A DNA stretch of 64,000 nt from Schmidtea polychroa (Eukaryota). Made by a program: the position numbers and the translations under genes. Numbering within the stretch: position 1 is the first letter of the stretch; each line of letters starts with the position of its first letter. This document shows positions 1-64,000 of the stretch, piece after piece. Where the stretch lies: positions 2,792,001 through 2,856,000 of the forward strand of contig CM097885.1 of assembly GCA_044892525.1 (NCBI GenBank), in the 5' to 3' direction. The notes below the pieces were generated by a model. It had not been told where the DNA came from and made no database searches. It saw only the letters and a list, made by a program, of their open reading frames with translations.

Positions 1-1261
1 TCATCCTCTCTGGTTTCATCTTCTCTACTGAGGAGTTCCATAAATCCATGAGTTTATTTTTTTCTATTATTTTTAAATATTGATTAACCAAATCTTGTTT
101 ACGATTTATAGATTCAAAGTCTCCATAGACAACTCCTAATGTTTGTAATAAATTTGAAAAGTTTTTAAAATACATCCTGGGATCTGTAGGCATTCTAATT
201 AAAGCTGGTTCATCTTTTTCACAAAATCTTGTATGTTTAATCATAGAGTTTTTAGTTGTTGAATAATGAAGACATCTTTTACATGTTCCTCCTCCACTAG
301 TTGGATTCTCTGGTGATGTAAAAGCTTGAAAGTCTTTTATTAAAACATAATGTTGATTATTTTGTTGTTCCAAGATTAAAAGATATATCTCCCTCGTGCT
401 ATCACTATCAGAAATATAAATTGGAATTGACCAGATGAAACATTTGTTATCATTATTCTGTATGTTTATAACATTTTTAGATTTAAAGGGTGTACGAATA
501 TAAGATTTAGGATTGGGTGGTAATCCTCTCCAATAATCAATCACTAAAGTTTGGAAAGAGTTGAATACTAAGTTTGAATCTCCTAATTCATTTTCTACTT
601 CCTCTTGTTTTGCTTCTGCTGCTTTAATTATTTCTTTGATGGTTTTATCAAATCCTTTAGTTGAAAATAAATATTTAAAAGGTATTCCAATTTCAACATC
701 TAAAGGAGTTGTCTTTTCTTCTGGTCCTCTCCAATATTTTGCTTTGATTGTAATTTTATATTTTATAACATTATACCTTGTTGGTTTATAATTTTTTAAA
801 GCTTCAGTGAAAGAATTTTTAATATTTTTTTTATTTCTCCTTATATATTCTCCAGGGGTTGCAGGTCCATTAATTTTTAATTGAAATTCATCTATATGAT
901 TAAAATCATCCCAGTTGTATTTTTCTCTTTCAACATGATCAGGTTCTCCTTCTGAATGACATTCTTCAACGTCAGAATTTTGTTTTTTATTTTTACATTC
1001 TTTTAAATGTCTTAAATAATAGAAATTTAGTTTTGTTGAAAAGTTACAATGAGGACATGTAAATATTTCTCTATTTTTCCCGATACAATTTTCAAAATGT
1101 TTATTATATCCAGAATGTAGAAATCTTCCTTTACATTTAGTACAAACTTTTGAATTTGTGTCATTAAGATTATTTTCTTTTAGTAAGTGAGCTTTCGATT
1201 TATAGTGAGAAATTAATCCTGTTTTATTTTTAAAAACTTTATTGCAAATATTACAATTCAT
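1..1261 (-). CDS. N-terminal part of a Polinton/Maverick protein-primed DNA polymerase B (runs off the window edge)
   Basis: Frame starting at ATG 1261, absent from the ORF track; the stretches translated by hand are open. It has N-terminal Zn fingers (CNIC..H..H, CPHC..H..C), then INIQNNDNKCFIWSI, HYVLIKDF, CKRCL..H...C and exonuclease-I-like VVYGDFES, typical of the Polinton pPolB N-terminus. Confidence 0.8.
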   Translation of the reverse strand, partial: MNCNICNKVFKNKTGLISHYKSKAHLLKENNLNDTNSKVCTKCKGRFLHSGYNKHFENCIGKNREIFTCPHCNFSTKLNFYYLRHLKECKNKKQNSDVEECHSEGEPDHVEREKYNWDDFNHIDEFQLKINGPATPGEYIRRNKKNIKNSFTEALKNYKPTRYNVIKYKITIKAKYWRGPEEKTTPLDVEIGIPFKYLFSTKGFDKTIKEIIKAAEAKQEEVENELGDSNLVFNSFQTLVIDYWRGLPPNPKSYIRTPFKSKNVINIQNNDNKCFIWSIPIYISDSDSTREIYLLILEQQNNQHYVLIKDFQAFTSPENPTSGGGTCKRCLHYSTTKNSMIKHTRFCEKDEPALIRMPTDPRMYFKNFSNLLQTLGVVYGDFESINRKQDLVNQYLKIIEKNKLMDLWNSSVEKMKPERM

Positions 1262-1399
1262 TTTTAAAAAAAAATTTTTTACTGGATACGTTGTTTTTAA
1301 ATTTTAAATTTTTATATATTTATTTTTATTTTTATTTTTTTTATTTTTTTATTTTTATTTTTATTTTTTTTTTATTTTTTTTTTATTTATATTCTAGCA

Positions 1400-1549
1400 G
1401 CTTGCCAAGCTATCGACCTGCCAAGCTGTCGACTTACCAAGCTGTCGACTTGCCAAGACCGCAGCGATTGCATCATCGACTTGACAAACTATCGACTTGA
1501 TAAACTGGCGACTTGATAAACTGGCGACTTGATAAACTGGCGACCTGCA
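1400..1549. repeat. Degenerate 16-bp tandem repeat (TTGATAAACTGGCGAC / TTGCCAAGCTGTCGAC)
   Basis: Directly visible units upstream of the pPolB start. Confidence 0.8.
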
Positions 1550-1857
1550 AGTAGTGTGTATCTATCCCTAACGACCGCAAGCCGACAAACGTTTTTCATA
1601 GTTTTATCAGTATTTTTTTTCCCTGTTTTATTAACATTTTGTGTTGTTTTTTTAATATTTTTGTTGTTTTTTAAGTTTTTATTTTGAAAGCAAAATGTCT
1701 TCGGAATAAAGAAATTAAAAGATATAGGTTTTTAAGGTTTTAAGTGTTTTTTTTTACGTTTATGGGGGAAAAATAGGTATAAAACGGGAAAAAAATAGGT
1801 ATAAAACATGAAAACAGTTGGGAGGCTTGTGGTCGTTAGGGATAGATACACACTACT
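1550..1857. mobile_element. 308-bp miniature element with 34-bp TIRs starting AGTAGT (Polinton-like ends)
   Basis: AGTAGTGTGTATCTATCCCTAACGACCGCAAGCC at 1550 and its reverse complement (1 mismatch) ending at 1857; no TSD seen. Confidence 0.7.
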
Positions 1858-2622
1858 AAAATTGTTGGTTAATTAGAGGGGAAAAGGAACTATTTGTATG
1901 CTCTGATGGAATTACCCAAGTAACCTTCATGATTTGTGAATCATCTCCCTAATGTATGCCTGTTGTGATGTAACACGTTGCTTCTGCGCACATAGGTCGG
2001 AATCTACCAGCAGTTGAGCTCCCATGGTAGAACTGTTCCTGGTAAAGTTCACGGTTCAGATTCTAGAGTGCCGTAGAAGGTCTTACCTCGTCTTATTTAC
2101 ACAAACCGACATCCTGGTCCAAGGGACGTCTTTCTATGATTAAACCTCTCGATTACATAACTGTCCATGAATTCCAAACACAAAATTAAAACCACGAAGT
2201 TGACCATATCAAATTCAACACTAATAAATTTTATTGCACAACGTGAAAACACATGGTAATTACAAATGAGTTCTACACCGAATGTCAAAGGACATGATAC
2301 AATTTCACACATCATTCGGGATACGGGTCATTTGAGCAGGTTAAAACATTTCGCTCTCAGCTAACATGGCGTCTATGTCCACCTGTAGTCTTGCATCTTC
2401 TCGTAGGTGGGATATCTCGGTGGAGACTCTCCGGAAAATCCTCTTTCAGGATGGGCATATCGATCTTGGGAACTTGCTCTTTAGAAGATTGAACAGCGAA
2501 CAGGGACGCTTCTAGAGCAGCAATAGGGTTCGCTTTTGATTCTTCGCGCCCCGACACGAGCGTTTCCGTTTGTTAGCGATTGAGGCGAGATACTTATTAT
2601 CAGGAAGAGGTATGGACGCAGT

Positions 2623-2656
<34 letters not shown>

Positions 2657-2657
<1 letters not shown>

Positions 2658-5600
2658 AAATTTTATTTTATGTAAATCAAACTGGCTCAAGGCCGAAGGA
2701 GAGAACGGTTCTCACCCTTAAATAAACTGAAATTTTTATGTTTGTTCTCTTTGGATGCTGGAGTTAGGAACTCTGGCATCAAACGTGGTTTTTTGGCTTG
2801 GTTTAGTATCGGTTGGGGGAGGCTTTTGGTCCAATCAGCTTATGCTTCCTGTCTAATAAGATTAAAATTTCGGAGTAGGAAGACTCCATTTGTGATTTTT
2901 ATTAGAAGGGGATAGAGTTATTAGTTGAGGCAAATAGCAACGCATTAGTAATTAAATATTAAAAGTAAAAATATTAAAAGTAAAAATATTAAAAGTAAAA
3001 CCTCTAATTAGTTAATATTAATATAATAGTAAAATATTTGAGCTATATAAATACAACTACACCTATATACATATATATATATATACATATATTAGTCATT
3101 GTTATAGGTACTTTCAATCCCTGCAGGAGACATATGAGAATCTGAACAACTACGTATTTATCTTATTACGTTTATAATAACCATAGTGTACAAATAAATA
3201 TGGGTATGCATTGATATTATATACTATAAATATATATATATATTATTCCTTAAGGGTGTGTTCTCTAAAGATATGATAGCTGCTTACTACCGCAGCTGTA
3301 CAAGCGTTTCTTGCCAGGCTTTTTATTTCAGTTTTGGAGAGACCTATTTTACTGAGAACTTGGTCATTTTTGTTGTACCAAGAGCCTAGAGTACCTATTA
3401 TCAAAGTAGACAATGTAGTCTTTACTTTATGAGTTTTTTCTATTTCGATTGCCAAATTGGCATATTTTCCGTAATTATCTGCATCCGCTTTTTTAAAATT
3501 TTCCCTTTGCTCGTAAGGTACTTTGATATCTACAATGTGGGTAATTTTATTTCTCGATGATCTGATGAGTAGGTCAGGTATTAAGGTAGTTTCAATTCCC
3601 TGTGGCTTGCGTTCGATGTCCATTTTGAATCCATAGTTAAGAAGAGATTGACATACCGCTTCTAGTACACGTGTATGCTTATTTCTTCTTGCATTTATTT
3701 TTGCAGGGCAGTGATTGAATACATGCGCCTGTGTCTCTGGGTGGGAATTGCATTGCCTACATAGAGTATTTTTTTTAGCCTTTAATCTATGTGGTGCATA
3801 GTTTAGTTTAAGGAGATTGTTCCTTGCTCTTAGAAGGAATAGGTATTGAGCATCGGTTAGAGTGTCAGTTTTAACCAGGTAGTCAGCCACGCTACTATTG
3901 CATATGGATTTAGCAATATGCCCTTGACATTTGAGATTGATCCATTTTTCTGCATGGGTTAAGCCTATTATTGAGTGGAGTTCTGATGATGTGTTGTTGA
4001 GATTTGTGGAGAAGAAATAATTGATCCTTTCTTTGTATTTTATTTCCAGCTGGTATATGTCATCTAGTAAGACAATTTTGACATAAATTCCATATTTTAA
4101 TCTTAAGAGGTCGACGGATTTCCTGAATTTAGAAAAGAATGATTTATAACCAAAGTTTTTTGTGGTATCACCATTGATCCATGATAAGGCAGCCTCTATA
4201 TTGCCATTACCCCGTGATAATGCAAGTTCCATTAGTACTAGATTTTGGAAGCCTATATCAGAAGAATTTAGTGCCCGAGCAAGGTGTACAATACTTTGTA
4301 TGAGATATTCATCAATGGCTGAGGTTAGTCCAATACCTCCCATTTTCACCGATGCGTATATGAAATGATTGTTAATTTGGAGTAGTTTATCTCCTAGAGA
4401 TGTTTTGATGAGCTTACGAATCTTCTGCTCAAAACCTTTTTGGGGCTCCCTATTTTTGATGATTATGTCCTTATGAGAATCAAGGACACCATGAAGGATC
4501 TCACAATTACGAAAAGGAAAAATAAGACGAGAATGGATGAAGATTTTAAAGGCATTTATTTTCTGTGATGGATGGAGGTGGGATTCGAGAATCTTTCTAG
4601 TATCCTCAACGGCAGTTTCAAGTCTGTCGTCTATGTTGTGTCTTTTTTTGTGGGTAAAATCAATTCCTAAGTATCTATATAGATTGGTATCATCTATTTT
4701 TGGAATGATTTCCCCATATAGCTTTATCGGAAAGAAGTTCAGCTCATGATCAATATGAAAATAACCAGATTTCGATGGTTTGAATCTGAGGTTGGCTAAC
4801 GAAGCAAGCCGGGTAGTTTCTAACAGGGCAGATTTGATAGAGGCGTAAGAGTTAGATACTAGCACAATGTCATCGGCATATGCTAGTATACCTATGTTCA
4901 TGTTATTAAAGATGAAAGGGTGACTGATGAGGATGTTTTTAAGTATGAAGTCTATGGCCAGACAAAAAAGAGTCATAGATAGGGGGCATCCCTGTTTAAC
5001 TCCCCTAACTATGGGAACCTCTGGGGATCTTTCCCCTTCACAATCAAATATAGTATTTACGCCATCATACATATTTTTGATAAGTCTAATAGATTTGGAG
5101 TCAAGGCCCATTGCAGATAGAGTGTGCCAAATTAGGTTGTGAGGCAGTGAGCCGAATGCGTCAGAAATGTCGAGCCAGACAATGTGCAGATCACTCTTGG
5201 TTCTGAAGGCGGAGTCTTTAATTAGTTGTAGGATAAGGTTATGCTCTGCACAACCGTCAGAGGCTCCTATGGCTTTCTGATTTCTAGATATAAGGTTTCC
5301 TTCCTTAATCCATCCAAGAAGTCTGTTGTTTAAGAGTGATGAAAATACTCTGTAGGCAGTATTCATTATTGAAATTGGTCTCCATGAGCTTGCATCAAAA
5401 CTTGTTTCACTTTTTCCAGGTTTTAGGATGAGTTTTGTTCTGAACGTTTTCCAGTTTGTAGGGCAGTTGGCATTACGTATGATATTGTTACATAAAGCAA
5501 GTATTAGTTGGTAGTCAGGAGAAATTTTTCTCCAATTAGCTAGGGTAATCAAATCCATTCCTGGAGCAGTATTGTCCAGTTGTTTGAAAATATATTTAAT

Positions 5601-6340
5601 TTCGTCAATATCGAATGGGGTAGACGTGTGGTTCTCAGGATAATTTGGGATATATTTAATTGTTTCAGGATGACACTTAGCTATTTCACCTGCAAAAAGC
5701 TTAAGGAGATTTGCCATAATGGGCTTTTGAAAATTAACCTCGTTGTTCAAAATTCTCGCAATCTCCTCCTTGGGGTTAAACTTGTACCTATTTCTTTTTA
5801 TCATGACTAATTCATTATTATTTTTTTGTTTTTTATGGACTACATCTGCGGGTTTTTTAATTAAATATTTTTTCTCATTGATATTAGCGTTTATTTTTTC
5901 TATTTCTCCTAGTACATTATCACAATCGGTTGCGTCTATATTAAGATCAATTATAAGACTACTGATAAATGTCCGATATTTTCTTACATCATCAGTAGGC
6001 AGTCTAGTATTACCTAATTTTGTCAATATTATCCTAATTCTTTCTATCATATTCGGAATATTGGGAGAAGTTAATTTTTTATTTAAAATTAAACATTCAG
6101 TCATGTGGCACACAAAGAAGGCTGATTCATCTGGACTAATACATCGTGGATATTGGATTTGCTCTAGTTTAATTTCAACAGGCGTAATGATTTTTTGCAA
6201 GTCAAGGATAGTGGTGAGGATGTTATTACCAAGAGCGTTGTAAGAAGAGTAAGAATCATTAACTGTAGGATCTATTATAAGAGCGAGTTTACGGCGTTTG
6301 TCAAGAAAGAACAGAAACCAGTTGTGGTTTCCTTAGATAC
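2657..6340 (-). mobile_element. RLE-type LINE copy including ~580 nt 3' UTR
   Basis: ORF plus downstream region ending AATAAAATTTG before a homopolymer run at 2626-2656. Confidence 0.7.
3243..6335 (-). CDS. Non-LTR retrotransposon ORF (NeSL-like RLE clade): degenerate Ulp1-like protease, RT, CCHC knuckle, restriction-like endonuclease; 5'-truncated
   Basis: RT motifs WRPIS, WLDISDAFGS, GVKQGCPLS, LAYADD, YRYLG; CRQC..ETQAHVFNHC; RNKH; PDLL..DIK. The frame extends upstream of 6200 to NHNWFLFFLD..IIDP (Ulp1-like). Confidence 0.9.
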
Positions 6341-6595
6341 ACGATTGGGTTTAGATGATCCGGAGAGAAGTGGATCCGTCAGAGGTAGGAAATAGCATCC
6401 TTGCCTAACACAACTAGTCTTTGGCAACTGTGGTTCATTCTCTTGATAGTGCAACGGAAACAAGTTTGTTCCGTCTTTTATAGGGTATTCCCGAACCCTT
6501 CGTTGGATTTCGGCCTCGGAATATACTTTATGCAAGGCTTCCGACTGAAACTTCATTGTTCGGATCCAATTTCGCCTCGGGCTTTCTCTTGTCAC
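6275..6595 (-). pseudogene. Fragment of an unknown repeat-encoded ORF homologous to 14685-15311
   Basis: Shared QSEALHKVY...PI....N.FP.H...C.GC motif string. Confidence 0.55.
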
Positions 6596-7849
6596 TTTGA
6601 AGGATTTCTCCTTTGACGACTTACCTTAATTTAATTTAGAGGTTCTCTCACATCGCTCAGGTTTTCCATGGTCTCTGATTCTCCATTAGTTATTTAATTT
6701 TTAATAAATTTTAGTTTTTTATAATCCAGCAGTAATATGATTTGGTTAGAGTCGATGAAAGCTTTTTATTGCTTTGCTTTAGGAACTATAAGACTTCAGA
6801 TGGGAATGATTAAGAATAAATCTTTTCCGACAGATAATTTATTAAAAGGGCTTAATTGGATATTAGTTATTCGAGAAAATTTTATTTTTTATTTTGTTTA
6901 TCATATTCTTGTCATATCGGGTGTTCGGTCCTAGATGTAGATCGGCTATGGGGATAATCAATCTCTTTATATTCGTTATTTATTGACCTAAAGCTTTCCT
7001 CGGTTTCCGGGGTGAATTTACATTAATTCAATTTATTATCAACACCCATATCGAGTCAAGTAGATCTGATAAACAGCTTTGTCTATTTGATTAAATCCAT
7101 TCCTCGGGCCTTTGCAATTCTTTATGCCGTCTATTATTGCATTTACGTTAAATCTCCTATGTTATGCCAATGTTATGACAATGTTATGACAATGTTATGC
7201 CAATCAATGGTTGAATCGAGGAACAAATGTCTTATGTTGGTCGTGATGATAAAACTTCATCGAAAATCGAGATACGCTGATGGATGTTGATGCTAATTGA
7301 AATATGTATTTCTATACGGAATATCCTATAGTTGATTTCTGCAAATTTAGATGGACAATTATGATCATGGACTCGTCTCGATTTCTAAATTATAGCCGAT
7401 CTTTGAGTTAAAGAAACTCGGTAAGAAGAATTCTCAATGAACGTGTGAGGGAACTAATCTAAATGGTCGTTTCGACGATATTTTCTCTATTGGTTACTTA
7501 ATTGGTTAATCACCCACTAGTATACTGTGAGCTTACCGTGCCAATATTACCGTGCCCCTTGTATGTATTACATAATTATCGGGTAGCTGATGGTGACGTA
7601 ATCATAGGAATTATTGTGTAACCGCTGGGATTTACATAAACCATGTGATCATCATATGTAGTTTTATTTGACAATTTTTATGAACTCTTGTCGGGATTTT
7701 AGCTTTACGCTAAAACTTTGCTATTTCTGTGATGGACAGCCATCAAATATTTATTAGTCACTTTCAGTTCGACTTGGCGATGAAAAAAGAAACCAAGATC
7801 CATATAGAATACACAAAAAAATATAGAATACAAAACCGTAAATCTAATT

Positions 7850-8470
7850 AAAGATATGTATATTATACATTGTATAATGGCCCAAAAACCTTCTTTGAAT
7901 GTGAAGGAGAAAAATATTCTTCAGTACCTTTTATAAAGGGGGTTAAACAAGGTTGCTCAATATCTATGACTACTTTTTGCTTAGCAATTGATTTATACTA
8001 AATAAATCCTAGGAGATCATCCTTTTCTTTTCCATGGACATAATATCAGCATATTAGCTAAGGCAGGCGATATCGTACTAGCCTCTCTCTCTTAAATATC
8101 AATTAAAAAGCACTGACAGAAACAGTTAACCTTGCACAAAAAGTAAATTTTAATTTTAAACCATCAAAATCAGGATATTTCTCACTCAATAAAAACGAAT
8201 GCCCTACGGAACTATACAATGAAAAACTACCGATTATAAACGGCTCGAATATTTATATATATTTAGGAGTCGATTTATCTTATAAACATAGACATAATAT
8301 AGACGGAAGCCTAGAACAAGCACTCATAGACACTATAAAGATCTTCTAATCACACCTACACCCAGCACAGGAAATCTCAGCCTATAAAATCTTTATACAC
8401 TCACGTCTAATATTCACCTTGCGCAATTGTGAAATAAATCACATGATACTCGATTCAAAGAGAAAGGAAG
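7850..8470 (+). pseudogene. Degenerate RT fragment of a second NeSL-like LINE
   Basis: GVKQGCSISMTTFCLAID, NFKPSKSGYF, YIYLGVD, HLHPAQEISAYKIFIHSRLIF, with stops and frameshifts; paralogous to 3243-6200. Confidence 0.85.
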
Positions 8471-8609
8471 GAGTAATGGGTAATAATATTATTAGTAAAT
8501 CCGACACGAGACCTTTAAGAGATCCAAATTTCATGAAAGATTCAAAGCAAAAATTAATTAAAGTGATTCATTTAATGATTAAATGAATGCGTAACAGAGT
8601 TTTATAGAG

Positions 8610-9330
8610 TTTAGAAAGCACCGATTGCCCTCATCGCATCGACAGCTCTCATTTTGGTAAACTTACCCAAACTGATGTGAAAGCAATTTTGGAACATTTT
8701 ATCAGTATTGTTGTTGAGGATTTGCGCTGAAATGCCTCACAAATAGCTGGCGGAGGTGAAATGTTAAGGCATTAATCAATTTGATATAAGGTAATTTTAG
8801 TATTGCATTTAGGTGCATTTTACTGCCATTTAATACATCAATAATTTCTCCACAACTAAGGATTGGAAAAAAAACAAAAAAAACAATAATTCTCAACATA
8901 AAATTATAAAGTACTTTGATGACGGCTAATTGTATGGCATGTGCGAAACAAAGAAGCTGTTTTGTATTTATTAATCTTCCTACTTTAGTCATAACTGACG
9001 CTCCATCTGTCGTTATACAAACAATGTTTTTATTTAAAGAAAGGCCATTATCTTTTCGCTTTTCATCTACAAGTTCAACGCTTTTTTCAGCTGGTAGTGA
9101 GCCATGTATAGGAGTCAGTCCGAGGTTCCAAAATTTTTTGCATGCAGAATGAACATTTATATTTATATATCTTCTGTTTTTTATGGACTCATCAAATGTT
9201 AAGCTGAAGCTGTCACCACGAAATATTCTACAGGAAAATTCCTTTATCATCTGGCTGCGGATCTCCTTGCTGTACTCCACAACAATTTTTTTTATAGATT
9301 TACTTGATTGTGGTATATTTGTGTAAAAGT
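8610..9330 (-). pseudogene. hAT transposase relic (internally deleted)
   Basis: FSLTFDE, CITTDGASVM, CFAHAIQLAV (hAT DDE and CxxH motifs). Confidence 0.8.
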
Positions 9331-9539
9331 ATTTTTATAAGCTTTTATGATTGTATTATGGGATTAATTTGATATACCGATACCGGAATATTTTTTTTCT
9401 CGCTATTTTACTGTTCCAACCTTATTTTTATTTATTTATCCGACTCTTACACTGCATTTTCATACATCCTTACAAAAGGAAAATATGAGTTAAGAAAATG
9501 GTAATATTTCTTAATTCGAATCGGCATGATAATATAAAA

Positions 9540-11340
<1,801 letters not shown>

Positions 11341-11979
11341 ATAAACAATGCAGTAGCCCGCCGAGAGTGCTATTAACAACATTGAATGAAGGTCATAATA
11401 ATGACTAATAACGACTGATCAGCTATTCAGCTATTATGTTGTTTTAGATTTGCTACTACTTGATTCGGTTTTATCTGCCGCTTCATGGTTCCTTTGCCAC
11501 AAATATGTGTTCTCGGTCCCTGAACCCGTTAATAGAGAAAGGACGGACTGAAATTAGATTATTATTATTAATTCAATGGTCAACTGAGAAACATAATTAA
11601 ATATATATTTATTATTATGCAAATTTGTAAAGCTAGTAGATGAAATATGAAACCGAATAATAACTACTACTCACTAAAGCGTGATTTGACTCTGATGAAT
11701 TGTTTTGAGGTTTCTGTTTATCTCTACAAAGGTCTTCGAATAGCGGGTCGATAATGAAGCGTCTGAATGATACAAGGAGTAAAGGTCGATCGGGGATAAT
11801 AGGAAATGATTTTACTTGGCAGTCAGACCTCCTGGAGGTAAATCTTGCAGATTAGCGCTCTGCAGCCACATCAACAGGCTGTTGATGTCCATTTCATTGC
11901 CATCACTATTGACATATTCTGCAACGCATATTATTATCATGGCAGGTCGAGCATAACTTATGTAAAGTGAATCGAGAAA

Positions 11980-12564
<585 letters not shown>

Positions 12565-13855
12565 ATGGAAAGGGTAGAATTCACGTTTAAGTTAAATGCG
12601 ATGAATGACCACGAAAGAGGCTATTGTATTACAAGAAAGGAACTCCTGGCTATATATTATTTTTGTCGGCATTTCAATCACTATTTATATGGAAAAAGAT
12701 TTACACTACGTATAGATCATAAAGCAATAACATTTATGCTAAACACGAAGAAGCCAATTACAGCTCAATTCCAGAACTGGATAAACTATTTAAGTAGCCT
12801 TGATATAAAAATGGAATTTAGAAAGGGTACACTACATACTAACGCAGACATGTTATCGAGGAAAACGTGTGGCACATGTGTACAATGCCTTATGGAACAC
12901 AATAATCCTAAAATGGTAAGAATGAAAACCAGAATGTTAAATATAATGACTGAAGACAAAGGAGAGGAATGGCAAATGAATAGTGATGAAATAGAGGAGA
13001 TTAAAAATAAAATAAGAACGCAAACGAGTGGAAGGTTTATAGAGGATAATATTATTTATACCAAAGATAAAAGAATATGGATACCAGAGAGCAAAAGAAG
13101 AGAAATGATTAACAAAACACATCTCTTACTGTGTCATGCTGGAGTAGACAAAGTTATCAAATACATACAAAACAATTTTGATATGAGAGATCTAATAAAG
13201 GAAGTAAAAACGACAATATCAAATTGCGAATCGTGTCAAAAAGTTAAAGTTGTAACTACAAAGATGAAAGAGAAACCAAAAGTACTTGAAGCATCCGAAC
13301 CCTTCGAGAAAATATATACGGACATATGTGGCCCAACGAAAGAAACATTTAACAGGAAAGATACATTTGCGCAATAATCGACCATTACAGCAAATACATC
13401 TCGTTAACAGCTATAAATAAACAGGATGAAGAGACAATTGGGAAGATATTGTTAAACAACTGGATTCTAAAATTTGCGGCACCCAAAGAACTACATGTAG
13501 ATTGCGGGAAAACATTAGAAGCTAATGGCATAAAGAATATAAGCAAAAATGCAGGGTTCGAGATAGTGTATTCGAGTCCATATCATCATAATATGAATGG
13601 TATAATCGAAAGACAATTTCGGACAATAAGAGATTTATTGGATATTGGAAGTTGGATATTGGAGACAAAGTGTTAATCAAACGAGAAATACGAAACAAGG
13701 ATCAAGATAGATATGAAGGACCATACACGGTAACAAAACGAATACACGATCGCAGTTATATGCTGAGAGATAAAAGTGGGAAGTCTTTAATCAGGAATAT
13801 TGAAAAGATTAAAGAATTTAAAGAAGGGGGATTAAAAGTTAAAACTGGATATTGA
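12565..13855 (+). pseudogene. Ty3/Gypsy pol fragment (RNase H, integrase), frameshifted, ending at a polypurine tract
   Basis: YCITRKELLAI, F.HYLYGKRFTLRIDH, H.NADMLSR, HHCC (H..LCH..CESCQ), DICGP, SSPYHH..NG.IER, EGPY; AAGAAGGGGGA at ~13821-13831. Confidence 0.9.
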
Positions 13856-14684
13856 TAATAAACATTTAAATTGTATATATCAGATTACATAAATTTTTAT
13901 ATAAATATTTAAATTAATAAATTAAAGTAAGTTTAAAATATAAAAATAATTTAAAATATATTAAATATTAAAATAAATTAAACCAGCATTGAAATCAGCA
14001 TCAAAATTAAAATAATAAAAAAAGCCTCGAACAGATTGTTTGAATATTACAAACAAGCACAGTTTTTTGAATAAAAAAAATTTAGTAATTTTATTTGCTT
14101 AATTTATTAATTATGGAGATTGAAAATGAAATCGACGTTGTTGCGGCGAACAAACATATCGACTAAAATCCGTCAGAGACATAAATAATTTAAGTACCTC
14201 GATAAGAATAACCAATTTCACATTTTTTTGGATTAAAATTTAGGGGAATATTATCTAATGACCCGAAGTGAAAATAAATAAGGATTAATTTGATTTTTAT
14301 TCTACGCATCTTATTCTGTTATTTAATCAATTTTAATATGTATCCATTCCCACTCGGATGGCCATGATAATATTTCCCACAAACATTCGGGCGTATTTAT
14401 CAATTTTCTCGTAAAGAATTTCGACGACTATGGGGGTGATGTCATGGGGTTTTGCCTTTTAAATTTCTTTTATAGAACTATGCTAGTGCAGTAATGATCG
14501 ATCGTCTGGGGGGGTGAGTTTTTTCTTGTCGGTATAGGGTTACTTTTATGATTGCGCAAACTATATAGGTGAATCAAATGAACTATAAGGCCGCTAATGT
14601 TTATTTTTATGTACCATTGGTCTACGGATGAAGTGAATTATTGATAATTACTCTAAATTTTCTTTCCTTTTATAGCCTACGATT

Positions 14685-15311
14685 ATGAATCCAGTCACCA
14701 AAAATGTTCTCAGACCTTGTTACTCGTGCGCAGATAAGAACGTAACCATCAAGGAACTGCAGGCACAAATCGGGCTACTCAAACGCAAGATTGATGAATT
14801 GGAAGGCACATGGTTTAGCCCAGTGCAAATGAAGGAAGGGAGAAAGAAATTGTATAGAAGCGAACACTGCCAAGATAGCCTGATCGCAGAAAGTAGATCT
14901 CAGCGTATGCTCATTAAGGAACAATCTGAAGCCCTTCATAAGGTTTACTTACAAGCTGCAACAACGCGAAAGATCGTAAGCATTCCGATCAACGAAGAGG
15001 ACAATGTGTTCCCCACGCATCACGATCAGCCTCTCGACAGGTCGTGCACATCGAAGAAATCATGCCAAGGGTGTGTGGAGACGGAGCTTTCGCCCAAATC
15101 TAATGACCTAATCATCACAGGCACTAATAGAGTAAACCCAAAAATTGCTTCCCAATCTAGAGCACCCCCTACTGTCAGTCCTTCCTCCAAGCCCAAACGG
15201 TGGCAACTATCTCGGGCCGAACGAAAGCGAAAGCAGAGGGAGAGAGTTGCAGAAAGAGAAAGAAGCGTGTATCAGCTAATGCATCAACAGAAGGTAGTGT
15301 TGCTCCTATAA
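14685..15311 (+). CDS. Unknown 208-aa protein (CxxC, coiled coil, basic tail), probably repeat-encoded
   Basis: Clean ORF preceded by a polypyrimidine/AG acceptor and followed by AATAAA at 15544; homolog at 6275-6595. Confidence 0.5.
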   Translation: MNPVTKNVLRPCYSCADKNVTIKELQAQIGLLKRKIDELEGTWFSPVQMKEGRKKLYRSEHCQDSLIAESRSQRMLIKEQSEALHKVYLQAATTRKIVSIPINEEDNVFPTHHDQPLDRSCTSKKSCQGCVETELSPKSNDLIITGTNRVNPKIASQSRAPPTVSPSSKPKRWQLSRAERKRKQRERVAERERSVYQLMHQQKVVLLL

Positions 15312-15979
15312 CTAGTATGAACACCGGAATCCCAGGGCGCATTATCTCCGCAGCTGGCGTCACATGGGAGGAGAATGCATCCGAATTTTTCAACCTAGAA
15401 GAGCTATTAGCAGAAACTGAATGGGAGAAGTGACCCAGTTTTGCGAGCAAACCGAAGTTCCAGTCGTAACTCTTGTGATTTTCAATGTGATGCTCTGTGT
15501 CTTCTTGTATTGTTTGTGTTTTTCTCTTGTACATCGATAATTTAATAAATCAGTTTTGTTTAAGTCATTGCGTTTTGCTTTATGTATCGGTAAACTCTAC
15601 TTTTCTTTTTCTCTACGAGATAATTTGGTTGGCTGACACCTTTGAATAGTGTATGATTTGCAACGAACTCAGAAAACGATGGAATGTCGAGTGCAGAGGT
15701 AGAGTAGGAAGACGTAAGACCTTCTATCGGCAGTCAGGAAAAGGGAAGTCGAGGCCTCGGAAAAGAGTAGTCCTAAGGCCGGGGCTCACCTGTTTTCTGG
15801 TGTCTCGCAGGCATAATACAGGACCAACATGAAGCAATTAATGGGTATTATGTTGGAATGCAGATCGTGTGGAGTTCTACACAAGGTTGACAGAAATATG
15901 AACTATGTTAATGTAATGGGCTATCATCCTCTAGACGGGACTTAAAAGGCGTATGAGTCAACCGAGTAGCACCGCAGCA

Positions 15980-16634
15980 CTACCGATTAAAAACGACTCG
16001 AATATTTATATATATTTAGGAGTCGATTTATCTTATAAACATAGACATAATATAGACAGAAGCCTAGAACAAGCACTCATAGACACTATAAAGGTCTTCT
16101 AATCACACCTACACCCAGCACAGGAAATCTCAGCCTATAAAATCTTTATACACTCACGTCTAATGTTCACCTTGCGCAATTGTGAAATAAATCACATGAT
16201 ACTCGATTCAAAGAGAAAGGAAGGAGTAATGGGTAATAATATGATTAGCAAATCGGACACGAGACCTTTAAGATATCCAAATTTCATGAAAGATTCAAAG
16301 CAAAAATTAATTAAAGTGATTTATTTAATGATTAAAAGAATGCGTAACAGAATTTGATAGAGTTTAGAAAGCACCGATTGCCCTCATCGCATCGACAGCT
16401 CTCATTTTGGTAAACTTACCCAAACTGATGTGAAAGCAATTTGGAACATTTTATCAATATTGTTGTTGCGGATTGCGTTGAAATGCCTCACAAATAGCTG
16501 GCGGAGGTGAAATGTTAAGGCATTAATCAATTTGATATAAGGCAATTTTAGTATTGCATTTAGGTGCATTTTACTGCCATTCAATACATCAATAATTTCT
16601 CCACAACTAAGGATTGGAAAAAAAACAAAAAAAA
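15980..16634 (+). repeat. ~650-bp direct duplicate of 8227-8884 (chimeric LINE-RT plus hAT fragment)
   Basis: Near-identical sequence at both positions. Confidence 0.9.
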
Positions 16635-16731
16635 GAATACCGGTATTTCGGTATTGACATTTATTGGTCCTGGTATCAATACCGGTATTCCAAAAAATAA
16701 TAATTTTTTATGTAATTATGTAATGTAGCGA

Positions 16732-17420
16732 TTGCCACTATTTCTGTGCGATATTGCACTAGAAGAGCAGAAATTCGACTTAAATAAATGGGAAGCTATC
16801 AAATGTTTTTTGAAATCAACATTTGAGGCCAGCAAACCAATCAATCAAGCGCTAAGCAAACTGGCAGCAAGGAAGCAGAGACCAAATGAATCATTGACGA
16901 TATTTGCAAGTGAATTAAGGAGATTAGCAAAGAAAGCTATGGACGGAAAATTACCTGAGGAAAATTTAATCGGGTATTTAGTTGAAGGAATGCGAAGGGA
17001 AGAAATACGAGCATCAGTGAGATGCCAAATGTATAAAACATTAGAAGAGGCCAGTCATATGCGAGCTACATCCCCGCTGCACAAATGAATGGGATGCAAG
17101 AGGAAGGAATGATAGCCACGGTGACAACAAAGCATGACAATGAGAACAACAACAACAATAATGGCCTCAAAGTGAAACAATTCATACCTGGGGCGCATCA
17201 AATATTTAAGGCGCCACAAAGAAGACCCGAGATGAACAATAATAAGCAATGCAAAACATGTGGGAAAGCCGGCCATTGGGATATAGACTGCATCCGATAT
17301 GTAGCTAGTAACAGATGTGGACGGAGAGGTCACACCGAGAACATATGCGGAATACGGGGATGCTACACGTTGTGGACACAAGGAGAAAAGTCCGAAACCA
17401 AAACAAGAGACCAGTTTTAA
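16732..17420 (+). pseudogene. LTR-retrotransposon gag fragment with two CCHC knuckles
   Basis: RKQRPNESLTIFASELRRLA (retrotrans_gag-like); CKTCGKAGHWDIDC; CGRRGHTENIC; frameshift near 17085. Confidence 0.8.
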
Positions 17421-18465
17421 CTAGAGCAATAAAAAATAAGATTAGAAAAGCTGGGGGAAATATCCTATGAGATAAAAACAGAAATAGGGACCAGATGGCT
17501 GCGGGAGTTGTTGATGGATATTATGATAATAACACACCCAAACCAGAACAATTAGCTAGCAGAAGAGCAAGCAGAAAGAATACGAAACATAATGGAGGAG
17601 AAAATATAAGTTAATCTAGAAACCAGCATAAACAGCAACGGCTAACAGCAATGGAAATTGGGAAACCAGAAAGCAAAGCAAGGAAGCGTGGATAATGACG
17701 CAATAATTGGTATAATGGTAATGCTGATAGCAGGATGAACCATAAAGGTGTTTGTAAATGATAATAGGACAGCGGTGGGAATGTGGGAGCAGCAATTATA
17801 AGCTATTACGAGAACCGCGACGGAGAGAGCGCGCATGCCGAATGTGCAGAGGTGTATAATAGCATTGATTAAAGGAGCGCCACGGAAGCGCCCAAAGTGC
17901 GGCGAGATGGATATCAAGCAAATACAACCGACACGGAGAGACAAAGCGGCATATAATTTGCAGCTTGTGGAGGATTTCCTATAAATGGTTCATCACGTAC
18001 CTAAGGATTCCACCTGGCTGATTGCATTGCATATTGTGAATGCTTTCCATGCTCGGTCTCAATGCAATTGTCAATTCGATTGGATTCCTCGGATATTTCT
18101 CTGATGTTAGCGCATTCAATTAGTTGTGTTCATTCGCTGCTTGCATCTCTTCGGTTATTTGGTCACCATTCTGAGATTGTTTCATGATTTCACTGCTCGA
18201 TTTGATGCCCATTTAGTGCCGAATGGCTTCCTGGAGTTCAATTAGATTGTTAGCGTTGAATTCAGCCCTTTCAATTGACCGGTAAATGGAAATCAAAGAA
18301 TCCAAAACGACTTCTGAGCTGATACGATAACTCATAATTCTTGGGAAAGGCATTTTAGGATCGGTCTGAATTTGGTGGGTTCATTTAACATTTTTATTAT
18401 ATTAATTTATTACTTTTATAATTATTTTTATTTAATATTTTTAATTTATTACTTTATTATTATTA

Positions 18466-18575
<110 letters not shown>

Positions 18576-18595
18576 TGCCATTTAATGGCCTATCC

Positions 18596-19064
18596 CATGG
18601 GCGGGGAACCTTTTTATTTCCATAGGCCACATTGAAATTTGTCACCTCCAAATGGGGCCGCAATCAAAAAGTATTTTAACTATAATTTATTTCATTTTAA
18701 ATTTTTTGTTTATAATCAGTCTCCAGATTTGAAAAATGCAGCTGTACGAAATATTCTGAAAAACTTTTATTATTTCTCAATCGAAAAATTTATGCAAATA
18801 AGTCATCATTTCACAAATGAGTGCTCAATAATCTTATTTATTCTTCTACATACGTTTTGTATTTATGGGTGTGAATGATTGACTTTTATATTTCGTTCTT
18901 TGTACTCGGCTGGATGCTTATACATTATATATACAGTTGAGTAGTTACAAATATTCTTATTTGTAAATCCTCAAAATTCAAGATTTTTTAAATAAATTAA
19001 GATTTATTTCAAATAGGCTCCGTAGGTCGCATGCGGCCTAAAAGCCGCAGGTTCCCCATCCCTG
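18596..19064. mobile_element. Non-autonomous hAT (Charlie-like) MITE
   Basis: TIRs CATGGGCGGGGAACC / GGTTCCCCATCCCTG; perfect 8-bp TSD GCCTATCC at 18588-18595 and 19065-19072. Confidence 0.9.
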
Positions 19065-21047
19065 GCCTATCCAAAGACAAATTTCTTGGCAGCCTGTAAG
19101 GAAAATCAATCTAATTATATTTTTTGGTTAAATCTTTAATTAAAAATTAAATGAAGATTTTAAATGCATTTCAGAGCTATTTGTAATTAATAAATACAAT
19201 TTGATTGGAACAGAAATCGAATTTAGAATAGGCAATCATGCAGAATGTTTGTGATGATGCATGAAATGATATGAAATTATCCCAACCCCTTTCCTTTTTA
19301 TAATGGGAATTTATAGAGATTTCATGGAAACTTGTGATATGCTTTTATATTTGCCGAAATTTCCGTTCTCAGCATAGTAGAGAGGCATACAAGTGAGAAA
19401 CCACCATTAATTATCGCACTCTGGTTATCCACATGGGGCCCTTTCAAGGTCAAGTAGTGATTATTGATTTAAAAATATTTTTATTGATTTTAATCGATTT
19501 TTGAAAAGAAATTCAAGTATTGATTTAAATGTGTAATTATTGAATAAAAACTGCCAATATTGATTTTAAGGTTAACTTTTAAGCTTTATCTCGCCGTAGC
19601 GGAGGGCTTTGAGATTTTTAAAAAATTATTTCGGCCAAAATATAGAGGACGACATCATCTATATATTTGTTCACCACAACAATTTTGTATCTCTTCAAGA
19701 TTTTTCTGGCGAAAATTTAAAATTTTTCAAAGTGAAAAACTTGACTAGAAAAACAATCTTTGGGATTTTCGGAAATTTAATTTATTTCACAATACGGAGA
19801 GTTGCAAGCCCTACAAGTTTACTAACCACAACTTGTTCAAATTTCATTGGAAGATGGTCAAAAATACAAAAAACAAATATTGTGTACCTTCAATGGCGTC
19901 AGGCTCCGAAACCTTATCATGCAAAATTCTTGTAATTTTCCCGTGTAAAATGTTAGAGCTTTGCCAAAAATACATATTTGTTGAAGAAAAGATTTTTGTT
20001 GGGAAAATATATTCGTAACCTTTGAAAAAGCCGAAGAGTAGAAAAGAAAGAATAAAATTATTAATTATTTTTATATTATTTTATGTATAATTGTTTTAAT
20101 GTGGTCATTTTAGGCAAAATGTTTGCATTTGTTTATTTTCAATTATTTATCTATTGGATTCATTATCGTGTTGATTGTTCGTCAGTTCTCAGGCAGATGA
20201 TGAAGCCTACGACAACACCTGCCAAGCTCTTGGTCACAAATATTTGTCTAGCCTTGACAAATGCCTTGACATTTCTGAATCAAAAAGAAAAACCGGCGAA
20301 ATTTTGATGCATTTCATCTGGATAATCGAGCAAATTATTTTCGAATTGGCTAACGGAATCCGAAAAAACAAATAAAAAAATTATTATTAGGCCAGACTTT
20401 TATTCTTCTGTTCTGTTTTTTCATTTTCAGTAAATTTAATGGAAAAACATTTGTTGATTATGTTGTTATTTTAAAATTAATTTTTAATTAAAATAAATAA
20501 TTATATTATTTTTTATCTTTTTATTGATAGTTTTCATCAAAATTACATTAATATTAAACTCATTATTGTACAGCATTCACCCCTTTATTAATTAGTTCTT
20601 TATTAAATCCAAATTCTTTCTTTAAATATTTTTATCATTTTTTTCTATTATTATTAATTTTATTATAACTATATTTATTATTATAATTTTTTTAGATTAT
20701 AATTTTTTATGATTACTATTATTGTAATTTTTATTATTTTTTTAAATTATAAATTTATTATATATTTAATAAATTTCATATTTATTATTATTTTTATTAT
20801 TTATAATTTTTATTATTATTTTGTAATTTCTATTAGTATAATTTTTTATTAATATTATTATTATTATTAATTATTATTTATATTTTAATAATCATTTTGT
20901 TATTTCAAATGGTATTATTATTTTTTTATTTATATTATTATTATTATTATGATTTTATCTTTATTATTTTTTTTTGTTATCATTTGTTATTATTTTTATT
21001 TTAATTATCAAATTAATTAATCAAATTCACTTGAAAAATATATTTTT

Positions 21048-21100
<53 letters not shown>

Positions 21101-21329
21101 TTTATTGTTATTTTTATTTTCATTTTAATTATCAAATTAATTTATCAAATTCAGTGCCGAAAATTCCTGAATATAAAAACCATCCATATGTTTACTCTGT
21201 CTTCAAGCTTTATAATAAATACAGTAAAAATGAAATTAGAAATGGAATTGGAACAAAAAAGTTCTTATATTTTAATTATTGTTTTTACTATCATTAATAA
21301 TAAATTGATAAAGCAGATATCTGTTATTG

Positions 21330-21900
21330 ATTTTATTATTTTTGATAAGATTTTAAAATCCGGCATTCCTAATTCTCTCATACAGCTTTTATTATGATCC
21401 TTAATATTGGACAACCCCTTCGGTCAACAATGTCCTTGCACTCGAGTACAGAGATGACGGGAAATCTTTCCCATGTATGTGGCATTACACCCATTACATG
21501 TGAATTGATAAACGAGATCCGAACACAATTCAACCGGCGTTTGATATTAACTAACAAACATACTACGTCCTTTGCACGATTTTGAAACAATTCTAAATTT
21601 CAATTTACCTAGTTGTTCACCTATCTTTCTTTTAAAATCTTTATATCCTTCCGAATACGGCAATACCATCGTATATTTTGGCTCATCTTGTTTGTTAGTA
21701 TCAATGCTAATATTCACTACATCATTCGACATATCAGTCAATTAACATTCATTCATTCTTATCTAATTGTGGATCATTCCCAAAATTTATAACCATATCG
21801 AGATCATTAGATCAATGGGCAAAACCTCACAATTCCTGAATACATTAATAACCCGTTTAGCGTTACCCAGGAAATATTATTCAAATCCTAAACAATTTTT
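21330..21900 (-). pseudogene. Penelope-like element relic (RT C-terminal linker and GIY-YIG endonuclease)
   Basis: Minus-strand translation YTMVLPYSEG and DLVYQFTCNGCNATYMGKISRHLCTRVQGH (21.43-21.52 kb). Confidence 0.8.
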
Positions 21901-22208
21901 TGTTATTTTGTTAAAAAGTATTTCAATTACCAATATTGATTTTTAATGGTGTAATGGATGTCTAACATTTGAATAATATAAACATTACAAGCTTTGTGAT
22001 AACCAGTGCAAATCCCTATAGTAGACTAGTTTCGAGCTTAGCTAAAGGTTTACAGATGCACTTATGACCAGTTTCTGTGTCAAGACTATTTTGTTCTTCA
22101 GAGGTGAATATGATTTTTCATTCGCCATGTCTACAAATTTGCAGACATTTTACTGTTAATTAGCTAATTTGCAAGTGATGTAATTTCCAGTGTAGCAGGG
22201 AAAGTATG

Positions 22209-24378
22209 CAATAGAGTTGAATCAGCAAAAGTGAGAAAAAAATCATTTTGAGAGTTTTTACTTGGAATAGCAATGAAAAGACGTGGAGTGTTGTCATCCA
22301 AAAGATATTAAAAGTTCAACTTGATAAGTTGATATCTGAGGCTCCCCAACGAGTGATGAAAATGACAATATTTGGACATTTTTTACCGAAAATGTTTAAT
22401 TATAATATACTGAAAAATAGTGATACAATTTGCTTCTATATTATCAGAAACATTTTTAGGCAGTTTTGGCACAGTGCTAACATATATTGTCTCAATAAAA
22501 ACACACACACATTCAAATGAGTCGATATGACTGTCACATATTGAAGTCCCGTTTTGTGTCGAAAACGGGCATTTTGCCCTAGACTCCAGTCTGGTACGGA
22601 TAAAACCGTCTCGTCGTTTGTCACCACACAGACTGAGATGCCTCAGTCACCACCTTGATGCACCTCTCCACAGCCTGCGTGTGGCATGGGTATCTGTTGA
22701 ATTTGACCACGGGCGTAGTTGGTTCACGTATAAACTGTCGGAGGTCATCGTCACTGATAATCATTGTGACTGGTGGCTCCGTCACACTCACTGTCGACCA
22801 GTCAATCATTTCGGTGTAGTCTGTGCAGTCAAAGTTAATCGACGGCACTGTGAACTGCCGAACGCCCTTCCTCTTCGGCTGGTCTCGTGCCTTCAGAATT
22901 CTACGGAGGGCTAGTTCACGAATGCTTGGTCGTTCGTCGGTCATCATGGACAGCAACAGATTTTCTGGGTGAGCGAAGTAGCTGTTGCGCTGGATGACGG
23001 GGTCCACGATGGCCTTCAGTTCGTCCGTCAGGTACCACGAGTTCTGGATCATCAAGAACACTTGTCTCGCTCCATCCTTGCACGATGGATTTTGCTTGGT
23101 GTGGAACCATGTCACAACATACACGCGAACGATGAATGTGACAATGGTGACCAAAGTGTCAGATGGATTTTCGCATCCAACGTACAATCGCAGCAGGCGA
23201 TTAGCTGTGGTCAGCCATCGTGAGTGATTGAGAGCGCCTGGATTTCTCAGTGACAGATCTCTCGAACATTCCCCACTCGAAACCGCTTGAGCAATTTCGT
23301 ACAGATATCGCTGATCCGTACTCAAATTGCGAGGATCATCGTGATGTAGGTCAGTCTCGACCGGTCGGTATTCGACGACAGGAAACTCTTCGCACTTGTT
23401 TAACGCCTTGCCAAGTGTTCCTGCGAATCCATGCGGTCCCGTCATTGCGCCATCAAGAGACTGAAACAGATGTCGAAGTGGCAACTCGTTGGCATGGAGT
23501 AAGCACACCAGCCATTGCAAGGGGCGTTTCAGTTTGAGTTCAAGCAGGCCTGTTCGGCCGGTATTCACGGCTGTGCCATCACAACCGACGACGGTGAGCT
23601 CCTTGAGGTCCGTCTTGCAAACTAGTGGGGTTGTCGTTGCTTTAATGAATCTCTTGCTGGTGCTACCCTCTGGCGTTACATGGCAATAGTACGTCGATCC
23701 TGGCTCTCGGTCCATAACGATATGTTCCTCGGTTATTTCTTTACGATGATATTTTCCGGTGTCAGCTCTAACGTTAACTAAAGTATTGTCTTTGCGACCA
23801 CATATGAGAGATTCTATTCAGTGAATAGTACTCAGTCTTATTTCATAATTACTGTCATGTGCTATTTTAACCAACAACATTATTATAATATCTCATAAAC
23901 TAATGTTCTAAGTGTAGTAAACACAGCAGATGCTCCAACACAGTCCACACGGATGCAGTGAGCGGATACACTACTCTGTCTGGCAAATGAAAAAAAATAC
24001 ATTACATAGTCTAAAAACAACACTGTTGTACAACTTCCGCTTCAGTTAAATGAGGTCATAGAATATATAAATCGACAAGTAAGTAACTAACAAATTAGGA
24101 TTGTTCAAAATCAAGTTAAACTTAATGTATGCACTGGAAGCCCTGGTTGGTATACGCTATACACTGTATAGTAAACACTATACAGTTATGCCCCTTGTCG
24201 TCAATCGCGTGCTCTAAAAATCAACTCAACATACCTTATTTAAATTGCATTGGGGGAGCCTAAAAATATTTTTATGATTTATTATATTTTGCACATGTTT
24301 GTAACTGGTATTGGTACGTCTTTTCTACACTATGCTGAATTGATTGTAAACAAGTATTTTTTTCACTCCACCCTATTG
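22209..24378 (-). mobile_element. hAT-superfamily (hATm-like) DNA transposon, internally deleted; transposase 22621-23715
   Basis: VGCDGTAVNTG, LVCLLHANELPLRH, HSRWLTTANR, FAHPENLL, PCHTQAVER; right end reads CAATAGGGTGG inward, left end is a degenerate CAATAGAGTTG. Confidence 0.7.
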
Positions 24379-24419
24379 TATACTTACCTGGCGCGAAGAG
24401 AAATCTTCGCGTCTCCTGC

Positions 24420-24461
24420 ATAGTACTGCTGAGAGCCAAAAGCTCGAAACTCGTCTATTAT
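24420..24461 (+). ncRNA. Minimal type I hammerhead ribozyme motif (Penelope pLTR type), core variant
   Basis: ATAGTA-CTGCTGA-GAGC caaaa GCTC-GAAAC tc GTC-TATTAT, with stems I and II pairing; partial inverted copy with GAAACTAGTC at ~22015-22039. Confidence 0.7.
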
Positions 24462-24662
24462 TGGTATTCGCACTGGGTATCGCAAAGCTTGTAATGTTTA
24501 TATTGATTTTATTTATATTTATATTTTTGCTATGGTGATTTTGAATTTCGTTTTAATCTGTTCAAATAAATTCTAATTTCACATAAATTTCTTTAAATAA
24601 TTACTTTTTTATTTTAATATTTCATGAAAAATATTTATTTTTATATTTTGATCTATTTTTAA

Positions 24663-24875
24663 AGTAGTAGAAAGGGAGCCCGCGAAACCAGGAGCCCGCG
24701 GGGACAAAGACATATACCCCCCCTCACCCCCGGGGGTAAAAATTTTTAATTTTTTTTTTCAAGGTCAAATTTTTTTCTTTAAAACCAGGAGCCCGCGGGG
24801 ACAAAGACAATATTTTCAAATTTTAGAATCTTTTTTAATTTTTAGAGTTCCCGCCAATGAAAATTCATCCACAAT
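24663..24875 (+). mobile_element. Polinton-type left terminus
   Basis: AGTAGTAG, duplicated GGAGCCCGCG, ACATATACCCCCC..CGGGGG..AAAAATTTTT, TCAAGGTCA; the same GGAGCCCGCGGGGACAAAGAC repeat resumes at 29.7-30.9 kb. Confidence 0.75.
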
Positions 24876-24949
24876 GTCACGCCGTTTGGACTCATGGGAG
24901 CACCAGCAATGTTCCAGAGAGCAATGAACCTAATGCTAATGGATGCTCA

Positions 24950-25095
24950 TCACGCAATGGTATATATTGATGATATCATTGCTTTCTCACAACCTTAGGG
25001 GAAACATCTGGAACATCTAGGACATCTGGAACATCTCGAGGATGTGTTCAAGAGATAAATTGAAGCCAAATTAAAAGTCAAGCTGCAAATGCTAA
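24950..25095 (+). pseudogene. LTR-retrotransposon RT fragment
   Basis: VYIDDIIAFS...HLEHL...EAKLKVK. Confidence 0.7.
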
Positions 25096-26439
25096 TGAGC
25101 CGAATCAGAAATGAATGAACTCAACCTGGTAGCTGAATTATTTATCCTGTGCTTATAGGAACCTGCAGCATCCTGCTATCAATACCAGCCAACCAATTAT
25201 ACCTTACAAACAACCAGCGGGAATACATCTCAGCTTAACCATCTGTGAAAGCATATACATTCGAAATCGATATGCCGATTAATCAGAATCTATTGGCAAT
25301 ATGTTGTTGAAAGAGTCAGCAGGCACTCAACCTGATGGCTGAATGTTTGAGTTCTTCCTTATTTTATATTGTGTAAACATATTTGTTATTATGGATGTAT
25401 AGTGCCTTTCGGGAGCAGTAAGTTGCCACTAATCCTGATGTGATACCGCTACCTCTACCCCTTCTCTAATACTTCATATCCCCTCATATGAATAATAATT
25501 TACCATTATGCCATTGGCGTATCTAATGCTTTACTGATCCATCTCAGCCATGTAGAGGAGCCATTGAAAGCTTGGTCAGACCGCGTGCCAATACTGATGC
25601 TTATTTCGGAAAAGACTGTCAAATCATCTTCATTGCCCTCATAAACATTACACAAATACCCTCAGTCTGGGACACATTTCTCGCTATCCGTTCTGAGTAA
25701 GCAGCCGTGTTGTAGAGCTCCTTTCATGCATGCCATCCGATATGTCAGTGTAGGATCTTGTCTGTGTACAAGTTTCCGCACCTTCACATTGAGCAGCTAG
25801 AAAGGATAAAATCAAATTCCCTCAACTCGTTATTAATTAATATTCATACACAAGGTAACACCATAGGCAATGCTTAGCTAAATATTCTCCCTTTCCTAAT
25901 ATTGAGGTTTCTTGCCTACGGAATAAGTGATATGTAATTATATTTGTGTCATTGCTGATTATTACATTTCAGCTCTAGGCGAAGATGAATGTCCAGGACC
26001 AATATGGACAATGATATCTGGTCAAGGAAATTTATGTCTTCTTTTCAAAAAACTTTACTAATTCCAGAAACTCGTACAACTCTGGCATGTGGTCTTTATT
26101 TAATATCGGTAAAATTTCGAGAATCAATGAAAAATAACATGGACACCGAAGTTGTGGCATGAAAGTAAAATTTGCCACGATAAAAACTATTTAGATCCCT
26201 GTCAGGTGAATGAATTTAATAAAGAAGCAAGAGCATTGAAGCATTTGTAAAGACGAGTTTATTTCCAGAATTCTCCTAATATGCACCTTCAAGCTGAGCC
26301 TTGCAGACAGTAACAAATCTGTAAGCCTGGATGAAATTTTGGATGTTGTCGATATTGAAGGATGAAGTTCCACCAAACTAATGGAGACACTTGAAAGAAC
26401 ATCTTAACTTGAAAAGTGGAACTATTTCATTCAAAGAGT

Positions 26440-26610
26440 CAGCACCAAATTTATTGAAAATATTTCAGTTTCTCTATTCGATTCCGTTTCGAATGCGACT
26501 GTTGAAAGAATTTTTAGTGTGAAGGGCAATCTATGTACTGAGGAACGTAATCGGATGTCGTTGAATTTAGTAAAAAGCGAACTTTGTATCTGCTTTCATA
26601 TCACTTATAC
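26440..26610 (+). pseudogene. hAT transposase C-terminal relic
   Basis: SIPFSNATVERIFS...ERNRMSLNLVKSEL. Confidence 0.65.
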
Positions 26611-27929
26611 ATGACAAAATGTAAAAGAAATATTTGCTAAAAATAAAAAACACCTAAAAGCTACTTTGCAGCATAGCCTAAGGTTTATATTTAAATTTTG
26701 TCCGGTATTCTTTAAGGTTTCACCTGGCAACATAGTTATCATACAAATAATTTTTATATCGTGTATATGCTCTATTCTTGGCAATTTTATATATTTCATA
26801 ATTAGAAAAATGCAAAATAAAAATTTCCAATTCAAACAATTAATGGGATTATATTTACAATTAATATCATGGAGAGCCTCTGTTTTTATGCTGAGAGATA
26901 TTTATGTAATTTGTCTTAATGGCCTTCTGTTTGTTTATAAACAATAAATACAGCTATAAATATAATATCAAAAATGGTAGAAACACCCACAAATTTATAC
27001 AAGAATTAAACTTAGCGTTCATATTCTAAATATTGTCTTTAGGTAATCTCAAATAATTTCTAACTAATACACGAATCAGAAAAAGCTGTGGTTTTGGAAC
27101 CAGATATTAATTCGTATTGGCCGCGTTCAAACGAAGTTGCAAGACCCTAAAATTAACTTTCGATTAAAAGGCTCTCCAAAATTAAATTCTTGATGAAAGT
27201 GTTCGTGATTCACTGAAAGAAGTAATTCGAATTTGCAAGGAATGGGACATTGAATTTCAAAAACGATATAGAAGAAAAATGAATGGATGGCTAAACATAG
27301 AGTGATGCTGGTTTATCAGCTAAGGAAGAAATAGAAAGGGATATAAAATGATAATTGAATTAAAAAGAGAGTTTGAAAAGACTATAAATCAGTAATATAT
27401 AAATTAGTCTTCAAACTCTCTTTTTAATTCAATGGATAAAATAATTAGAGGTGAAATTGGAAGAAATAAAAGTTCTTATAAGAATATATTGATTTTATTG
27501 ATATTTCTATTTCTGCTATGATGATTTTGAATTTCTTTTTAATCTGTTCAAATAAATTCTAATTATTTTATTATTTTATGAAAAGTAATAATTTTTATAT
27601 TTTGATCTATTTTTAATTTGTGTTTTCCGTTTAAAAATTTTATTTATTTTTCCAATAAAATTTTACTTTTTGTTATCCAATTATAATTTAAATAATTTTA
27701 TAATATTTAAAACAAATGAGAAAAACGCTGAAAATTAACATTAATAATATTTTTGCGCTCAAAGCTAAAATACAATATTTATAAAATGTTTGTTTATCTA
27801 CATCAAAATACAAATTATAAATATTGAAATTGTAAAGGTCAGCGGAAATAATCAATATAATAAGTATGATTTATGATTTATGTTGTAAAATGTTGAAATA
27901 TTTTGATTATTTTGTTAATTTTAGATAAA

Positions 27930-29360
27930 ATGTTTGCAAGCGTATGGGAAATGATGAAGAGAAATAAATTTGAATTTGATAATGAAATCAGCAGTGAATT
28001 GATATGCAGAATTTGCAAATGTGTAATGATAAAGGCTTGCCAAGCTCCTTGCGGTTGCCGCTTTTGTTCTGATTGCATTGAGCATTATTTCGATGGAAAG
28101 GATAAATTCTGTCCAGGAGCAGCAAAACATTGCGGAAAGAAAATAATAAATTTCAATAAAGATGTTTCTGAAGATCATGCGATCAATTTAAGGATTTCAG
28201 AGGTGATAGTGAAATGCCCAATGCAAAATTGTCAATTCAAAGTTGAATTAGAAGTGATGGAGAGCCACATGAGGGCATGCAACAAGCAGCCAATAAGATG
28301 CCCGTTCAATAGAATTGGATGCGAAACCAATGAGGTGGTGAAGGATGAAATGAGAGTCCATCTCAATGAGAACAATGAAGGCCATAGCAAATTACTGATT
28401 GATCAGATCAGCAATTTGTGCAGTGAGATGCGAGAAATGAGAGAGGAGAATGTGAAATTGCGTGAGGAAATTATCAATATCAATGTGAAATTTTATTTGC
28501 AATTAATTTAATTGATATTTGTGATTGTAGGTGAAATTGTGCAATATAGAAAGGAAAGAGGCGGAGAACAGAGCAGAAATAGAAGAATTGAATGAGGAAA
28601 TGGTGGCATTGAAGAATGAGAATCGCTCATTGAGAATGGAGATGGAGACAAATATTGGATCAATCAATCAAGTTTGATTATTGATTTGATTTGTTTTTGA
28701 TTTATCATTGATGCAAAGCAGATAAGACAGCAAATTGAGGTGATTGAATCAAAATGTCAACAGCAAATTGATGAGATGAAAGAGAAATGCGAGCAGCGGC
28801 TGCAACGGGAGAATGAAAATGTGATTTATAGATTTATTGAAATGTTTGAATTTGAGATTCAGTTGCAGCTTGAAATGGCGAAATGCGCCAATGAAATTCG
28901 GCAGATTGAAACAAAATTAGGAAGTGAAAAATATATAAATTATGGATTTTTTGAATGGGAATTCGATAAATTTTCACAACAAGAGAGAAATGAATGGATT
29001 TACAGCGAGGCATTTTATTCCTGGCCAATCGGTTACAAAATGTGCTTGTGGGTGCTGATTGGGGATGATTGGGTTAATGTTGGTTTCTGTTTGATGCGTG
29101 GGGCAAATGATGAGCAATTGGATTGGCCGTTCAATCAATCAGTGACAATCGATGTGATCGATCCAGCAAATGGCAGCATTTATAGGAGAGAGTCAAGGAA
29201 ATATTCAGGTTGGTTTGATGATGTCGGATGGGGGAAACCGTCAGATGACAGAAATGATCAAATTTGCATATATAATTATGATTATTCAATCAATGAAATC
29301 GCAGCCAAAAGTGATAAATTGCTGCTCAGGTGCAGAATTGAAAAATTCTTACAAATTTAA
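27930..29360 (+). CDS. TRAF-like adaptor/E3 ligase, copy 1 (RING, TRAF Zn finger, coiled coil, MATH); 4 coding exons
   Basis: CRIC..CGCRFCSDC..CP RING; CPMQNC..H...C and CPF..IGC..H fingers; MATH SEAFYS..GYKMCL..MRG.ND..L.WPF. GT-AG introns 28485-28530, 28671-28721 and 28821-28868 keep the frame. Confidence 0.9.
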
Positions 29361-29699
29361 AAAACATTTCAATAAAAATTTGATTTATTTTGGCTTTTGA
29401 TCTGATTTATTATTTGCCTAATTATTATTATTGATTTATTATATGAGATTATTATTGTGATAATCATTGTCACCTCTCTCGTAATTTGATTTCGCTGTGT
29501 AAAATTAGTTCGGATCCAATTTCGCCTCGGGCTTCCTCTTGTCACTTTGAAGAATTTATCCATTGACGACTTACCTTAATTTGATTTTGAGGTTCTCTCA
29601 CATCGCTCGAGTTTTCCATTGTCTCGGGTTTTCCACTGTCTCTGATTCTCCATTAGTTAATATATTTTTAATAAATTTTAGTTTTTTATAATTAATGAC

Positions 29700-31037
29700 C
29701 CCCACTGAATTTATTTTATTATTATTTTAAAAAATATTATTTTTCAAGGTCAAATTTTTTTCTTTAAAAACAGGAGCCCGCGGGGACAAAGACATTTTTT
29801 TCCCAAGGTCATTTAAACAAAGACCATGACTCATTCAAGGTCATTCTCAAGGTCGTATGACTCATTCAAGGTCATTCTCAAGGCCGAATGACTCATTCAA
29901 GGTCATTCTCAAGGTCGAATGACTCATTCAAGGTCATATTATTATTTAAAAAAATATTATTATTTTTTTTTCAAGGTCAAATTTTTTTTTCTTTAAAAAC
30001 AGGAGCCCGCGGGGACAAAGACAATTTTTCCATGGTTCCCGCCAATGGAATTAATTTAACGATGACTTATTTTGAAGCCCACTACAAGACCTTTCGAATG
30101 AGGTATAGACATCCTTACTATCATTATTATTGGTAAAGATATTATTATTTTTTCAAAATATTATTTTTCAAGGTCAAATTTTTTTTTTTAAAAACAGGAG
30201 CCCGCGGGGACAAAGACATTTTTTTTCAAGGTCATTTAAACAAAGACCATGACTCTTTCAAGGTCATTCTCAAGGTCGTATGACTCATTCAGGGTCATTC
30301 TCAAGGTCGCATGACTCATTCAAGGTCATTCTCAAGGCCGAATGACTCATTCAAGGTCATTCTCAAGGTCGAATGACTCATTCAAGGTCATTCTCAAGGT
30401 CGTATGACTCATTCAAGGTCATATTATTATTTAAAAAAAATTATTATTTTTTTTTCAAGGTCAAATTTTTTTCTTTAAAAACAGGAGCCCGCGGGGACAA
30501 AGACATTTTTTTTTCAAGGTCATTTTTTTTCAAGGTCATTTTTTTCAAGGTCATTTTTTTTTCAAGGTCAAATTTTTTTTTCTTTAAAAACAGGAGCCCG
30601 CGGGGACAAAGACAATTTTTCCATAGTTCCTGCCAATGGAATTAATTAAACGATGACTTATTTTGAAGCCCACTACAAGACCTTTCGAATGAGGTATAGA
30701 CATCCTTACTACCATTATTATTGGTAAAGATATTATTATTTTTTCAAAATATTATTTTTCAAGGTCAAATTTTTTTCTTTAAAAACAGGAGCCCGCGGGG
30801 ACAAAGACATTTTTTTTTCAAGGTCATTTTTTTCAAGGTCATTTTTTAAGGTCATTTTTTTTCAAGGTCAAATTTTTTTTTCAAGGTCGAATTTTTTTTT
30901 CAAGGTAATTTTTTAAAATTTATATTTACAGAGTTCCCGCCAACGAAAATTATTCAACGATAGCTCATTTTAAAGCCCAATTCAAAACCTTTCGTATCAG
31001 CCATATATCTTATTATTAATATTATTATTTCTAAAGA

Positions 31038-31116
<79 letters not shown>

Positions 31117-31420
31117 CTATGTACTCTGAGTTTATCCGACAAAATATTCTGTCCCCCTATGGGTAATGCTCACAAAGGTAATGGTAAAAAGGGTACTACT
31201 CGCATTCAACATGTCTCAAACGGTATAATATAATTTTTATTAAATTTAGACCAACTTAAATCAATAAATGGTAGGACAAAAATATATTACGTTGCGGTAT
31301 TTTAAAATTTAAATATATTTTAAAAACTTATTTTGACGCTAAAGTTGACTTATTTAACAAAGACACAATTATTGCACATGCTTTGCATAAATATTATTAT
31401 TATTTATTATTATTATTATT
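29700..31420. repeat. Polinton subterminal repeat region: GGAGCCCGCGGGGACAAAGAC units, 31-bp TGACTCATTCAAGGTCATTCTCAAGGTCGTA arrays, (ATT)n and a ~90-bp CCGACAAAATATTCTGTCCCCCTATGGG repeat
   Basis: Directly visible; the ~90-bp unit recurs inverted at ~40525-40600. Confidence 0.85.
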
Positions 31421-31676
31421 TTTATTATTATTTGCAAATTTCTAATTATTATTTTAGAAGTTTCATTATTATTATTATTTACTTAAATATTCATAAAACT
31501 TAATTTCTACGTCAATTACATGATTTTCAACATTTTCATGATTAAACATAAAATAATAATATTTAAAAAATAATAATAATATTTAACAAATAATATTTTA
31601 AACATAAAATAATAATAATAATATTTAACAAATAATTAAAATAGTCAACAAATAAAAATCATACAGTATACATTTA

Positions 31677-32061
31677 TTAACCATCAAATTTTTTATACAA
31701 CAACCATGCCAAACAGTGTTGACCACATGTTTGAGTCAATGGATTTTGAAACATAGTTTTATTATATACAATAGGTTTCCCAATTGTTTGAAGTTTTGAT
31801 ATCAACAAAGCCGGGTAATAAAAACCCATAGGATCGAATACGAATATATTACTAGGTTTCACATATATAGCTATCCAATGTTCTCCACCAAGATGAGACG
31901 AATGAGTATTGACAATTATGGCTTGATTATTGCTCAAATAAGGAATTTTATCGAGAGGAAAAACTCCTACAAATTCATTTCCTAATATTTGTTTTCCAAT
32001 TCGATTAACCTGAACAGAACTACTTTAATAAAATTAAACATTATCAAAAAACTTACTCCAT
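31677..32061 (-). CDS. Adenain-like cysteine maturation protease (start in a 5-nt micro-exon; putative 34-nt intron 32023-32056)
   Basis: FVGVFPLD, IVNT..S..GGEHWIAIY, FDPMG, Q...TQTCGQHCL (H-D-Q-C catalytic set); ATGGA|GTAAGT..AAAG|T restores MDSSVQVN. Confidence 0.88.
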
Positions 32062-32089
32062 GACAACTTTTTTGTGTTTCTGTATACAT

Positions 32090-33313
32090 TTATACTAGCA
32101 CGGTTCTATTTGCAGTAATTTGAACTTCATTTTCAAATACTCCATATATTATAACATGTACCGGTTCTGTAATGGCCTTTGCAAACTTAATATTCAGTCG
32201 TAAATTCCCGTTTTGTGGTAGTTGACTCTGATTTAAATCAAAATCGAGAGCTAAAACAAATGTGAAAAATGGGTATTTGCTTTTAAATTCTTCTAGAGTT
32301 ATTCTACAATTCAAGTTTTTATCTAAATAACCAAGATTTCTAACAATATTCTGCATATATGTCGCACAGTAATTATCGCTTTCGAAATCTTGAGTATATT
32401 TTTCTCTATAATCAGTATTTTTCGACAAAGTCAATGAAGTAACACCAAAATTTTTGAAAATTGAGCTGGAAGCAGTATAAGATCCATTATATTGCGTTTC
32501 ACTTTGAAATGTTACCAGAATAAAATTAGGCATTCTTCTATCACCAAATATTTGTTCTTTATAGAATGATGAAGCACCTTTAGCAATAGCGAATTGTACA
32601 ATTTCCTTTGTTTTTAAAGGATAAATTGCATGTTTTGAATTAAGACCTAATTGGTGACCCGCTAATACTGAGGGGTCTACTCGAACTCTTCTCACCAATA
32701 ATTTTGCATCAACTAATTGACATATTGGTGCACCAGTTGCACTAGTAAGAGGTAATGCAGAATCAGACCTTTTCAGTCTAATATGTACATTAACCCCCGG
32801 TAGTAAATATTTCGGTTGATCCATAAAATCGATTTGTAATGATGAGCACATGGTGAAAACCTTTGAGCCTTTAACCCACTTTTTTCTTTCATCATCTGCT
32901 GCTGCATAACCCATGGGAGTAAGACATGTATTTTTAGTATCGAAATTGTAATTTAAAATAGTTTCTATCAAAGCCTTGTGAATGAATGTATTATTTCCGC
33001 CCTCAATCTTGATATTATTAAATCCCAACACTGCATCTTTAAAAAGAGTATGAAACATGAAATTGTTCGGTATTACATCAGCATTGGCATCCAAAACTTT
33101 TCTATCTTTATCTACAACCTTGATCTGAACAGTCAATAACGTATCGTTCAAATCTAAATATTCAGTTTGCGAACCATTAATATAAAACTCGATATCATTT
33201 CTACTATCGGTAATTGAATTCATAGGAAAAACTTCCTCAAATGCCCCAAATTCTATTACAGCCTGGGGCGATGGTCTATCAAATATACATAATTCAGATT
33301 TACCACAAATCAT
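32090..33313 (-). CDS. Polinton major capsid protein (double jelly roll, PY/hexon-like)
   Basis: 407 aa; KSELCIF..P.PQ, IEFYI.G...YLDL, QPKYLLPGV.V.I.L.R, FDL......GNLRL.I.FA. Confidence 0.9.
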   Translation of the reverse strand: MICGKSELCIFDRPSPQAVIEFGAFEEVFPMNSITDSRNDIEFYINGSQTEYLDLNDTLLTVQIKVVDKDRKVLDANADVIPNNFMFHTLFKDAVLGFNNIKIEGGNNTFIHKALIETILNYNFDTKNTCLTPMGYAAADDERKKWVKGSKVFTMCSSLQIDFMDQPKYLLPGVNVHIRLKRSDSALPLTSATGAPICQLVDAKLLVRRVRVDPSVLAGHQLGLNSKHAIYPLKTKEIVQFAIAKGASSFYKEQIFGDRRMPNFILVTFQSETQYNGSYTASSSIFKNFGVTSLTLSKNTDYREKYTQDFESDNYCATYMQNIVRNLGYLDKNLNCRITLEEFKSKYPFFTFVLALDFDLNQSQLPQNGNLRLNIKFAKAITEPVHVIIYGVFENEVQITANRTVLV

Positions 33314-33672
33314 TTTGCAAATATAGTTCCATGTCCTTTCATTCGTTTGTTTATACGTGATATTCCATGTCTTTTACGCTTTGGAGCTGGAGCTGGAGGC
33401 GTATCTTTTTGAAACATACCTGCAACCCCAGGTAAAACTTTCCCTAATTCAGCTAAAGCATTTGTTTTTAGAGATGGTAATATTTTCTGTTCATTCATAA
33501 TAACATCTTTTGCAGTTTTCATACCAAAACTACCAATACGTTTAAGAATAGGCAATGCAAATCTACCAATTGTTCTCAACCATCCCGATCCGTACTGTTT
33601 ACCAATAAAATATGGTAATTCACCGCCAGATTGGCTACCACTATACATACTAATAATATCAGAATTAGCCAT
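33310..33672 (-). CDS. Small basic virion core protein (pVI/pVII-like)
   Basis: QSGG and QYGSG protease-site-like motifs followed by amphipathic WLRTIGRFALPILKRIG; basic C-terminus; lies between mCP and MCP. Confidence 0.7.
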   Translation of the reverse strand: MANSDIISMYSGSQSGGELPYFIGKQYGSGWLRTIGRFALPILKRIGSFGMKTAKDVIMNEQKILPSLKTNALAELGKVLPGVAGMFQKDTPPAPAPKRKRHGISRINKRMKGHGTIFAK

Positions 33673-34708
33673 TTATTTTACGAAAATGTAATGTCAAATG
33701 AGTTTTTGAACCTTTTGGAAAGTTTATAAGTTTTCCACTATCATCACAAATATTTATTTCTATATTGTTTATACATGAACTTGCTATTGGTAAATACATG
33801 GGATTATCGATATTTATATTGACAACTTCATCATGTTCATATTTTCCAATCCATACCGATTTCAAAAGAGGAACACTGGAATCACCAACAATTATGGGTT
33901 CGATAATGTTAGTATATATGAACATTTGTTGATGATGTTCTAGTATTCTTGGTTTGTGTATACCAATCGATTTTTCTCTATATTTTTGCTTATCTAATCC
34001 AAGTGAATTTGCCAAATTTTTATCAAATGTAACTTCGCAAATATCCTCATTCAAACTGAAGGTAAACATCAAATCTTTCACAATTTCCAAATTTTTAAAT
34101 ATGTGTGAACAATTGAACTTTAAATATTTAAGTAAATCATCAAGTTTATCAATATATAATTCATCAGCAAAGGTAAATGATTCTTCAACTTCATCATTAT
34201 ACGACACAGATATTTTGATTTCTTCTTTCATTACACTGTTTGCTTCAAATAGATTAAAACGTAATAAATACTCGGTCTCTGTAACAATATTTTTCAACTT
34301 ATTGCAACCCATTCGTTTGGCATCTTCAATTTTTTCGAATGTTATTGTAAATGGTTTAAAATCACAACTGATATTTAATCCATCCTTGTAAAACATATAG
34401 CAATGCGAATCTAATATTTGATTCGGAATATGATATGTTTTATCATAATTACTAATAACAAAGATACCGCTACATGTTTTCACAATATTCCTTCTGAAAT
34501 CAATCTTACAATGACTATAAAATGGGAATGTGTTGTACACGAATGTAAAATCTTGCAGTGCAACTTCCCAGTCACCATTTAAAGAAATCGGATTTTGGAT
34601 ATTGACCATAAATTTACTGGCTTGATTGTCTGGATGAATTAATGGGCAACTATTGCTCGGTAAAATAGTATAAAAATTCACTTTACTAGGTCTTTTGCTG
34701 ATATCCAT
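33665..34708 (-). CDS. Minor capsid protein (penton-like, PX); in frame with the upstream integrase
   Basis: FYTILPSNS..HPDNQASKF..I.L.GDWEVAL; FIYTNIIEP.IVGD..VPLL; Y.P.....INNIEI.I.D..G..I.F..G.....LHF. Confidence 0.85.
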   Translation of the reverse strand: MDISKRPSKVNFYTILPSNSCPLIHPDNQASKFMVNIQNPISLNGDWEVALQDFTFVYNTFPFYSHCKIDFRRNIVKTCSGIFVISNYDKTYHIPNQILDSHCYMFYKDGLNISCDFKPFTITFEKIEDAKRMGCNKLKNIVTETEYLLRFNLFEANSVMKEEIKISVSYNDEVEESFTFADELYIDKLDDLLKYLKFNCSHIFKNLEIVKDLMFTFSLNEDICEVTFDKNLANSLGLDKQKYREKSIGIHKPRILEHHQQMFIYTNIIEPIIVGDSSVPLLKSVWIGKYEHDEVVNINIDNPMYLPIASSCINNIEINICDDSGKLINFPKGSKTHLTLHFRKING

Positions 34709-34709
34709 G

Positions 34710-35275
34710 ACGGGTTTATCCTTACCGACCTTTTTAGTTTTCAATATTTTTTGAATTCTAAATACTTTTGGGGGAGGAATGACTTGTAATTCCTGCTCAT
34801 AAAATTTCCCTTGTACAATATTATTATCATTGTCTTTGATGACATACATTACAGGATTCTGTTTAGTATTTATTTTTGAAATTACAAAGACTTCATCACT
34901 CCAATTTGTATCAAAATGTTTAATAAATGGTGATGCACTAATTTTACTAATTCTAACATGGTCACCGACTTTATATTTAGGTTTTGCAATTTTTACAGAT
35001 TTCTTAGAATAAAATGTTTTTGATGTAATATCAACAGGTCTCAATCCATTCAGTCCTCGATGTGATGAATGATTATAACTTGTTATTATTTTCGGTAAAG
35101 CATTTACCCATTTTTTATTACCTTGATGCACGAACAATTTCTTTAATCTATCTCTCAATGTTCGATTAAATCTTTCAACATGGGCAGCTTTGTATTGAGA
35201 ATGTACCGAGTAGTGATTTATTTTCAGTTTATCGAGGATTTGCTTAACTTTGCTATTGTAGAATTCTTTACCTAA

Positions 35276-35370
<95 letters not shown>

Positions 35371-35758
35371 CTAAATCTGTTTACAAGTTATTAGGATGTC
35401 CATCTTTAAATAAAATATTAATTGCCTTGGACATTTCTTCTGCAGATTTTGCCTTGACTGGTATTGCTCGTGCAAACCTGCTGTATACATTAATACATGT
35501 TAAAATATATTTATTTCCATTGTTAATTTTCGAATAAGGTATCATCTCCATCAAATCCATTTGCCATAAATCGTCAATACCAAATGTTTTATATGCTCTT
35601 GTTGGAAATCTTTTCCGCATTGGTTTGTTCAAACTGTACGCAAGCTGATCTGATAACCACTTCTGGGTTTCTTTTTTCGAATTCGGAACTCTTTTCTCTA
35701 ATTTTGCCACTCCACCGAAACCGGCTTCGTCTTCTGGGTTCGTCCAAATCTTCTCCAT
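34710..35758 (-). pseudogene. Retroviral-like (c-INT) integrase with a 99-nt microsatellite intron (35272-35370), a nonsense codon at 35381-35383 and a truncated chromodomain
   Basis: WQMDL, L*TDLG|KEFYN, KAAHVERFNRTL, YNHS.H, KYKVGDHVRISK, NWSDEVF, GKFYEQELQ. Confidence 0.9.
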
Positions 35759-35819
35759 TACAACAAGAAGATTTAAAATTAAATTTAATGTCGGGCAATG
35801 AAGGATTAGCACCCATTGT

Positions 35820-36347
35820 TTATGACTGTGTAACTCCACCTAATAATGATAATGCCAGAGGTATCAATGCACCAATAAATCCACCTTGTTGTTTATCTAT
35901 AATTTTCCTCATTTGCTTACGATTTTTATTATTTACTAAAGATAACAATGCTTTCCTATGTTTGCTCAATAAATGCTTTTTTGATTTACTGATTTTAATT
36001 TTGCCTTTGACTACTTTAAGTATAATATTGAGTAAATCATCGACAACGAAATTTGGGAATGATTGCAATATATTCATTCTTTTCATACTCGGGGCCTTTA
36101 ACAATGCATTAAGAAATGGAAAACTGCGGTGATTTTTAACTACTTTTTTACTGGTTTTACTGGTTTTACGGGTTTTACGTTTAGGTTTAGGATTTTTCGA
36201 AATAAGATTCATTGCAGAGAAATTTTCAGTTACAAGTTTTTTAGATGGTGTATAACTAGTTGTTGGTGGAACTTTTGGAACTTTAATACTCTTTCTAATA
36301 CTTTTTCTTAATTTCCTAATATTTTTCACCCTTGCTTTTAGAAACAT
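35820..36347 (-). CDS. Basic virion core protein with adenovirus pX-like C-terminus
   Basis: Lys-rich; ends QQGG/FIGALIPLALSLLGG, resembling adenoviral pX GG/FLPALIP. Confidence 0.7.
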   Translation of the reverse strand: MFLKARVKNIRKLRKSIRKSIKVPKVPPTTSYTPSKKLVTENFSAMNLISKNPKPKRKTRKTSKTSKKVVKNHRSFPFLNALLKAPSMKRMNILQSFPNFVVDDLLNIILKVVKGKIKISKSKKHLLSKHRKALLSLVNNKNRKQMRKIIDKQQGGFIGALIPLALSLLGGVTQS

Positions 36348-36365
36348 TATTATTCATAGAGGTTT

Positions 36366-36992
36366 TCAACTTTGTTTATAAACCATGGCACCTTTTGGGT
36401 TGAAAATATCGGTTTTTACTCGTAAATCATCGGGACATTGTTGTGTGAAATCAAGAAATATATATCCATGAGGTATTTTTGTAGCATCTTGAAATGCACT
36501 GATAAGAAAATTACGATTGTTAGGGTATGCTTGACGTGCAAGAAAATCAATCACTGTTGCATCTCTAGGATTCTTGAAAATAACTAAATATTGTACATTT
36601 AAATTACGTGTTCGATGTGCCCCACCTTGATGAAATAGATTTTGTGTTATGAAAATAACTGTTACACCGACATGTCTGCTGATCTTTGTAAATAAATTAT
36701 TAAAATCTTTTTCTTTATTAGCTTCTTGATACAGATCATCGATAATAATGACATCACCTTTCTTTAATCGGCTGGACCAGTTTTTATCGAATCCCTTTAC
36801 TATTTTCATGTTTTTTAATTTACAGAAACTTGATTGAGTTAATCCATGTTCTTCATCAGCACCCTTATGCCAATAAATCCTGTTGAATTTTGATTTGAAT
36901 AAATTTGATTTTAGTAATTTACAAACAAATAATGTTTTTCCACTACCACTCGGACCAACGATTTGGTATACTGCATCATTTCTTAATTCCAT
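36366..36992 (-). CDS. A32/FtsK-HerA family genome-packaging ATPase
   Basis: Walker A GPSGSGKT, Walker B IIIDD, SRH, ITQN, R..N..YLV.FKNPRD. Confidence 0.92.
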   Translation of the reverse strand: MELRNDAVYQIVGPSGSGKTLFVCKLLKSNLFKSKFNRIYWHKGADEEHGLTQSSFCKLKNMKIVKGFDKNWSSRLKKGDVIIIDDLYQEANKEKDFNNLFTKISRHVGVTVIFITQNLFHQGGAHRTRNLNVQYLVIFKNPRDATVIDFLARQAYPNNRNFLISAFQDATKIPHGYIFLDFTQQCPDDLRVKTDIFNPKGAMVYKQS

Positions 36993-37097
36993 TTCAAAAA
37001 TTTTATAAATATATATATGTATTTGTTTATATTCAATGATTTAATGAACTCGTGCTCAATTTGTATATAAAGACAAATTTTCATAAATGATTTAATA

Positions 37098-37535
37098 ATG
37101 TTAGCAAATATAAATTATCGAGGAAATTTTGATGTATCGAATATGAGGTTCCCACCAGGGAAACCCCAGCAAATTATCGATAGAAGCGGGAAATATCCGA
37201 TAATATTTTTCAAGACTGGTAAATGCAGAATCATGGGATGTAAGAAACCCTTGGATATTAATAAATTACAATATCGAATAAATAATATTATAATCCAATC
37301 AATTACCGTTACTATGGATATGGGACATAGTATCAATCTATATAACATATCGAAAAAATGTGATTGTATGTTTGAACCGGAATTGTTTCCGGCGCTAAGA
37401 CTATTAAAATATAACCCTATATGTGTCAACGTGTTTGCTAGTGGAAAGGTTGTCATGCTGGGGTTGAGAAATTTGGAGTATAGAGAATTTGTTGACAATG
37501 TTCGAAATGAGATAATTTCATTGGTCGATTTCTAA
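37098..37535 (+). CDS. TATA-binding protein (TBP)-like protein
   Basis: Two TBP half-repeats: IIFFKTGKCRIMG and IQSITVT.DMG..INL...FEPELFPAL...VNVFASGKVVMLG. Confidence 0.8.
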   Translation: MLANINYRGNFDVSNMRFPPGKPQQIIDRSGKYPIIFFKTGKCRIMGCKKPLDINKLQYRINNIIIQSITVTMDMGHSINLYNISKKCDCMFEPELFPALRLLKYNPICVNVFASGKVVMLGLRNLEYREFVDNVRNEIISLVDF

Positions 37536-37606
37536 TTGGTTAATTTATAATTGGTTATTGATTGATTTAAACAAACGGTTTGTGTTTAGAATTCATTTAT
37601 TTCACT

Positions 37607-38010
37607 ATGTACAAAATACCAAGCGCAGCGAATTTAATGAAAGAAATAGATGATTATGGTAAATTTTTATTTTTTGTTTACAAATTTAAATATTATATTT
37701 TTCAGAAGAATATGCTGCAGTCATGCTAAAGAAGTTAGCATTCTATTATCCAGAAATCAATGCAGTAGTATACAACAAGCCTGCAGAATTAATCCCCGAT
37801 TTGGTGTTCAATGCGACGGGGATAAGGATGTTAGAGATTTTCCATCAATTTATGTGGGATGTGAAGATAAATCGAACAATTAAACATGTGGATCCAGAAT
37901 ATTTATGTTACAATAGCTGTTCCTGCTGCAAAGCTAGATATCAGCGATATGTAGAATGGGTTTTGGTTAAAACTCTTCGGGATTTCCACCATATCAAGAA
38001 TGCATTTTGA
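37607..38010 (+). CDS. Hypothetical protein, 2 exons (intron 37659-37705), Cys cluster
   Basis: GT-AG intron joins MYKIPSAANLMKEIDDY in frame to EEYAAVMLKK..; AATAAA follows the stop. Confidence 0.6.
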
Positions 38011-38372
38011 ATGTTTTTAACAAATAAATGTTATTTAGTTTTCGTTATTTTGTTTTTGATATTTTATATATTTTGATAATAATAATAATAGTAAAAATAT
38101 TAATAATAATGAAACATATTAATAATAAATCTGAAAATAGAACATGTAATAATTAAAACACATAAATAATAAATCTGTAAATAGAACATATAATAATTAA
38201 AACACATAAATAATAAATCTGTAAATAGAACATATAACAAAACATGTGACAATGCAACATCAATGCATTTTGAATGCAATTTAAACAAAGACATGCTATA
38301 ATCTGATTGGTTGATAGGCATGAGTCAAAGGTATAAAAACCCTGTAACATTTAAATTTATTCATTATTCACG

Positions 38373-38783
38373 ATGACCAAGAAAATTTCAAGCACCGAAA
38401 AACCTAAAGAAATGGTACAACCATTTCAAATGTTCCACAACTACAAAATGTATTTTTTGAAAGAAGAAATCAATATGAAATTGGTTGCACCAGTCAAGCT
38501 AATTCCAACTAAATTTCAATTCTTATCCGGCACGCTTTCAATGATTGATGTCAAAACTATTGATGATGTTTTTAAACGGATAGATTCGAATCTATCGTGT
38601 AATCAACATGCATGGTTCAACAATAGATATGCAAGATTTTATGATGCTTTTGATGAAATCAGTTTCAAAGAAAATGAAAATTGGTATATAACAATTGCAA
38701 TCCAGGGATATAAAGTTGATAATAATGATGTATATTCTCCTATTTGGAAAATTATGTCTGCTAGACTTTCACAAATATTTTAA
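38373..38783 (+). CDS. Hypothetical 136-aa protein, possibly an OB-fold ssDNA-binding protein
   Basis: ORF with upstream CCAAT/TATA and downstream AATAAA; beta-rich aromatic C-terminus WYITIAIQG..YSPIWKI. The fold is inference. Confidence 0.5.
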   Translation: MTKKISSTEKPKEMVQPFQMFHNYKMYFLKEEINMKLVAPVKLIPTKFQFLSGTLSMIDVKTIDDVFKRIDSNLSCNQHAWFNNRYARFYDAFDEISFKENENWYITIAIQGYKVDNNDVYSPIWKIMSARLSQIF

Positions 38784-38910
38784 TGTTATATTTAATAAAT
38801 GTATCAGTCAGATTTGTTTTTTCTCTTTATTAATTGCAACATAAATTCAAATGACATGCAAATTTAACAAAGAAAATCTATAAACAAACTTATAATATAG
38901 TTTTAAAGTG

Positions 38911-39287
38911 ATGAAAATGACTGCAGAAAAAGGTTAACATGATTAATTAATTACCGAATTATTTATTATTTAGAATTTTTAATCAACTTTTTGTTGGAAA
39001 AGTTAGCAGAAATAGCTGGTGTGAAAATTGAGGACATATTATCTATTACAAATGCCTTAAATATCGGCTGGATAGTTGAGAGTCAAGATACAGGATTTGA
39101 TGATCAGGAAGAAGAAACTCAAGAAACTGATACTCAAGAAATTGATGAGGAAATATATGAACCTATAGATGAACCTATAGAGGAGCCTAAAGATGAACCT
39201 AAAGATAATATTACGAATGATTGTATTGATCATGTCGTTGAAAATATAATGAAATGCGGAGATGACGACTGCGAATGTGTTAATTAA
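38911..39287 (+). CDS. Acidic hypothetical protein, 2 exons (intron 38933-38973)
   Basis: MKMTAEK E|FLINFLLEK in-frame splice; E/D-rich EPID repeats; AATAAA overlaps the stop. Confidence 0.55.
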
Positions 39288-39364
39288 TAAATCTTAGTTA
39301 GTTAGTGTTTGTAAATTTATTTAAAATTTTATTTAAAAATGAAACAAAATAACTATATTAATTT

Positions 39365-39879
39365 TTATTTAAAAAATCGCGATAAAGCATGCAAAATAGC
39401 AACACCTGTTGCAAGTTTTATATAGTTTTTAAATTTCATTTTCTGTTCATCTATTTCCTTCGCATTTCTGGCGAGTTGATTCAGTACGCCCCATCCGCCA
39501 TTGGCTTCAATCCATGGTTGAAACTTTGACTTGATTATCTAGAAAATATATATTAATAAAATATAGATTATAAAAGTATTACTTCTTGAGACCACTGATA
39601 ATAATGTTCAGAGTCCCATAAACTTCTTTCGATTATGATCTTCATATAAGCGAACCCTACTAGTATTCGGGTCCACTTCATCTCATCATCGCATAGACAG
39701 TTAAAAATCCTATGAAAATAGAATTTTTTCGTTTCGAGGCAATCGCAATTGAGCATATCTTCATAATCAATATGATTTCCTTCTATAATCTTTTCGGTCC
39801 GATCGACCAGGAAACTGAGGCTTTCCATAATCTTCTTGTTGATAAGTTCGCTTAAAAGATTTTCCATAAAATGAGACAT
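39365..39879 (-). CDS. Bcl-2 family protein, 2 exons (44-nt intron 39539-39582)
   Basis: BH1-like DEMKWTRILVGFAY in exon 1; spliced exon 2 IIKSKFQPWIEANGGW (BH2) and hydrophobic tail YIKLATGVAILHALSRFFK*. Confidence 0.82.
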
Positions 39880-39984
39880 CTCTACAATAATTTAAAATAT
39901 GATGTTTTATTTATACTAATACCGTATGATTTTGATTGGTTGATAGACTATAAATGTAAAAGAAAGGTTTTGATTTGATACACC

Positions 39985-40485
39985 ATGAAAACTATATTCA
40001 TATTGCTAATTATTATAACGAGTGTGTGCTCACACAATACAACAATAACAGTGGAGTCTTTTAATAAATCAATATGTGTTTGTCCGAATACCGCCAAGTT
40101 GATGGATATTTTATATATCCTCGATAAACCAAAATGGTCAAAGCATCCAGGAAAAAGAATATCTCAAAGATTGGAGAATTTAGAAAACAGTTATGAACTA
40201 TCATTTGCATATATACAAAATATAAAAATTAAATTGATTGATCATATTGAAGTTTTCAATAACTCTATTGTTGAAAATAAGAAGAATATGAAAATTATTG
40301 ATAAGAAGCATGATTATTTGTTAAAAAAGATTGAATTATTATTAAGAGAAATTCAAACAATCAAAGGATCAATAGAATATCTGAAAATCAATTCAACGTT
40401 ACCAATTTCAAACAATAATGCTGCGAATAGTAGTACATCAATATTAGGTTTACCTTTGTTAATTTTACATTATTTTTTTGTTTAA
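39985..40485 (+). CDS. Secreted or GPI-anchored coiled-coil glycoprotein
   Basis: Signal-like MKTIFILLIIITSVCS, several N-x-S/T sequons, heptad-rich middle, small-residue stretch plus hydrophobic end NAANSSTSILGLPLLILHYFFV. Confidence 0.6.
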   Translation: MKTIFILLIIITSVCSHNTTITVESFNKSICVCPNTAKLMDILYILDKPKWSKHPGKRISQRLENLENSYELSFAYIQNIKIKLIDHIEVFNNSIVENKKNMKIIDKKHDYLLKKIELLLREIQTIKGSIEYLKINSTLPISNNNAANSSTSILGLPLLILHYFFV

Positions 40486-40647
40486 ATAAATGTATGTTTT
40501 GTTGATTTGTTTAATAATACCCTTGTGAGTTGTTGAGGGTGAGCAGTACCCTTTTGAGCATTACCCATAGGGGGAGAAAATATTTTGTCGGATAAACTCG
40601 GGGCAGTACCCTTGCGAGCAATACCCAATAATAATAATAATAATAAC

Positions 40648-40734
<87 letters not shown>

Positions 40735-40869
40735 TTAAGTCTTACCTGATTGGGTGAATGATAAATCACCCGCAAATTTCTTCATATAATTAAAGTCTTA
40801 CCTGATTGGGTGAATGATAAATCACCCGCAAATTTCTTCATAAAATTTGCTATAAATTTGCTATAAATT

Positions 40870-41439
40870 AGTGTCTGACTAAAAAATTAATAACCTTTAT
40901 ACTACTAATGATAAAAATTATTTCTATGGCTCAAAAGATTTGTCTTCGTCGGGGCTTCAAAATGAACTATAAAATGTTAAAATACTTTGAGATTTAGACT
41001 ACGTTTTGGGCTGACGAAAAGTAGGACTCCGCCAGCACAGATAATAATATTTTTGAAAAATAATAATAATTTTTTCATCAATCAGTGTCTGACTAAAAAA
41101 TTATTTTTATGGTTCAAAAGATAGATCTCCGTTTGGGCTTCAAAATGAACTATAAATTTTTAAAATATTTTAAGTTTCAGATTATGGTTTGGGGTCACGA
41201 AAAGTAGGACTCCGCGAGCACAGTTAATAATATTTTTGAAAAATAATAATAATTTTTTATGAGTCATCGGATGAGTCATTGTCTTTGTTCTAGACGAGTG
41301 ATGAGTCATCGGATGACTCATTGTCTTTGTTCTCAAGTCGACCTTGAAAAAAAAATTTTAAAAAATTTTTTCCTGCCGGGGGGGGGGGGGGGTACTGTGC
41401 TCGCGGAGTCCAGTTTTCCCGGTGCCCAAACCACCTACT
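40870..41439 (-). repeat. Polinton right terminal region (duplicated ~190-bp unit, TGA(G/C)TCA repeats, G-run, terminus)
   Basis: Minus strand reads AGTAGGTGG..GGACTCCGCGAGCACAGTACCCCCC..GGAAAAAATTTT..TCAAGGTCG, the same layout as 24663. Confidence 0.7.
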
Positions 41440-42724
41440 TGTATATATAATATCCATAAAATATTAATATTTTTCAAAATCACTGAACCATAAGATCCCT
41501 CCAACAAAAAAATCACAATTGAGCAATGCTGCGAGAAAACTTATATGTATCAAATTTGATTCCGGCCAAAGCGTAAAAAAAATTGCTGCAGATCTCGTTA
41601 TGAACTATAAAACTGTTTATAGTATTATTAGCATTTACAAGACGACAGGAAGGATTGATAAAATGGAAGATAGAGGGTGCAAGTCCAAAAAATTGAGCGA
41701 AGAGCATTTAGTTTTTCTAAAAGAAAAAATTTCCGATGATTGTTCTACTCCGTTCAGAGGTATGAAAAGAGGTTTGAGTGAGTCTATGAATGTTAACGTA
41801 TCGTTGGCCACAATTCATAGGTCAATCAAAGACTTTAATTTTTCTTTTAAACGAGTAGCCTTAATTCCCGCTGCCCGCAACACTGCGGAAGCTATTGAGC
41901 GCAGGTATGAGTATGCCAATGAATATTTGGCATTAAACGAGGACCATGTCTTTTTCCTTGATGAAAGCGGTTTCAATTGCTCGATGAGATTGGGATATGG
42001 ACGAAGCGAAGTAGGGTCGCCTGCTCGCAAAGAAGTGAGAAGTATACGAAGTAAAAACTATTCAGTGTGCTCAGCAATCAGCAAAATGTAGATTTTGAAT
42101 TTTAAAGTTGTAGAAGGTGGATACAATGCAGAGATGTTTACAAATTTTGTCGCCCAATTTATAGGAAATCTACGATCGAAAGGAATATCGACAGGTACGA
42201 TTATAATGGATAATTGTACAATACATAAAAGTGTTGGCGTACGCGATTTGATCAACAATTCTGGATTTACGTTACGCTTTTTACCCTCTAATTCGCCGCA
42301 ATTAAATCCGATTGAAGAGTGTTTCTCGAAATGGAAATCAATTGTCAAATCGGCTAACGTTCTAAATGTAATCGAGTTGAAAAACGCTATTGAAATGGGA
42401 CACAATTCGATAACCACGGAGGATTGTATCGGATTTTTCAACGACACGAGAAGGTTTGCATTAAAGGCGGTAAGAAGAGAAGAATTCTGATTAAAAGTTT
42501 TAACTACCAATTTTTACTCTATCATGATTTCATTTAAAGTGTATATAATATTTTATTACCCATAAAAATTCTGAATTCAATTTAAAACAGTTCTGATTTC
42601 TATTAAAGAAATTCTGACTTCAATTGAAAAAAATTCTGATTTCATTTGAAAAAATTCTGATTTCATTTGAAAAAATTCTGAATTCATTTGAAAAAAATCT
42701 GATTTCAATTGAAAAAACCCTGTA
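41440..42724 (+). mobile_element. Tc1/IS630 element, left end replaced by the Polinton terminus
   Basis: Subterminal AAATTCTGATTTCA(A/T)TTGAA repeats at 42566-42716 ending CCCTG+TA. Confidence 0.7.
41519..42490 (+). pseudogene. Tc1/IS630-family DD34E transposase with one in-frame stop (42089-42091)
   Basis: HTH N-terminus; FFLDESGF, IMDNCTIH, LPSNSPQLNPIEE (34 residues between D and E). Confidence 0.9.
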
Positions 42725-45700
42725 TTATATTTGAACATTTAGCTAATGAAAAAGTGAATAAATTTATGAAATGTTACATTATTTAATATTAAATCATTTC
42801 AGTAGCTCTTAATAAAATATAACAAATTAAGTGAAGGTTTCAATGCCTTACGCCTTAGGGATTCATGCCATTTTGTATTTCATTGCAACCTTCTGTGGAT
42901 CTCAATTTGCTAATTCTGTCATTTTTATTGTTGACGCACAAAGATATAAATTATTTTCAGGTATTTCTTTTTCATTTATTTATCTTTTCCTATTGCGCTT
43001 ATGTGAAAATACGGAAAGATAAATTGCCTAAAGGTTCCTGATTAGATATTAGTTTGTGTGTATGTGAAACATTTTACATATTTTATATAATATATTTCTA
43101 TTTATTATTATATTAAATAAAATCAAAGACAGAAGGCAGATTTACTAATTGATAAGCGCAACTAAATATATTGCATAACATCACATATATATTTTGACCG
43201 TTTAGCAATCCCCTTCACGCTAGAAATCGTATTAATAACAACTAAATGAAAATAAGACAATTTTTAATAAAATCTTTTTTTTGGAAATATAAACATTTCT
43301 GTAAAAATGATCGAGTAAAGGAGTTGATTAAATGTGTTATTGAATTAGTCAAGTAGTATATAATGAGGACTCCAGGACACTTTCAAGGTCATGGAATATC
43401 AAGATCAAATATAGGTCAATTGAATCATTTATTATTATTATTATTATTTTATTTTTTTTTTTAAATTAACATTTTATTTAATTACTTCTTTTTAATTTTT
43501 TCTTTATAATTTTATTAATTAATTATTTTATGATGTTATATTTTAATTACTTACTTTAGTTAATTTTTAATTTATTACATTTAATTAATTAATTTGTTTT
43601 TTAATATTTTGTTTTAATTACTAACGTTATTTAATTATTATTATTATTATTTATTTTATTTATTTATTTTTTTTTTAATTTTACATTTACATTATATTCT
43701 AACAAGAACGTAAATTATAACAATAATATTTCAATTTGAATAAAATTTTAATTAGTAATTATTCAATTCGAATAAAATATGAATAAAATCCTAAGAAAAT
43801 TACGTTAACTGTATGAAAAATACAAATTTATCGTAAAAACATATGTGTATTACACACAACATACGAGACGTAATTTTCTTAGGATTTTATTCATATAATA
43901 TATAGATAAAATTTAATTTTCTATAAAATGGATTGATTAGAAATTATGTATCTTGTTTTGCGTGTAATACACACATGTTTTATGATAAATTTGTATTTAT
44001 TATACGTTAACGTAATTTCCTTGGATATTTATTCATATATTATATAGATAAAATTTAATTTTCTATAAAATGGATTGATCTAGAGTTTAAAATGTTGTAT
44101 TATTTTATTACTTTGTTGCAATATTTTTATAATCTTATAACAATTTGCTTAAATATCTTACATCTGGTGAAATATTTCCGAAATATGTTATTACTTTGTT
44201 GTAATTTACTGAAAGACTTCACAATTTATTACAATATTCTTTTTAATTTGTTGTCCGTCTTCGAAATAATGTATTGATTTGTCCCAATTAACATCATTAT
44301 TTTATTACTTTGTTGCAATATTTTTATTATTTTAGTTACAATTTGATAAATATTTTACAACTTTGTTGAAATTTTCTGAAATATGTTACTACTTTGTTGT
44401 AATATTTTCTAATCTTGTTACAATTTGCTTAAATATTTTACAACTGTTGAAAATTTATCTGAAATATGTTATTACTTTGTTACAATTTTATGAAAACGTT
44501 ATTACTGTTTTGCAATTTGATGAAAAATGATATTACTTTGTGGGTTCATCACATTATTTTTTATTAAATTATTATGAAAATGTTAAATAAGTCAACTTTA
44601 GCATCAAAATGTGTTTTAAAATATATTGAACTTTTAAAATACTGCAACGTAATGCATTTATTTTTCCTACCCCTTCCTTGATTTTGATTGGTCAGAATTT
44701 AATCATGTGTAATATATAAGCAGTAACTTTTCAAATGTTTGTCATTTAAACTTTTAATTTAACTTATATAAGTGAATAATTTTTTATTCTCTATCTAATA
44801 TTAATGATTATTTTCTTTTAGTGAACGGATGCAGTTTATATAAATTTTGTATTGCCGAAAGTCATGAAGATGTGGAGAACTGTAAATCAGTTACTCTACC
44901 TTATCGGGTTACATATGTCCGGAATGTCTCATTATATCACCAGGTAGGTGGTTAATGTTTGTACGACAACACGGACACCATCTTAGAAGATTCGAAGAAA
45001 CGAAGAGCAGGATGATCACTAAAAGTAATACTCTTTCTACTATTAACAATTATTAATTTTTTATAGTACAATCGAAAATGAACACATCATACGATCCTAA
45101 GCAGATTAAAGAATATGTTACAAGTTATGTTATTTAAGTTGTTTAATATTAATTATAAATATAGTTAGACCGTACTTGATTTATCCAAACTTCGCATGTA
45201 CCAATTTCAATATAAAGAACTACAGAGTTATAAAGAAGAATTCAATTGTCAAATTAATGTCGTAGCTGGTGACACAGATTCCTTCTTTTTAAAGTGTAAA
45301 AATGTAGATTTACGCTTACAACTATATCCAAAAATGATTGAAGATGGCCTCCTAGATACTTCAAATTATCCAGTGACCGATCCGTTGTTCTCTGATAAAA
45401 TCTGTTCTGTAATCGGGAAAGTTAAGGATGAGAATAAAGGAAATCAATATAAAGAATGGGTGTTTCTTCGACTTAAGTGCTACTCACTCCAAGGCGATAA
45501 AAACACTCTAAAAGCCAAAGGAATAAGACTTACAAATTCTAATATTACACATGAAGCCTATAAAAAAGTGTATACTGATGGTGGAACAGTGAGCATCCCA
45601 CAAAAAAGAATAGGAAGTGTCAATCATCAGTTGTATACTTTCATGACAGAAAAACGAGCTCTCCAATGTTTGGACGATAAAAGGTATTGGTACAATTGTA

Positions 45701-46369
45701 ATGAAAGTTATGCCTACGGTCACTATAAGATTCACCAAATGCATATTGCAACTGCTATGTCTAGAAATGAATGCAAATCGAAACAAGCACTTTAACAATT
45801 AAATTTATGTGAATAATAAAATATATATTGTGAATAATTTGTCTTCGTTAATTAAAATATGTTTTATCATTTAATAATTCATTTGTCCAATTATTTTAGA
45901 TAATTAGTTTCAAGTAAGAAATATTATTTTCGTGTTTATTTTATTTATTTATTTATTTTTTCCGGTTTATCTAAAATTACATCATCGTTTTATTTTATAA
46001 TAAATTAAATAATTTCTAATTAAAATTTTATTCGAATTGAATAATTACTAATTAAAATTTTATTCAAATTGAAATATTATTGTTATAATTTACGTTCTTG
46101 TTAGAATATAATGTAAATGTAAAATTAAAAAAAAAATAAATAAATAAATAAATAAAATAAATAATAATAATAATAATTAAATAACGTTAGTAATTAAAAC
46201 AAAATATTAAAAAACAAATTAATTAATTAAATGTAATAAATTAAAAATTAAATAAAGTAAGTAATTAAAAATATAACATCATAAAATAATTAATTAATAA
46301 AATTAAAGAGAAAAAAAAATAAATAAAATAAATAAATAGAAGTAATTAAATAAAATTAAAATTAAAAAA

Positions 46370-46402
<33 letters not shown>

Positions 46403-47515
46403 TAAATAGCGAAGGTAATTAAAATAAAATATTAATAAACTAATGAATTAATTAAATGTAATAAATTAAAAATTAACTAAAGTAAGTAATTAAAATATAA
46501 CATCATAAAATAATTAATTAATAAAATTATAAAGAAAAAATTAAAAAGAAGTAATTAAATAAAATGTTAATTTAAAAAAAAAAATAAAATAATAATAATA
46601 ATAATAAATGATTCAATTGACCTATATTTGATCTTGATATTCCATGACCTTGAAAGTGTCCTGGAGTCCTCATTATATACTACTTGACTAATTCAATAAC
46701 ACATTTAATCAACTCCTTTACTCGATCATTTTTACAGAAATGTTTATATTTCCAAAAAAAAGATTTTATTAAAAATTGTCTTATTTTCATTTAGTTGTTA
46801 TTAATACGATTTCTAGCGTGAAGGGGATTGCTAAACGGTCAAAATATATATGTGATGTTATGCAATATATTTAGTTGCGCTTATCAATTAGTAAATCTGC
46901 CTTCTGTCTTTGATTTTATTTAATATAATAATAAATAGAAATATATTATATAAAATATGTAAAATGTTTCACATACACACAAACTAATATCTAATCAGGA
47001 ACCTTTAGGCAATTTATCTTTCCGTATTTTCACATAAGCGCAATAGGAAAAGATAAATAAATGAAAAAGAAATACCTGAAAATAATTTATATCTTTGTGC
47101 GTCAACAATAAAAATGACAGAATTAGCAAATTGAGATCCACAGAAGGTTGCAATGAAATACAAAATGGCATGAATCCCTAAGGCGTAAGGCATTGAAACC
47201 TTCACTTAATTTGTTATCTACCCACTAGTATACTGTGAGCTTACCGTGCCAATATTACTATGCCCCTTGTGTATATTACACAATTATCGGGTAGCTGATG
47301 GTGACGTAATCATGCGCATTTTTATGTAACCGCTGGAATTTACATAAACCATGTGATCATCATATGTAATCATCTAGTTTGGTTTGACAGTTTTAATGAA
47401 CACTTGTCGGGATTTTAGATCTTTTTAAGAGCTACTGAAATGATTTAATATTAAATAATGTAACATCTCATAAATTTATTCACTTTTTCATTAGCTTAAT
47501 GTTCAAATATAATAT
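42723..47515. repeat. Large foldback: inverted arms ~42723-43778 and ~46025-47515
   Basis: Identical 63-aa ORFs on opposite strands (42831+ and 47014-); the right arm is interrupted at 47220-47418 by a copy of 7512-7702. Confidence 0.9.
45168..45795 (+). pseudogene. C-terminal fragment of a Polinton pPolB (polymerase motif C onward)
   Basis: VLDLSKLRMY, AGDTDSFF, LDTSNYP, IGKVKDE, LRLKCYS, KAKGI, KRAL..DDKRY, AYGH. Confidence 0.88.
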
Positions 47516-48754
47516 TATTAAAACAAAAAAATGATTTCATGTAAATTAATATTTAAATTCACAAATTTGATAAATTTTATGAATGAATTTTATTTATAAA
47601 TAAACAAAGAAATTTATCTTTAAAATCCTGAAAATATAAAAAATTAAAGATAATAAGACATCCAGGTGGATCTTAACTCAAGAGTACAAGAAATTTTTTA
47701 GGAACCTAAAATTCGTCAGGTACATCTGAAGTAAAAGGTTCTTAAAATCAAACTTGCAGTTGTTGAGATATTAATAGAGTTTCGGTTGGCAAACAACTCC
47801 GAATCTGACCAGTGTGTTGTATTGTGCTAGAGTCGCTAATATATTATTGAGTCAACGAATAACGTCATTATTACAGGCATCTTTATCATGAGTGCTTCGC
47901 ATCTTTGGCACCCTCATTCGTCCACGCTTGAAATGATTGACCATAATATTAGTAAATATTTCTCAACTCCAACCCCCCATCATAAAATTTTACCTACATC
48001 ACTAGTTGTGATATTAATAGAGGTACGTTGCCAAATAACACAGAATCTGGCGAGTGAGTTATTTTAACGTCCTAGAGTCGCTGATAGATTTGTCATTAAC
48101 TCTTACTTAAACGCCTCTATGAATATTTTACATTTTACCATCAATATACCCATGCCAACCTTTATGTTTGGAATGTACACAGTCGTTGAAAATCATTCAG
48201 CATGTGAACTCAATTTCTAAAGGTGGGTTCGAAGATCGCAGGATTAAAATTATTATGAATTTTTGAACATTTGGAAAATTTTATGATTTCAATTTAAAGG
48301 TTTTATTTATTTGTGAAATTTAATAAACGTTATAAGAATTAGTTATTTGTTGTATTTTTATGGTAAATATTTAATTATTTTAATAGTTAATTACAAAGAT
48401 ACAATTTGCACTCACCACAAGCAATTTGATCAAACATACCCCAACAGTCCCAATACAAATGTTAAAGTTTACTCTGCTGAGCTCTACAAATTATTTTACT
48501 ACAATCAACCATAGCAACATAATAGTGGTCATAAGTTAAAGGTTAGCTTCTCTCAAGGACTGCTAATGTCCTGACGTGTCTCTAGGTTCCCAGAAATATC
48601 ATAGAAGATGCAGCATCCTATTTTATATGTCCCTATCATTATTATATTCACTTGACCTATCTATTTGTCGTTTCTTGATACTTCAAATTCCTGAATTTGG
48701 ATTTTTACTTAAATAAATAGGGATCTGAAGTTGAAAACGCAAGATTAAACTATC

Positions 48755-50235
48755 AGTGCACACCCGCATTATCCCATAGGCACAATTGGCACAGTGTCTA
48801 GGGCCTACAAACTGTAAATGGCCTACAAAAATGTATACATATTATTATTTACGAAAAGTTGATATAATAAATATTCAACCAAAGCATGAAAAGAAAAACT
48901 TCACTTAATCCAAAATAATTCAAAATTTATTTTCAAAAAACCAAAAAAAAATCATTAATTTAGTAAACAGTTTATTTAATTATTACCTAAACTAACCTTC
49001 CTACATTTTTATTGGTGAATTCGACAATAACATATTCGAAACTAATTTCTCGCATTAAATCACTTTCAATTGATAAAAGCGTAAGAGATGATAATCGTTC
49101 CTGTCCCATAGTTGATCGGAGGCAATTTTTTATTCTTTTAAGCTTTGAAAAGCTCCGCTCCCCTTCCACATTCGTTCCAAATAGCGATAAATAAATTCTT
49201 AACACAATATTTACATTAGGAAAACTGGTAACTAGTTTATCATTTATTTGTACAATTATCATTTCCTTCACTAATTTTTTATTCTCATACATTTGTGAAA
49301 ATAATAAAAACTCGTCAACAAATGCATCTTCAACATCTGAAGAATATATTTGCACTAACTGGTTTGCTTTCGAAACTATTTCATTATTTGTTTAACTTCT
49401 GTCCACCAAAAAATTAAACCTTTCATATAACATTTGATATGCTCCAAGTCGCTTACGCATTTCAATTATAAGTCTATCTACTATTATATAAAAAGATTCT
49501 ATACGAAATTTGTCACTTGCACTTAGCCTCAAGCTAGGATCTGTGTTGTCTAAAACTTCATCAAAAAATCTATGTCGTGTTCGTTTACGTTGTGTATATT
49601 CTTTATATTCGGAAGATGTAAGCTTTTTTGCCATGGTTTCAAATTTATCAAACTCTAAACGAATATCATGAAAGTAAGTTATGAGAGTATCAAATAATTT
49701 TACAATATTGCATAAATCTGTCAGTCTCCTGCAAAGCTTTATTGACAATATTAATATTTTGTAATAAATCATTCCAAATAACACACATCAATGCTGTTTC
49801 AAAATTGTTCAGCTTTTTTTATTAAAGATTTCGCTTCCTGCACAGCCACAGCAGGTTGACGTTCGCTTTCAGTTATTTCAAACAATGCTTGTTGAATTTC
49901 TGAATAATTCATAAATAGAGCCTTAGTAAAATCATGTCGAATAGACCATCTGGTTTCTGATAAATATTTAACAACACAAGTATTTTCTTTCATATTCTCT
50001 TTAAATATGGACCATCTTTGTGGTGAAGCACAAAAAAAGTGTATATTGCTTGTAAAATTCCAAAAAACTTTACTGCTTCAAAGCAAAACTCCACAGCAGT
50101 TGAACTTACCAAATTAAGACTTTGGGCAGCACATGGAACGCATTCAGCCAGACTATTTATTTCTCTAAATCTAGCTTGTACACCTGCATATATGCCGCTC
50201 ATATTACTGGCGTTATGATATGATTGGGGGCTGCA
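48755..50235 (-). pseudogene. hAT (Tip100/ZMYM1-like) transposase pseudogene with 3' end
   Basis: NASNMSG...GVQ, VPCAAQSLNL, SETRWS, GERSFSKLKRIKN.LRSTMGQERLS.L.LLSIE; several frameshifts. Confidence 0.88.
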
Positions 50236-51863
50236 ATTTCCAATACTTATGTTATAATGAAATCAGCAGTGAATTGATATGCAGAATTTGCAAAGTATGT
50301 CGAATAAATATTATAAGAATAGTTTCTAGGAGTGGTTTGAGCTGACGCCGAAGCCTCATAAATATTAGCTGAAGTTGTTCTGGCAGTATCGGAAGAATCC
50401 TGATTATGAACGGAATTGTGAGCAGCGATATTAGTTTGAGATAATAACATTGTCGATGACCTTTGTAGATCTGAGCTTTTATGGTATGTAGGCATTGCCT
50501 CATGTGATCTTGCCGAGAATATATCATCAACTATCACTCCAACTCTCGCTGAACTTTCTTCATTTGGTTTAATATTGCTCCATAAACTATAAATCAAATT
50601 TTATTGTTTAACGCTTGTGAAAAATGAAAACTTTTTCTTATAATCTTTTTCATGCAATAAAATTTCACTTTGGAAAATGAGAGGATCAATGCTCGTTAGT
50701 AGGTCGTCTGTGTTATCGGATTTGCTGTCACTAATTCTTAATTATTAATTTTTAATTATTAAAATAATAAAGTTTTACTCCATTTAAATTTTAAAAGTTC
50801 AGTTGCTATAAATTATAACCTTCTCTCAGATTAACTGATTAAAACAAGAATTCAATATTAAATTGAATTAAATAATTTTTAATGGCACTCTTAGAATCTT
50901 ATATTAATAAATTAAAACTGTATATTTTTAGTTTGTCTTTAAAATAAGTTTTAATTTAAATTATATTTATTAAATAGTGCTGACAAGTATTTTGGAAATG
51001 AAAGGAAATTTATGGTAGCTTGTATATATATATGATTGTGATATCCTAAATTTTATATTCAACAAGTGTATAAGATTATTTATTTTACTAAGTTTTGTAA
51101 ATATATCTCATCTATTATCAAGGCTTAGTTATACAGCAAAAATAAAAAGGCAAGTAAGGTAAGAAATCATATTAGAAATAAATTTAAATAAATCATATTG
51201 TTAATATTAATTAAAACAAATTATATATTAGTTAAAATAATATTAGTAAATAATCATTACGATAATTTATAACAATGTTGAGAACTTATTTTGCACAAAT
51301 ATTCGCATTATTAATGTAAATTATTATAATTGCACGAATATTTACATATAAGCTCTCATAAATTTTAGTCAAGCACCAAAAATCATTGCCACTTAAGTTG
51401 TATTTTAAAAGTAAATCTTCAAGAGACAATAACACCAGAGACAGACAGAAAGGTCTCATACGTATTAAAGGCGCATGAAAACATAGCATTCATTATATAC
51501 ATTGCAACAATACACAATATACTTTCAATGGAATTTTGTGAATATTGTAAAGATAAGCGATAAAGTAGCACATTGCATAGAGTAATTTTTATTTAATAAA
51601 CGTTTTATAAATACCGTCTTTTTTGACTTCTTTTTTTCATATAGAGCACCAGTGAAAGTTGGGACCTCAAATAAATATACTTATTGGTCTTATTGATCTC
51701 AGATTCTCAATTCTAATATTATGGTTTGTAACAATTGGAAAAAATCCTACACTTGTCTCGTTTACATCCCTTCTTCATGATCATTATTCATATCTCTTCA
51801 AGTTTCATTTCATAACACCGTATAATCATTTATCAGCTCTAAATGATTGTTACAAGCGACGTT

Positions 51864-52560
51864 AGTAAATAGTTATGTGTACTCCAGATCCATGTGCACT
51901 CCAGATCCAGATACACCCCTATTTTTTTAAAAATACCCCCCACTTTTTTTAATTTTCAAAATACCCCTCCACCCCTAATTTCCTTTTTTTAAATTACAAA
52001 AAATTTTGTTTAAAAAATTACATAACAAATACATATTACGTAATAAAGGCATATTATATAACATAAGACATATTATGTAACAAATATATATTACATAATA
52101 AAAACATTTTAACAAAGACACATGACTCATCATACTTTTTAAATATATTACGCTGAGGTATTTTAAAATTTAAATATATTTTAAAAACTTATTTTGACGC
52201 TAAAGTTGACAGAATAAAATTATTGCACCTACTTTGCATTATTATTATTATTATCATATATAGTCTGAGTCTATACGACAAGATATGCTGTCCCCGTAGG
52301 GGTACAACTCACAAAGGTAATGGTCACAAGGGTACTGCTCACACTCAACATGTCGTAAATTATTTTCAAATACAAGTTCAAAGTATTATTGTTATTTTCA
52401 TATATAGTCTGAGTCCATCCGACAAGATATTCTGTCCCCCTAAGGGTAATACTCACAAAGGTACTGCTAAAAATATTCAAGGCAAAACTTTAACATATTA
52501 TTACACACACAATGTATAATAATATTATTAGTGTTCTAGTGGGCATATGGTTTTGATCAT
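51864..52560 (+). mobile_element. Older Polinton-type terminus and subterminal repeats
   Basis: AGTA..ATGTGTACTCCAGATCC ATGTGCACTCCAGATCC AGATACACCCC, homologous to the 53841 terminus; ~90-bp repeat copies at 52262 and 52405. Confidence 0.55.
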
Positions 52561-52581
52561 GCAAAATGTTAGTGTTCCTAT

Positions 52582-53654
52582 TGTTAGGGATAGGCCTGGA
52601 GCCTTAATGACAAAATAAGTAGAAATTACTATAATTAGAAATACCATAAATAAAAATAATAAAGTATTACCGGAAATAAAAGATAGGTTTTGTTAATTAC
52701 TATTAATAGAATTAAGTAGCATATAGGAATATTTGATAATACTGTTACTATATATAGTAATTATAAAATTGCTATTAATATAATAAATAATTAAAATATA
52801 ATATAAATACCGGTTCAAAACCAGAACCAGGGAGAGAAAAATTGGAGACGATAATTTGAGGACGATAAAAACTGAGATAATAATATGAAAGTTAAATTGA
52901 GGACGATAGATTGGAGAGAATAATACCTGGAAAATTAGTTAATTGTCACATCGAAGAAACGTGATTAAAGAATCACCGAGACAACTGAAATTAAGGAATT
53001 TGACAACAGTCGCAAGTGTTCAAATTAAACTTAAATATCTCATCTCACAAGACGAAATTCCGGATCAAATTTTGGATTGGTTACAGTGTTGAAAATTGTC
53101 TATAAATTGCCAACGAGAATAAATAAGAGTAAGAAAATCTCTAAAGAAAAATTGTAACAGATTTGTGACAGAAGAAGGAGCCATTAAATTTAGTCAAGGT
53201 AAAAAGAGTTCATTATTTGTTTTGTGTAAGGATAAATTATTTTCCTTGTGAAGAGAATTAAATAAAGCGAACACAAAGCACAGATAGCGGCTTTCGTGTT
53301 ATCTGGTTGCCCCAAAATCAACCCTCTTACTGAACCACCATCATTCCAGTTTATTTAGCGATCGTTGTGCTACACAGGAGCCATTGATCTCTTGCAGGCT
53401 GTGATAAACAGTAGGGATTAATATTTTGTATTTTATTGCTTGTATTCTTTGCACATTAATTGTAAAACAACTTTGTAAATTATTGAATACATTTTTGTAA
53501 AAAGAGAGAGTTTGTTTTTTTTTAATTCAGTGATTTAAACTTACACACGCAATCACATTTAAATATAACATATTTATATTTATTTATTTATCTTAGTTGA
53601 ATTATTGGAGTCATTTGTGTTGAGATCTGTAGTCCCCATTTTTCGATCTTAACA
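52582..53654. mobile_element. Solo LTR (Gypsy-type)
   Basis: TGTTAGGGAT...ATCTTAACA ends; 4-bp TSD CTAT at 52578-52581 and 53655-53658. Confidence 0.8.
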
Positions 53655-55818
53655 CTATCATTATATTATATTGTCTGATGGTTCATTTTTAAACCCACTG
53701 CAAGACACTTTGAATGAGCTATAGATATATTTATTATCATTATTACTTTTAAAGATATTAATAATTGAGGACCAGCATCTTTTTCAAAGTTCATTTATTA
53801 TTATTTTTCAAAATATTATTAGTGTTCTAGCGGGCACATGAGTAGTATGATATGAGCTCCCCAGACCATGAGCTCCCCAGACCACATATACCCCCCCGGG
53901 AAAAATTTTTTTTTTAAATTTAATTTTTTGTTTTAATTAATTGGTCCAGAGGGCTCACACTTTTTTTCATCCCAAAAATTAATATTCCCACCAACGGATT
54001 TTATTGAACGATACCTCATCTTAAAGCTCAGTTCAAGACCTTTCGAATGAGCTATAGGTATCTTATATATCTTTAATAGTTTTAATGTTATTAACAATTG
54101 ATGACCACCATCTTTTCAAAGTTAAATTATTATTATTTTTCAAAATATTATTATTTTCAAGGTCAAGGTCAAGGTCATTTAATTTTTCAAGCTCAAGGTC
54201 AAGGTCATTTTTTTTTAAATTTTATTTTTTTTTAATTAATTGGTCCAGAGGGCTCACACTTTTTTTCATCCCAAAAATTAATATTCCCATCATTCTATTT
54301 CATCGATCGATAGCTTATTTTGAAGCCCAGTGCAAGATCTATCTTTTGATATATAAATATTATTATTATTATCATTATTATTGGCAAAATTATTAACGTT
54401 TTCCCGAGACCATTTTCAATGTCATTTGACTATTTTATTATTATTTTTCAAGGTCATTTATTATTTTCAAGGTCATTTACTTTTTCAAGGTCATTTAATT
54501 TTTCAAGGTCATATTTTAAAAATTAAATGTACAGAGTTCCCGCCAACAAATATTATAGCTCATTTTAAAACTCGGTCCAAGACCTTTCGATTGATCTATA
54601 GAAGGTATCATCACCATTAATATTGACAAAGTTATTAACATTTAACCAAAATCATTTTCAAGGTCATATAATTATTATTTTCAAAAATATTATTAAGTGG
54701 TCTGGCGGTGACCAGGTTTTCGTTTGCCCAAAAGTTATCGTTCCCATTATCCGAATTTATTAATTGATAGCTTATTTTGAAGCTTAGTGCAAGATCTATC
54801 TGCTAATGTATAAAAAATTATCATTATTATATATTATTATTGGCAAAATTATTAACGTTTTCCCGAGACCATTTTCAATGTCATTTGACTATTTTATTAT
54901 TATTTTTCAAGGTCATTTATTATTTTCAAGGTCATTTACTTTTTCAAGGTCATTTACTCCGAGTTTATCCGACAAGATATTCTGTCCCCCTATGGGTACT
55001 GCTCACCAGGGTACTGGTCAAAAGTGTACTACTCACACTCAACATGTCGTAATCTATTTTCAAATACAATTTCAAAGTATTATTATTATTATTTATTATT
55101 ATTATTATTGAAAAATCTAAAATATGGTTCACACACACACACAACCCATTAACAATTATTATTATCAATATTAGTGAAAAACCTAAAATATTTTTTACAC
55201 AACCCATTAAACTTTATTATTATTATGATTATTATTATATATACTCAGAGTTTATCCGAAAAAATATTCTGTCCCCCTATGGGTATTGCTCATATGGGTA
55301 ATGGTCAAAAGTGTACTACTCACATTCAACATGTCTTAAAGGGCATAATATACTTATTATTAAATTCTGACCAACTTAAATCAATGAAAGGGTATGACCA
55401 AAAGGCATTAATCAATTTGATATAAGGCAATTTTAGTATTGCATTTAGGTGCATTTTACTGCCATTCAGTACAGCAATAATTTTTCCACAACTCATATAA
55501 CATCAGCAGCAGCAGCGATGGCGGTTTTCTCGTCGGTTCCATTCGTCATAGGAGCGCTTGATTTGTTGAGGCGATTTGTCAGCGCTTATATTCGGGTGGA
55601 TTTTGATTGGATTATTTCTTTCACATTAATTATTAATTTAATTATAATAAATATAATGATAATATCGGATGGAAGGCGCGGGGGGGGGGGGGGAGAATGA
55701 CAATGATTATCACAATTATTAGCTCATATAATAAATCAATAATAATAATAAGGCAAATAATAAATCAGATCAAAAGCCAAAATAAATCAATTTTTTATTG
55801 AAATGTTTTTTAAATTTG

Positions 55819-57230
55819 TCATAATTTTTCAATTCTGCACCTGAGCAGCAATTTGTCACTTTTGGCTGCGAATTGACCGATTGAGTAATCGCAAGCATAA
55901 ATCCAAATTGGATCATTTCTGTCACCTGACGGTTTCCCCCATCCGACTGCATCAGGCCAATCTGAATATTTCCTTGACTCACTCATATAAATGCTGCCAT
56001 TTGCTGGATCGATCACATCGATTGCCACCGATTGATTGAACGGCCAATCCAATTGCTCATCATTTGCCCCACGCATCACACAGAAACAAACATCAACCCG
56101 ATTACCCCTAATCCACACCGCCAAGCACATTTTGTAACCGATTGGCCCGGAATAAAATGCCTCGCTGTAAATCAATTCATCTCTCTTTTGTTGTGAAAAT
56201 TTATCGATTTCCCATTCAAAAAATCCATAATTTATATATTTTTCGCTTCCTAATTTTGTTTCAACCTGCCGAATTTCATTGGCGCATTTCGCCATTTCAA
56301 GCTGCAACTGAATCTCAAATTCAAACATTTCAATAAATCAATAAATCACCTTTTCATTCTCCCGTTGCTCGTATTTCTCTTTCATCTCATCAATTTGCTG
56401 TTGACATTTTGATTCAATCACCTCAATTTGATGTCTGATCTGCTTTGCATCAATAACAAATCAATAACAAATCAAATCAATAATCAAACTTGATTGATTG
56501 ATCCAATACTTGTCTCCATCTCCATTCTCAATGAGCGATTCTCATTCTTCAATGCCACCATTTCCTCATTTAATTCTTCTATTTCTACTGTGTTCTCCGC
56601 CTCTTTTCTTTCAATATTGCCCAGTTTCTCCTACAATCAGAAATATCAATAAATTAATTGCAAATAAAATTTTACATTGATATTAGTAATTTCCACACGC
56701 AATTTGGCATTCTCCTCTCTCATAGCCTGCATCTCATTGCACAAATTGCTGATCTGATCAATCAGTAATTTGCTATGACCTTCAGTGTTCTCATTGAGAT
56801 GGACTCTCATTTCGTCCTTCTCTACACCATTCATTTCGCATCCAATCCTATTGAACGGGCATCTTATTGGCTGCTTGGTGCATGTCCTCATGTGGCTCTC
56901 CATCACTTCTAATTCAACTTTGAATTGACAATTTCGCATTGGGCATTTCACTATCACTTCTGAAATCCTTAAATTGGCTACATGATCTTCAGAAACATCT
57001 TTATTGAAATTTATCATTTTCTTTCCGCAATATTTTGCTGCTCCTGGACAGAATTTATTCTTTCCATCCAAATAAAGCTCAATGCAATCAGAACAAAAGC
57101 GGCAACCGCAAGGAGCATTGCAAGCCCTTATCATTAAACATTTGCAAATTCTGCATATCAATTCATTGCTGATTTCACTATCAAATTCAAATTTATTTCT
57201 CTTCATCATTTCAGATACGCTTGCAAACAT
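55819..57230 (-). CDS. TRAF-like adaptor/E3 ligase, copy 2; same 4-exon structure as copy 1
   Basis: RING CRIC..CGCRFCSDC..CP, TRAF fingers, coiled coil, MATH; introns and UTRs alignable to 27690-29470. Confidence 0.9.
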
Positions 57231-58484
57231 TTTATCTGAAATTAACAAAATAATCAAAATATTTCAACATTTTACAACATAAATCATAAATCATACTTAT
57301 TATATTAATTATTTCCGCTGACGTTTACAATTTCAATATTTATAATTTGTATTTGATGTAGATAAACAAACATTTTATAAATATTGTATTTTAGCTTTGA
57401 GCGCAATTCGGAATATTATTAATGTTAATTTTCAGCGTTTTTCTCATTTGTTTTAAATATTATAAAATAATTTAAATTGGAAAGAAATGGAAAGTTAAAT
57501 AAAATATTAAAAATAAAAAAGATATTTCAATGATCCAAAATTTAAAATATAAATTAAAATTTAATCTTAATCTTGAATTAAAAATTTTATGAAATAATTA
57601 AAATAAGTCAATTGGAAAATGAAAATTTATAATAAAATAAATAAATCAGTGTAAACATTGGTTGCTAAGGGGAAATTAGGTCCACCAAATCAGGCACGAT
57701 GACTCATCTATTTATTATTTGTGATTTCATATTGATTTGTTATAGATATTCCTCTCGGCTCGGTTTCCTAGGTACTCGGGCGCAATCAATCAGATCGAGG
57801 ATTTCCAGGAGAAATTAGGGAGAAAATGAGCGCAATTGCAGCAATCGAAATCGGAAATGGAAGAATTTAAACAAACGACCCGATCGGTGGAGCTCTATTA
57901 TTATAGGTGATTTGTATTTTAATTTATTGATTATTTTGGCGCGATTTCATTGGCTCGCACTTTGATTTTATTTGCCCGCATCCTGATGTCGATAATATTT
58001 GCATTTAATCAATTATTTTCATTGAATATTTCATCAATTATTTTTATTGATTATTTCATTAATTATCTCATTTAATCAATATTTTTATTGATTATTTTTA
58101 CCAATATATTTGATTATTTTTATCAATTTTTTTGGTTATTTTTATCAATTTTTTATTAATTATTGAGCGATTGAGGAAACCGATCGCAATTGGAAATTAT
58201 ATTCGAATGGTCAGTGAGAGAATGCGAATGTCTAATTGCAAAATAGCAGGCTAGGAAGTGTAAATAATTAGTAAAAGTTGTTAGTAATTCAAAAAATAAT
58301 AATATTCATTCAAAGCATGTGCAATAATTATGTCTTTGTTAATTAAGTCAACTTTAGCGTCAAAATAAGTTTTTAAAATATATTTAAATTTTAAAATACC
58401 GCAACGTAATATATTTTGGTCATACCCTTTCATTGATTTAAGTTGGTCAGAATTTAATAATAAGTATATTATGCCCTTTAAGAC

Positions 58485-61213
58485 ATGTTCTCAAATTCGC
58501 TCATTTTTGTTCAAAACAGTCACGGTATTCTTGAAAGATGTGACACTGGAAATAAATTAACAATGGGTGGTCTTGCATCCATACATGTTGTTGGTCTGAG
58601 CTGTCGATTTATTTTAGAAATAGGTATATTAAAAACATTTAAGGTATCATTCAGTAAAATAATATAGTATTTTTGAGTATTTTTTAGTAAATTATTAAAT
58701 AACAGTATTTTGATATATCAATAAAGACCATATACTCCGAGTTTATCCGGCAAAATATTCTGTCCCCCTATGGGTATTGCTCACAAAGGTACTACTCACA
58801 TTCAACAGGGTATATTAATCAGTTATAAATTCTTAAGTAATTTAGTGAGATGATCGTGAATATTTTAAATGTAACTTTACACTTATTTCGAGTGACTAAT
58901 TTATTGGTTAACTTTGTAGTCATTTAGAGCAAAAGGTAATTTATTCATCTAATGTTCGTTACAATAGTTAATAATATGAGAAAAACATGGTCATTTTTCA
59001 TTGATAATTTTAAATTCTTTATCATTGGAGTAAATTTGTTTGAGGCAAAAATAATTAAAGGAGTCATAATAGAAATATGGTTATCATTTAACCAATTAAG
59101 GGGCTTATTAGTTAGAAATATAGGGTTATAATTATTTGCTAATTTAATGAGATGATCATTGGGCGTAGTATATATTTGCGAGAAATTTAAGATGTTTGAG
59201 TAACCAAAACATGGATATTTTGTGCGATCCATTTATGAATATTGGTTAATTTAGTCATTAAAATAATAATATAATAAGGTAATTTAGGAAAATATCATTT
59301 ATCCACCCGATAACAATATTCCTTCAATAGATTAACTGATATTCAACCTATTTAATTTCTGGAAATCTAATTAAAATCATAAATTTCCTTCAAAGATCAC
59401 TTTTCTTTAGTTGTTTTTCAATTCTTTTAAGTTAATATTTCTCAAGCTTTGTCAACTATATCACCAAAATGAATAAAATAACTTCTTAAATAAAAATATT
59501 TTAAAGCAATAACCATTGATATCAATTAATTCTAAAGATTTCAAATATCTCATTGTCAAAACCAAGTAAATTGATCATTACCCATTAATAAAACCGTGGA
59601 TAATTAATAAAAACTGGTTCTGAAACATAAATTACTGTGGAATAACATTCATCACAACCTCTAAAACGATATAATTTCACAGGAACTATTCATAGCTGAC
59701 TATTTCCCTTGAAAATTTGATATTTTACCAATAAATATTCAAAACATTAACCGATCCCTCACCAAATATTTTTACCCCTGTAAACACCTTAAATTGTATA
59801 TATTACCATCTTAACCTTCACTAAATCCAACCGAATATAATTTCACCCACTTGAGCCCTTTAATATATCTTAAAATCCATAGAAAATTCTTCAAAATATG
59901 AATTTTATTTAATTGTTACAAACATTCTTCCATTGAAATAATTTAGTTGCTAAATTCAAAGAGCTCACTAAAAGATCAAAATTCGCTAAAATGAATATTT
60001 CCTACAAATTTTTCACCACATTCACCATCAAATACCTAACTAGAGATGAAATATATTGATTGATCATCGAATCGAATAATTATAGCCATTATAAAATGAT
60101 ATATCTTTCAAACTAAATCACAAATTTCAGTATATTTTACAATAATTTTCAAGTAGATTTCAAATATATCATCATCATGATAAAATTAACTGGTTTCAAC
60201 TTTAGATTTTCAATATTTTAAAGTTCATCAATGTGTAAATATTCTTAGAAAATATATGAAAAAATTATTAAGTCAAATTCAATATCATCATCATCATCAT
60301 CATCATCAAAATTTATCCTATCACTTGATTATTAACCTCATTAAAAATTAATTTTTAAATAAAATTTAAAAACAAGTCAATGAAATATGGCAAATTATCA
60401 AGAAATTAATTAAATTTGTCATAGAATTAACACTAAACCTTAAATTTTTAAATATTCTTTCAATTAACATGAAATTCACAAAAAATGTCAGTAAAATCTC
60501 GTTAACTCTAAAAAATTACCATGAATTTAATGCCAAATAATAACCAAATATTTGCTTAAATAAAATCATTAAAACACACCAGTACCTTTGCGAGCAGTAC
60601 CCTTACGACCAATACCCTTACAAGCAGTACCCATGGGGGGGGGGCAGAATATCTTGTCGGATAAAACTCAGAGTATATATAATAAAACGAATTAACAATA
60701 ACTCCATCAAATTGAATCAGTCAAATTATCACAAATTTTAATAAAAAATCTTATTCTAAAATGGTAAGCAGCGTAAAATCGAAAGATAATTTTAATAACA
60801 CAGAGTTAAAATTAACAATATTATTCTCAGGCGGTAAGAACCATCATTATTCTATGATTAATTAATAATGAAATTCAAAAAGGTGAAAATAAGGGTTTTT
60901 GAATTAATCATTAATGGAAAATAAATGTAAATATACCGAGAAGTGGCATAGATTGATATATATATATATATATATATTGATATATCAAAATACTGTTATT
61001 TAATAATTTACTAAAAAATACTCAAAATTACTATATTATTTTACTGAATGATACCTTAAATGTTTTTAATATACCTATTTCTAAAATAAATCGACAGCTC
61101 AGACCAACAACATGTATGGATGCAAGACCACCCATTGTTAATTTATTTCCAGTGTCACATCTTTCAAGAATACCGTGAATGTTTTGAACAAAAATGAGCG
61201 AATTTGAGAACAA
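58485..61213. repeat. Nested inverted repeat: ~58485-58720 versus ~60977-61213, with inward-facing copies of the ~90-bp Polinton repeat inside
   Basis: Near-identical 60-aa ORFs on opposite strands; ~90-bp repeat at 58737 (+) and ~60580-60672 (-). Confidence 0.85.
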
Positions 61214-62639
61214 ACGATTAGATGGCGATTAACATCTGGCCACAACCCTAACAACATGAAAATTAAGATTTTAATTATTGAATTCGTTATTTTCTGCCTG
61301 GAAATACTAACAGAATATTTTTTAATTCAAAGAATCTTCATTATAAATTTTTGAAATTAAAAAATTAAATGAAGGATATATTAGTGTACATAAAATTATA
61401 ATATTATATAAAATTATACTGTATAATAATGTTTAAATATGCTTAAATAACTAAATTGTTTAAATATTTTTAAATAACTAAATTTAAATTATTTAAAAAT
61501 AATTCTGATATAACTTTATTTCTCTCGTTTTAGTATCCATAAAGTAAGTAAATAAAGAATTTACTACAATATTTTAATTGTTTTCCTTAGTAATGAAGAA
61601 AATGAATTATATGATTATGAAGAAGATGAACCAGACAAAATGGTGAAACACTAAAAGACTTATGTTCTGGATTTAGAGATTTCTTATAAAGACATGAATT
61701 ATTGGATTATGAGGAAGATGGACCAGACAAAATGGTGAAACACTAAAAGACTTATGTTCTGGATTTCTTAAATGAATTAGCTGATTGTGGGTGTCCTTCA
61801 ACATGAATGTTTACTTAAATTATGTAAACTTTTAACGAATGTCAAGAAAAATGGGAAAAACCGATGTTTTAGCAATTAAGTAAAGTACCCGTCATACTTG
61901 AAGAATATTATTATTAATGTAAGACATGAATTAATTCTTTAAAATATATATATTATATTTAGGTATCTGTGTTTTATGGTGGCAATTGATAAGAAATTAT
62001 ATTGATAAAGTATACCACAAATAACAGTTGCCTAATAGTCAGACAGAATTTAATTTTTGACGATAAAATGTTAGATAACATATGTAAGTTAATTGCTTTT
62101 AAATCAATATAATTTTTAGCAATGATAGTTGACACCGTATCAGAAACTAAGAAATACGTCCAATTTGCAAGATGTATTCCAAATGGCCCGATGGAGATGA
62201 TAATTTTCAGATAGATTACCAGCAGAAGAGCGAGAAAAATTTGTAAATTAAATATAATAGGGTTGGGTGGGTCCTCTGTATCCCTTAATTAATATATATT
62301 TACAAGCTGATCGTCGTGGTGGGCGGTTGTAATCCAACTAGTGGGAGGCCTCTGTAAATATATATTTGTGTTAGTGAAAACATTAACTAATTTGGTTATA
62401 GTGCCAATGACGCATGTATTTTGAAATTATACGTTTCGAATGTGCTGGTAGTTGACTACCCATGCTAGGCGTAATGTTCCGTACGGAAAGCTATAATGCC
62501 CAGGTTCTTCTGACCCCACTTGGGGGAATTATCGCTCCTTATTGAAAATTTCATGTAAAGGCTAACACAGAATACTGCAAACATATAATAATTCTCTACC
62601 CCATAACTTAGTGTGTACAAATTATTTTAGGTTTTTGAC

Positions 62640-62679
<40 letters not shown>

Positions 62680-62798
62680 GTTTAATGGGGTGTGTGTGTG
62701 TGTAAATAATATTTTAGGTTTTTCACTAATATTTGCAATAATAATTGTTAATGGGTTGTGTGTGTGTGTGTAGAAAATATTTTAGGTTTTTAATATTG

Positions 62799-62848
<50 letters not shown>

Positions 62849-63206
62849 TCCCGCGCGTGTTACTTTGAAATAATACTTTGAAAGAAAATATTGAAAATTT
62901 AAAAAATAATAATAATAATATTTATGCAAAGCATGTGCAATAATTATGTCTTTGTTAAATAAGTCAACTTTAGCGTCAAAATAAGTTTTTGAAATATATT
63001 TAAATTTTAAAATACCGCAACGTAATATATTTTTGTCATACCCTTTCATTGATTTAAGTTGGTCAGAATTTAATAATAAGTATATTATGCCCTTTAAGAC
63101 ATGTTGAATGTGAGTAGTACACTTTTGACCATTACCCATATGAGCAATACCCATAGGGGGACAGAATATTTTTTCGGATAAACTCTGAGTATATATAATA
63201 ATAATC

Positions 63207-63277
<71 letters not shown>

Positions 63278-63394
63278 GTTTAATGGGTTGTGTAAAAAAT
63301 ATTTTAGGTTTTTCACTAATATTGATAATAATAATTGTTAATGGGTTGTGTGTGTGTAAACCATATTTTAGATTTTTCAATAATAATATTAATA

Positions 63395-63462
<68 letters not shown>

Positions 63463-64000
63463 TAATAATACTTTGAAATTGTATTTGAAAATAGATTACG
63501 ACATGTTGAGTGTGAGTAGTACACTTTTGACCAGTACCCTGATGAGCAGTACCCATAGGGGGACAGAATATCTTGTCGGATAAACTCGGAGTATATAATA
63601 ATAATAATTATAATTATTATAATAATAATAATAATAAATGACCTTGAAAAAAATAAATGACCTTGAAAAAAAAAAGATCACTTAATTAAAACAAAATATT
63701 TAATTAAAAAATAACCTTGACCTTGAAAAAAATAAATGACCTTGAAAAAAAAATAAATGACCTTGAAAAAATAAATGACCTTGAAAAAGGAAATGACCTT
63801 GAAAAAAAAGATCACTTAATTAAAACAAAAAATTAAATTAAAAAATGACCTTGACCTTGAAAAAAATAAATGACCTTGAAAAAATAAATGACCTTGAAAA
63901 AATAATATTTTGAAAAAATAAATGAACTTGAAAATGGTCTCGGGAAAACGTTAATAATTTTGCCAATAATAATATATAATAATGATAATTTTTATACATT

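What the first reader, a model, noticed from the sequence alone, without database searches (positions are those of the whole stretch)
24520..29700. The other TRAF copy is also embedded in Polinton terminal sequence, and that terminus abuts a TRAF-upstream sequence
Seen: TRAF copy 1 lies between the terminus at 24663 and the continuation of the same GGAGCCCGCGGGGACAAAGAC repeat family at 29.7 kb, directly beside the capsid module. The ~140 bp left of the terminus (24520-24662) is a diverged copy of the TRAF 5' flank (27490-27616), cut exactly at GATCTATTTTTAA|AGTAGT. Inference: the element inserted next to a TRAF paralog and captured one, a second independent TRAF-Polinton contact in 64 kb.
Basis: partly seen in the sequence, partly recalled or inferred. 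Interest (0 to 1): 0.72.

Follow-up and report, generated by a model that had tools for sequence, protein, structure and literature searches.

The report
TRAF gene inside broken Polinton end
An intact host immune-signalling gene (TRAF) really does sit between two pieces of the end of a virus-like Polinton transposon, but together with unrelated transposon debris in a broken copy, so it looks like a trapped bystander rather than a gene the element carries around.

Summary
The coordinates hold. A Polinton-type terminus starts at 24663, its repeat family stops at about 24870 and resumes at about 29693 on the same strand, and an intact three-intron TRAF gene lies between. The flank 24484-24662 matches 27469-27616 (135 of 146 columns; 0 of 500 shuffles reach the score) and is cut at the terminus. 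The inference is weaker. TRAF is 1.8 kb of a 4.8-kb mosaic that also holds reverse-transcriptase, hAT and LINE remnants. The shared flank lies outside the block duplicated between the two TRAF copies. The two TRAFs share no Polinton junction. The element has unmatched ends, no target-site duplication and no polymerase gene. Best reading: passive entrapment in a dead element (0.5), or two trimmed elements around a resident TRAF cluster (0.33); true mobile cargo about 0.1. Other genomic copies could not be examined. The scan's notes hold no earlier TRAF-Polinton finding; a comparable host gene array crowded by Polintons was noted elsewhere in this genome.

The parts
24390..24504 (+). Penelope-like terminal repeat remnant that truncates the shared flank on its left (class assigned from recalled motifs, not from a library hit)
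   Evidence: 24440-24504 matches 21975-22039 inverted at 89% over 65 nt; no Rfam match; fold not better than shuffles
24484..24662 (+). R1: AT-rich block (14% GC), cut at its right end by the Polinton terminus
   Evidence: 135 of 146 columns identical to R2; 0 of 500 shuffles; no third copy in the window; GC
24663..24870 (+). Polinton family-A left terminus and first ~205 nt
   Evidence: start motif and repeat boxes; 75 of 96 columns to the family-B terminus at 53841; homology to later units ends at 24868-24875
24864..25075 (+). Reverse-transcriptase remnant (Ty3/gypsy-like by recalled motif), starting in mid-domain at the junction
   Evidence: RVT_1 E 7.9e-8, profile positions 114-161 of 205, residues 2-44 of 24861-24995; stops further on
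25076..25990 (.). Unassigned 40%-GC sequence, probably further decayed elements
   Evidence: no Pfam match better than E 0.02 in its stop-free stretches; no match elsewhere in the window
25990..26733 (+). hAT transposase C-terminal remnant and probable right end (limits approximate)
   Evidence: Dimer_Tnp_hAT E 0.0016, below cut-off, in 26408-26611; broken frames
26734..27468 (+). AT-rich spacer and a second transposase-like remnant (hAT-like by eye only)
   Evidence: translation; no supporting Pfam match
27469..27616 (+). R2: uninterrupted copy of R1, i.e. the 'empty site'
   Evidence: not shared with the TRAF2 upstream region (145 of 500 shuffles)
27685..29472 (+). Block duplicated with TRAF2 (57478-55698, minus strand); holds TRAF1: ATG 27930, introns about 28485-28530, 28672-28721, 28821-28862, stop 29360, about 430 aa, RING-zfTRAF-coil-MATH
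   Evidence: acceptor sites ambiguous (426-433 aa among the six best models); no RNA evidence
29504..29692 (-). Fragment matching the upstream (5') end of the LINE-type element at 3243-6725
   Evidence: 159 of 171 columns to 6555-6725; RVT_1 E 2.3e-30 in 3243-6329
29693..31440 (+). Family-A subterminal repeat array, then inner terminal-repeat block
   Evidence: six repeat boxes; unit identity to the 24788 unit 45-46 of 46-48, among themselves 45-48 of 46-48
31680..40485 (.). Polinton core: protease, capsid-like, integrase (interrupted), packaging ATPase, TBP-like and accessory ORFs; no polymerase gene
   Evidence: Peptidase_C5, rve, Pox_A32, TBP; 7 of 10 other L001 ORFs match here, its 1,078-aa ORF matches only at 45169-45687 and 107-478
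40531..41439 (-). Right end of the core, of a different type (family C) from the 24663 end
   Evidence: 79 of 104 columns between first 120 nt of each; one 190-nt inverted block at 83%, partly microsatellite; flanking hexamers differ
55698..57478 (-). TRAF2 block, about 424 aa, the paralogue used for comparison
   Evidence: 360 of 424 residues identical to TRAF1

Best explanation
One family-A Polinton inserted into an AT-rich block (R1) that is a paralogue of the sequence just upstream of TRAF1, so it landed in or beside a host TRAF cluster. Later its left end was split about 205 nt from the tip: a LINE inserted there and/or a break was repaired with neighbouring chromosomal DNA, replacing roughly 60-90 nt of the repeat array with 4.8 kb that happened to contain a TRAF gene among older transposon remnants. 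TRAF1 is therefore physically inside a Polinton end, but as a passenger in a broken, non-autonomous copy; it stays an ordinary host gene with its own promoter region and introns, and nothing shows it was ever moved by the element. Shown: the anatomy, the junction positions, the broken state. Inferred: that both pieces come from one insertion, the order of events, the repair mechanism.
For: Same family, same strand, and family A occurs nowhere else in the window. Pieces are complementary: the left one has the tip and stops 25 nt into a unit; the right one has no tip and begins with a 16-nt box whose best match (3 mismatches) is in the first unit of the intact family-B end and which is absent from later family-A units (8-9 mismatches). 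R2 shows the uninterrupted site. The insert begins in the middle of an RT domain and ends in a LINE 5' fragment, which are break-type, not gene-type, borders. No matched right end within 4 mismatches of the first 20 nt, no target-site duplication, no polymerase in the core. TRAF1 nests among lineage-specific relatives (12 database proteins in the tree, 99/98 support for the clade holding it).
Against: The register argument rests on one post hoc 16-mer (37 of 1,000 shuffles match as well), and the array is repetitive, so a fit can arise by chance. Unit identities do not separate one copy from two. Many truncated Polinton arms lie elsewhere in the window, so two trimmed copies are plausible. No other genomic copy could be seen, so cargo status is not excluded. 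The junctions were not checked against reads.
Confidence: 0.5

Rival explanations
1. Two elements, resident gene. TRAF1 never entered an element: a local duplication made R1 and R2, one family-A Polinton inserted into R1, another downstream of TRAF1, and deletions removed most of the first and the tip of the second.
For: R1 and R2 lie 3 kb apart in direct orientation with no third copy in 64 kb, as after a local duplication. Polinton end sequence covers 7,780 of 64,000 bases in 11 segments, several of them short truncated arms (one segment, 10183-10793, is probably only microsatellite). 428 of 3,931 free placements are as close to ends on both sides, 1,029 of 3,931 on one side (thresholds chosen after seeing the data). 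At least three end types occur. An earlier unchecked note reports the same crowding around an HMG gene array in this genome.
Against: Needs two insertions of the same family on the same strand and two deletions that leave exactly complementary pieces. Sequence upstream of R1 does not match that upstream of R2 (39 of 200 shuffles), so a larger tandem duplication is not visible.
Confidence: 0.33
2. True cargo. A Polinton subfamily or its non-autonomous derivatives carries intron-containing TRAF genes and has helped to multiply and scatter the TRAF family, as nematode Mavericks do with their cargo genes.
For: Both TRAF copies have Polinton end sequence within 0.3 kb on one side (244 and 295 nt) and within 2.8 and 0.8 kb on the other. 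TRAF2 lies between opposite-facing arms with 76 of 76 identical nt (55328-55403 versus 58489-58414). The duplicated block is gene-sized and young (5' flank 239 of 244 identical). Precedent: intron-bearing cargo between left TIR and integrase in nematode Mavericks (bioRxiv 2022.07.12.499685, section 11); a TRAF-like gene is listed in a figure legend for polinton-like elements (PMC8502044 passage).
Against: No Polinton sequence inside the shared block and no similarity beyond its ends (scores 25 and 49); TRAF1 lies on the tip side of the inner repeat boxes and TRAF2 on the inner side, so they are not at one element position. Unrelated debris accompanies TRAF1. 0 of 3 related element contigs carry a TRAF match (distant relatives, two of them short, so low power).
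Confidence: 0.1
3. Assembly artefact: one or both junctions (about 24870, about 29693) are misjoins in a repeat-rich region.
Against: The junctions fall between diverged, non-identical sequences rather than within identical repeats; R1/R2 and TRAF1/TRAF2 differ by many substitutions and indels, so they are not collapsed or doubled reads.
Confidence: 0.07

Closest known systems
Cargo genes of nematode Mavericks (wasp proteases, krma kinases; bioRxiv 10.1101/2022.07.12.499685, passages and section 11 read)
   Same: Intron-containing host-type gene in a 2-5 kb stretch on the left-end side of the integrase of a Maverick/Polinton.
   Different: [quoted passage not shown] Here the gene interrupts the repeat array itself, comes with unrelated debris, the element is broken, and recurrence is untested.
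Polintons/Mavericks (adintovirus-type) of animals (PMC8097293 and PMC8502044, passages read)
   Same: AGT-repeat start motif, subterminal repeats, integrase, packaging ATPase, protease, capsid-like genes; gene set shared with L001.
   Different: No matched TIR pair, no 6-bp duplication, no polymerase in the core: a degraded copy, the common state reported for vertebrate Mavericks.
Expanded TRAF/MATH gene family of planarians (PMC6109357 and PMC7586133, passages read)
   Same: RING, TRAF zinc finger, coiled coil and MATH; many divergent paralogues (14 database relatives at 39-100% to P0001).
   Different: The host is only inferred to be planarian-like (AT-rich, 42-50-nt introns, earlier unchecked notes). 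The passages read say nothing on genomic clustering or Polinton neighbours.
Burro/GYPSM1 giant LTR retrotransposons of planarians carrying a MATH_TRAF_C domain (PMC6431247, passages read)
   Same: A mobile element associated with TRAF-derived sequence.
   Different: There a domain is built into the element's own open reading frames; here a whole intron-containing gene lies in a DNA element's end.

Membership tests
Polinton/Maverick (intact element spanning 24663-41439) | AGT-AGT type start motif | tested here: met
   24663; motif as described in PMC8097293 passage
Polinton/Maverick (intact element spanning 24663-41439) | Matching terminal inverted repeats | tested here: not met
   79 of 104 columns between the two ends; no reverse copy of the first 20 nt within 4 mismatches
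Polinton/Maverick (intact element spanning 24663-41439) | 6-bp target-site duplication | tested here: not met
   hexamers outside 24663 and 41439 differ
Polinton/Maverick (intact element spanning 24663-41439) | Integrase, packaging ATPase, protease | tested here: met
   rve E 3.3e-5 (below cut-off; gene interrupted), Pox_A32 E 3.6e-7, Peptidase_C5 E 1.6e-6; 45-59% to L001 counterparts
Polinton/Maverick (intact element spanning 24663-41439) | Major capsid protein (double jelly roll) | tested here: inconclusive
   158 relatives, unnamed; 1 of 33 aligned members has a weak DJR-like match, E 0.039; no solved-structure match; not folded
Polinton/Maverick (intact element spanning 24663-41439) | Protein-primed family B polymerase inside the element | tested here: not met
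   the 1,078-aa ORF of L001 (endonuclease VII insert; polymerase identity from recalled motifs) matches only 45169-45687 and 107-478
Maverick cargo gene (nematode type) | Host-type gene with introns | tested here: met
   three GT-AG introns of 42-50 nt give an open 430-aa model; no RNA check
Maverick cargo gene (nematode type) | [quoted passage not shown] | tested here: not met
   TRAF1 lies within the repeat array, on the tip side of the inner box at 31134
Maverick cargo gene (nematode type) | Present in several insertions of the element with shared junctions | not testable with these tools
Maverick cargo gene (nematode type) | Horizontal transfer between species | not tested
   closest database relatives are 52-63% identical, which gives no sign of recent transfer; sources unnamed
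TRAF family | C-terminal MATH/TRAF-C domain | tested here: met
   PF21355 E 1.3e-14, 55.1 bits over cut-off 27.4
TRAF family | TRAF-type zinc finger and N-terminal RING | tested here: met
   PF02176 E 6.7e-7 over cut-off; PF00097 E 0.0036 below cut-off

The most novel reading that the evidence does not exclude
Polintons and their abundant non-autonomous derivatives in this genome pick up whole intron-containing TRAF genes in their repeat-rich ends and carry them to new sites, so that a virus-like element drives the expansion of a host immune-signalling family whose receptor-binding MATH domain is diverging fastest; TRAF1 is a capture caught before the accompanying debris has been trimmed, TRAF2 one between paired arms.
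Probability: 0.1. Interest if true: 0.75.

Novelty: new member of a known kind. Interest (0 to 1): 0.3.

Why it matters
If TRAF were mobile cargo it would give a mechanism for the large TRAF expansion reported in planarians and extend Maverick-borne host genes beyond nematodes, and it is directly testable by one genome-wide comparison. On present evidence it is more modest: a clear example of how a host gene can end up inside a Polinton end by insertion and repair in an element-crowded region, the kind of first step that cargo capture would need, but without proof of any later movement.

Tried and rejected
Whole genome: none held, so copy number of R1/R2 and of family A is unknown. Exact terminus pattern: 0 matches in viral contigs and metagenome contigs. 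TRAF exon 1 in metagenome contigs: 0 of 583 candidate stretches confirmed. Capsid-like protein in viral contigs: 0 of 38 and 0 of 10; in genome contigs 3 of 68, none with TRAF. R1 against plasmids: no match, as expected, uninformative. Polymerase remnant against phages and solved structures: nothing useful. Rejected: R as part of the conserved TRAF 5' region; 24663 and 41439 as one pair of ends; TRAF2 as the downstream half of the paralogue cut at 24663 (its upstream region differs); the TRAF block as a transposon of its own (no terminal inverted repeat, score 24, and no target duplication seen by eye); positive selection on MATH (dN/dS 1.39 but P 0.42-0.69); a hammerhead at 24390-24504 (no Rfam match; z -1.3). 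Literature searches for a Polinton-TRAF link: 3 papers; 5 papers; listings only, apart from papers named elsewhere; none of the passages read describes a host TRAF gene in an animal Polinton. The library lacks most subscription papers, figures are not held and no supplements were read; the figure and supplements of PMC8502044 could show which element bears its TRAF-like gene.
Full report
Setting. The window is AT-rich eukaryotic DNA full of transposon remains. No whole genome is held. The host is probably a planarian-like flatworm; this is an inference from composition, 42-50-nt introns and unchecked earlier notes on the same genome, not something I tested.

Observation. A Polinton-type terminus begins at 24663; its repeat box occurs at 24691 and 24788 and then six more times from 29773 to 30788, always on the + strand and nowhere else in the window. 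Homology of the left piece to the later units ends at 24868-24875. The right piece starts at about 29693, directly after a LINE-derived fragment. The block left of the terminus, R1 (24484-24662), matches R2 (27469-27616) at 135 of 146 aligned columns, score 149; 30 shuffled queries reached at most 81 anywhere in the window, and the next real hit scored 64; 0 of 500 shuffles reached the score on the same target. R1 stops at the base before the terminus while R2 continues, so R2 shows the empty site.

The TRAF gene. TRAF1 has RING (below cut-off), TRAF zinc finger and MATH domains. Three short GT-AG introns give an open frame of about 430 aa; acceptor choice is ambiguous. TRAF2 (minus strand, about 424 aa) is 360 of 424 identical. 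The duplicated block runs from 27685 to 29472 (113 mismatches in 1,777 columns). Four database relatives match exon 1 at 52-63%; a search with one of them gave 18 proteins, 14 of them a close family. In a tree of the last exon (14 rows; 5 of the 17 proteins with a BLAST hit were left out for aligning over fewer than 100 residues, and P0012 had no hit) TRAF1 and TRAF2 are sisters (100/99) nested in that family (99/98). They are young members of an expanded host family, of the kind reported for planarians (PMC6109357 passages; PMC7586133 passages).

Is R a TRAF flank? Only for TRAF1. R2 against the TRAF2 upstream region scores no better than shuffles (145 of 500), nor does the 68-nt gap after it (169 of 500); R1 is borderline (25 of 500). 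R therefore lies outside the recently duplicated unit. Two copies 3 kb apart in direct orientation with no third in 64 kb suggest a local origin rather than a common repeat, but genome-wide copy number is unknown. Sequence upstream of R1 and R2 is unrelated (39 of 200 shuffles); R1 is cut on the left by a repeat also found at 21975-22039.

What lies between the Polinton pieces. TRAF is 1.8 of 4.8 kb. The insert opens in the middle of a reverse-transcriptase domain (profile positions 114-161 of 205, E 7.9e-8), contains a hAT dimerisation remnant (E 0.0016) and unassigned stretches (60 stop-free stretches scanned, 41 of them from this interval), and closes with 189 nt matching the 5' end of the LINE at 3243-6725 (159 of 171). 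These are the borders of breaks and deletions, not of a gene cassette.

One element or two? The left piece holds the tip and ends 25 nt into a repeat unit; the right piece lacks a tip and begins with a 16-nt box whose best match, 3 mismatches, is in the first unit of the intact family-B end at 53841, with 8-9 mismatches in five later family-A stretches. The pieces are thus complementary with roughly 60-90 nt missing. This favours a single interrupted end but is post hoc and modest (37 of 1,000 shuffles); unit identities do not discriminate.

State of the element. The core to the right has protease, capsid-like, integrase, ATPase and TBP-like genes and shares them with a related contig, L001, but no polymerase: the long L001 ORF matches only at 45169-45687 and 107-478. 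The right end at 41439 is of another type (79 of 104 columns), flanking hexamers differ, and no reverse copy of the 24663 tip exists in the window. By the criteria used for vertebrate Mavericks (PMC8097293 passages) this is a degraded copy.

Cargo test. If the element had propagated TRAF, the two copies should share element-gene junctions or position. They share neither: no similarity beyond the block (scores 25 and 49), TRAF1 on the tip side and TRAF2 on the inner side of the inner repeat boxes. Polinton end sequence covers 7,780 of 64,000 bases, and 428 of 3,931 free placements of a 1.8-kb block are as close on both sides as the two TRAFs (thresholds set after seeing the data; one covered segment is probably microsatellite). 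The two genes are recent duplicates and not independent trials. In favour of cargo remain the closeness of both genes to ends (244 and 295 nt), the paired arms round TRAF2 and precedent: intron-bearing cargo next to the left TIR of nematode Mavericks (bioRxiv 2022.07.12.499685, section 11), a TRAF-like gene named in a figure legend for polinton-like elements (PMC8502044 and bioRxiv 697771 passages) and a MATH_TRAF_C domain in planarian giant retrotransposons (PMC6431247 passages). Three distant relatives of the element carry no TRAF, a weak test.

Mechanism and odds. Most likely (0.5) one element inserted into a paralogue of the TRAF1 upstream block and its repeat-rich left end was later split and filled with neighbouring DNA; next (0.33) two elements were trimmed around a resident gene; true cargo 0.1; misassembly 0.07. 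The anatomy is shown; the number of insertions, the order of events and the repair route are inferred. The decisive evidence, other genomic copies and spanning reads, was not available.

Verdict. Observation confirmed, interpretation partly supported; a real but probably passive TRAF-Polinton contact. New member of a known kind, interest 0.3; 0.75 if genome-wide comparison shows shared junctions.

Noticed in passing
window 27685-29472 versus 57478-55698: The non-coding 5' flank of the two TRAF copies is more alike (5 differences in 244) than their synonymous sites (about 23 in 240; P 0.0003), while amino-acid changes concentrate in the MATH domain (P 0.004 versus the rest; dN/dS 1.39, not significantly above 1). 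Suggests promoter constraint or gene conversion with a diverging receptor-binding domain.
   Followed up: partly
window 53665-53841: The family-B terminus at 53841 sits directly against another Polinton subterminal unit (53665-53838 matches 53998-54511 type units), i.e. one Polinton apparently inserted into the end of another.
   Followed up: no
window 42819-47217: Inverted repeat of 871 nt at 97% with a polymerase C-terminal remnant in its centre (45169-45687); resembles the palindromic Polinton derivatives in earlier notes.
   Followed up: partly
window 31440-41439: Capsid-integrase-ATPase core without polymerase and with two different end types; could be a chimaera or a polymerase-less subfamily.
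   Followed up: partly
window 39571-39891 and 37071-37535: Accessory ORFs of the element: weak Bcl-2 match (E 0.034) and a TBP-like gene (E 2.1e-15), both noted before in this genome.
   Followed up: partly
window 53841-55403, 58252-58489, 62640-64000: TRAF2 lies between a left arm and opposite-facing arm pieces that are 97-100% alike over 76-198 nt; a better candidate for enclosure in one element than TRAF1.
   Followed up: partly
window 51860-51930: A fourth, more decayed Polinton-like terminus seen by eye.
   Followed up: no
window 24390-24504 and 21975-22075: Penelope-like terminal repeat with a hammerhead-like core by recalled motif; no Rfam match and no significant fold.
   Followed up: partly
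L001 1-12666: A Polinton with the same core genes, including a TBP-like gene, lies in a contig filed under a bacterial metagenome-assembled genome, probably misbinned.
   Followed up: partly
window 41440-42720: Tc1/mariner-type transposase (DDE_3 E 1.7e-18) directly abuts the right Polinton end at 41439.
   Followed up: no

What the first reader, a model, noticed from the sequence alone, without database searches (positions are those of the whole stretch)
31677..40485. Polinton/adintovirus with a divergent host-takeover module (TBP, Bcl-2, surface protein) and no polymerase
Seen: seven tightly packed minus-strand virion/integration genes head-to-head (~105-bp gap, 36993-37097) with six small accessory genes, several spliced and most followed by AATAAA. 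No pPolB motifs lie between the flanking repeat regions. Known: canonical Polintons encode pPolB, INT, ATPase, PRO, MCP and mCP; TBP and Bcl-2 homologs are typical of large DNA viruses (E1B-19K in adenovirus). Inference: a virus-like lineage equipped to control transcription and apoptosis, either helper-dependent or having lost pPolB after insertion.
Basis: partly seen in the sequence, partly recalled or inferred. Interest (0 to 1): 0.85.

Follow-up and report, generated by a model that had tools for sequence, protein, structure and literature searches.

The report
Defective copy of polymerase-encoding Polinton
This is one damaged copy of a very abundant virus-like DNA element (a Polinton/Maverick) in an animal genome; it has lost its DNA polymerase gene by deletion, while its relatives in the same genome still carry it together with the same TATA-binding-protein-like and Bcl-2-like genes.

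Summary
Window 31.5-40.5 kb carries seven tightly packed minus-strand genes: adenain-like protease, double-jelly-roll capsid protein, p120, putative penton, rve integrase, basic p175 and A32-type ATPase. They lie head-to-head with six small genes: TBP-like, p95, p136, an acidic protein, Bcl-2-like and a membrane protein. No pPolB lies between the flanking repeats.

The reading as a polymerase-less lineage does not hold. The genome holds thousands of candidate copies. Sister copies with 97% identical capsid protein or at least 99% identical TBP carry a roughly 1,400-codon pPolB between the left terminal repeat and the protease gene, inside 95-97% identical terminal inverted repeats. At least 32 further places show pPolB, spacer and protease contiguous.

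The window's deletion junction is unique among 40 scored copies. Its integrase has an in-frame stop and a 32-nt deletion, and its two ends are not cognate. It is a dead, mosaic copy.

TBP-like and p136 genes are conserved partners of Polinton core genes in metagenome contigs. Bcl-2-like, p95 and p166 were seen only in this genome's families. TBP and Bcl2 homologues in adintovirus-like elements are already in print (Starrett et al. 2021). Verdict: a new member of a known kind, of modest interest.

The parts
29717..31009 (.). Left terminal-repeat arrays. They hold 31-nt and 16-19-nt tandem units and duplicated blocks of about 590 bp. The outer boundary is uncertain.
   Evidence: Tandem repeats and internal duplications at 97.8%. 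The stretch is 72-82% similar to the TIR of a sister copy on C3, whose own TIR pairs are shown. It is not an inverted copy of the window's right outer repeat.
31010..31183 (.). Inner TIR unit with an (ATT)35 microsatellite. Its inverted partner is at 40544-40733.
   Evidence: 83% over 190 nt. The same unit of about 190 bp forms tandem arrays at the ends of sister copies.
31184..31540 (.). Junction stretch where sister copies carry pPolB plus a spacer of about 2 kb. It is specific to this copy.
   Evidence: 0 of 39 other scored copies match query positions 1-351. All begin at window 31541/31542 or later. A sister copy has 6.6 kb here, including a 1,405-codon pPolB frame.
31677..32089 (-). Adenain-like cysteine protease. 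Exon 1 is 32057-32089, a 47-nt GT-AG intron is 32010-32056, and exon 2 is 31677-32009.
   Evidence: Exon 2 hits Pfam Peptidase_C5 at 1.4e-6, 28.6 bits against a cut-off of 21.3. The splice is read from the sequence and is not confirmed by RNA.
32090..33313 (-). Major capsid protein with a double jelly-roll fold, 407 aa, frame intact.
   Evidence: AlphaFold model pLDDT 78, pTM 0.80. Foldseek hits iridovirus, PBCV-1, mavirus and Sputnik MCPs at E 1e-15 to 1e-12. 102 scored copies are 97-100% identical and all have open frames. dN/dS is 0.048.
33310..33672 (-). p120, a small Gly/Lys-rich protein of unknown role. Its position suggests a virion core or membrane-active protein (inference).
   Evidence: ORF. 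It is conserved in this position in all sister copies, at 63% in the second family, and in 5 of 80 metagenome loci. No Pfam hit.
33665..34708 (-). Putative minor capsid (penton) protein, 347 aa. The start is taken from sister copies.
   Evidence: It holds a conserved position between the integrase and p120 in all copies and in 10 of 80 metagenome loci. The start ATG is seen in the alignment. No Pfam hit and the fold was not tested.
34709..35758 (-). rve integrase with a C-terminal chromodomain, broken in this copy. There is an in-frame stop at 35381-35383. A 32-nt deletion near 34717 shifts the 3' end into the penton frame. A GT-AG intron at 35272-35370 holds the (AAT)n microsatellite.
   Evidence: Translation. 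Pfam rve and rve_3 hits. Sister copies have open 376-codon frames with rve above cut-off and a Chromo hit.
35820..36347 (-). p175, a lysine-rich basic protein. It may be a DNA-condensing core protein (inference).
   Evidence: ORF. Conserved at 79-94% in sister copies, 55% in the second family, and present in 7 of 80 metagenome loci. No Pfam hit.
36366..36992 (-). Genome-packaging ATPase of the FtsK/A32 type.
   Evidence: Pfam Pox_A32 3.6e-7, 30.3 bits against a cut-off of 22.8. 70-76% identical homologues lie next to TBP-like genes in metagenome loci.
36993..37097 (.). Divergent promoter gap with TATA-like boxes facing both ways.
   Evidence: Sequence. TATATAAAG lies about 30 nt upstream of the TBP-like ATG.
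37098..37535 (+). Compact TBP-like protein, 145 aa. It has a complete C-terminal TBP repeat and a helix-less four-strand N-terminal half.
   Evidence: Pfam TBP 2.3e-15. A profile hits solved TBPs at 1.5e-19. Model pLDDT 94.8. Foldseek TMq is 0.72-0.76 to TBP cores. 150 scored copies are 98-100% identical.
37607..38010 (+). p95 gene, function unknown. Exon 1 is 37607-37658, a 47-nt intron is 37659-37705, and exon 2 is 37706-38010.
   Evidence: ORF. The splice is read from the sequence. The gene is present in 2 sister copies (94% and 49% identity) and in 0 of 80 metagenome loci.
38373..38783 (+). p136, function unknown, a conserved companion of the TBP-like gene.
   Evidence: Present in all full sister copies and, at 34% identity, in the second family. 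Present in 20 of 80 metagenome loci beside TBP. No Pfam or Atlas lead.
38911..39287 (+). Predicted acidic protein. Exon 1 is 38911-38932, a 41-nt intron follows, and exon 2 is 38974-39287. This is the least certain gene model.
   Evidence: Read from the sequence. No Pfam hit for exon 2.
39365..39879 (-). Bcl-2-like gene. Exon 1 is 39583-39879, a 44-nt intron is 39539-39582, and exon 2 is 39365-39538. It has BH1-like and BH2-like (WIEANGGW) motifs and a hydrophobic tail.
   Evidence: Pfam Bcl-2 on exon 1 is only E 0.034. Exon 1 and exon 2 align back-to-back to residues 9-107 and 108-126 of the second family's 152-aa ORF. That ORF passes the Pfam Bcl-2 cut-off at 32.5 against 31.4 bits.
39985..40485 (+). 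p166, a predicted membrane or secreted glycoprotein. It has an N-terminal signal-like segment, N-x-S/T sites, a heptad-rich middle and a hydrophobic C-terminus.
   Evidence: ORF and sequence. Present at 99% and 90% in two sister copies and in 0 of 80 metagenome loci. No Atlas lead.
40520..41440 (.). Right terminal repeat. It holds the inner unit with (AAT)36, a 56-nt repeat x2 and a 183-nt repeat x1.9. The element terminus is at 41440.
   Evidence: Homology with a 95% identical sister copy runs to 41440, after which the flanks differ. The terminal 20-mer has no inverted partner in the window.

Best explanation
The region is one defective, mosaic, integrated copy of a very high-copy Polinton/Maverick (adintovirus-like) family in an AT-rich animal genome.

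The intact family plan is a 15-18 kb element bounded by 0.7-1.5 kb terminal inverted repeats built from tandem sub-repeats and (ATT)n microsatellites. On one strand it carries pPolB (about 1,400 codons), a spacer of about 2 kb, adenain-like protease, double-jelly-roll capsid protein, p120, putative penton, rve/chromodomain integrase, basic p175 and the packaging ATPase. Divergently from the ATPase it carries the TBP-like gene, p136 and, in some subfamilies, p95, an acidic protein, a Bcl-2-like protein and a membrane protein.

The window copy has several defects:
- It has lost pPolB and the spacer (about 6.3 kb).
- Its integrase carries a premature stop and a 32-nt deletion.
- Its left outer repeat does not match its right one.

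It therefore cannot replicate or integrate on its own and is very unlikely to be mobilised.

Inferred for the family, not shown:
- Protein-primed replication from the terminal repeats by pPolB, integration by the rve integrase, and packaging into capsids.
- The compact TBP-like protein binds the TATA boxes that sit 25-45 nt upstream of the element's own genes and recruits host RNA polymerase II.
- The Bcl-2-like protein delays apoptosis.
For: Gene identities.
- Pfam hits for protease, integrase, ATPase and TBP.
- MCP fold matches double-jelly-roll capsid proteins at E 1e-15 to 1e-12.
- TBP fold matches TBP cores at TMq 0.72-0.76.

Copy number. First-look candidates and scored copies were:

| Query | First-look candidates | Scored copies |
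|---|---|---|
| MCP | 5,003 | 102 |
| TBP-like | 4,165 | 150 |
| pPolB (PF03175) | 8,821 | 91 |

pPolB in cis in sister copies.
- Two copies picked by MCP identity hold pPolB between the left TIR and the protease gene. Their TIR pairs are 97% and 90-95% identical.
- 3 of 4 copies picked by at least 99% TBP identity have pPolB about 1.9 kb beyond the protease gene on the same strand. One has an open 1,405-codon frame and two have interrupted frames.
- At least 32 of 39 other scored places hold the pPolB 5' end, spacer and protease contiguous (the query favours such places).

Unique junction. 0 of 39 other scored copies share window 31190-31540.

Lesions in the window copy are shown. The ends are non-cognate.

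Mosaic origin. The capsid side is closest to one subfamily, at 92% nt to the C3/C4 copies. The TBP side, 34342-41440, is 94.8% to another. The protease region is only 85-86% to copies that share the window's TBP.

Active, selected lineage. MCP dN/dS is 0.048 over 66 pairs of 12 copies. Eleven of these are 98-100% identical in DNA.

Module conservation.
- A second 16.5-kb family has TBP (54% identity), p136 (34%), a Bcl-2 ORF above the Pfam cut-off, and pPolB.
- 38 of 80 metagenome TBP loci hold at least one Polinton core gene. Among loci of 4 kb or more the figure is 19 of 25.
Against: - Not all sister copies have pPolB. Of the 9 examined in detail, 5 have it next to the protease gene and 2 lack it: C3, which has 4.2 kb of unrelated DNA there, and C2B. 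The other 2 are truncated or rearranged.
- The pPolBs beside nearly identical capsid modules are only about 55-60% identical to one another. Modules are therefore exchanged often, and 'sister copy' is defined per module, not per element.
- The samples were picked from the best-scoring hits, not at random. The share of pPolB-less copies in the whole family is unknown.
- No target-site duplication or cognate left terminus was found, so the copy's outer left boundary is uncertain.
- No transcription, splicing, virion or DNA-binding evidence was obtained. The roles given to the TBP-like and Bcl-2-like proteins are inference from homology and from TATA boxes seen in the sequence.
Confidence: 0.85

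Rival explanations
1. A polymerase-less, helper-dependent sub-lineage. On this view, elements of the window's structure are a non-autonomous family that keeps capsid, integrase and host-control genes and is replicated in trans by the pPolB of full-length relatives in the same genome.
For: Three pPolB-less copies were seen: the window, C3 and C2B. Full-length helpers with related terminal-repeat units are abundant. Most ORFs of the window copy are still open.
Against: - The window's junction is unique among the 40 scored copies.
- The three pPolB-less copies have three different structures.
- The window's integrase is broken and its ends are non-cognate, so it lacks what trans-mobilisation would need.
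- Copies sharing the window's TBP at 99% or more mostly carry pPolB, 3 of 4.
Confidence: 0.07
2. A rearrangement product of two neighbouring or nested elements, or an assembly chimera. On this view it is not a single element that suffered an internal deletion: the left repeat block and the gene block come from different insertions.
For: - The left and right outer repeats are not inverted copies of each other.
- The left inner unit 31038-31412 pairs better (92.6%) with 62900-63275 than with the right end.
- The capsid and TBP halves are closest to different subfamilies.
- Other TIR-like units and a deleted pPolB remnant of a third family lie at 44-63 kb.
Against: Gene order and spacing from protease to p166 are the same as in sister copies, with no break. 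This rival also overlaps the main explanation, since both make the copy defective and pPolB loss secondary.
Confidence: 0.08

Closest known systems
Polintons/Mavericks of animals, proposed family Adintoviridae (Starrett et al. 2021, PMC8502044; Krupovic, Bamford and Koonin 2014, PMC4028283, seen in a search listing only)
   Same: - pPolB in the family, rve integrase, adenain-like protease, double-jelly-roll MCP, A32/FtsK-type ATPase and terminal inverted repeats.
- Integrated multi-copy state.
- Accessory genes that copy host regulators. The paper states that adintovirus Bcl2 and IAP homologues were observed, and it lists 'TBP' among gene labels of MELD viruses.
   Different: - This copy lacks pPolB and has a broken integrase.
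- Copy number in this genome is very high, with thousands of candidates.
- The terminal repeats are built of tandem arrays and microsatellites.
- The TBP-like gene is a compact 145-aa form that is conserved next to the ATPase across many related metagenome contigs. I did not find this described in the searched library.
- Alpha or Beta adintovirus class was not tested.
Mavirus virophage and polinton-like viruses
   Same: Same capsid fold: the mavirus MCP is hit at E about 5e-13. Same morphogenesis set of ATPase and protease. Mavirus also has an rve integrase and pPolB (recalled).
   Different: No sign of dependence on a giant virus. The host is an animal, and the genes have spliceosomal-type introns and AATAAA signals. 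The TBP-like and Bcl-2-like genes are not part of the mavirus set (recalled).
Adenoviruses
   Same: Adenain-type protease (Peptidase_C5). Protein-primed PolB in the family. A Bcl-2-like anti-apoptotic gene, analogous to E1B-19K (recalled). TATA-driven promoters.
   Different: This family has an integrase and an integrated lifestyle, and its capsid protein is much smaller. Adenoviruses use host TBP and do not encode one (recalled).
Internally deleted (non-autonomous) copies of DNA transposons
   Same: The replication or transposition enzyme gene has been lost by internal deletion, while the ends and other parts remain.
   Different: There is no evidence that this deletion derivative was amplified. 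Its ends are mismatched.

Membership tests
Polinton/Maverick (adintovirus-like element) | [quoted passage not shown] | tested here: not met
   There is no pPolB similarity between 31 and 41.4 kb of the window. The feature is met at family level, because sister copies carry pPolB inside their TIRs. The window copy is therefore a deletion derivative of a member, not a full member.
Polinton/Maverick (adintovirus-like element) | Retrovirus-like (rve) integrase | tested here: met
   Pfam rve 2e-5 and rve_3 0.0017 on the two parts. The frame is broken in this copy. A sister ORF of 376 aa passes the rve cut-off and has a Chromo hit.
Polinton/Maverick (adintovirus-like element) | Double-jelly-roll major capsid protein | tested here: met
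   Model pLDDT 78. Foldseek hits PBCV-1, iridovirus, mavirus and Sputnik MCPs at E 1e-15 to 1e-12 with probability 1.00.
Polinton/Maverick (adintovirus-like element) | Single-jelly-roll minor capsid (penton) protein | not tested
   The 347-aa ORF 33665-34708 holds the expected position and is conserved. It has no Pfam hit, and no fold prediction was run.
Polinton/Maverick (adintovirus-like element) | FtsK/A32-type packaging ATPase and adenain-like maturation protease | tested here: met
   Pox_A32 at 30.3 bits against a cut-off of 22.8. Peptidase_C5 at 28.6 bits against a cut-off of 21.3.
Polinton/Maverick (adintovirus-like element) | Matching terminal inverted repeats and a short target-site duplication | tested here: inconclusive
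   Only a 190-nt inner unit is inverted, at 83%. The outer repeats do not match, and the right terminal 20-mer has no partner. No TSD could be defined. Sister copies have TIRs that are 95-97% identical.
TATA-binding protein (PF00352) | Two tandem TBP repeats forming a saddle | tested here: inconclusive
   The Pfam TBP hit (56.6 bits against 22.9) is carried by the C-terminal repeat. The model (pLDDT 94.8) superposes on whole TBP cores at TMq 0.72-0.76. Its N-terminal half has four strands and no helices. It is a truncated variant of the fold.
TATA-binding protein (PF00352) | Binds TATA DNA and nucleates a pre-initiation complex | not testable with these tools
   Only indirect support exists. 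The Phe positions of the C-terminal repeat (ELF, NVF) are invariant in 20 homologues. Their identity with the DNA-kinking Phe pairs is recalled, not tested.
Bcl-2 family (PF00452) | BH1-BH2 helical core recognised by the family profile | tested here: inconclusive
   Window exon 1 scores 15.1 bits against a cut-off of 31.4, E 0.034. Exon 2 alone gives no hit. Both exons align contiguously to a 152-aa ORF of the second family, which scores 32.5 bits, above the cut-off. The WIEANGGW motif is read from the sequence, and naming it BH2 is from recall.

The most novel reading that the evidence does not exclude
A compact 145-160-aa TBP, with a complete C-terminal repeat and a helix-less N-terminal half-saddle, is a conserved near-core gene of a broad clade of animal-type Polintons and usually sits next to the packaging ATPase. 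It would let a 15-18 kb virus-like element bring its own basal transcription factor, drive its TATA-box genes, and perhaps escape the host regulators that grip the helices of the TBP N-terminal lobe. In this genome the lineage added a Bcl-2-like gene and a membrane protein, and it reached thousands of copies under purifying selection on the capsid gene. That pattern suggests recent or ongoing virus-like spread.
Probability: 0.3. Interest if true: 0.6.

Novelty: new member of a known kind. Interest (0 to 1): 0.33.

Why it matters
For this locus the result is sobering. The missing polymerase is a copy-level deletion, so no new polymerase-free virus lineage needs to be invoked.

At family level three points have some value.
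- The host genome carries a very large and very young Polinton population. Its capsid gene evolves under strong purifying selection (dN/dS about 0.05). This argues that capsids are used, so the elements behave as viruses and not only as transposons.
- A compact TBP-like gene and its p136 companion are conserved with the core genes in many environmental contigs. The question of why such a small element encodes a basal transcription factor can therefore be tested by expression, DNA binding and TFIIB binding.
- The copies show frequent exchange of polymerase, capsid and accessory modules. This makes them useful material for studying recombination in this virus class.

Tried and rejected
- RNA evidence. 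No listed run is on record as RNA. Contigs of four runs guessed to be RNA were laid on 31542-41440. They covered the stretch but gave no joint that skips any predicted intron. Two single contigs in one run carried a T17 loose end, at 35702 and 36322. That is too weak to call polyadenylation. Splicing and expression stay untested.
- Spliced Bcl-2 product. A search with exon 1 found only one 103-aa exon-only protein.
- IMG/VR viral contigs. One weak TBP hit at 25% identity, not followed up.
- ESM Atlas for p136 and p166. No usable hit.
- Pfam. Nothing for p120, penton, p175, p95, p136, the acidic protein or p166 beyond chance-level rows.
- pPolB in Pfam. A scan of two long pPolB frames reported only Endonuclease_7 and not DNA_pol_B_2, although genome search scored PF03175 there at 113-120 bits. 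I relied on BLAST between the polymerases instead.
- Poly-isoleucine insertion in the integrase. I first read the (ATT)n tract this way. I rejected it because sister copies show a 42-nt GT-AG intron at that point.
- MATH/TRAF ORF at 28776-29360 as an element gene. Rejected, because it gives no hit in any of 42 own-genome loci.
- pPolB remnant at 45110-45792 as this element's polymerase. Rejected for three reasons. It lies beyond the right terminus and a Tc1/mariner. It is 96% identical to a third family's polymerase. It is on the wrong side for the family plan.
- Larger random sample of sister copies. This was not possible.
- Earlier scan notes. None exist for this genome.

Full report
**What is there.** The window is part of a 781-Mb eukaryotic assembly with four chromosome-scale contigs. 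The region is about 30% G+C.

On the minus strand, ORFs run almost without gaps from 36992 down to 31677:
- Packaging ATPase: Pfam Pox_A32 E 3.6e-7, above cut-off.
- A lysine-rich 175-aa protein.
- An rve integrase (Pfam rve 2e-5).
- A protein of about 350 aa in the position of the Polinton penton.
- A 120-aa Gly/Lys-rich protein.
- A 407-aa capsid protein.
- A protease whose second exon hits Peptidase_C5 at E 1.4e-6, above cut-off.

The capsid protein was folded with eight homologues (pLDDT 78, pTM 0.80). It matches the double-jelly-roll capsid proteins of an iridovirus, PBCV-1, mavirus and Sputnik at Foldseek E 1e-15 to 1e-12.

Across a 105-bp gap (36993-37097) lie six more genes:
- A 145-aa TBP-like gene: Pfam TBP E 2.3e-15.
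- p95.
- p136.
- A predicted acidic protein.
- A Bcl-2-like gene on the minus strand.
- p166, which has a signal-like N-terminus and a hydrophobic C-terminus.

Short GT-AG introns of 41-99 nt can be read in five genes. AATAAA follows most genes.

**No polymerase in this copy.** tblastn with three pPolB proteins taken from this genome finds nothing between 31 and 41.4 kb. The only window hits are a distant fragment at 107-502 and an internally deleted remnant at 45169-45792. That remnant lies beyond the element's right end and a Tc1/mariner (41468-42513). It belongs to a third Polinton family, with 96% identity to that family's polymerase.

**The family has a polymerase.** The genome is saturated with these elements.

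| Query | First-look candidates | Scored copies | Identity or frame |
|---|---|---|---|
| Capsid protein | 5,003 | 102 | 97-100% identical, all with open frames |
| TBP-like protein | 4,165 | 150 | 98-100% identical |
| PF03175 (pPolB) | 8,821 | 91 | frames up to about 1,480 codons |

I fetched nine sister copies.

Four were picked by capsid identity.
- Two are complete elements in which pPolB lies between the left terminal repeat and the protease gene, on the same strand. Their TIR pairs are 97% and 90-95% identical.
- One (C3) has 4.2 kb of unrelated DNA in place of pPolB.
- One (C2B) is a truncated inverted duplicate with no pPolB within 10.6 kb.

Five were picked by the window's own TBP type.
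- Three have pPolB about 1.9 kb beyond the protease gene. One of these has an uninterrupted 1,405-codon frame and two have interrupted frames.
- One is rearranged.
- One is cut inside the penton gene.

A DNA query spanning the pPolB 5' end, the spacer and the protease gene found both ends contiguous at 32 or more of 39 other scored places. This query favours such places, so the figure is a floor and not a proportion.

A 901-nt query across the window's own junction matched 39 other copies only from window 31541/31542 onward. None shares 31190-31540.

The polymerase-less state is a property of this copy and of a few unrelated others, not of a lineage.

**Other damage and mosaic origin.**
- The integrase frame has an in-frame stop at 35381-35383, just before the catalytic T-D-x-G-x-E-F stretch.
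- Compared with three sister copies it lacks 32 nt near 34717. This truncates the chromodomain end and runs the frame into the penton gene.
- Sister integrases are open 376-codon frames with rve and Chromo hits.
- The (ATT)n tract inside the integrase is not a coding insertion. In sister copies it is a 42-nt GT-AG intron whose removal gives an unbroken T-D-L-G-K-E-F stretch. In the window the microsatellite has grown it to 99 nt.
- The right terminus is at 41440, where homology with a 94.8% identical copy stops and the flanks differ.
- The terminal 20-mer has no inverted partner anywhere in the window.
- The left and right outer repeats share only a 190-nt unit, at 83%.
- The capsid half is closest to one subfamily (92% to the C3/C4 copies). 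The half from 34342 to 41440 is closest to another. The protease region is only 85-86% identical to copies that share the window's TBP.
- The polymerases next to near-identical capsid modules are only 55-60% identical to one another.

Module exchange between co-resident elements is evidently common, and the window copy is one such mosaic.

**The accessory genes.** A second family in the same genome is 16.5 kb long, with 1.5-kb TIRs that are 95-97% identical.
- Its capsid protein is 76% identical to the window's.
- It also encodes a TBP-like protein (54% identity) and a p136 homologue (34%).
- It has a 152-aa ORF that passes the Pfam Bcl-2 cut-off, at 32.5 against 31.4 bits.

The window's Bcl-2-like gene scores only E 0.034 on exon 1. 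However, exon 1 aligns to residues 9-107 of that ORF and exon 2 to residues 108-126, back to back. This supports both the homology and the predicted 44-nt intron. Exon 2 carries W-I-E-A-N-G-G-W followed by a hydrophobic tail. Calling this BH2 rests on recall.

The TBP-like protein has 108 homologues of 96-232 aa, mostly about 145-160 aa, in public data. Of 80 metagenome loci that encode one:
- 38 also hold at least one Polinton core gene by tblastn. Among loci of 4 kb or more the figure is 19 of 25.
- The ATPase is its neighbour in 23. In 17 the TBP gene is upstream and co-oriented, and in 4 it is divergent as in the window.
- p136 is present in 20.
- Bcl-2-like, p95 and p166 are present in none.

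Some of these contigs have capsid proteins only 24-27% identical to the window's, so the TBP-Polinton link is old.

The TBP model (pLDDT 94.8) superposes on whole TBP cores at TMq 0.72-0.76. Only the C-terminal half is a complete repeat. The N-terminal half has four strands and no helices.

TATA-like boxes lie 25-45 nt upstream of the TBP-like, p136, Bcl-2-like and p166 start codons. The 13-mer GATTGGTTGATAG occurs exactly twice in the window, each time just upstream of such a box.

**How it most likely works.**

Shown:
- Gene content and folds.
- The lesions of this copy.
- The family plan with pPolB in cis.
- Strong purifying selection on the capsid gene. dN/dS is 0.048 over 66 pairs of 12 copies, and eleven of them are 98-100% identical in DNA.

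Inferred from what is established for Polintons, adenoviruses and TBP:
- The family replicates by protein-primed synthesis from its terminal repeats, integrates with the rve integrase and forms capsids.
- The compact TBP binds the element's TATA boxes and recruits host RNA polymerase II.
- The Bcl-2-like protein delays apoptosis.

The window copy itself is inert. It has no polymerase, a broken integrase and mismatched ends. Several of its ORFs remain open.

**Comparison with what is known.** This is a Polinton/Maverick of the animal, adintovirus-like kind.
- Starrett et al. 2021 (PMC8502044; passages and section 3.4 read) state that adintovirus homologues of Bcl2 and IAP were observed. [quoted passage not shown] I could not see the figures or supplements.
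- Polintons are reported as abundant, piRNA-silenced elements in planarians (PMC8532177, passages). Mavericks are reported as expanded in Dugesia (bioRxiv 10.64898/2025.12.11.693146, passages).
- The genome's size, four-chromosome layout and A+T richness make a planarian host plausible. That is recall, and I did not test it.
- Searches for Polinton or Maverick together with TBP, TATA-binding protein or Bcl-2 found no paper in the held library that describes a conserved TBP gene in animal Polintons.

**Verdict.**
- The polymerase-less-lineage interpretation is refuted. The Polinton identity and the accessory genes are supported.
- The locus is a degraded, mosaic copy of a known kind of element.
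- The family-level features deserve a note but are not a new category. They are the compact conserved TBP, the Bcl-2-like gene, the massive recent expansion under selection, and the frequent module exchange.

Noticed in passing
window 45110-45792 (+), with flanks 44212-46684: An internally deleted pPolB remnant of a third Polinton family. Only the last 208 residues or so remain, 96% identical to an 870-codon pPolB frame elsewhere in the genome. The flanks match that locus at 87-93%, with about 2.9 kb missing.
   Followed up: partly
window 41468-42513 (+): A Tc1/mariner-type transposase (DDE_3, HTH_Tnp_Tc3_2) split over two frames. It is inserted right after the Polinton's right terminus.
   Followed up: no
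window 28776-29360 (+) and 55813-56385 (-): Two MATH/TRAF-domain ORFs, 81% identical, in inverted orientation about 26 kb apart. They are absent from the 42 other Polinton loci fetched, so they are not part of the element.
   Followed up: partly
window 52.1-55.4 kb, 58.2-58.8 kb, 60.6 kb, 62.9-63.6 kb: Further copies of the Polinton terminal-repeat unit of about 190 bp. One of them, 62900-63275, pairs in inverted orientation with 31038-31412 at 92.6%, better than the element's own right end. This suggests more Polinton wreckage or a larger rearrangement in the window.
   Followed up: no
window 38305-38317 and 39934-39946 (+): The exact 13-mer GATTGGTTGATAG, which contains a CCAAT box on the other strand, occurs twice. 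One copy is just upstream of the TATA box of p136. The other lies in the shared promoter of the Bcl-2-like and p166 genes. 0.08 occurrences are expected by chance.
   Followed up: partly
L031:3198-6698, L023:1964-4573, L013:748-4176 (own genome): The pPolB frames of this genome carry a weak Endonuclease_7 (HNH-like) hit just upstream of the polymerase domain, E 2e-4 to 1.4e-3 and below the cut-off.
   Followed up: no
own genome, C2:29.97-30.01 Mb and C1:29.80-29.88 Mb: Capsid-gene hits recur every 21-31 kb on one strand. Some copies were therefore multiplied by segmental or tandem duplication and not by transposition.
   Followed up: no
window 38103-38237: A 44-nt tandem repeat (3.1 copies, 92% matches) fills the spacer between p95 and p136.
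   Followed up: no

What the first reader, a model, noticed from the sequence alone, without database searches (positions are those of the whole stretch)
39365..39879. Hidden spliced Bcl-2 homolog in the element
The ORF track shows only exon 1. Splicing the 44-nt GT-AG intron (39539-39582) adds WIEANGGW (canonical BH2 is W..NGGW) and a short hydrophobic tail flanked by basic residues. Exon 1 has a BH1 variant, KWTRIL in place of NWGRI. Known: the BH1 Gly shapes the BH3-binding groove, and viral Bcl-2s are divergent apoptosis inhibitors. Inference: an E1B-19K-like function, notable beside TRAF survival-signalling genes.
Basis: partly seen in the sequence, partly recalled or inferred. Interest (0 to 1): 0.76.

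Follow-up and report, generated by a model that had tools for sequence, protein, structure and literature searches.

The report
Spliced Bcl-2-like gene in a Maverick
A virus-like Maverick/Polinton transposon fragment in an AT-rich animal genome carries a small two-exon relative of the cell-death regulator Bcl-2, a kind of cargo already reported for such elements, that most likely helps keep the host cell alive.

Summary
On the minus strand a 99-codon exon (39879-39583), a 44-nt GT-AG phase-0 intron (GC 11% against 35% in both exons) and a 57-codon exon (39538-39365) give a 156-aa product. Each exon on its own ranks Bcl-2 proteins first. Of six possible GT-AG pairs, only the 44-nt one scores well above exon 2 alone against an independent Bcl-2 profile (27.4 bits, others 16.8-20.0). 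Splicing was not seen in RNA and the full fold could not be predicted. The gene lies in the accessory block of a defective 9-kb fragment of a many-copy Maverick/Polinton and shares that element's TATAAA word. A pro-survival role is likeliest but inferred: the BH1 glycine is threonine in 7 of 7 sequences and the tail is only weakly hydrophobic. The TRAF link is not supported: the TRAF genes lie 10 and 16 kb away, beyond unrelated repeats. Bcl-2 cargo in adintoviruses/Mavericks and intron-bearing Maverick cargo are both in print, and this scan noted a spliced Bcl-2 in a Polinton elsewhere in this genome (e1-7879924). New member of a known kind.

The parts
39583..39879 (-). Exon 1 of the Bcl-2-like gene (99 codons; predicted helices 1-6, with BH3 position and BH1)
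   Evidence: (Pfam Bcl-2 E=0.034, top hit, below cut-off); six relatives at 60-89% identity
39539..39582 (-). 44-nt GT-AG phase-0 intron (inferred)
   Evidence: GC 11%; best of six GT-AG pairs against a Bcl-2 profile; not seen as an RNA junction
39365..39538 (-). Exon 2 (57 codons + stop): helix 7, BH2, basic linker, tail
   Evidence: 46 of 46 PDB sequences matched at E<=10 are Bcl-xL or its fusions, best E=0.057
39661..39678 (-). BH1 variant KWTRIL (Trp and Arg kept, Gly position is Thr)
   Evidence: KWTRI in 7 of 7 family sequences; aligns to NWGRI of BCL2A1
39491..39514 (-). BH2 motif WIEANGGW
39380..39415 (-). Short, weakly hydrophobic C-terminal segment between basic residues (possible membrane anchor)
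   Evidence: Kyte-Doolittle 1.93 over 11 and 1.30 over 17 residues; comparators 2.02, 1.81, 1.14
39880..39984 (.). 105-nt divergent promoter region shared with the 166-aa gene: TATAAA on each strand (39910-39915 for the Bcl-2-like gene) and a CCAAT-type word (39935-39939)
   Evidence: promoter function inferred
39985..40485 (+). 166-aa ORF with hydrophobic N- and C-termini, divergent neighbour, function unknown
   Evidence: only weak coiled-coil hits
38917..39287 (+). Acidic ORF convergent with the Bcl-2-like gene, ends in a Cys-containing tail
   Evidence: no Pfam family
38373..38783 (+). 136-aa accessory ORF
   Evidence: no significant family
37607..38010 (+). Accessory gene with a candidate 47-nt GT-AG intron (37659-37705)
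   Evidence: unspliced ORF 40 aa; 100 open codons after the acceptor in the phase needed
37098..37535 (+). TBP-like gene
   Evidence: Pfam TBP E=2.3e-15
36366..36992 (-). A32-type packaging ATPase
   Evidence: Pfam Pox_A32 E=3.6e-07
35820..36347 (-). Basic 175-aa ORF
   Evidence: no family
33665..35758 (-). Retroviral-type integrase, broken in this copy (in-frame stop at 35381-35383; 99-nt microsatellite-filled GT-AG insert 35370-35272), running in frame into a probable penton
   Evidence: Pfam rve E=3.3e-05; the penton label is recalled from motif and position, no call confirms it
33310..33672 (-). 120-aa ORF between probable penton and capsid genes
   Evidence: no family
32090..33313 (-). 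Probable major capsid protein (407 aa)
   Evidence: Position, size and recalled motifs only; no significant hit; single-sequence model unusable
31677..32024 (-). Adenain-type protease, interrupted at its 5' end in this copy
   Evidence: Pfam Peptidase_C5 E=1.6e-06

Best explanation
The gene is real cargo of a Maverick/Polinton (adintovirus-like) family. It is transcribed in the nucleus from the element's own TATAAA-type promoter, the host spliceosome removes a 44-nt host-style intron, and the product is a compact 156-aa Bcl-2-family protein (helices 1-6 from exon 1; helix 7, BH2 and a short basic-flanked tail from exon 2). It most likely sits on or near mitochondrial/ER membranes and holds back the host's Bak/Bax or BH3-only proteins, so that a cell in which the element replicates linear DNA and integrates does not die first. 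Shown: gene anatomy, motifs, register, location among element genes, many diverged copies. Inferred: splicing (about 0.9), Bcl-2 fold (about 0.9), membrane anchoring (about 0.6), pro-survival action (about 0.65). This copy lies in a defective fragment and may itself be silent.
For: Exon 1 alone: Pfam Bcl-2 is the top family (E=0.034); 7 of 7 family sequences hit it, best E=0.0008; BCL2A1 is the best PDB match (E=0.27, 6 of 10 rows; top six of 13 rows, E=0.039-0.052); ESM Atlas best clusters are Bcl-2 (0.93, 209 of 256 features). Exon 2 alone: 46 of 46 PDB matches are Bcl-xL. Among 120 viral ORFs picked only by the exon-2 motif, the exon-1 profile ranks first the two that Pfam confirms as Bcl-2. 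Against an 8-sequence Bcl-2 profile without this family, the 44-nt model gives one domain of 27.4 bits; five other GT-AG pairs give 16.8-20.0, exon 2 alone 18.7; shuffling exon 1 reaches the score in 1 of 1000 trials, shuffling exon 2 in 0 of 1000. Only the 44-nt model puts a Trp 12 residues before the BH2 Trp, as in 3 of 8 comparators. Residues 48-99 are 49-50 of 52 identical in five relatives and 38 of 52 in the sixth. TATAAA lies 15-60 nt upstream of 9 of 11 element starts, this gene included, against 29 of 379 other ATGs. The BH1 Arg, which makes the hallmark BH3 salt bridge (PMC9609553), is kept in 7 of 7; the BH3 position lacks the small residue before Asp in 7 of 7 and the Asp itself in 3 of 7, which argues against a killer. 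Anti-apoptotic Bcl2 and IAP homologs are reported in adintoviruses (PMC8502044).
Against: No single sequence search of either exon is significant on its own; exon 1 is far below Pfam's cut-off (15.1 against 31.4 bits). The Atlas recognition value (1954) is under the level at which that tool trusts a high score, and exon 2 gave no usable Atlas hit. Profile-profile comparison gave only 3.4% probability over 24 columns. The ranking test that worked on viral loci failed on metagenome loci: the exon-1 profile did not list three clear Bcl-2 ORFs at E<=5 and placed a fourth seventh. Seven of the eight comparators were chosen by a BH2-like motif, so the exon-2 score is partly circular. BH1-to-BH2 spacing is 39, against 42-45 in 8 of 8 comparators. 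The distant relative P0002 has Gly, not Val, after the exon-1 end, so its donor is not in the same phase or place. The BH1 Gly is Thr in 7 of 7; changing this Gly removes pro-survival activity of Bcl-2 and KSHV Bcl-2 (PMC2836074). The tail is short and contains His.
Confidence: 0.6

Rival explanations
1. Spliced Bcl-2-fold protein whose groove is closed or retuned by the BH1 Thr; it acts outside mitochondrial apoptosis, for example on innate-immune signalling or autophagy, as some viral Bcl-2-fold proteins do.
For: BH1 Gly replaced in 7 of 7 sequences; short helix 5-6 region; weak tail; non-apoptotic, out-of-groove roles of Bcl-2-fold proteins are described in PMC7022251 (Introduction read).
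Against: BH2 and the BH1 Trp and Arg are intact; 2 of 8 comparators above Pfam's cut-off also lack the Gly (Pro, Ala); vaccinia F1L has a divergent BH1 and is still anti-apoptotic (PMC9609553, PMC2836074; passages).
Confidence: 0.22
2. No splicing: the gene makes only the 103-aa ORF, or is a decayed Bcl-2 gene in which 44 AT-rich bases were inserted; exon 2 is a relic.
For: Public gene calls of six relatives are the unspliced 103-108 aa form; the element copy is broken elsewhere; no spliced product was found among public proteins.
Against: All six relatives are unnamed ENA entries, probably called without a splice model (inference). GT-AG ends, polypyrimidine end, size and GC match other short intron candidates in the window; removal is exactly in phase and restores the helix 6-BH2 register; exon 2 is open and keeps BH2; the codon after exon 1 is Val (GTN) in 6 of 7 sequences.
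Confidence: 0.08
3. A pro-death, Bax/Bak-like or sensitising protein that kills the cell late to release particles.
For: Multi-motif Bcl-2 anatomy with a tail; an intron upstream of BH2 is unlike cellular pro-survival genes, whose BH motifs share one exon (PMC7022251); one Atlas cluster named BAX-like scored 0.87 (lead only).
Against: The BH3 position reads L-x3-V/I-D/E/N with no small residue, whereas a BH3 motif is required for killing (PMC7022251); best sequence matches are pro-survival BCL2A1 and Bcl-xL.
Confidence: 0.06
4. The TRAF pair forms the terminal inverted repeats of one 30-kb element, so TRAF and the Bcl-2-like gene are one survival-signalling cargo.
For: A 1.9-kb inverted duplication holding TRAF genes brackets the region; planarian Burro LTR elements carry both MATH/TRAF and BCL2-like domains (PMC6431247).
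Against: Arms are only 91% identical and fade into AT-rich DNA without (AGT)n ends; between them lie satellite arrays, a Tc1/mariner-type transposase, a separate inverted-repeat element (42723-47514) and ten copies of a dispersed repeat across the window, two of which bound the Maverick core; TRAF genes are greatly expanded in planarians (PMC6109357).
Confidence: 0.12

Closest known systems
Bcl2 homologs of adintoviruses / animal Mavericks (Starrett et al. 2021, PMC8502044; section 3.2 read, labels of Supplementary Fig. S2 read)
   Same: Bcl-2-family accessory gene on an element with adenain, packaging ATPase, rve integrase and capsid genes; 'Bcl2' is labelled 3 times in the supplement text.
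   Different: The paper's text has no occurrence of 'splic' and its one 'intron' concerns maturases; no planarian genus names or TBP were found in the readable supplement. Here the gene has an intron, a KWTR BH1 and TBP-like neighbours. Fig. S1 (slides) could not be read.
[quoted passage not shown]
   Same: Best PDB matches for exon 1 and exon 2 respectively; BH1 Trp/Arg, helix-6 Trp, BH2 and motif order kept.
   Different: No BH1 Gly; short N-terminus; weak tail; intron before BH2, whereas two cellular-looking comparators have GT right after GGW and a stop within 3-6 codons (L155, L170).
Intron-bearing cargo genes of nematode Mavericks (Widen et al., bioRxiv 10.1101/2022.07.12.499685; passages read)
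   Same: Host-derived, intron-containing genes in a variable region of a Maverick whose core genes are described as intronless.
   Different: Cargo there are WASP proteases and KRMA kinases; 'Bcl' and 'apopto' do not occur in that text.
Planarian Burro LTR retrotransposons (PMC6431247; passages read)
   Same: A mobile element carrying a BCL2-like motif (with BIR and MATH/TRAF), in what may be the same host group.
   Different: Retroelement polyprotein domain, not a free spliced gene on a DNA element; relationship between the two Bcl-2 sequences was not tested.
Adenovirus E1B-19K
   Same: Divergent Bcl-2-type protein on a virus of the same broad lineage (recalled); likely the same purpose.
   Different: Neither exon matches PF01691 at E<=1; an Atlas cluster with 20% E1B-19K members ranks 12th at 0.85, below Bcl-2 clusters. 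An analogy of function, not membership.

Membership tests
Bcl-2 family (PF00452) | Whole protein reaches the Pfam gathering score (31.4 bits) | tested here: inconclusive
   Only the exons could be scanned: exon 1 15.1 bits, exon 2 no family. Whole model 27.4 bits against a home-made 8-sequence profile.
Bcl-2 family (PF00452) | BH1 with Trp and Arg at the start of helix 5 | tested here: met
   KWTRI in 7 of 7, aligned to NWGRI.
Bcl-2 family (PF00452) | BH2 motif W-x4-GGW after BH1 at family spacing | tested here: met
   WIEANGGW; spacing 39 against 42-45 in 8 comparators, helix-6 Trp in register. Depends on the inferred splice.
Bcl-2 family (PF00452) | Helical bundle around a central helix 5 | tested here: inconclusive
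   Model of the 103-aa ORF only: all-helical, pLDDT 64.5, pTM 0.43; fold searches gave no clear match to anything.
Bcl-2 family (PF00452) | C-terminal membrane anchor (present in many members) | tested here: inconclusive
   Hydropathy 1.30 over 17 residues, within the comparators' range 1.14-2.02 but short.
Canonical pro-survival Bcl-2 proteins | Gly of the BH1 GR dipeptide | tested here: not met
   Thr in 7 of 7; importance of the Gly from PMC9609553 and PMC2836074.
Canonical pro-survival Bcl-2 proteins | Binds BH3 motifs and blocks Bak/Bax killing | not testable with these tools
   Needs binding and rescue assays.
Pro-apoptotic effectors (Bax/Bak) | BH3 motif L-x3-small-D (pattern recalled) | tested here: not met
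   Val or Ile at the small position in 7 of 7; Asp in 4 of 7.
Adenovirus E1B-19K (PF01691) | Sequence match to the family | tested here: not met
   No match for either exon at E<=1 or for 7 exon-1 sequences; the whole product was not scanned.
Maverick/Polinton (adintovirus-like) | Adenain protease and A32/FtsK packaging ATPase | tested here: met
   Peptidase_C5 E=1.6e-06, Pox_A32 E=3.6e-07, both above cut-off.
Maverick/Polinton (adintovirus-like) | Retroviral-type integrase | tested here: met
   rve E=3.3e-05 on the N-terminal piece (below cut-off), gene broken in this copy.
Maverick/Polinton (adintovirus-like) | Major and minor capsid proteins | tested here: inconclusive
   Candidate ORFs in the expected place; no significant hit; single-sequence model pLDDT 33.
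Maverick/Polinton (adintovirus-like) | Protein-primed PolB and terminal inverted repeats with target duplication | tested here: not met
   None found around the 31.7-40.5 kb core of this copy; a PolB-like C-terminal piece (45169-45795, DTDS motif recalled, no Pfam hit) lies inside another repeat. Hence 'fragment', not a complete element.
Spliceosomal GT-AG intron | Junction present in RNA | tested here: inconclusive
   Only contigs could be laid; 15 of 75 joints were shown, all from run X7.

The most novel reading that the evidence does not exclude
A many-copy Maverick family in (probably) a planarian keeps, under selection and with its own TBP-like factor and promoter word, a spliced Bcl-2 with a Gly-less BH1 groove that protects transposing stem or germ cells from DNA-damage apoptosis. 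With the BCL2-like domains of Burro retrotransposons this would be convergent capture of death regulators by two unrelated mobile elements in one host group, and could be tested by RNAi in the living host.
Probability: 0.25. Interest if true: 0.62.

Novelty: new member of a known kind. Interest (0 to 1): 0.36.

Why it matters
A host-survival gene is useful mainly to something that replicates in and must outlast a cell, so a conserved Bcl-2 supports the view that Mavericks behave as viruses and not only as transposons. The intron shows nuclear transcription with host splicing and explains why ORF-based annotation truncates the gene and loses BH2, so such cargo is probably under-counted. A natural BH1 with Thr in place of Gly is a useful variant for understanding BH3-groove specificity. 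None of this is a new kind of system.

Tried and rejected
RNA evidence: no RNA holder listed (14 runs, none on record as RNA). Four runs were laid, all contigs: 15 of 75 joints were shown, all from the deep run X7, so a junction in the guessed-RNA runs could be among the 60 not shown; X3 has no cover in the two bins around the intron. No conclusion on splicing or expression. Complex prediction with the two exon products as separate chains: no answer, score 0.06; not evidence either way. Fold of the exon-1 ORF: low confidence; no Bcl-2 protein among the 50 VIA-align rows shown, no Foldseek match at E<=0.001 in PDB or BFVD, Bcl-xL at rank 2 with E=5.4; not used for or against. The full-length product was not folded, so the fold stays open. 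Single-sequence fold of the probable capsid protein was unusable. A mixed alignment of exon 1 with comparators was poor after BH1 and was dropped. Related loci: none for exon 1 in viral contigs or metagenome contigs, none for the capsid ORF; so intron conservation could not be checked in DNA of relatives. Longer homologs: none at E<=10 for the exon-1 alignment or exon 2. One DNA pattern found nothing. No whole genome is held. Variant analysis covers only the 16 differences in the gene among 40 shown of 390 (exon 1: 10 of 12 at third positions, 5 silent taken singly, all non-silent ones in residues 3-26; exon 2: 2 of 4 silent): a selected subset, treated as weak. Five alternative GT-AG pairs were rejected. 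TRAF-as-terminal-repeat was considered and judged unlikely. Literature searches for a spliced Bcl-2 in Mavericks or planarian Mavericks listed no paper on it by title or abstract; the library lacks most subscription papers.

Full report
Observation. The minus strand has an ATG at 39879, 99 codons to 39583, then 44 nt that start GTAATA and end TTTTCTAG, then 57 open codons and a stop at 39365. The intron is phase 0 and the product would be 156 aa. Unspliced, the frame stops after 103 aa. WIEANGGW lies at 39514-39491 and KWTRIL at 39678-39661. W-x4-GGW occurs once in the window's six frames and 0.005 times per window in 200 block shuffles; GC is 35% in each exon and 11% in the intron. Shuffled exon 2 is open in 36 of 5000 trials. 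GT-AG candidates of 45-50 nt interrupt both TRAF copies, and a 47-nt one interrupts the element's gene at 37607, so the size is normal for this DNA.

Is it Bcl-2? Every single search is weak, but they agree. Exon 1: Pfam Bcl-2 is the top family (E=0.034, 15.1 bits, cut-off 31.4). All 7 family sequences hit it, best E=0.0008. In the PDB, 6 of 10 rows are BCL2A1 (best E=0.27) and 4 are falcipain-2; with the family profile the top six of 13 rows are BCL2A1. The ESM Atlas ranks Bcl-2 clusters first (0.93; 209 of 256 features), though its recognition value is below the tool's trust level. Exon 2: no Pfam family and no usable Atlas hit, but 46 of 46 PDB matches are Bcl-xL (best E=0.057). Among 120 viral ORFs picked only by the exon-2 motif, the exon-1 profile ranked L034 and L008 first; both pass Pfam's Bcl-2 cut-off (only 3 of the 120 were scanned). 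The same test on the six-frame ORFs of 77 metagenome loci failed: three clear Bcl-2 ORFs were not listed and a fourth was seventh. Profile-profile comparison gave 3.4%. The fold is untested: only the exon-1 ORF could be modelled (pTM 0.43).

Is the splice right? Six GT-AG pairs bring exon 1 into frame with BH2. Against a profile of eight Bcl-2 proteins from outside this family (seven pass Pfam's cut-off, L200 was not scanned), with X at the junction, the 44-nt model scores 27.4 bits as one domain. The others score 16.8-20.0, exon 2 alone 18.7 and exon 1 alone 5.4. Shuffling exon 1 reaches 27.4 in 1 of 1000 trials, shuffling exon 2 in 0 of 1000. Only this model places Trp96 twelve residues before the BH2 Trp, as in 3 of 8 comparators. 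Caveats: seven comparators were chosen by a BH2-like motif; BH1-BH2 spacing is 39 against 42-45; and the 60%-identical relative P0002 has Gly where the others have Val after exon 1, so its donor differs in phase or place. No RNA junction could be shown or excluded.

Family. Six relatives of the exon-1 ORF were found, five at 87-89% and one at 60% identity, all unnamed ENA entries ending just inside the intron. Residues 48-99 are 49-50 of 52 identical in the five and 38 of 52 in the sixth; residues 1-47 vary more. Run X7 laid 41,894 contigs on 37000-41000 at 85% or better, most of them under 99% alike, which shows many diverged copies but gives no copy number.

Context. The gene sits in a 9-kb block, 31677-40485: adenain protease (E=1.6e-06), probable capsid and penton ORFs (labels from position and recalled motifs; searches did not confirm them), rve integrase (E=3.3e-05), A32 ATPase (E=3.6e-07), then six accessory genes including a TBP-like gene (E=2.3e-15). 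TATAAA stands 15-60 nt upstream of 9 of 11 starts, this gene included, against 29 of 379 other ATGs (the control is not matched for composition and one start was off by a base). The gene shares a 105-nt divergent region with the 166-aa ORF. So it looks like integral cargo, not a neighbouring host gene. This copy is defective: the integrase has an in-frame stop, the protease is interrupted, and no PolB or element ends adjoin the block, which is bounded on both sides by a dispersed repeat with ten copies in the window. The TRAF genes are an inverted pair, 91% identical over 1.9 kb, about 10 and 16 kb away and separated from the core by satellites, a Tc1/mariner-type transposase and another inverted-repeat element. 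Their outer ends have no (AGT)n run. I read them as host duplicates; TRAFs are much expanded in planarians (PMC6109357, passages). The host is probably a planarian, but that rests on composition, the TRAFs and an earlier AI note, not on a test here.

Mechanism. Most likely the spliced product restrains host Bak/Bax or BH3-only proteins while the element replicates and integrates. For: BH2, the BH1 Trp and the BH1 Arg are kept, and that Arg makes the hallmark BH3 salt bridge (PMC9609553, passages); best matches are pro-survival proteins; the BH3 position lacks the small residue in 7 of 7 and the Asp in 3 of 7, and killers need a BH3 (PMC7022251, Introduction and passages). Against: the BH1 Gly is Thr in 7 of 7, and changing that Gly disables Bcl-2 and KSHV Bcl-2 (PMC2836074, passages), although 2 of 8 comparators also lack it and F1L works with a divergent BH1. 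The tail is short (1.30 over 17 residues; comparators 1.14-2.02). [quoted passage not shown] I put splicing and the Bcl-2 fold near 0.9 each and the whole pro-survival reading at 0.6.

What is known. Starrett et al. 2021 (PMC8502044; passages, section 3.2, supplement search and part 1 of the supplement) report Bcl2 and IAP homologs in adintoviruses; Fig. S1 was not readable and may show gene structures. A 2024 preprint (PMC11071296, passages) says most mammal-associated adintoviruses encode anti-apoptotic genes or candidate oncogenes. Widen et al. (bioRxiv 10.1101/2022.07.12.499685, passages) describe intron-bearing cargo in nematode Mavericks. Burro retrotransposons of planarians carry BCL2-like and MATH/TRAF domains (PMC6431247, passages). 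Six literature searches listed no paper on a spliced Maverick Bcl-2. Earlier notes of this scan describe a spliced Bcl-2-like gene in a Polinton and a six-gene accessory cluster with TBP and Bcl-2 elsewhere in this genome; look-ups by sequence found no look-alike, so I cannot say whether they are the same family.

Verdict. The function is a reasonable but untested inference, the TRAF link is not supported, and the cargo type is already described. New member of a known kind; interest 0.36.

Noticed in passing
window 35370-35272 (-): The integrase is interrupted by a 99-nt GT...AG stretch filled with an (ATT)n run, and both ends carry the same TTTAGGTA word: either an intron that arose at a duplicated AG|GT site or a microsatellite insertion.
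   Followed up: partly
window 37659-37705 (+): Second short intron candidate (47 nt, GC 11%) in the accessory gene after the TBP-like gene; so at least two accessory genes of this element look spliced.
   Followed up: partly
window 37098-37535 (+) and the starts of the element's genes: TBP-like gene together with a TATAAA word before 9 of 11 starts; noted several times before in this genome.
   Followed up: partly
window 34720 region (-): The integrase's chromodomain-like end looks cut short and runs in frame, without a stop, into the probable penton ORF.
   Followed up: no
window 42723-47514: An element with about 870-nt, 97-98% identical inverted arms encloses a PolB-like C-terminal fragment (45169-45795), a near-palindrome (43772-44043) and a dispersed repeat.
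   Followed up: no
window 27556-29472 (+) and 55698-57604 (-): Inverted pair of three-exon TRAF genes (RING, TRAF zinc finger, coiled coil, MATH), 91% identical, with intron candidates of 45-50 nt.
   Followed up: partly
window 31010-31400, 40540-40733, 52258, 52402, 54952, 55239, 58730, 60589, 63098, 63500: Dispersed repeat with an (ATT)n run and a conserved core, ten copies in both orientations; two of them bound the Maverick fragment in inverted orientation.
   Followed up: partly
window 3243-6104 (-): 953-aa open non-LTR reverse transcriptase ORF (Pfam RVT_1 E=2e-30).
   Followed up: no
window 39985-40485 (+): 166-aa ORF with hydrophobic ends and a coiled-coil middle, possibly a secreted or membrane-anchored protein, sharing a divergent promoter region with the Bcl-2-like gene.
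   Followed up: no
L138:3-407 (-), L167:645-1211 (-): Two metagenome Bcl-2 proteins above Pfam's cut-off whose BH1 also lacks the Gly (Ala, Pro) and has Lys for Arg.
   Followed up: no

What the first reader, a model, noticed from the sequence alone, without database searches (positions are those of the whole stretch)
53841..64000. A host-type TRAF gene sits inside a Polinton TIR pair with no viral genes: candidate Maverick-driven cargo system for immune-adaptor amplification
Seen: an AGTAGT terminus at 53841, subterminal arrays, and a ~600-bp arm (54805-55398) whose inverted partner runs from 63035 off the window edge. Between the arms there is no recognisable viral ORF, but there is an intact, intron-containing TRAF gene with its 5' flank and 3' UTR. 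Known: Polinton TIRs are the cis elements for protein-primed replication and integration; nematode Mavericks carry cargo genes; TRAFs are strongly expanded in planarians. Inference: non-autonomous Polinton shells mobilised in trans may be copying TRAF genes, which would offer a mechanism for the expansion.
Basis: partly seen in the sequence, partly recalled or inferred. Interest (0 to 1): 0.88.

Follow-up and report, generated by a model that had tools for sequence, protein, structure and literature searches.

The report
TRAF gene inside a gene-less Maverick shell
A 10.8-kb virus-derived transposon shell with no viral genes really does enclose one complete host TRAF immune-adaptor gene, but it is a one-off copy and does not explain why this genome has so many TRAF genes.

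Summary
Extending the contig shows the predicted right end (...CATATCATACTACT) at extended coordinate 64,638. It is followed by CACATG, the same 6 bp that precede AGTAGT at 53,841.

The element is 10,798 bp with inverted arms of about 1.6 kb. Its end motif occurs about 950 times in the genome and also bounds a 16-kb Maverick copy that holds the viral-type ORFs. Inside our element there are no viral genes.

About 73% of it is non-coding sequence shared with sister shells. The only private part is 2,882 bp (55,404-58,285). This is a host TRAF gene unit: 4 exons, 427 aa, RING, TRAF zinc finger and MATH domains, plus flanks. It is joined through three junctions found nowhere else in the genome.

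The amplification idea is not supported. 142 of 150 TRAF MATH-exon hits lie on one chromosome, almost all in two end clusters with segmental-duplication spacing. Only 1 of 40 DNA paralogs and 1 of 93 exon hits lies between a pair of element ends, against 0.85 and about 2 expected by chance. None of 5 sister shells carries foreign DNA.

The likeliest origin is a single repair patch copied from the surrounding TRAF cluster. Whether TRAF was aboard at integration is unresolved.

The parts
53665..53840 (+). Left flank. It is a remnant of an older Maverick-type subterminal repeat, and its last 6 bp (53835-53840, CACATG) are the left copy of the target-site duplication.
   Evidence: direct homology to units inside the arm; left and right flanks are collinear with arm unit 54520-54830 across the join. 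CACATG lies on both sides.
53841..55404 (+). Left terminal inverted repeat. It contains the terminal 27-mer (53841-53867), subterminal arrays, and two copies of a unit of about 100 bp (54952-55052 and 55239-55339).
   Evidence: inverted match to 63023..ext 64638; 70-84% identity to the TIR of a 16-kb gene-bearing Maverick; counts of the terminal motif.
55402..58285 (-). Private 2.88-kb host segment. It is a TRAF gene unit made of a 3' flank (including a hAT-like fragment, 55402-55583), the gene itself, and about 1 kb of 5' flank.
   Evidence: 89.7-93.7% identity to TRAF loci L029-L032 over 2.09-2.75 kb; it is the only segment of the element (positions 1564-4445) not shared with 5 sister shells or with the gene-bearing copy.
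55819..57230 (-). TRAF coding region. Exons are 57230-56676, 56630-56490, 56442-56350 and 56313-55819. Introns are 45, 47 and 36 nt, all GT-AG. The predicted product is 427 aa.
   Evidence: gene model. For the last intron, acceptors 6 or 12 nt further downstream would also keep the frame; zf-TRAF 27.7 bits (cut-off 27), zf-C3HC4 18.6 bits (below cut-off 21), TRAF-mep_MATH 61.8 bits (cut-off 27.4).
58286..58489 (+). Piece P. It is a 0.2-kb copy of the innermost TIR sequence, lying in right-arm orientation on the inner side of the TRAF unit.
   Evidence: 6 mismatches in 198 against 62908-63105; 0 mismatches in 76 against the reverse complement of left arm 55328-55403; the junction with the next block (58486-58489) is unique.
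58486..61212 (.). Central non-coding block typical of the family, bounded by a 238-nt inverted repeat (58486-58723 and 60975-61212).
   Evidence: 2 mismatches in 238 between the repeat arms; 80-94% identity to internal parts of sister shells.
61213..63022 (+). Non-coding internal sequence typical of the family, in the right half. Its mirror image is missing from the left half, where the TRAF unit and P now lie.
   Evidence: collinear with sister shells at 84-96%; no match to the gene-bearing Maverick.
63023..64000 (-). Right terminal inverted repeat. It runs off the window to extended coordinate 64638 (L011:638) and is followed by the right TSD copy, CACATG, at L011:639-644.

Best explanation
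The element (53841..ext 64638) is a non-autonomous derivative of this genome's abundant Maverick/Polinton family. It has the same terminal 27-mer, homologous TIRs and a 6-bp TSD, but no viral genes.

It was integrated as a unit into an older Maverick TIR remnant. I infer that the integration machinery was supplied in trans by gene-bearing copies.

The TRAF gene is a single private patch. 2,882 bp copied from a member of the surrounding TRAF cluster, plus a 0.2-kb inverted copy of the element's own inner TIR (P), replace about 1.8 kb of canonical left-half sequence. The patch is joined through three illegitimate junctions, two of which overlap by 2-4 bp.

This anatomy fits one break-repair or template-switching event (inference). 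I think it most likely happened while the element sat inside the TRAF cluster. On that reading TRAF need never have travelled with the shell.

The TRAF family itself grew by local tandem and segmental duplication, not by Maverick transposition.
For: Shown:
- Matching termini and TSD.
- Flanks contiguous in a homologous repeat unit.
- The terminal motif occurs 366+394 times at up to 3 mismatches, or 463+484 times with a degenerate pattern, against 0 for controls.
- The motif also bounds a 16.1-kb copy with its own TSD (GTAGCC) and the long ORFs. The window's Maverick, which matches that copy at 78-92% over 31548-39288, carries Peptidase_C5, rve and Pox_A32-type ATPase matches.
- 5 of 8 other end pairs examined have perfect 6-bp TSDs.
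- The 4.7 kb at 58286-63022 is shared with ORF-less sister shells.
- The only private segment is 55404-58285. Ours is the 1 of 6 shells that has one.
- That segment is homologous throughout to host TRAF loci.
- Junctions J1, J2 and J3 are each spanned by only 1 of 40 scored genomic places, which is ours. J1 overlaps by 2-3 bp and J3 by 4 bp.
- P is identical (0/76) to the inverted left arm.

Local origin:
- All 40 DNA paralog places lie on contig C1 at 2.1-40 Mb.
- The far-upstream part of the unit matches only four loci, at C1:2.13-2.97 Mb, within 0.72 Mb of the element.

No role in the expansion:
- 142 of 150 MATH-exon hits are on C1, almost all at 2-17 Mb and 257-268 Mb.
- Repeated 94-kb and 256-kb spacings between hits with equal scores.
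- 1 of 40 and 1 of 93 inside end pairs, against 0.85 and about 2 expected.
Against: The relative timing is not clean.
- The TRAF unit has no close donor. Exons differ by 6.7-8.6% from the five paralogs examined, with dS 0.10-0.13. The upstream part is at best 85-86% identical to any other locus.
- The element's internal inverted repeats differ by only 0-3%.
- If the arms were identical at integration and evolve neutrally, the TRAF copy is older than the integration. That would mean it was aboard.
- The in-situ reading therefore needs either loss of the donor paralog or arm-to-arm gene conversion. Neither was tested.

The introns and 3' flank differ by only 1.4-2.9% from the four paralogs outside the window (the window's own paralog shares only part of the 3' flank), so the clocks disagree among themselves.

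Both termini share a private base found in none of the other 758 motif hits. This hints at a source lineage absent from the assembly, and it weakens 'no sibling copy' as an argument.

The search counts are lower bounds, because only 40-150 candidates were scored per search. The end-pair list covers only C1 below 45.4 Mb and exact matches to a degenerate 24-mer. The template-switch mechanism is inferred from anatomy alone.
Confidence: 0.58

Rival explanations
1. True cargo. The TRAF unit was captured earlier, at another site in the cluster, and was inside the shell when Maverick machinery replicated and integrated it at the present site.
For: - The TSD bounds the whole composite.
- Sister shells of 6-13 kb sit at other loci with their own TSDs, so shells of this size are mobilised.
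- The TRAF copy is more diverged from every examined paralog (dS 0.10-0.13; upstream at most 86% identical) than the arms are from each other (about 2%).
- The cargo position, next to the inner edge of the left TIR, and its size and introns recall the 2-5-kb cargo region of nematode Mavericks (bioRxiv 10.1101/2022.07.12.499685, passages read).
Against: - No second copy of any junction.
- No TRAF copy above 93% identity.
- The element lies inside the TRAF cluster, 26 kb from a paralog. By my estimate, the clusters cover only about 3% of the genome. A transposed copy landing back inside them is unlikely unless reinsertion is local.
Confidence: 0.28
2. One reading: non-autonomous Maverick shells repeatedly copy TRAF genes and drive the family's expansion.
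For: One TRAF gene does lie in a shell. TRAF and MATH-domain genes are reported as greatly expanded in planarians (PMC6109357, passages read). No call checked that this genome is a planarian's.
Against: - 1 of 40 and 1 of 93 TRAF places lie inside end pairs, against 0.85 and about 2 expected.
- Most TRAF paralogs are hundreds of kb from any element end.
- Element ends occur on all four large contigs, while 142 of 150 TRAF hits are on one.
- 0 of 5 sister shells hold foreign DNA.
Confidence: 0.03
3. Assembly artefact: the TRAF unit was joined into the repeat by a mis-assembly in a repeat-rich region.
For: The surroundings are highly repetitive. No independent read or contig bridging the three junctions could be shown (see Tried and rejected).
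Against: Three separate junctions would have to be wrong. The structure between them is coherent, and P is an exact inverted copy of the adjacent arm. The flanks and TSD are consistent with a single insertion.
Confidence: 0.05
4. Chance juxtaposition: a resident TRAF gene flanked by two independent TIR fragments.
For: TIR fragments of this family are scattered through the window (52141-52473, 58712-58801, 60574-60640).
Against: - Both ends carry the same private variant of the 27-mer. They are the only 2 hits with 0 mismatches among 760.
- The identical 6-bp TSD, and flanks that rejoin into one repeat unit.
Confidence: 0.01

Closest known systems
Autonomous Maverick/Polinton elements (self-synthesising DNA transposons)
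   Same: The 5'-AG...CT-3' termini, the long TIRs with subterminal arrays, and the 6-bp TSD. I recall these hallmarks from Kapitonov & Jurka 2006 and Pritham 2007; PMC6431247 cites both papers, but the passages read describe only the encoded genes, not termini or TSD. The terminal 27-mer and TIR homology are shared with a 16.1-kb copy in this genome that holds the long ORFs.
   Different: No polymerase, integrase, protease, ATPase or capsid-type ORF lies inside. The interior is non-coding family sequence plus a host gene.
Cargo-carrying Mavericks of nematodes (wasp/krma cargo; bioRxiv 10.1101/2022.07.12.499685, passages read)
   Same: An intron-containing, host-type gene of about 3 kb placed directly inside the left TIR.
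   Different: The nematode elements are largely complete Mavericks. Their cargo recurs in many copies and species. Here the shell has no viral genes, the cargo junctions are single-copy, and nothing indicates transfer.
Gene-capturing non-autonomous DNA transposons (Pack-MULEs, Helitron captures; reviewed in PMC6431247, passages read)
   Same: A transposon shell holding host DNA acquired through illegitimate junctions.
   Different: Those elements usually hold gene fragments, and acquisition of full-length genes is described there as exceptionally rare. Here the shell holds a whole gene with both flanks, in a different superfamily.
ORF-less palindromic sister shells in this genome (e.g. C1:9.51 Mb, 12.3 kb; C3:95.3 Mb, 13.0 kb)
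   Same: The same termini and the same internal non-coding blocks at 80-96% identity, with 6-bp TSDs.
   Different: They are 97-100% covered by one another and hold no private segment. Ours has lost about 1.8 kb of the left half and gained the TRAF unit plus P.

Membership tests
Maverick/Polinton-derived element (non-autonomous) | Termini shared with gene-bearing Mavericks of the same genome | tested here: met
   The terminal 27-mer matches, within 3 mismatches, the ends of the 16.1-kb copy at C1:13025143-13041237. The arms align to that copy's TIR at 70-84%.
Maverick/Polinton-derived element (non-autonomous) | 6-bp target-site duplication | tested here: met
   CACATG lies on both sides, and the flanks rejoin collinearly. 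5 of 8 other end pairs also have perfect 6-bp TSDs. The other 3 have flanks that are reverse complements of each other.
Maverick/Polinton (autonomous) | Encodes protein-primed PolB, rve-type integrase and the capsid, protease and ATPase module | tested here: not met
   In the tblastn of 18 ORFs, only one ORF that overlaps the TIR hits the element.
Cargo-mobilising element (cargo shown to move) | The same cargo junctions at two or more loci with different TSDs | tested here: not met
   Each of the three junctions is spanned by 1 of 40 scored places, which is ours. Only the best candidates are scored, so weaker copies could be missed.
Cargo-mobilising element (cargo shown to move) | Empty-site or presence/absence polymorphism between strains | not testable with these tools
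   Only short unitigs could be laid. No second assembly is on hand.
TRAF protein family | RING, TRAF-type zinc finger, coiled coil and C-terminal MATH domain in one open gene | tested here: met
   Pfam hits on the exon ORFs (the RING hit is below its curated cut-off). The four-exon model is open for 427 aa. The coiled coil is inferred from the sequence only.
TRAF protein family | This particular copy is expressed | tested here: inconclusive
   See Tried and rejected. Nothing specific to this copy could be shown.

The most novel reading that the evidence does not exclude
A gene-less Maverick shell picked up a complete, promoter-bearing immune-adaptor gene and was then replicated and integrated in trans with the gene aboard. 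If so, planarian-type Mavericks, like nematode ones, could ferry whole host genes. Even non-autonomous shells could then act as vehicles for dispersing immune genes or transferring them between genomes.
Probability: 0.25. Interest if true: 0.7.

Novelty: new variant of a known kind. Interest (0 to 1): 0.4.

Why it matters
Host-gene cargo in Mavericks has so far been described for largely complete elements in nematodes. I found no paper describing a gene-less Maverick shell that holds a whole host gene. My searches were made, and I saw listings plus the passages cited.

This case gives a cleanly bounded example, with TSD, private junctions and sister shells for comparison. That makes the question 'was the gene aboard when it moved?' directly testable with population long-read data.

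It also removes an attractive but wrong explanation for the TRAF expansion. In this genome the family sits in two terminal clusters on one chromosome and shows segmental-duplication spacing.

Tried and rejected
1. Public runs: no RNA holder is listed. 14 rows from 6 studies hold part of the stretch, and none holds half of its words or more.

2. Laying 4 runs at 97% likeness or more:
- Only short contigs were shown, the longest about 230 nt.
- None could be shown to bridge 55402, 58285 or 58489, so the assembly is neither confirmed nor questioned.
- The two runs guessed to be RNA have far more depth over the exon bins than over the upstream bins. One has a contig with a 61-nt skip (57235 to 57297) whose ends read GT..AG on the minus strand, and the other has poly-T loose ends near 55777.
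- Paralogs are locally more than 97% identical, so none of this is specific to this copy.

3. Dating the capture from divergence. The clocks disagree (exons 7-9%, introns and 3' flank mostly 1-3%, upstream 6-20%, inverted repeats 0-3%), so I abandoned ordering the events.

4. Looking for the window Maverick's own terminus near 29.5 kb. No 27-mer within 5 mismatches exists in the window apart from our two ends.

5. Rfam scan of 53000-64000: 0 matches at gathering score.

I replaced it with the position lists.

7. Earlier findings of this scan: nothing on record.

8. Nested insertion as an explanation for 58486-61212. Removing that block does not restore a canonical sequence, and there are no termini, so I rejected it.
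Full report
**What is there**

The window is G000:C1:2792001-2856000. I fetched the next 10 kb as L011. Extended coordinates are 64000 plus the L011 position.

The left end reads CACATG|AGTAGTATGATATGAGCTCCCCAGACC at 53835-53867. Its exact inverted counterpart...GGTCTGGGGAGCTCATATCATACTACT|CACATG, lies at ext 64612-64644. The element is 10,798 bp.

When the two flanks are joined with a single CACATG, they align without a break across the join to one of the element's own subterminal units, 54520-54830. The target was therefore a continuous, older Maverick-type TIR remnant. Everything between 53841 and 64638 is secondary to that site.

**Which family it belongs to**

- The terminal 27-mer occurs 366 times forward and 394 times reverse at up to 3 mismatches. 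The reversed control gives 0.
- A degenerate 24-mer gives 463+484 hits against 0.
- Plus/minus pairs are mostly 12-17 kb apart.
- One such pair, C1:13025143-13041237 (16.1 kb), has the TSD GTAGCC on both sides, 1.16-kb TIRs, and ORFs of 761, 551, 427, 377 and 360 aa.
- The window's own Maverick (31.5-39.3 kb) matches that copy at 78-92%. It carries Pfam matches to adenovirus-type protease, rve integrase (below the curated cut-off) and Pox_A32-type ATPase.
- A 427-aa ORF of that Maverick has at least 98 open copies at 97-100% identity. Pfam gives it no name. Calling it capsid-like would be my recollection, not a result.
- Our arms align to the 16.1-kb copy's TIR at 70-84%.
- Of 8 other end pairs examined, 5 have perfect 6-bp TSDs. 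The other 3 have flanks that are reverse complements of each other, which means they lie inside larger palindromes.

**Interior of the element**

No viral gene is present. Five sister elements of 6-13 kb have the same ends, have few or no ORFs of 150 aa or more (at most two each, none matching a viral gene), and have long palindromic halves. They share our 58286-63022 at 80-96%. In an all-against-all comparison those five are 97-100% covered by the other elements compared. Ours is 73% covered, with exactly one private stretch of 300 bp or more: element positions 1564-4445, which is window 55404-58285.

That stretch is homologous throughout to host TRAF loci. It matches three loci over 55402-57478/57564 at 91.5-93.7% and a fourth over 55630-58281 at 89.7%. 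It holds a four-exon gene with GT-AG introns of 45, 47 and 36 nt and an open 427-aa frame. Pfam finds zf-TRAF, RING (below cut-off) and MATH.

**Anatomy of the capture**

In the sister shells the left half mirrors the right half. In ours the mirror image of 61213-63022 (about 1.8 kb) is missing. In its place lie the TRAF unit and piece P (58286-58489). P is a copy of the innermost TIR sequence in the opposite orientation to the left arm. It shows 0 mismatches in 76 against the inverted left arm and 6 in 198 against 62908-63105.

The three junctions are:
- J1 at 55402/55403, with a 2-3-bp overlap.
- J2 at about 58281-58291, in low-complexity sequence.
- J3 at 58486-58489, with a 4-bp overlap.

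Each is spanned by only one of 40 scored genomic places, our own. The other places match one side or the other.

Three private illegitimate joins, short overlaps and an inverted self-copy are what a single break-repair or template-switching event would leave. This is my inference, not a demonstrated mechanism.

**Does this explain the TRAF expansion?**

No.
- The 40 best DNA paralog places (83-93% identity) are all on C1 between 2.1 and 40.2 Mb. Repeated 94-kb and 256-kb spacings between hits with equal scores indicate segmental duplication. I used the 40 rows with E=0 and dropped 16 lower rows, which are fragments of the same or partial loci.
- By my count of the listing, 142 of the 150 scored MATH-exon hits are on C1: 93 below 45.4 Mb, 3 near 63.6 Mb and 46 at 257-268 Mb.
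- From the position-sorted list of ends on C1 below 45.4 Mb I formed 40 plus/minus pairs.
- 1 of 40 DNA paralogs lies inside a pair, and it is ours. Random placement predicts 0.85.
- 1 of 93 MATH-exon places lies inside a pair, against about 2 expected.
- Most paralogs are tens to hundreds of kb from any end.

**Was TRAF aboard when the shell integrated?**

Unresolved.

For acquisition in situ:
- The element sits inside the TRAF cluster, 26 kb from a paralog.
- The far-upstream part of the unit matches only four loci, all within 0.72 Mb.
- The composite is single-copy.

For 'aboard':
- No donor is close. Exons differ by 6.7-8.6%, dS is 0.10-0.13, and the upstream part is at best 85-86% identical.
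- The element's inverted repeats differ by 0-3%.

Against using these as clocks: the introns and 3' flank differ by only 1.4-2.9% from the four paralogs outside the window, and palindrome arms may be homogenised by conversion. Both ends share a base that none of the other 758 motif hits has. This suggests a source lineage missing from the assembly.

I put in-situ capture at about 0.55-0.6, cargo aboard at about 0.25-0.3, and an assembly artefact at about 0.05.

**Comparison with what is known**

- TRAF and MATH expansion in planarians is published (PMC6109357, passages read).
- Mavericks are annotated in planarian genomes (bioRxiv 10.64898/2025.12.11.693146, passages read).
- Our case shares the position and nature of that cargo. 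It differs in being a gene-less shell, single-copy, and without any sign of transfer.
- My searches showed no description of a host gene in a non-autonomous Maverick. I saw listings only, plus the passages named above.
- No call verified that this genome is a planarian's.

**Verdict**

This is a new variant of a known kind, of moderate interest as a clean and testable single case. It is not a mechanism for TRAF amplification.

Noticed in passing
window 55402-57604 compared with L029-L032 and window 27556-29760: TRAF coding exons differ more between paralogs (6.7-8.6% mismatches; dS 0.10-0.13; dN/dS 0.51-0.67) than the introns (1.6-4.7%) and the 3' flank (1.4-2.9% against the four paralogs outside the window). 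This could reflect diversifying selection on the coding part, or conversion or constraint on the non-coding parts.
   Followed up: partly
window 27556-31444: A second apparently open TRAF paralog (+ strand, 27806-29472) is 91-94% identical to ours, introns included. It lies just outside the TIR-like left end (29660-31444) of a Maverick copy (31548-39288) that lacks the polymerase region. No terminal 27-mer is recognisable there.
   Followed up: partly
L020+L021, L022+L023, L024, L025, L026: Non-autonomous Maverick derivatives of 6-13 kb without viral-type ORFs (at most two ORFs of 150 aa or more each). Several are near-perfect palindromes with halves of about 6 kb, and their internal non-coding blocks are absent from the gene-bearing copy. 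Such long mirrored halves could arise by snap-back replication errors; that is speculation.
   Followed up: partly
L025, L027, L028: Three end pairs have 6-bp flanks that are reverse complements of each other rather than direct repeats (CTTATT/AATAAG once, CAGTAG/CTACTG twice). The ends there sit inside larger inverted duplications.
   Followed up: no
window 55402-55583; L011 1130-1311; window 8766-8857 and 16517-16608: A hAT-like fragment forms the 3' flank of the TRAF unit. Its first 129 bp (55402-55530) are 96-98% identical at 16 other loci, most of them beside listed TRAF paralogs, and 91% at two more. One of those loci lies about 500 bp outside the element's right end in inverted orientation, with no TRAF beside it.
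   Followed up: partly
window 50254-50294: A 41-bp piece of TRAF exon 1 (95% identity, + orientation) lies beside remnants of a hAT transposase (48987-50600; Dimer_Tnp_hAT match).
   Followed up: no
L011 4810-10000 (ext 68810-74000): Another left-end-like motif (AGTAGTAGGATGTG) is followed by family arrays and internal blocks. It looks like a further shell starting 4 kb to the right of ours.
   Followed up: no
window 42819-43689 and 46347-47217: An 871-nt inverted repeat (97%) brackets an ORF fragment (45169-45795) that matches the 551-aa ORF of the 16-kb Maverick copy at 60% over 186 aa. A Tc1/mariner-type transposase remnant lies next to it at 41468-42490.
   Followed up: no
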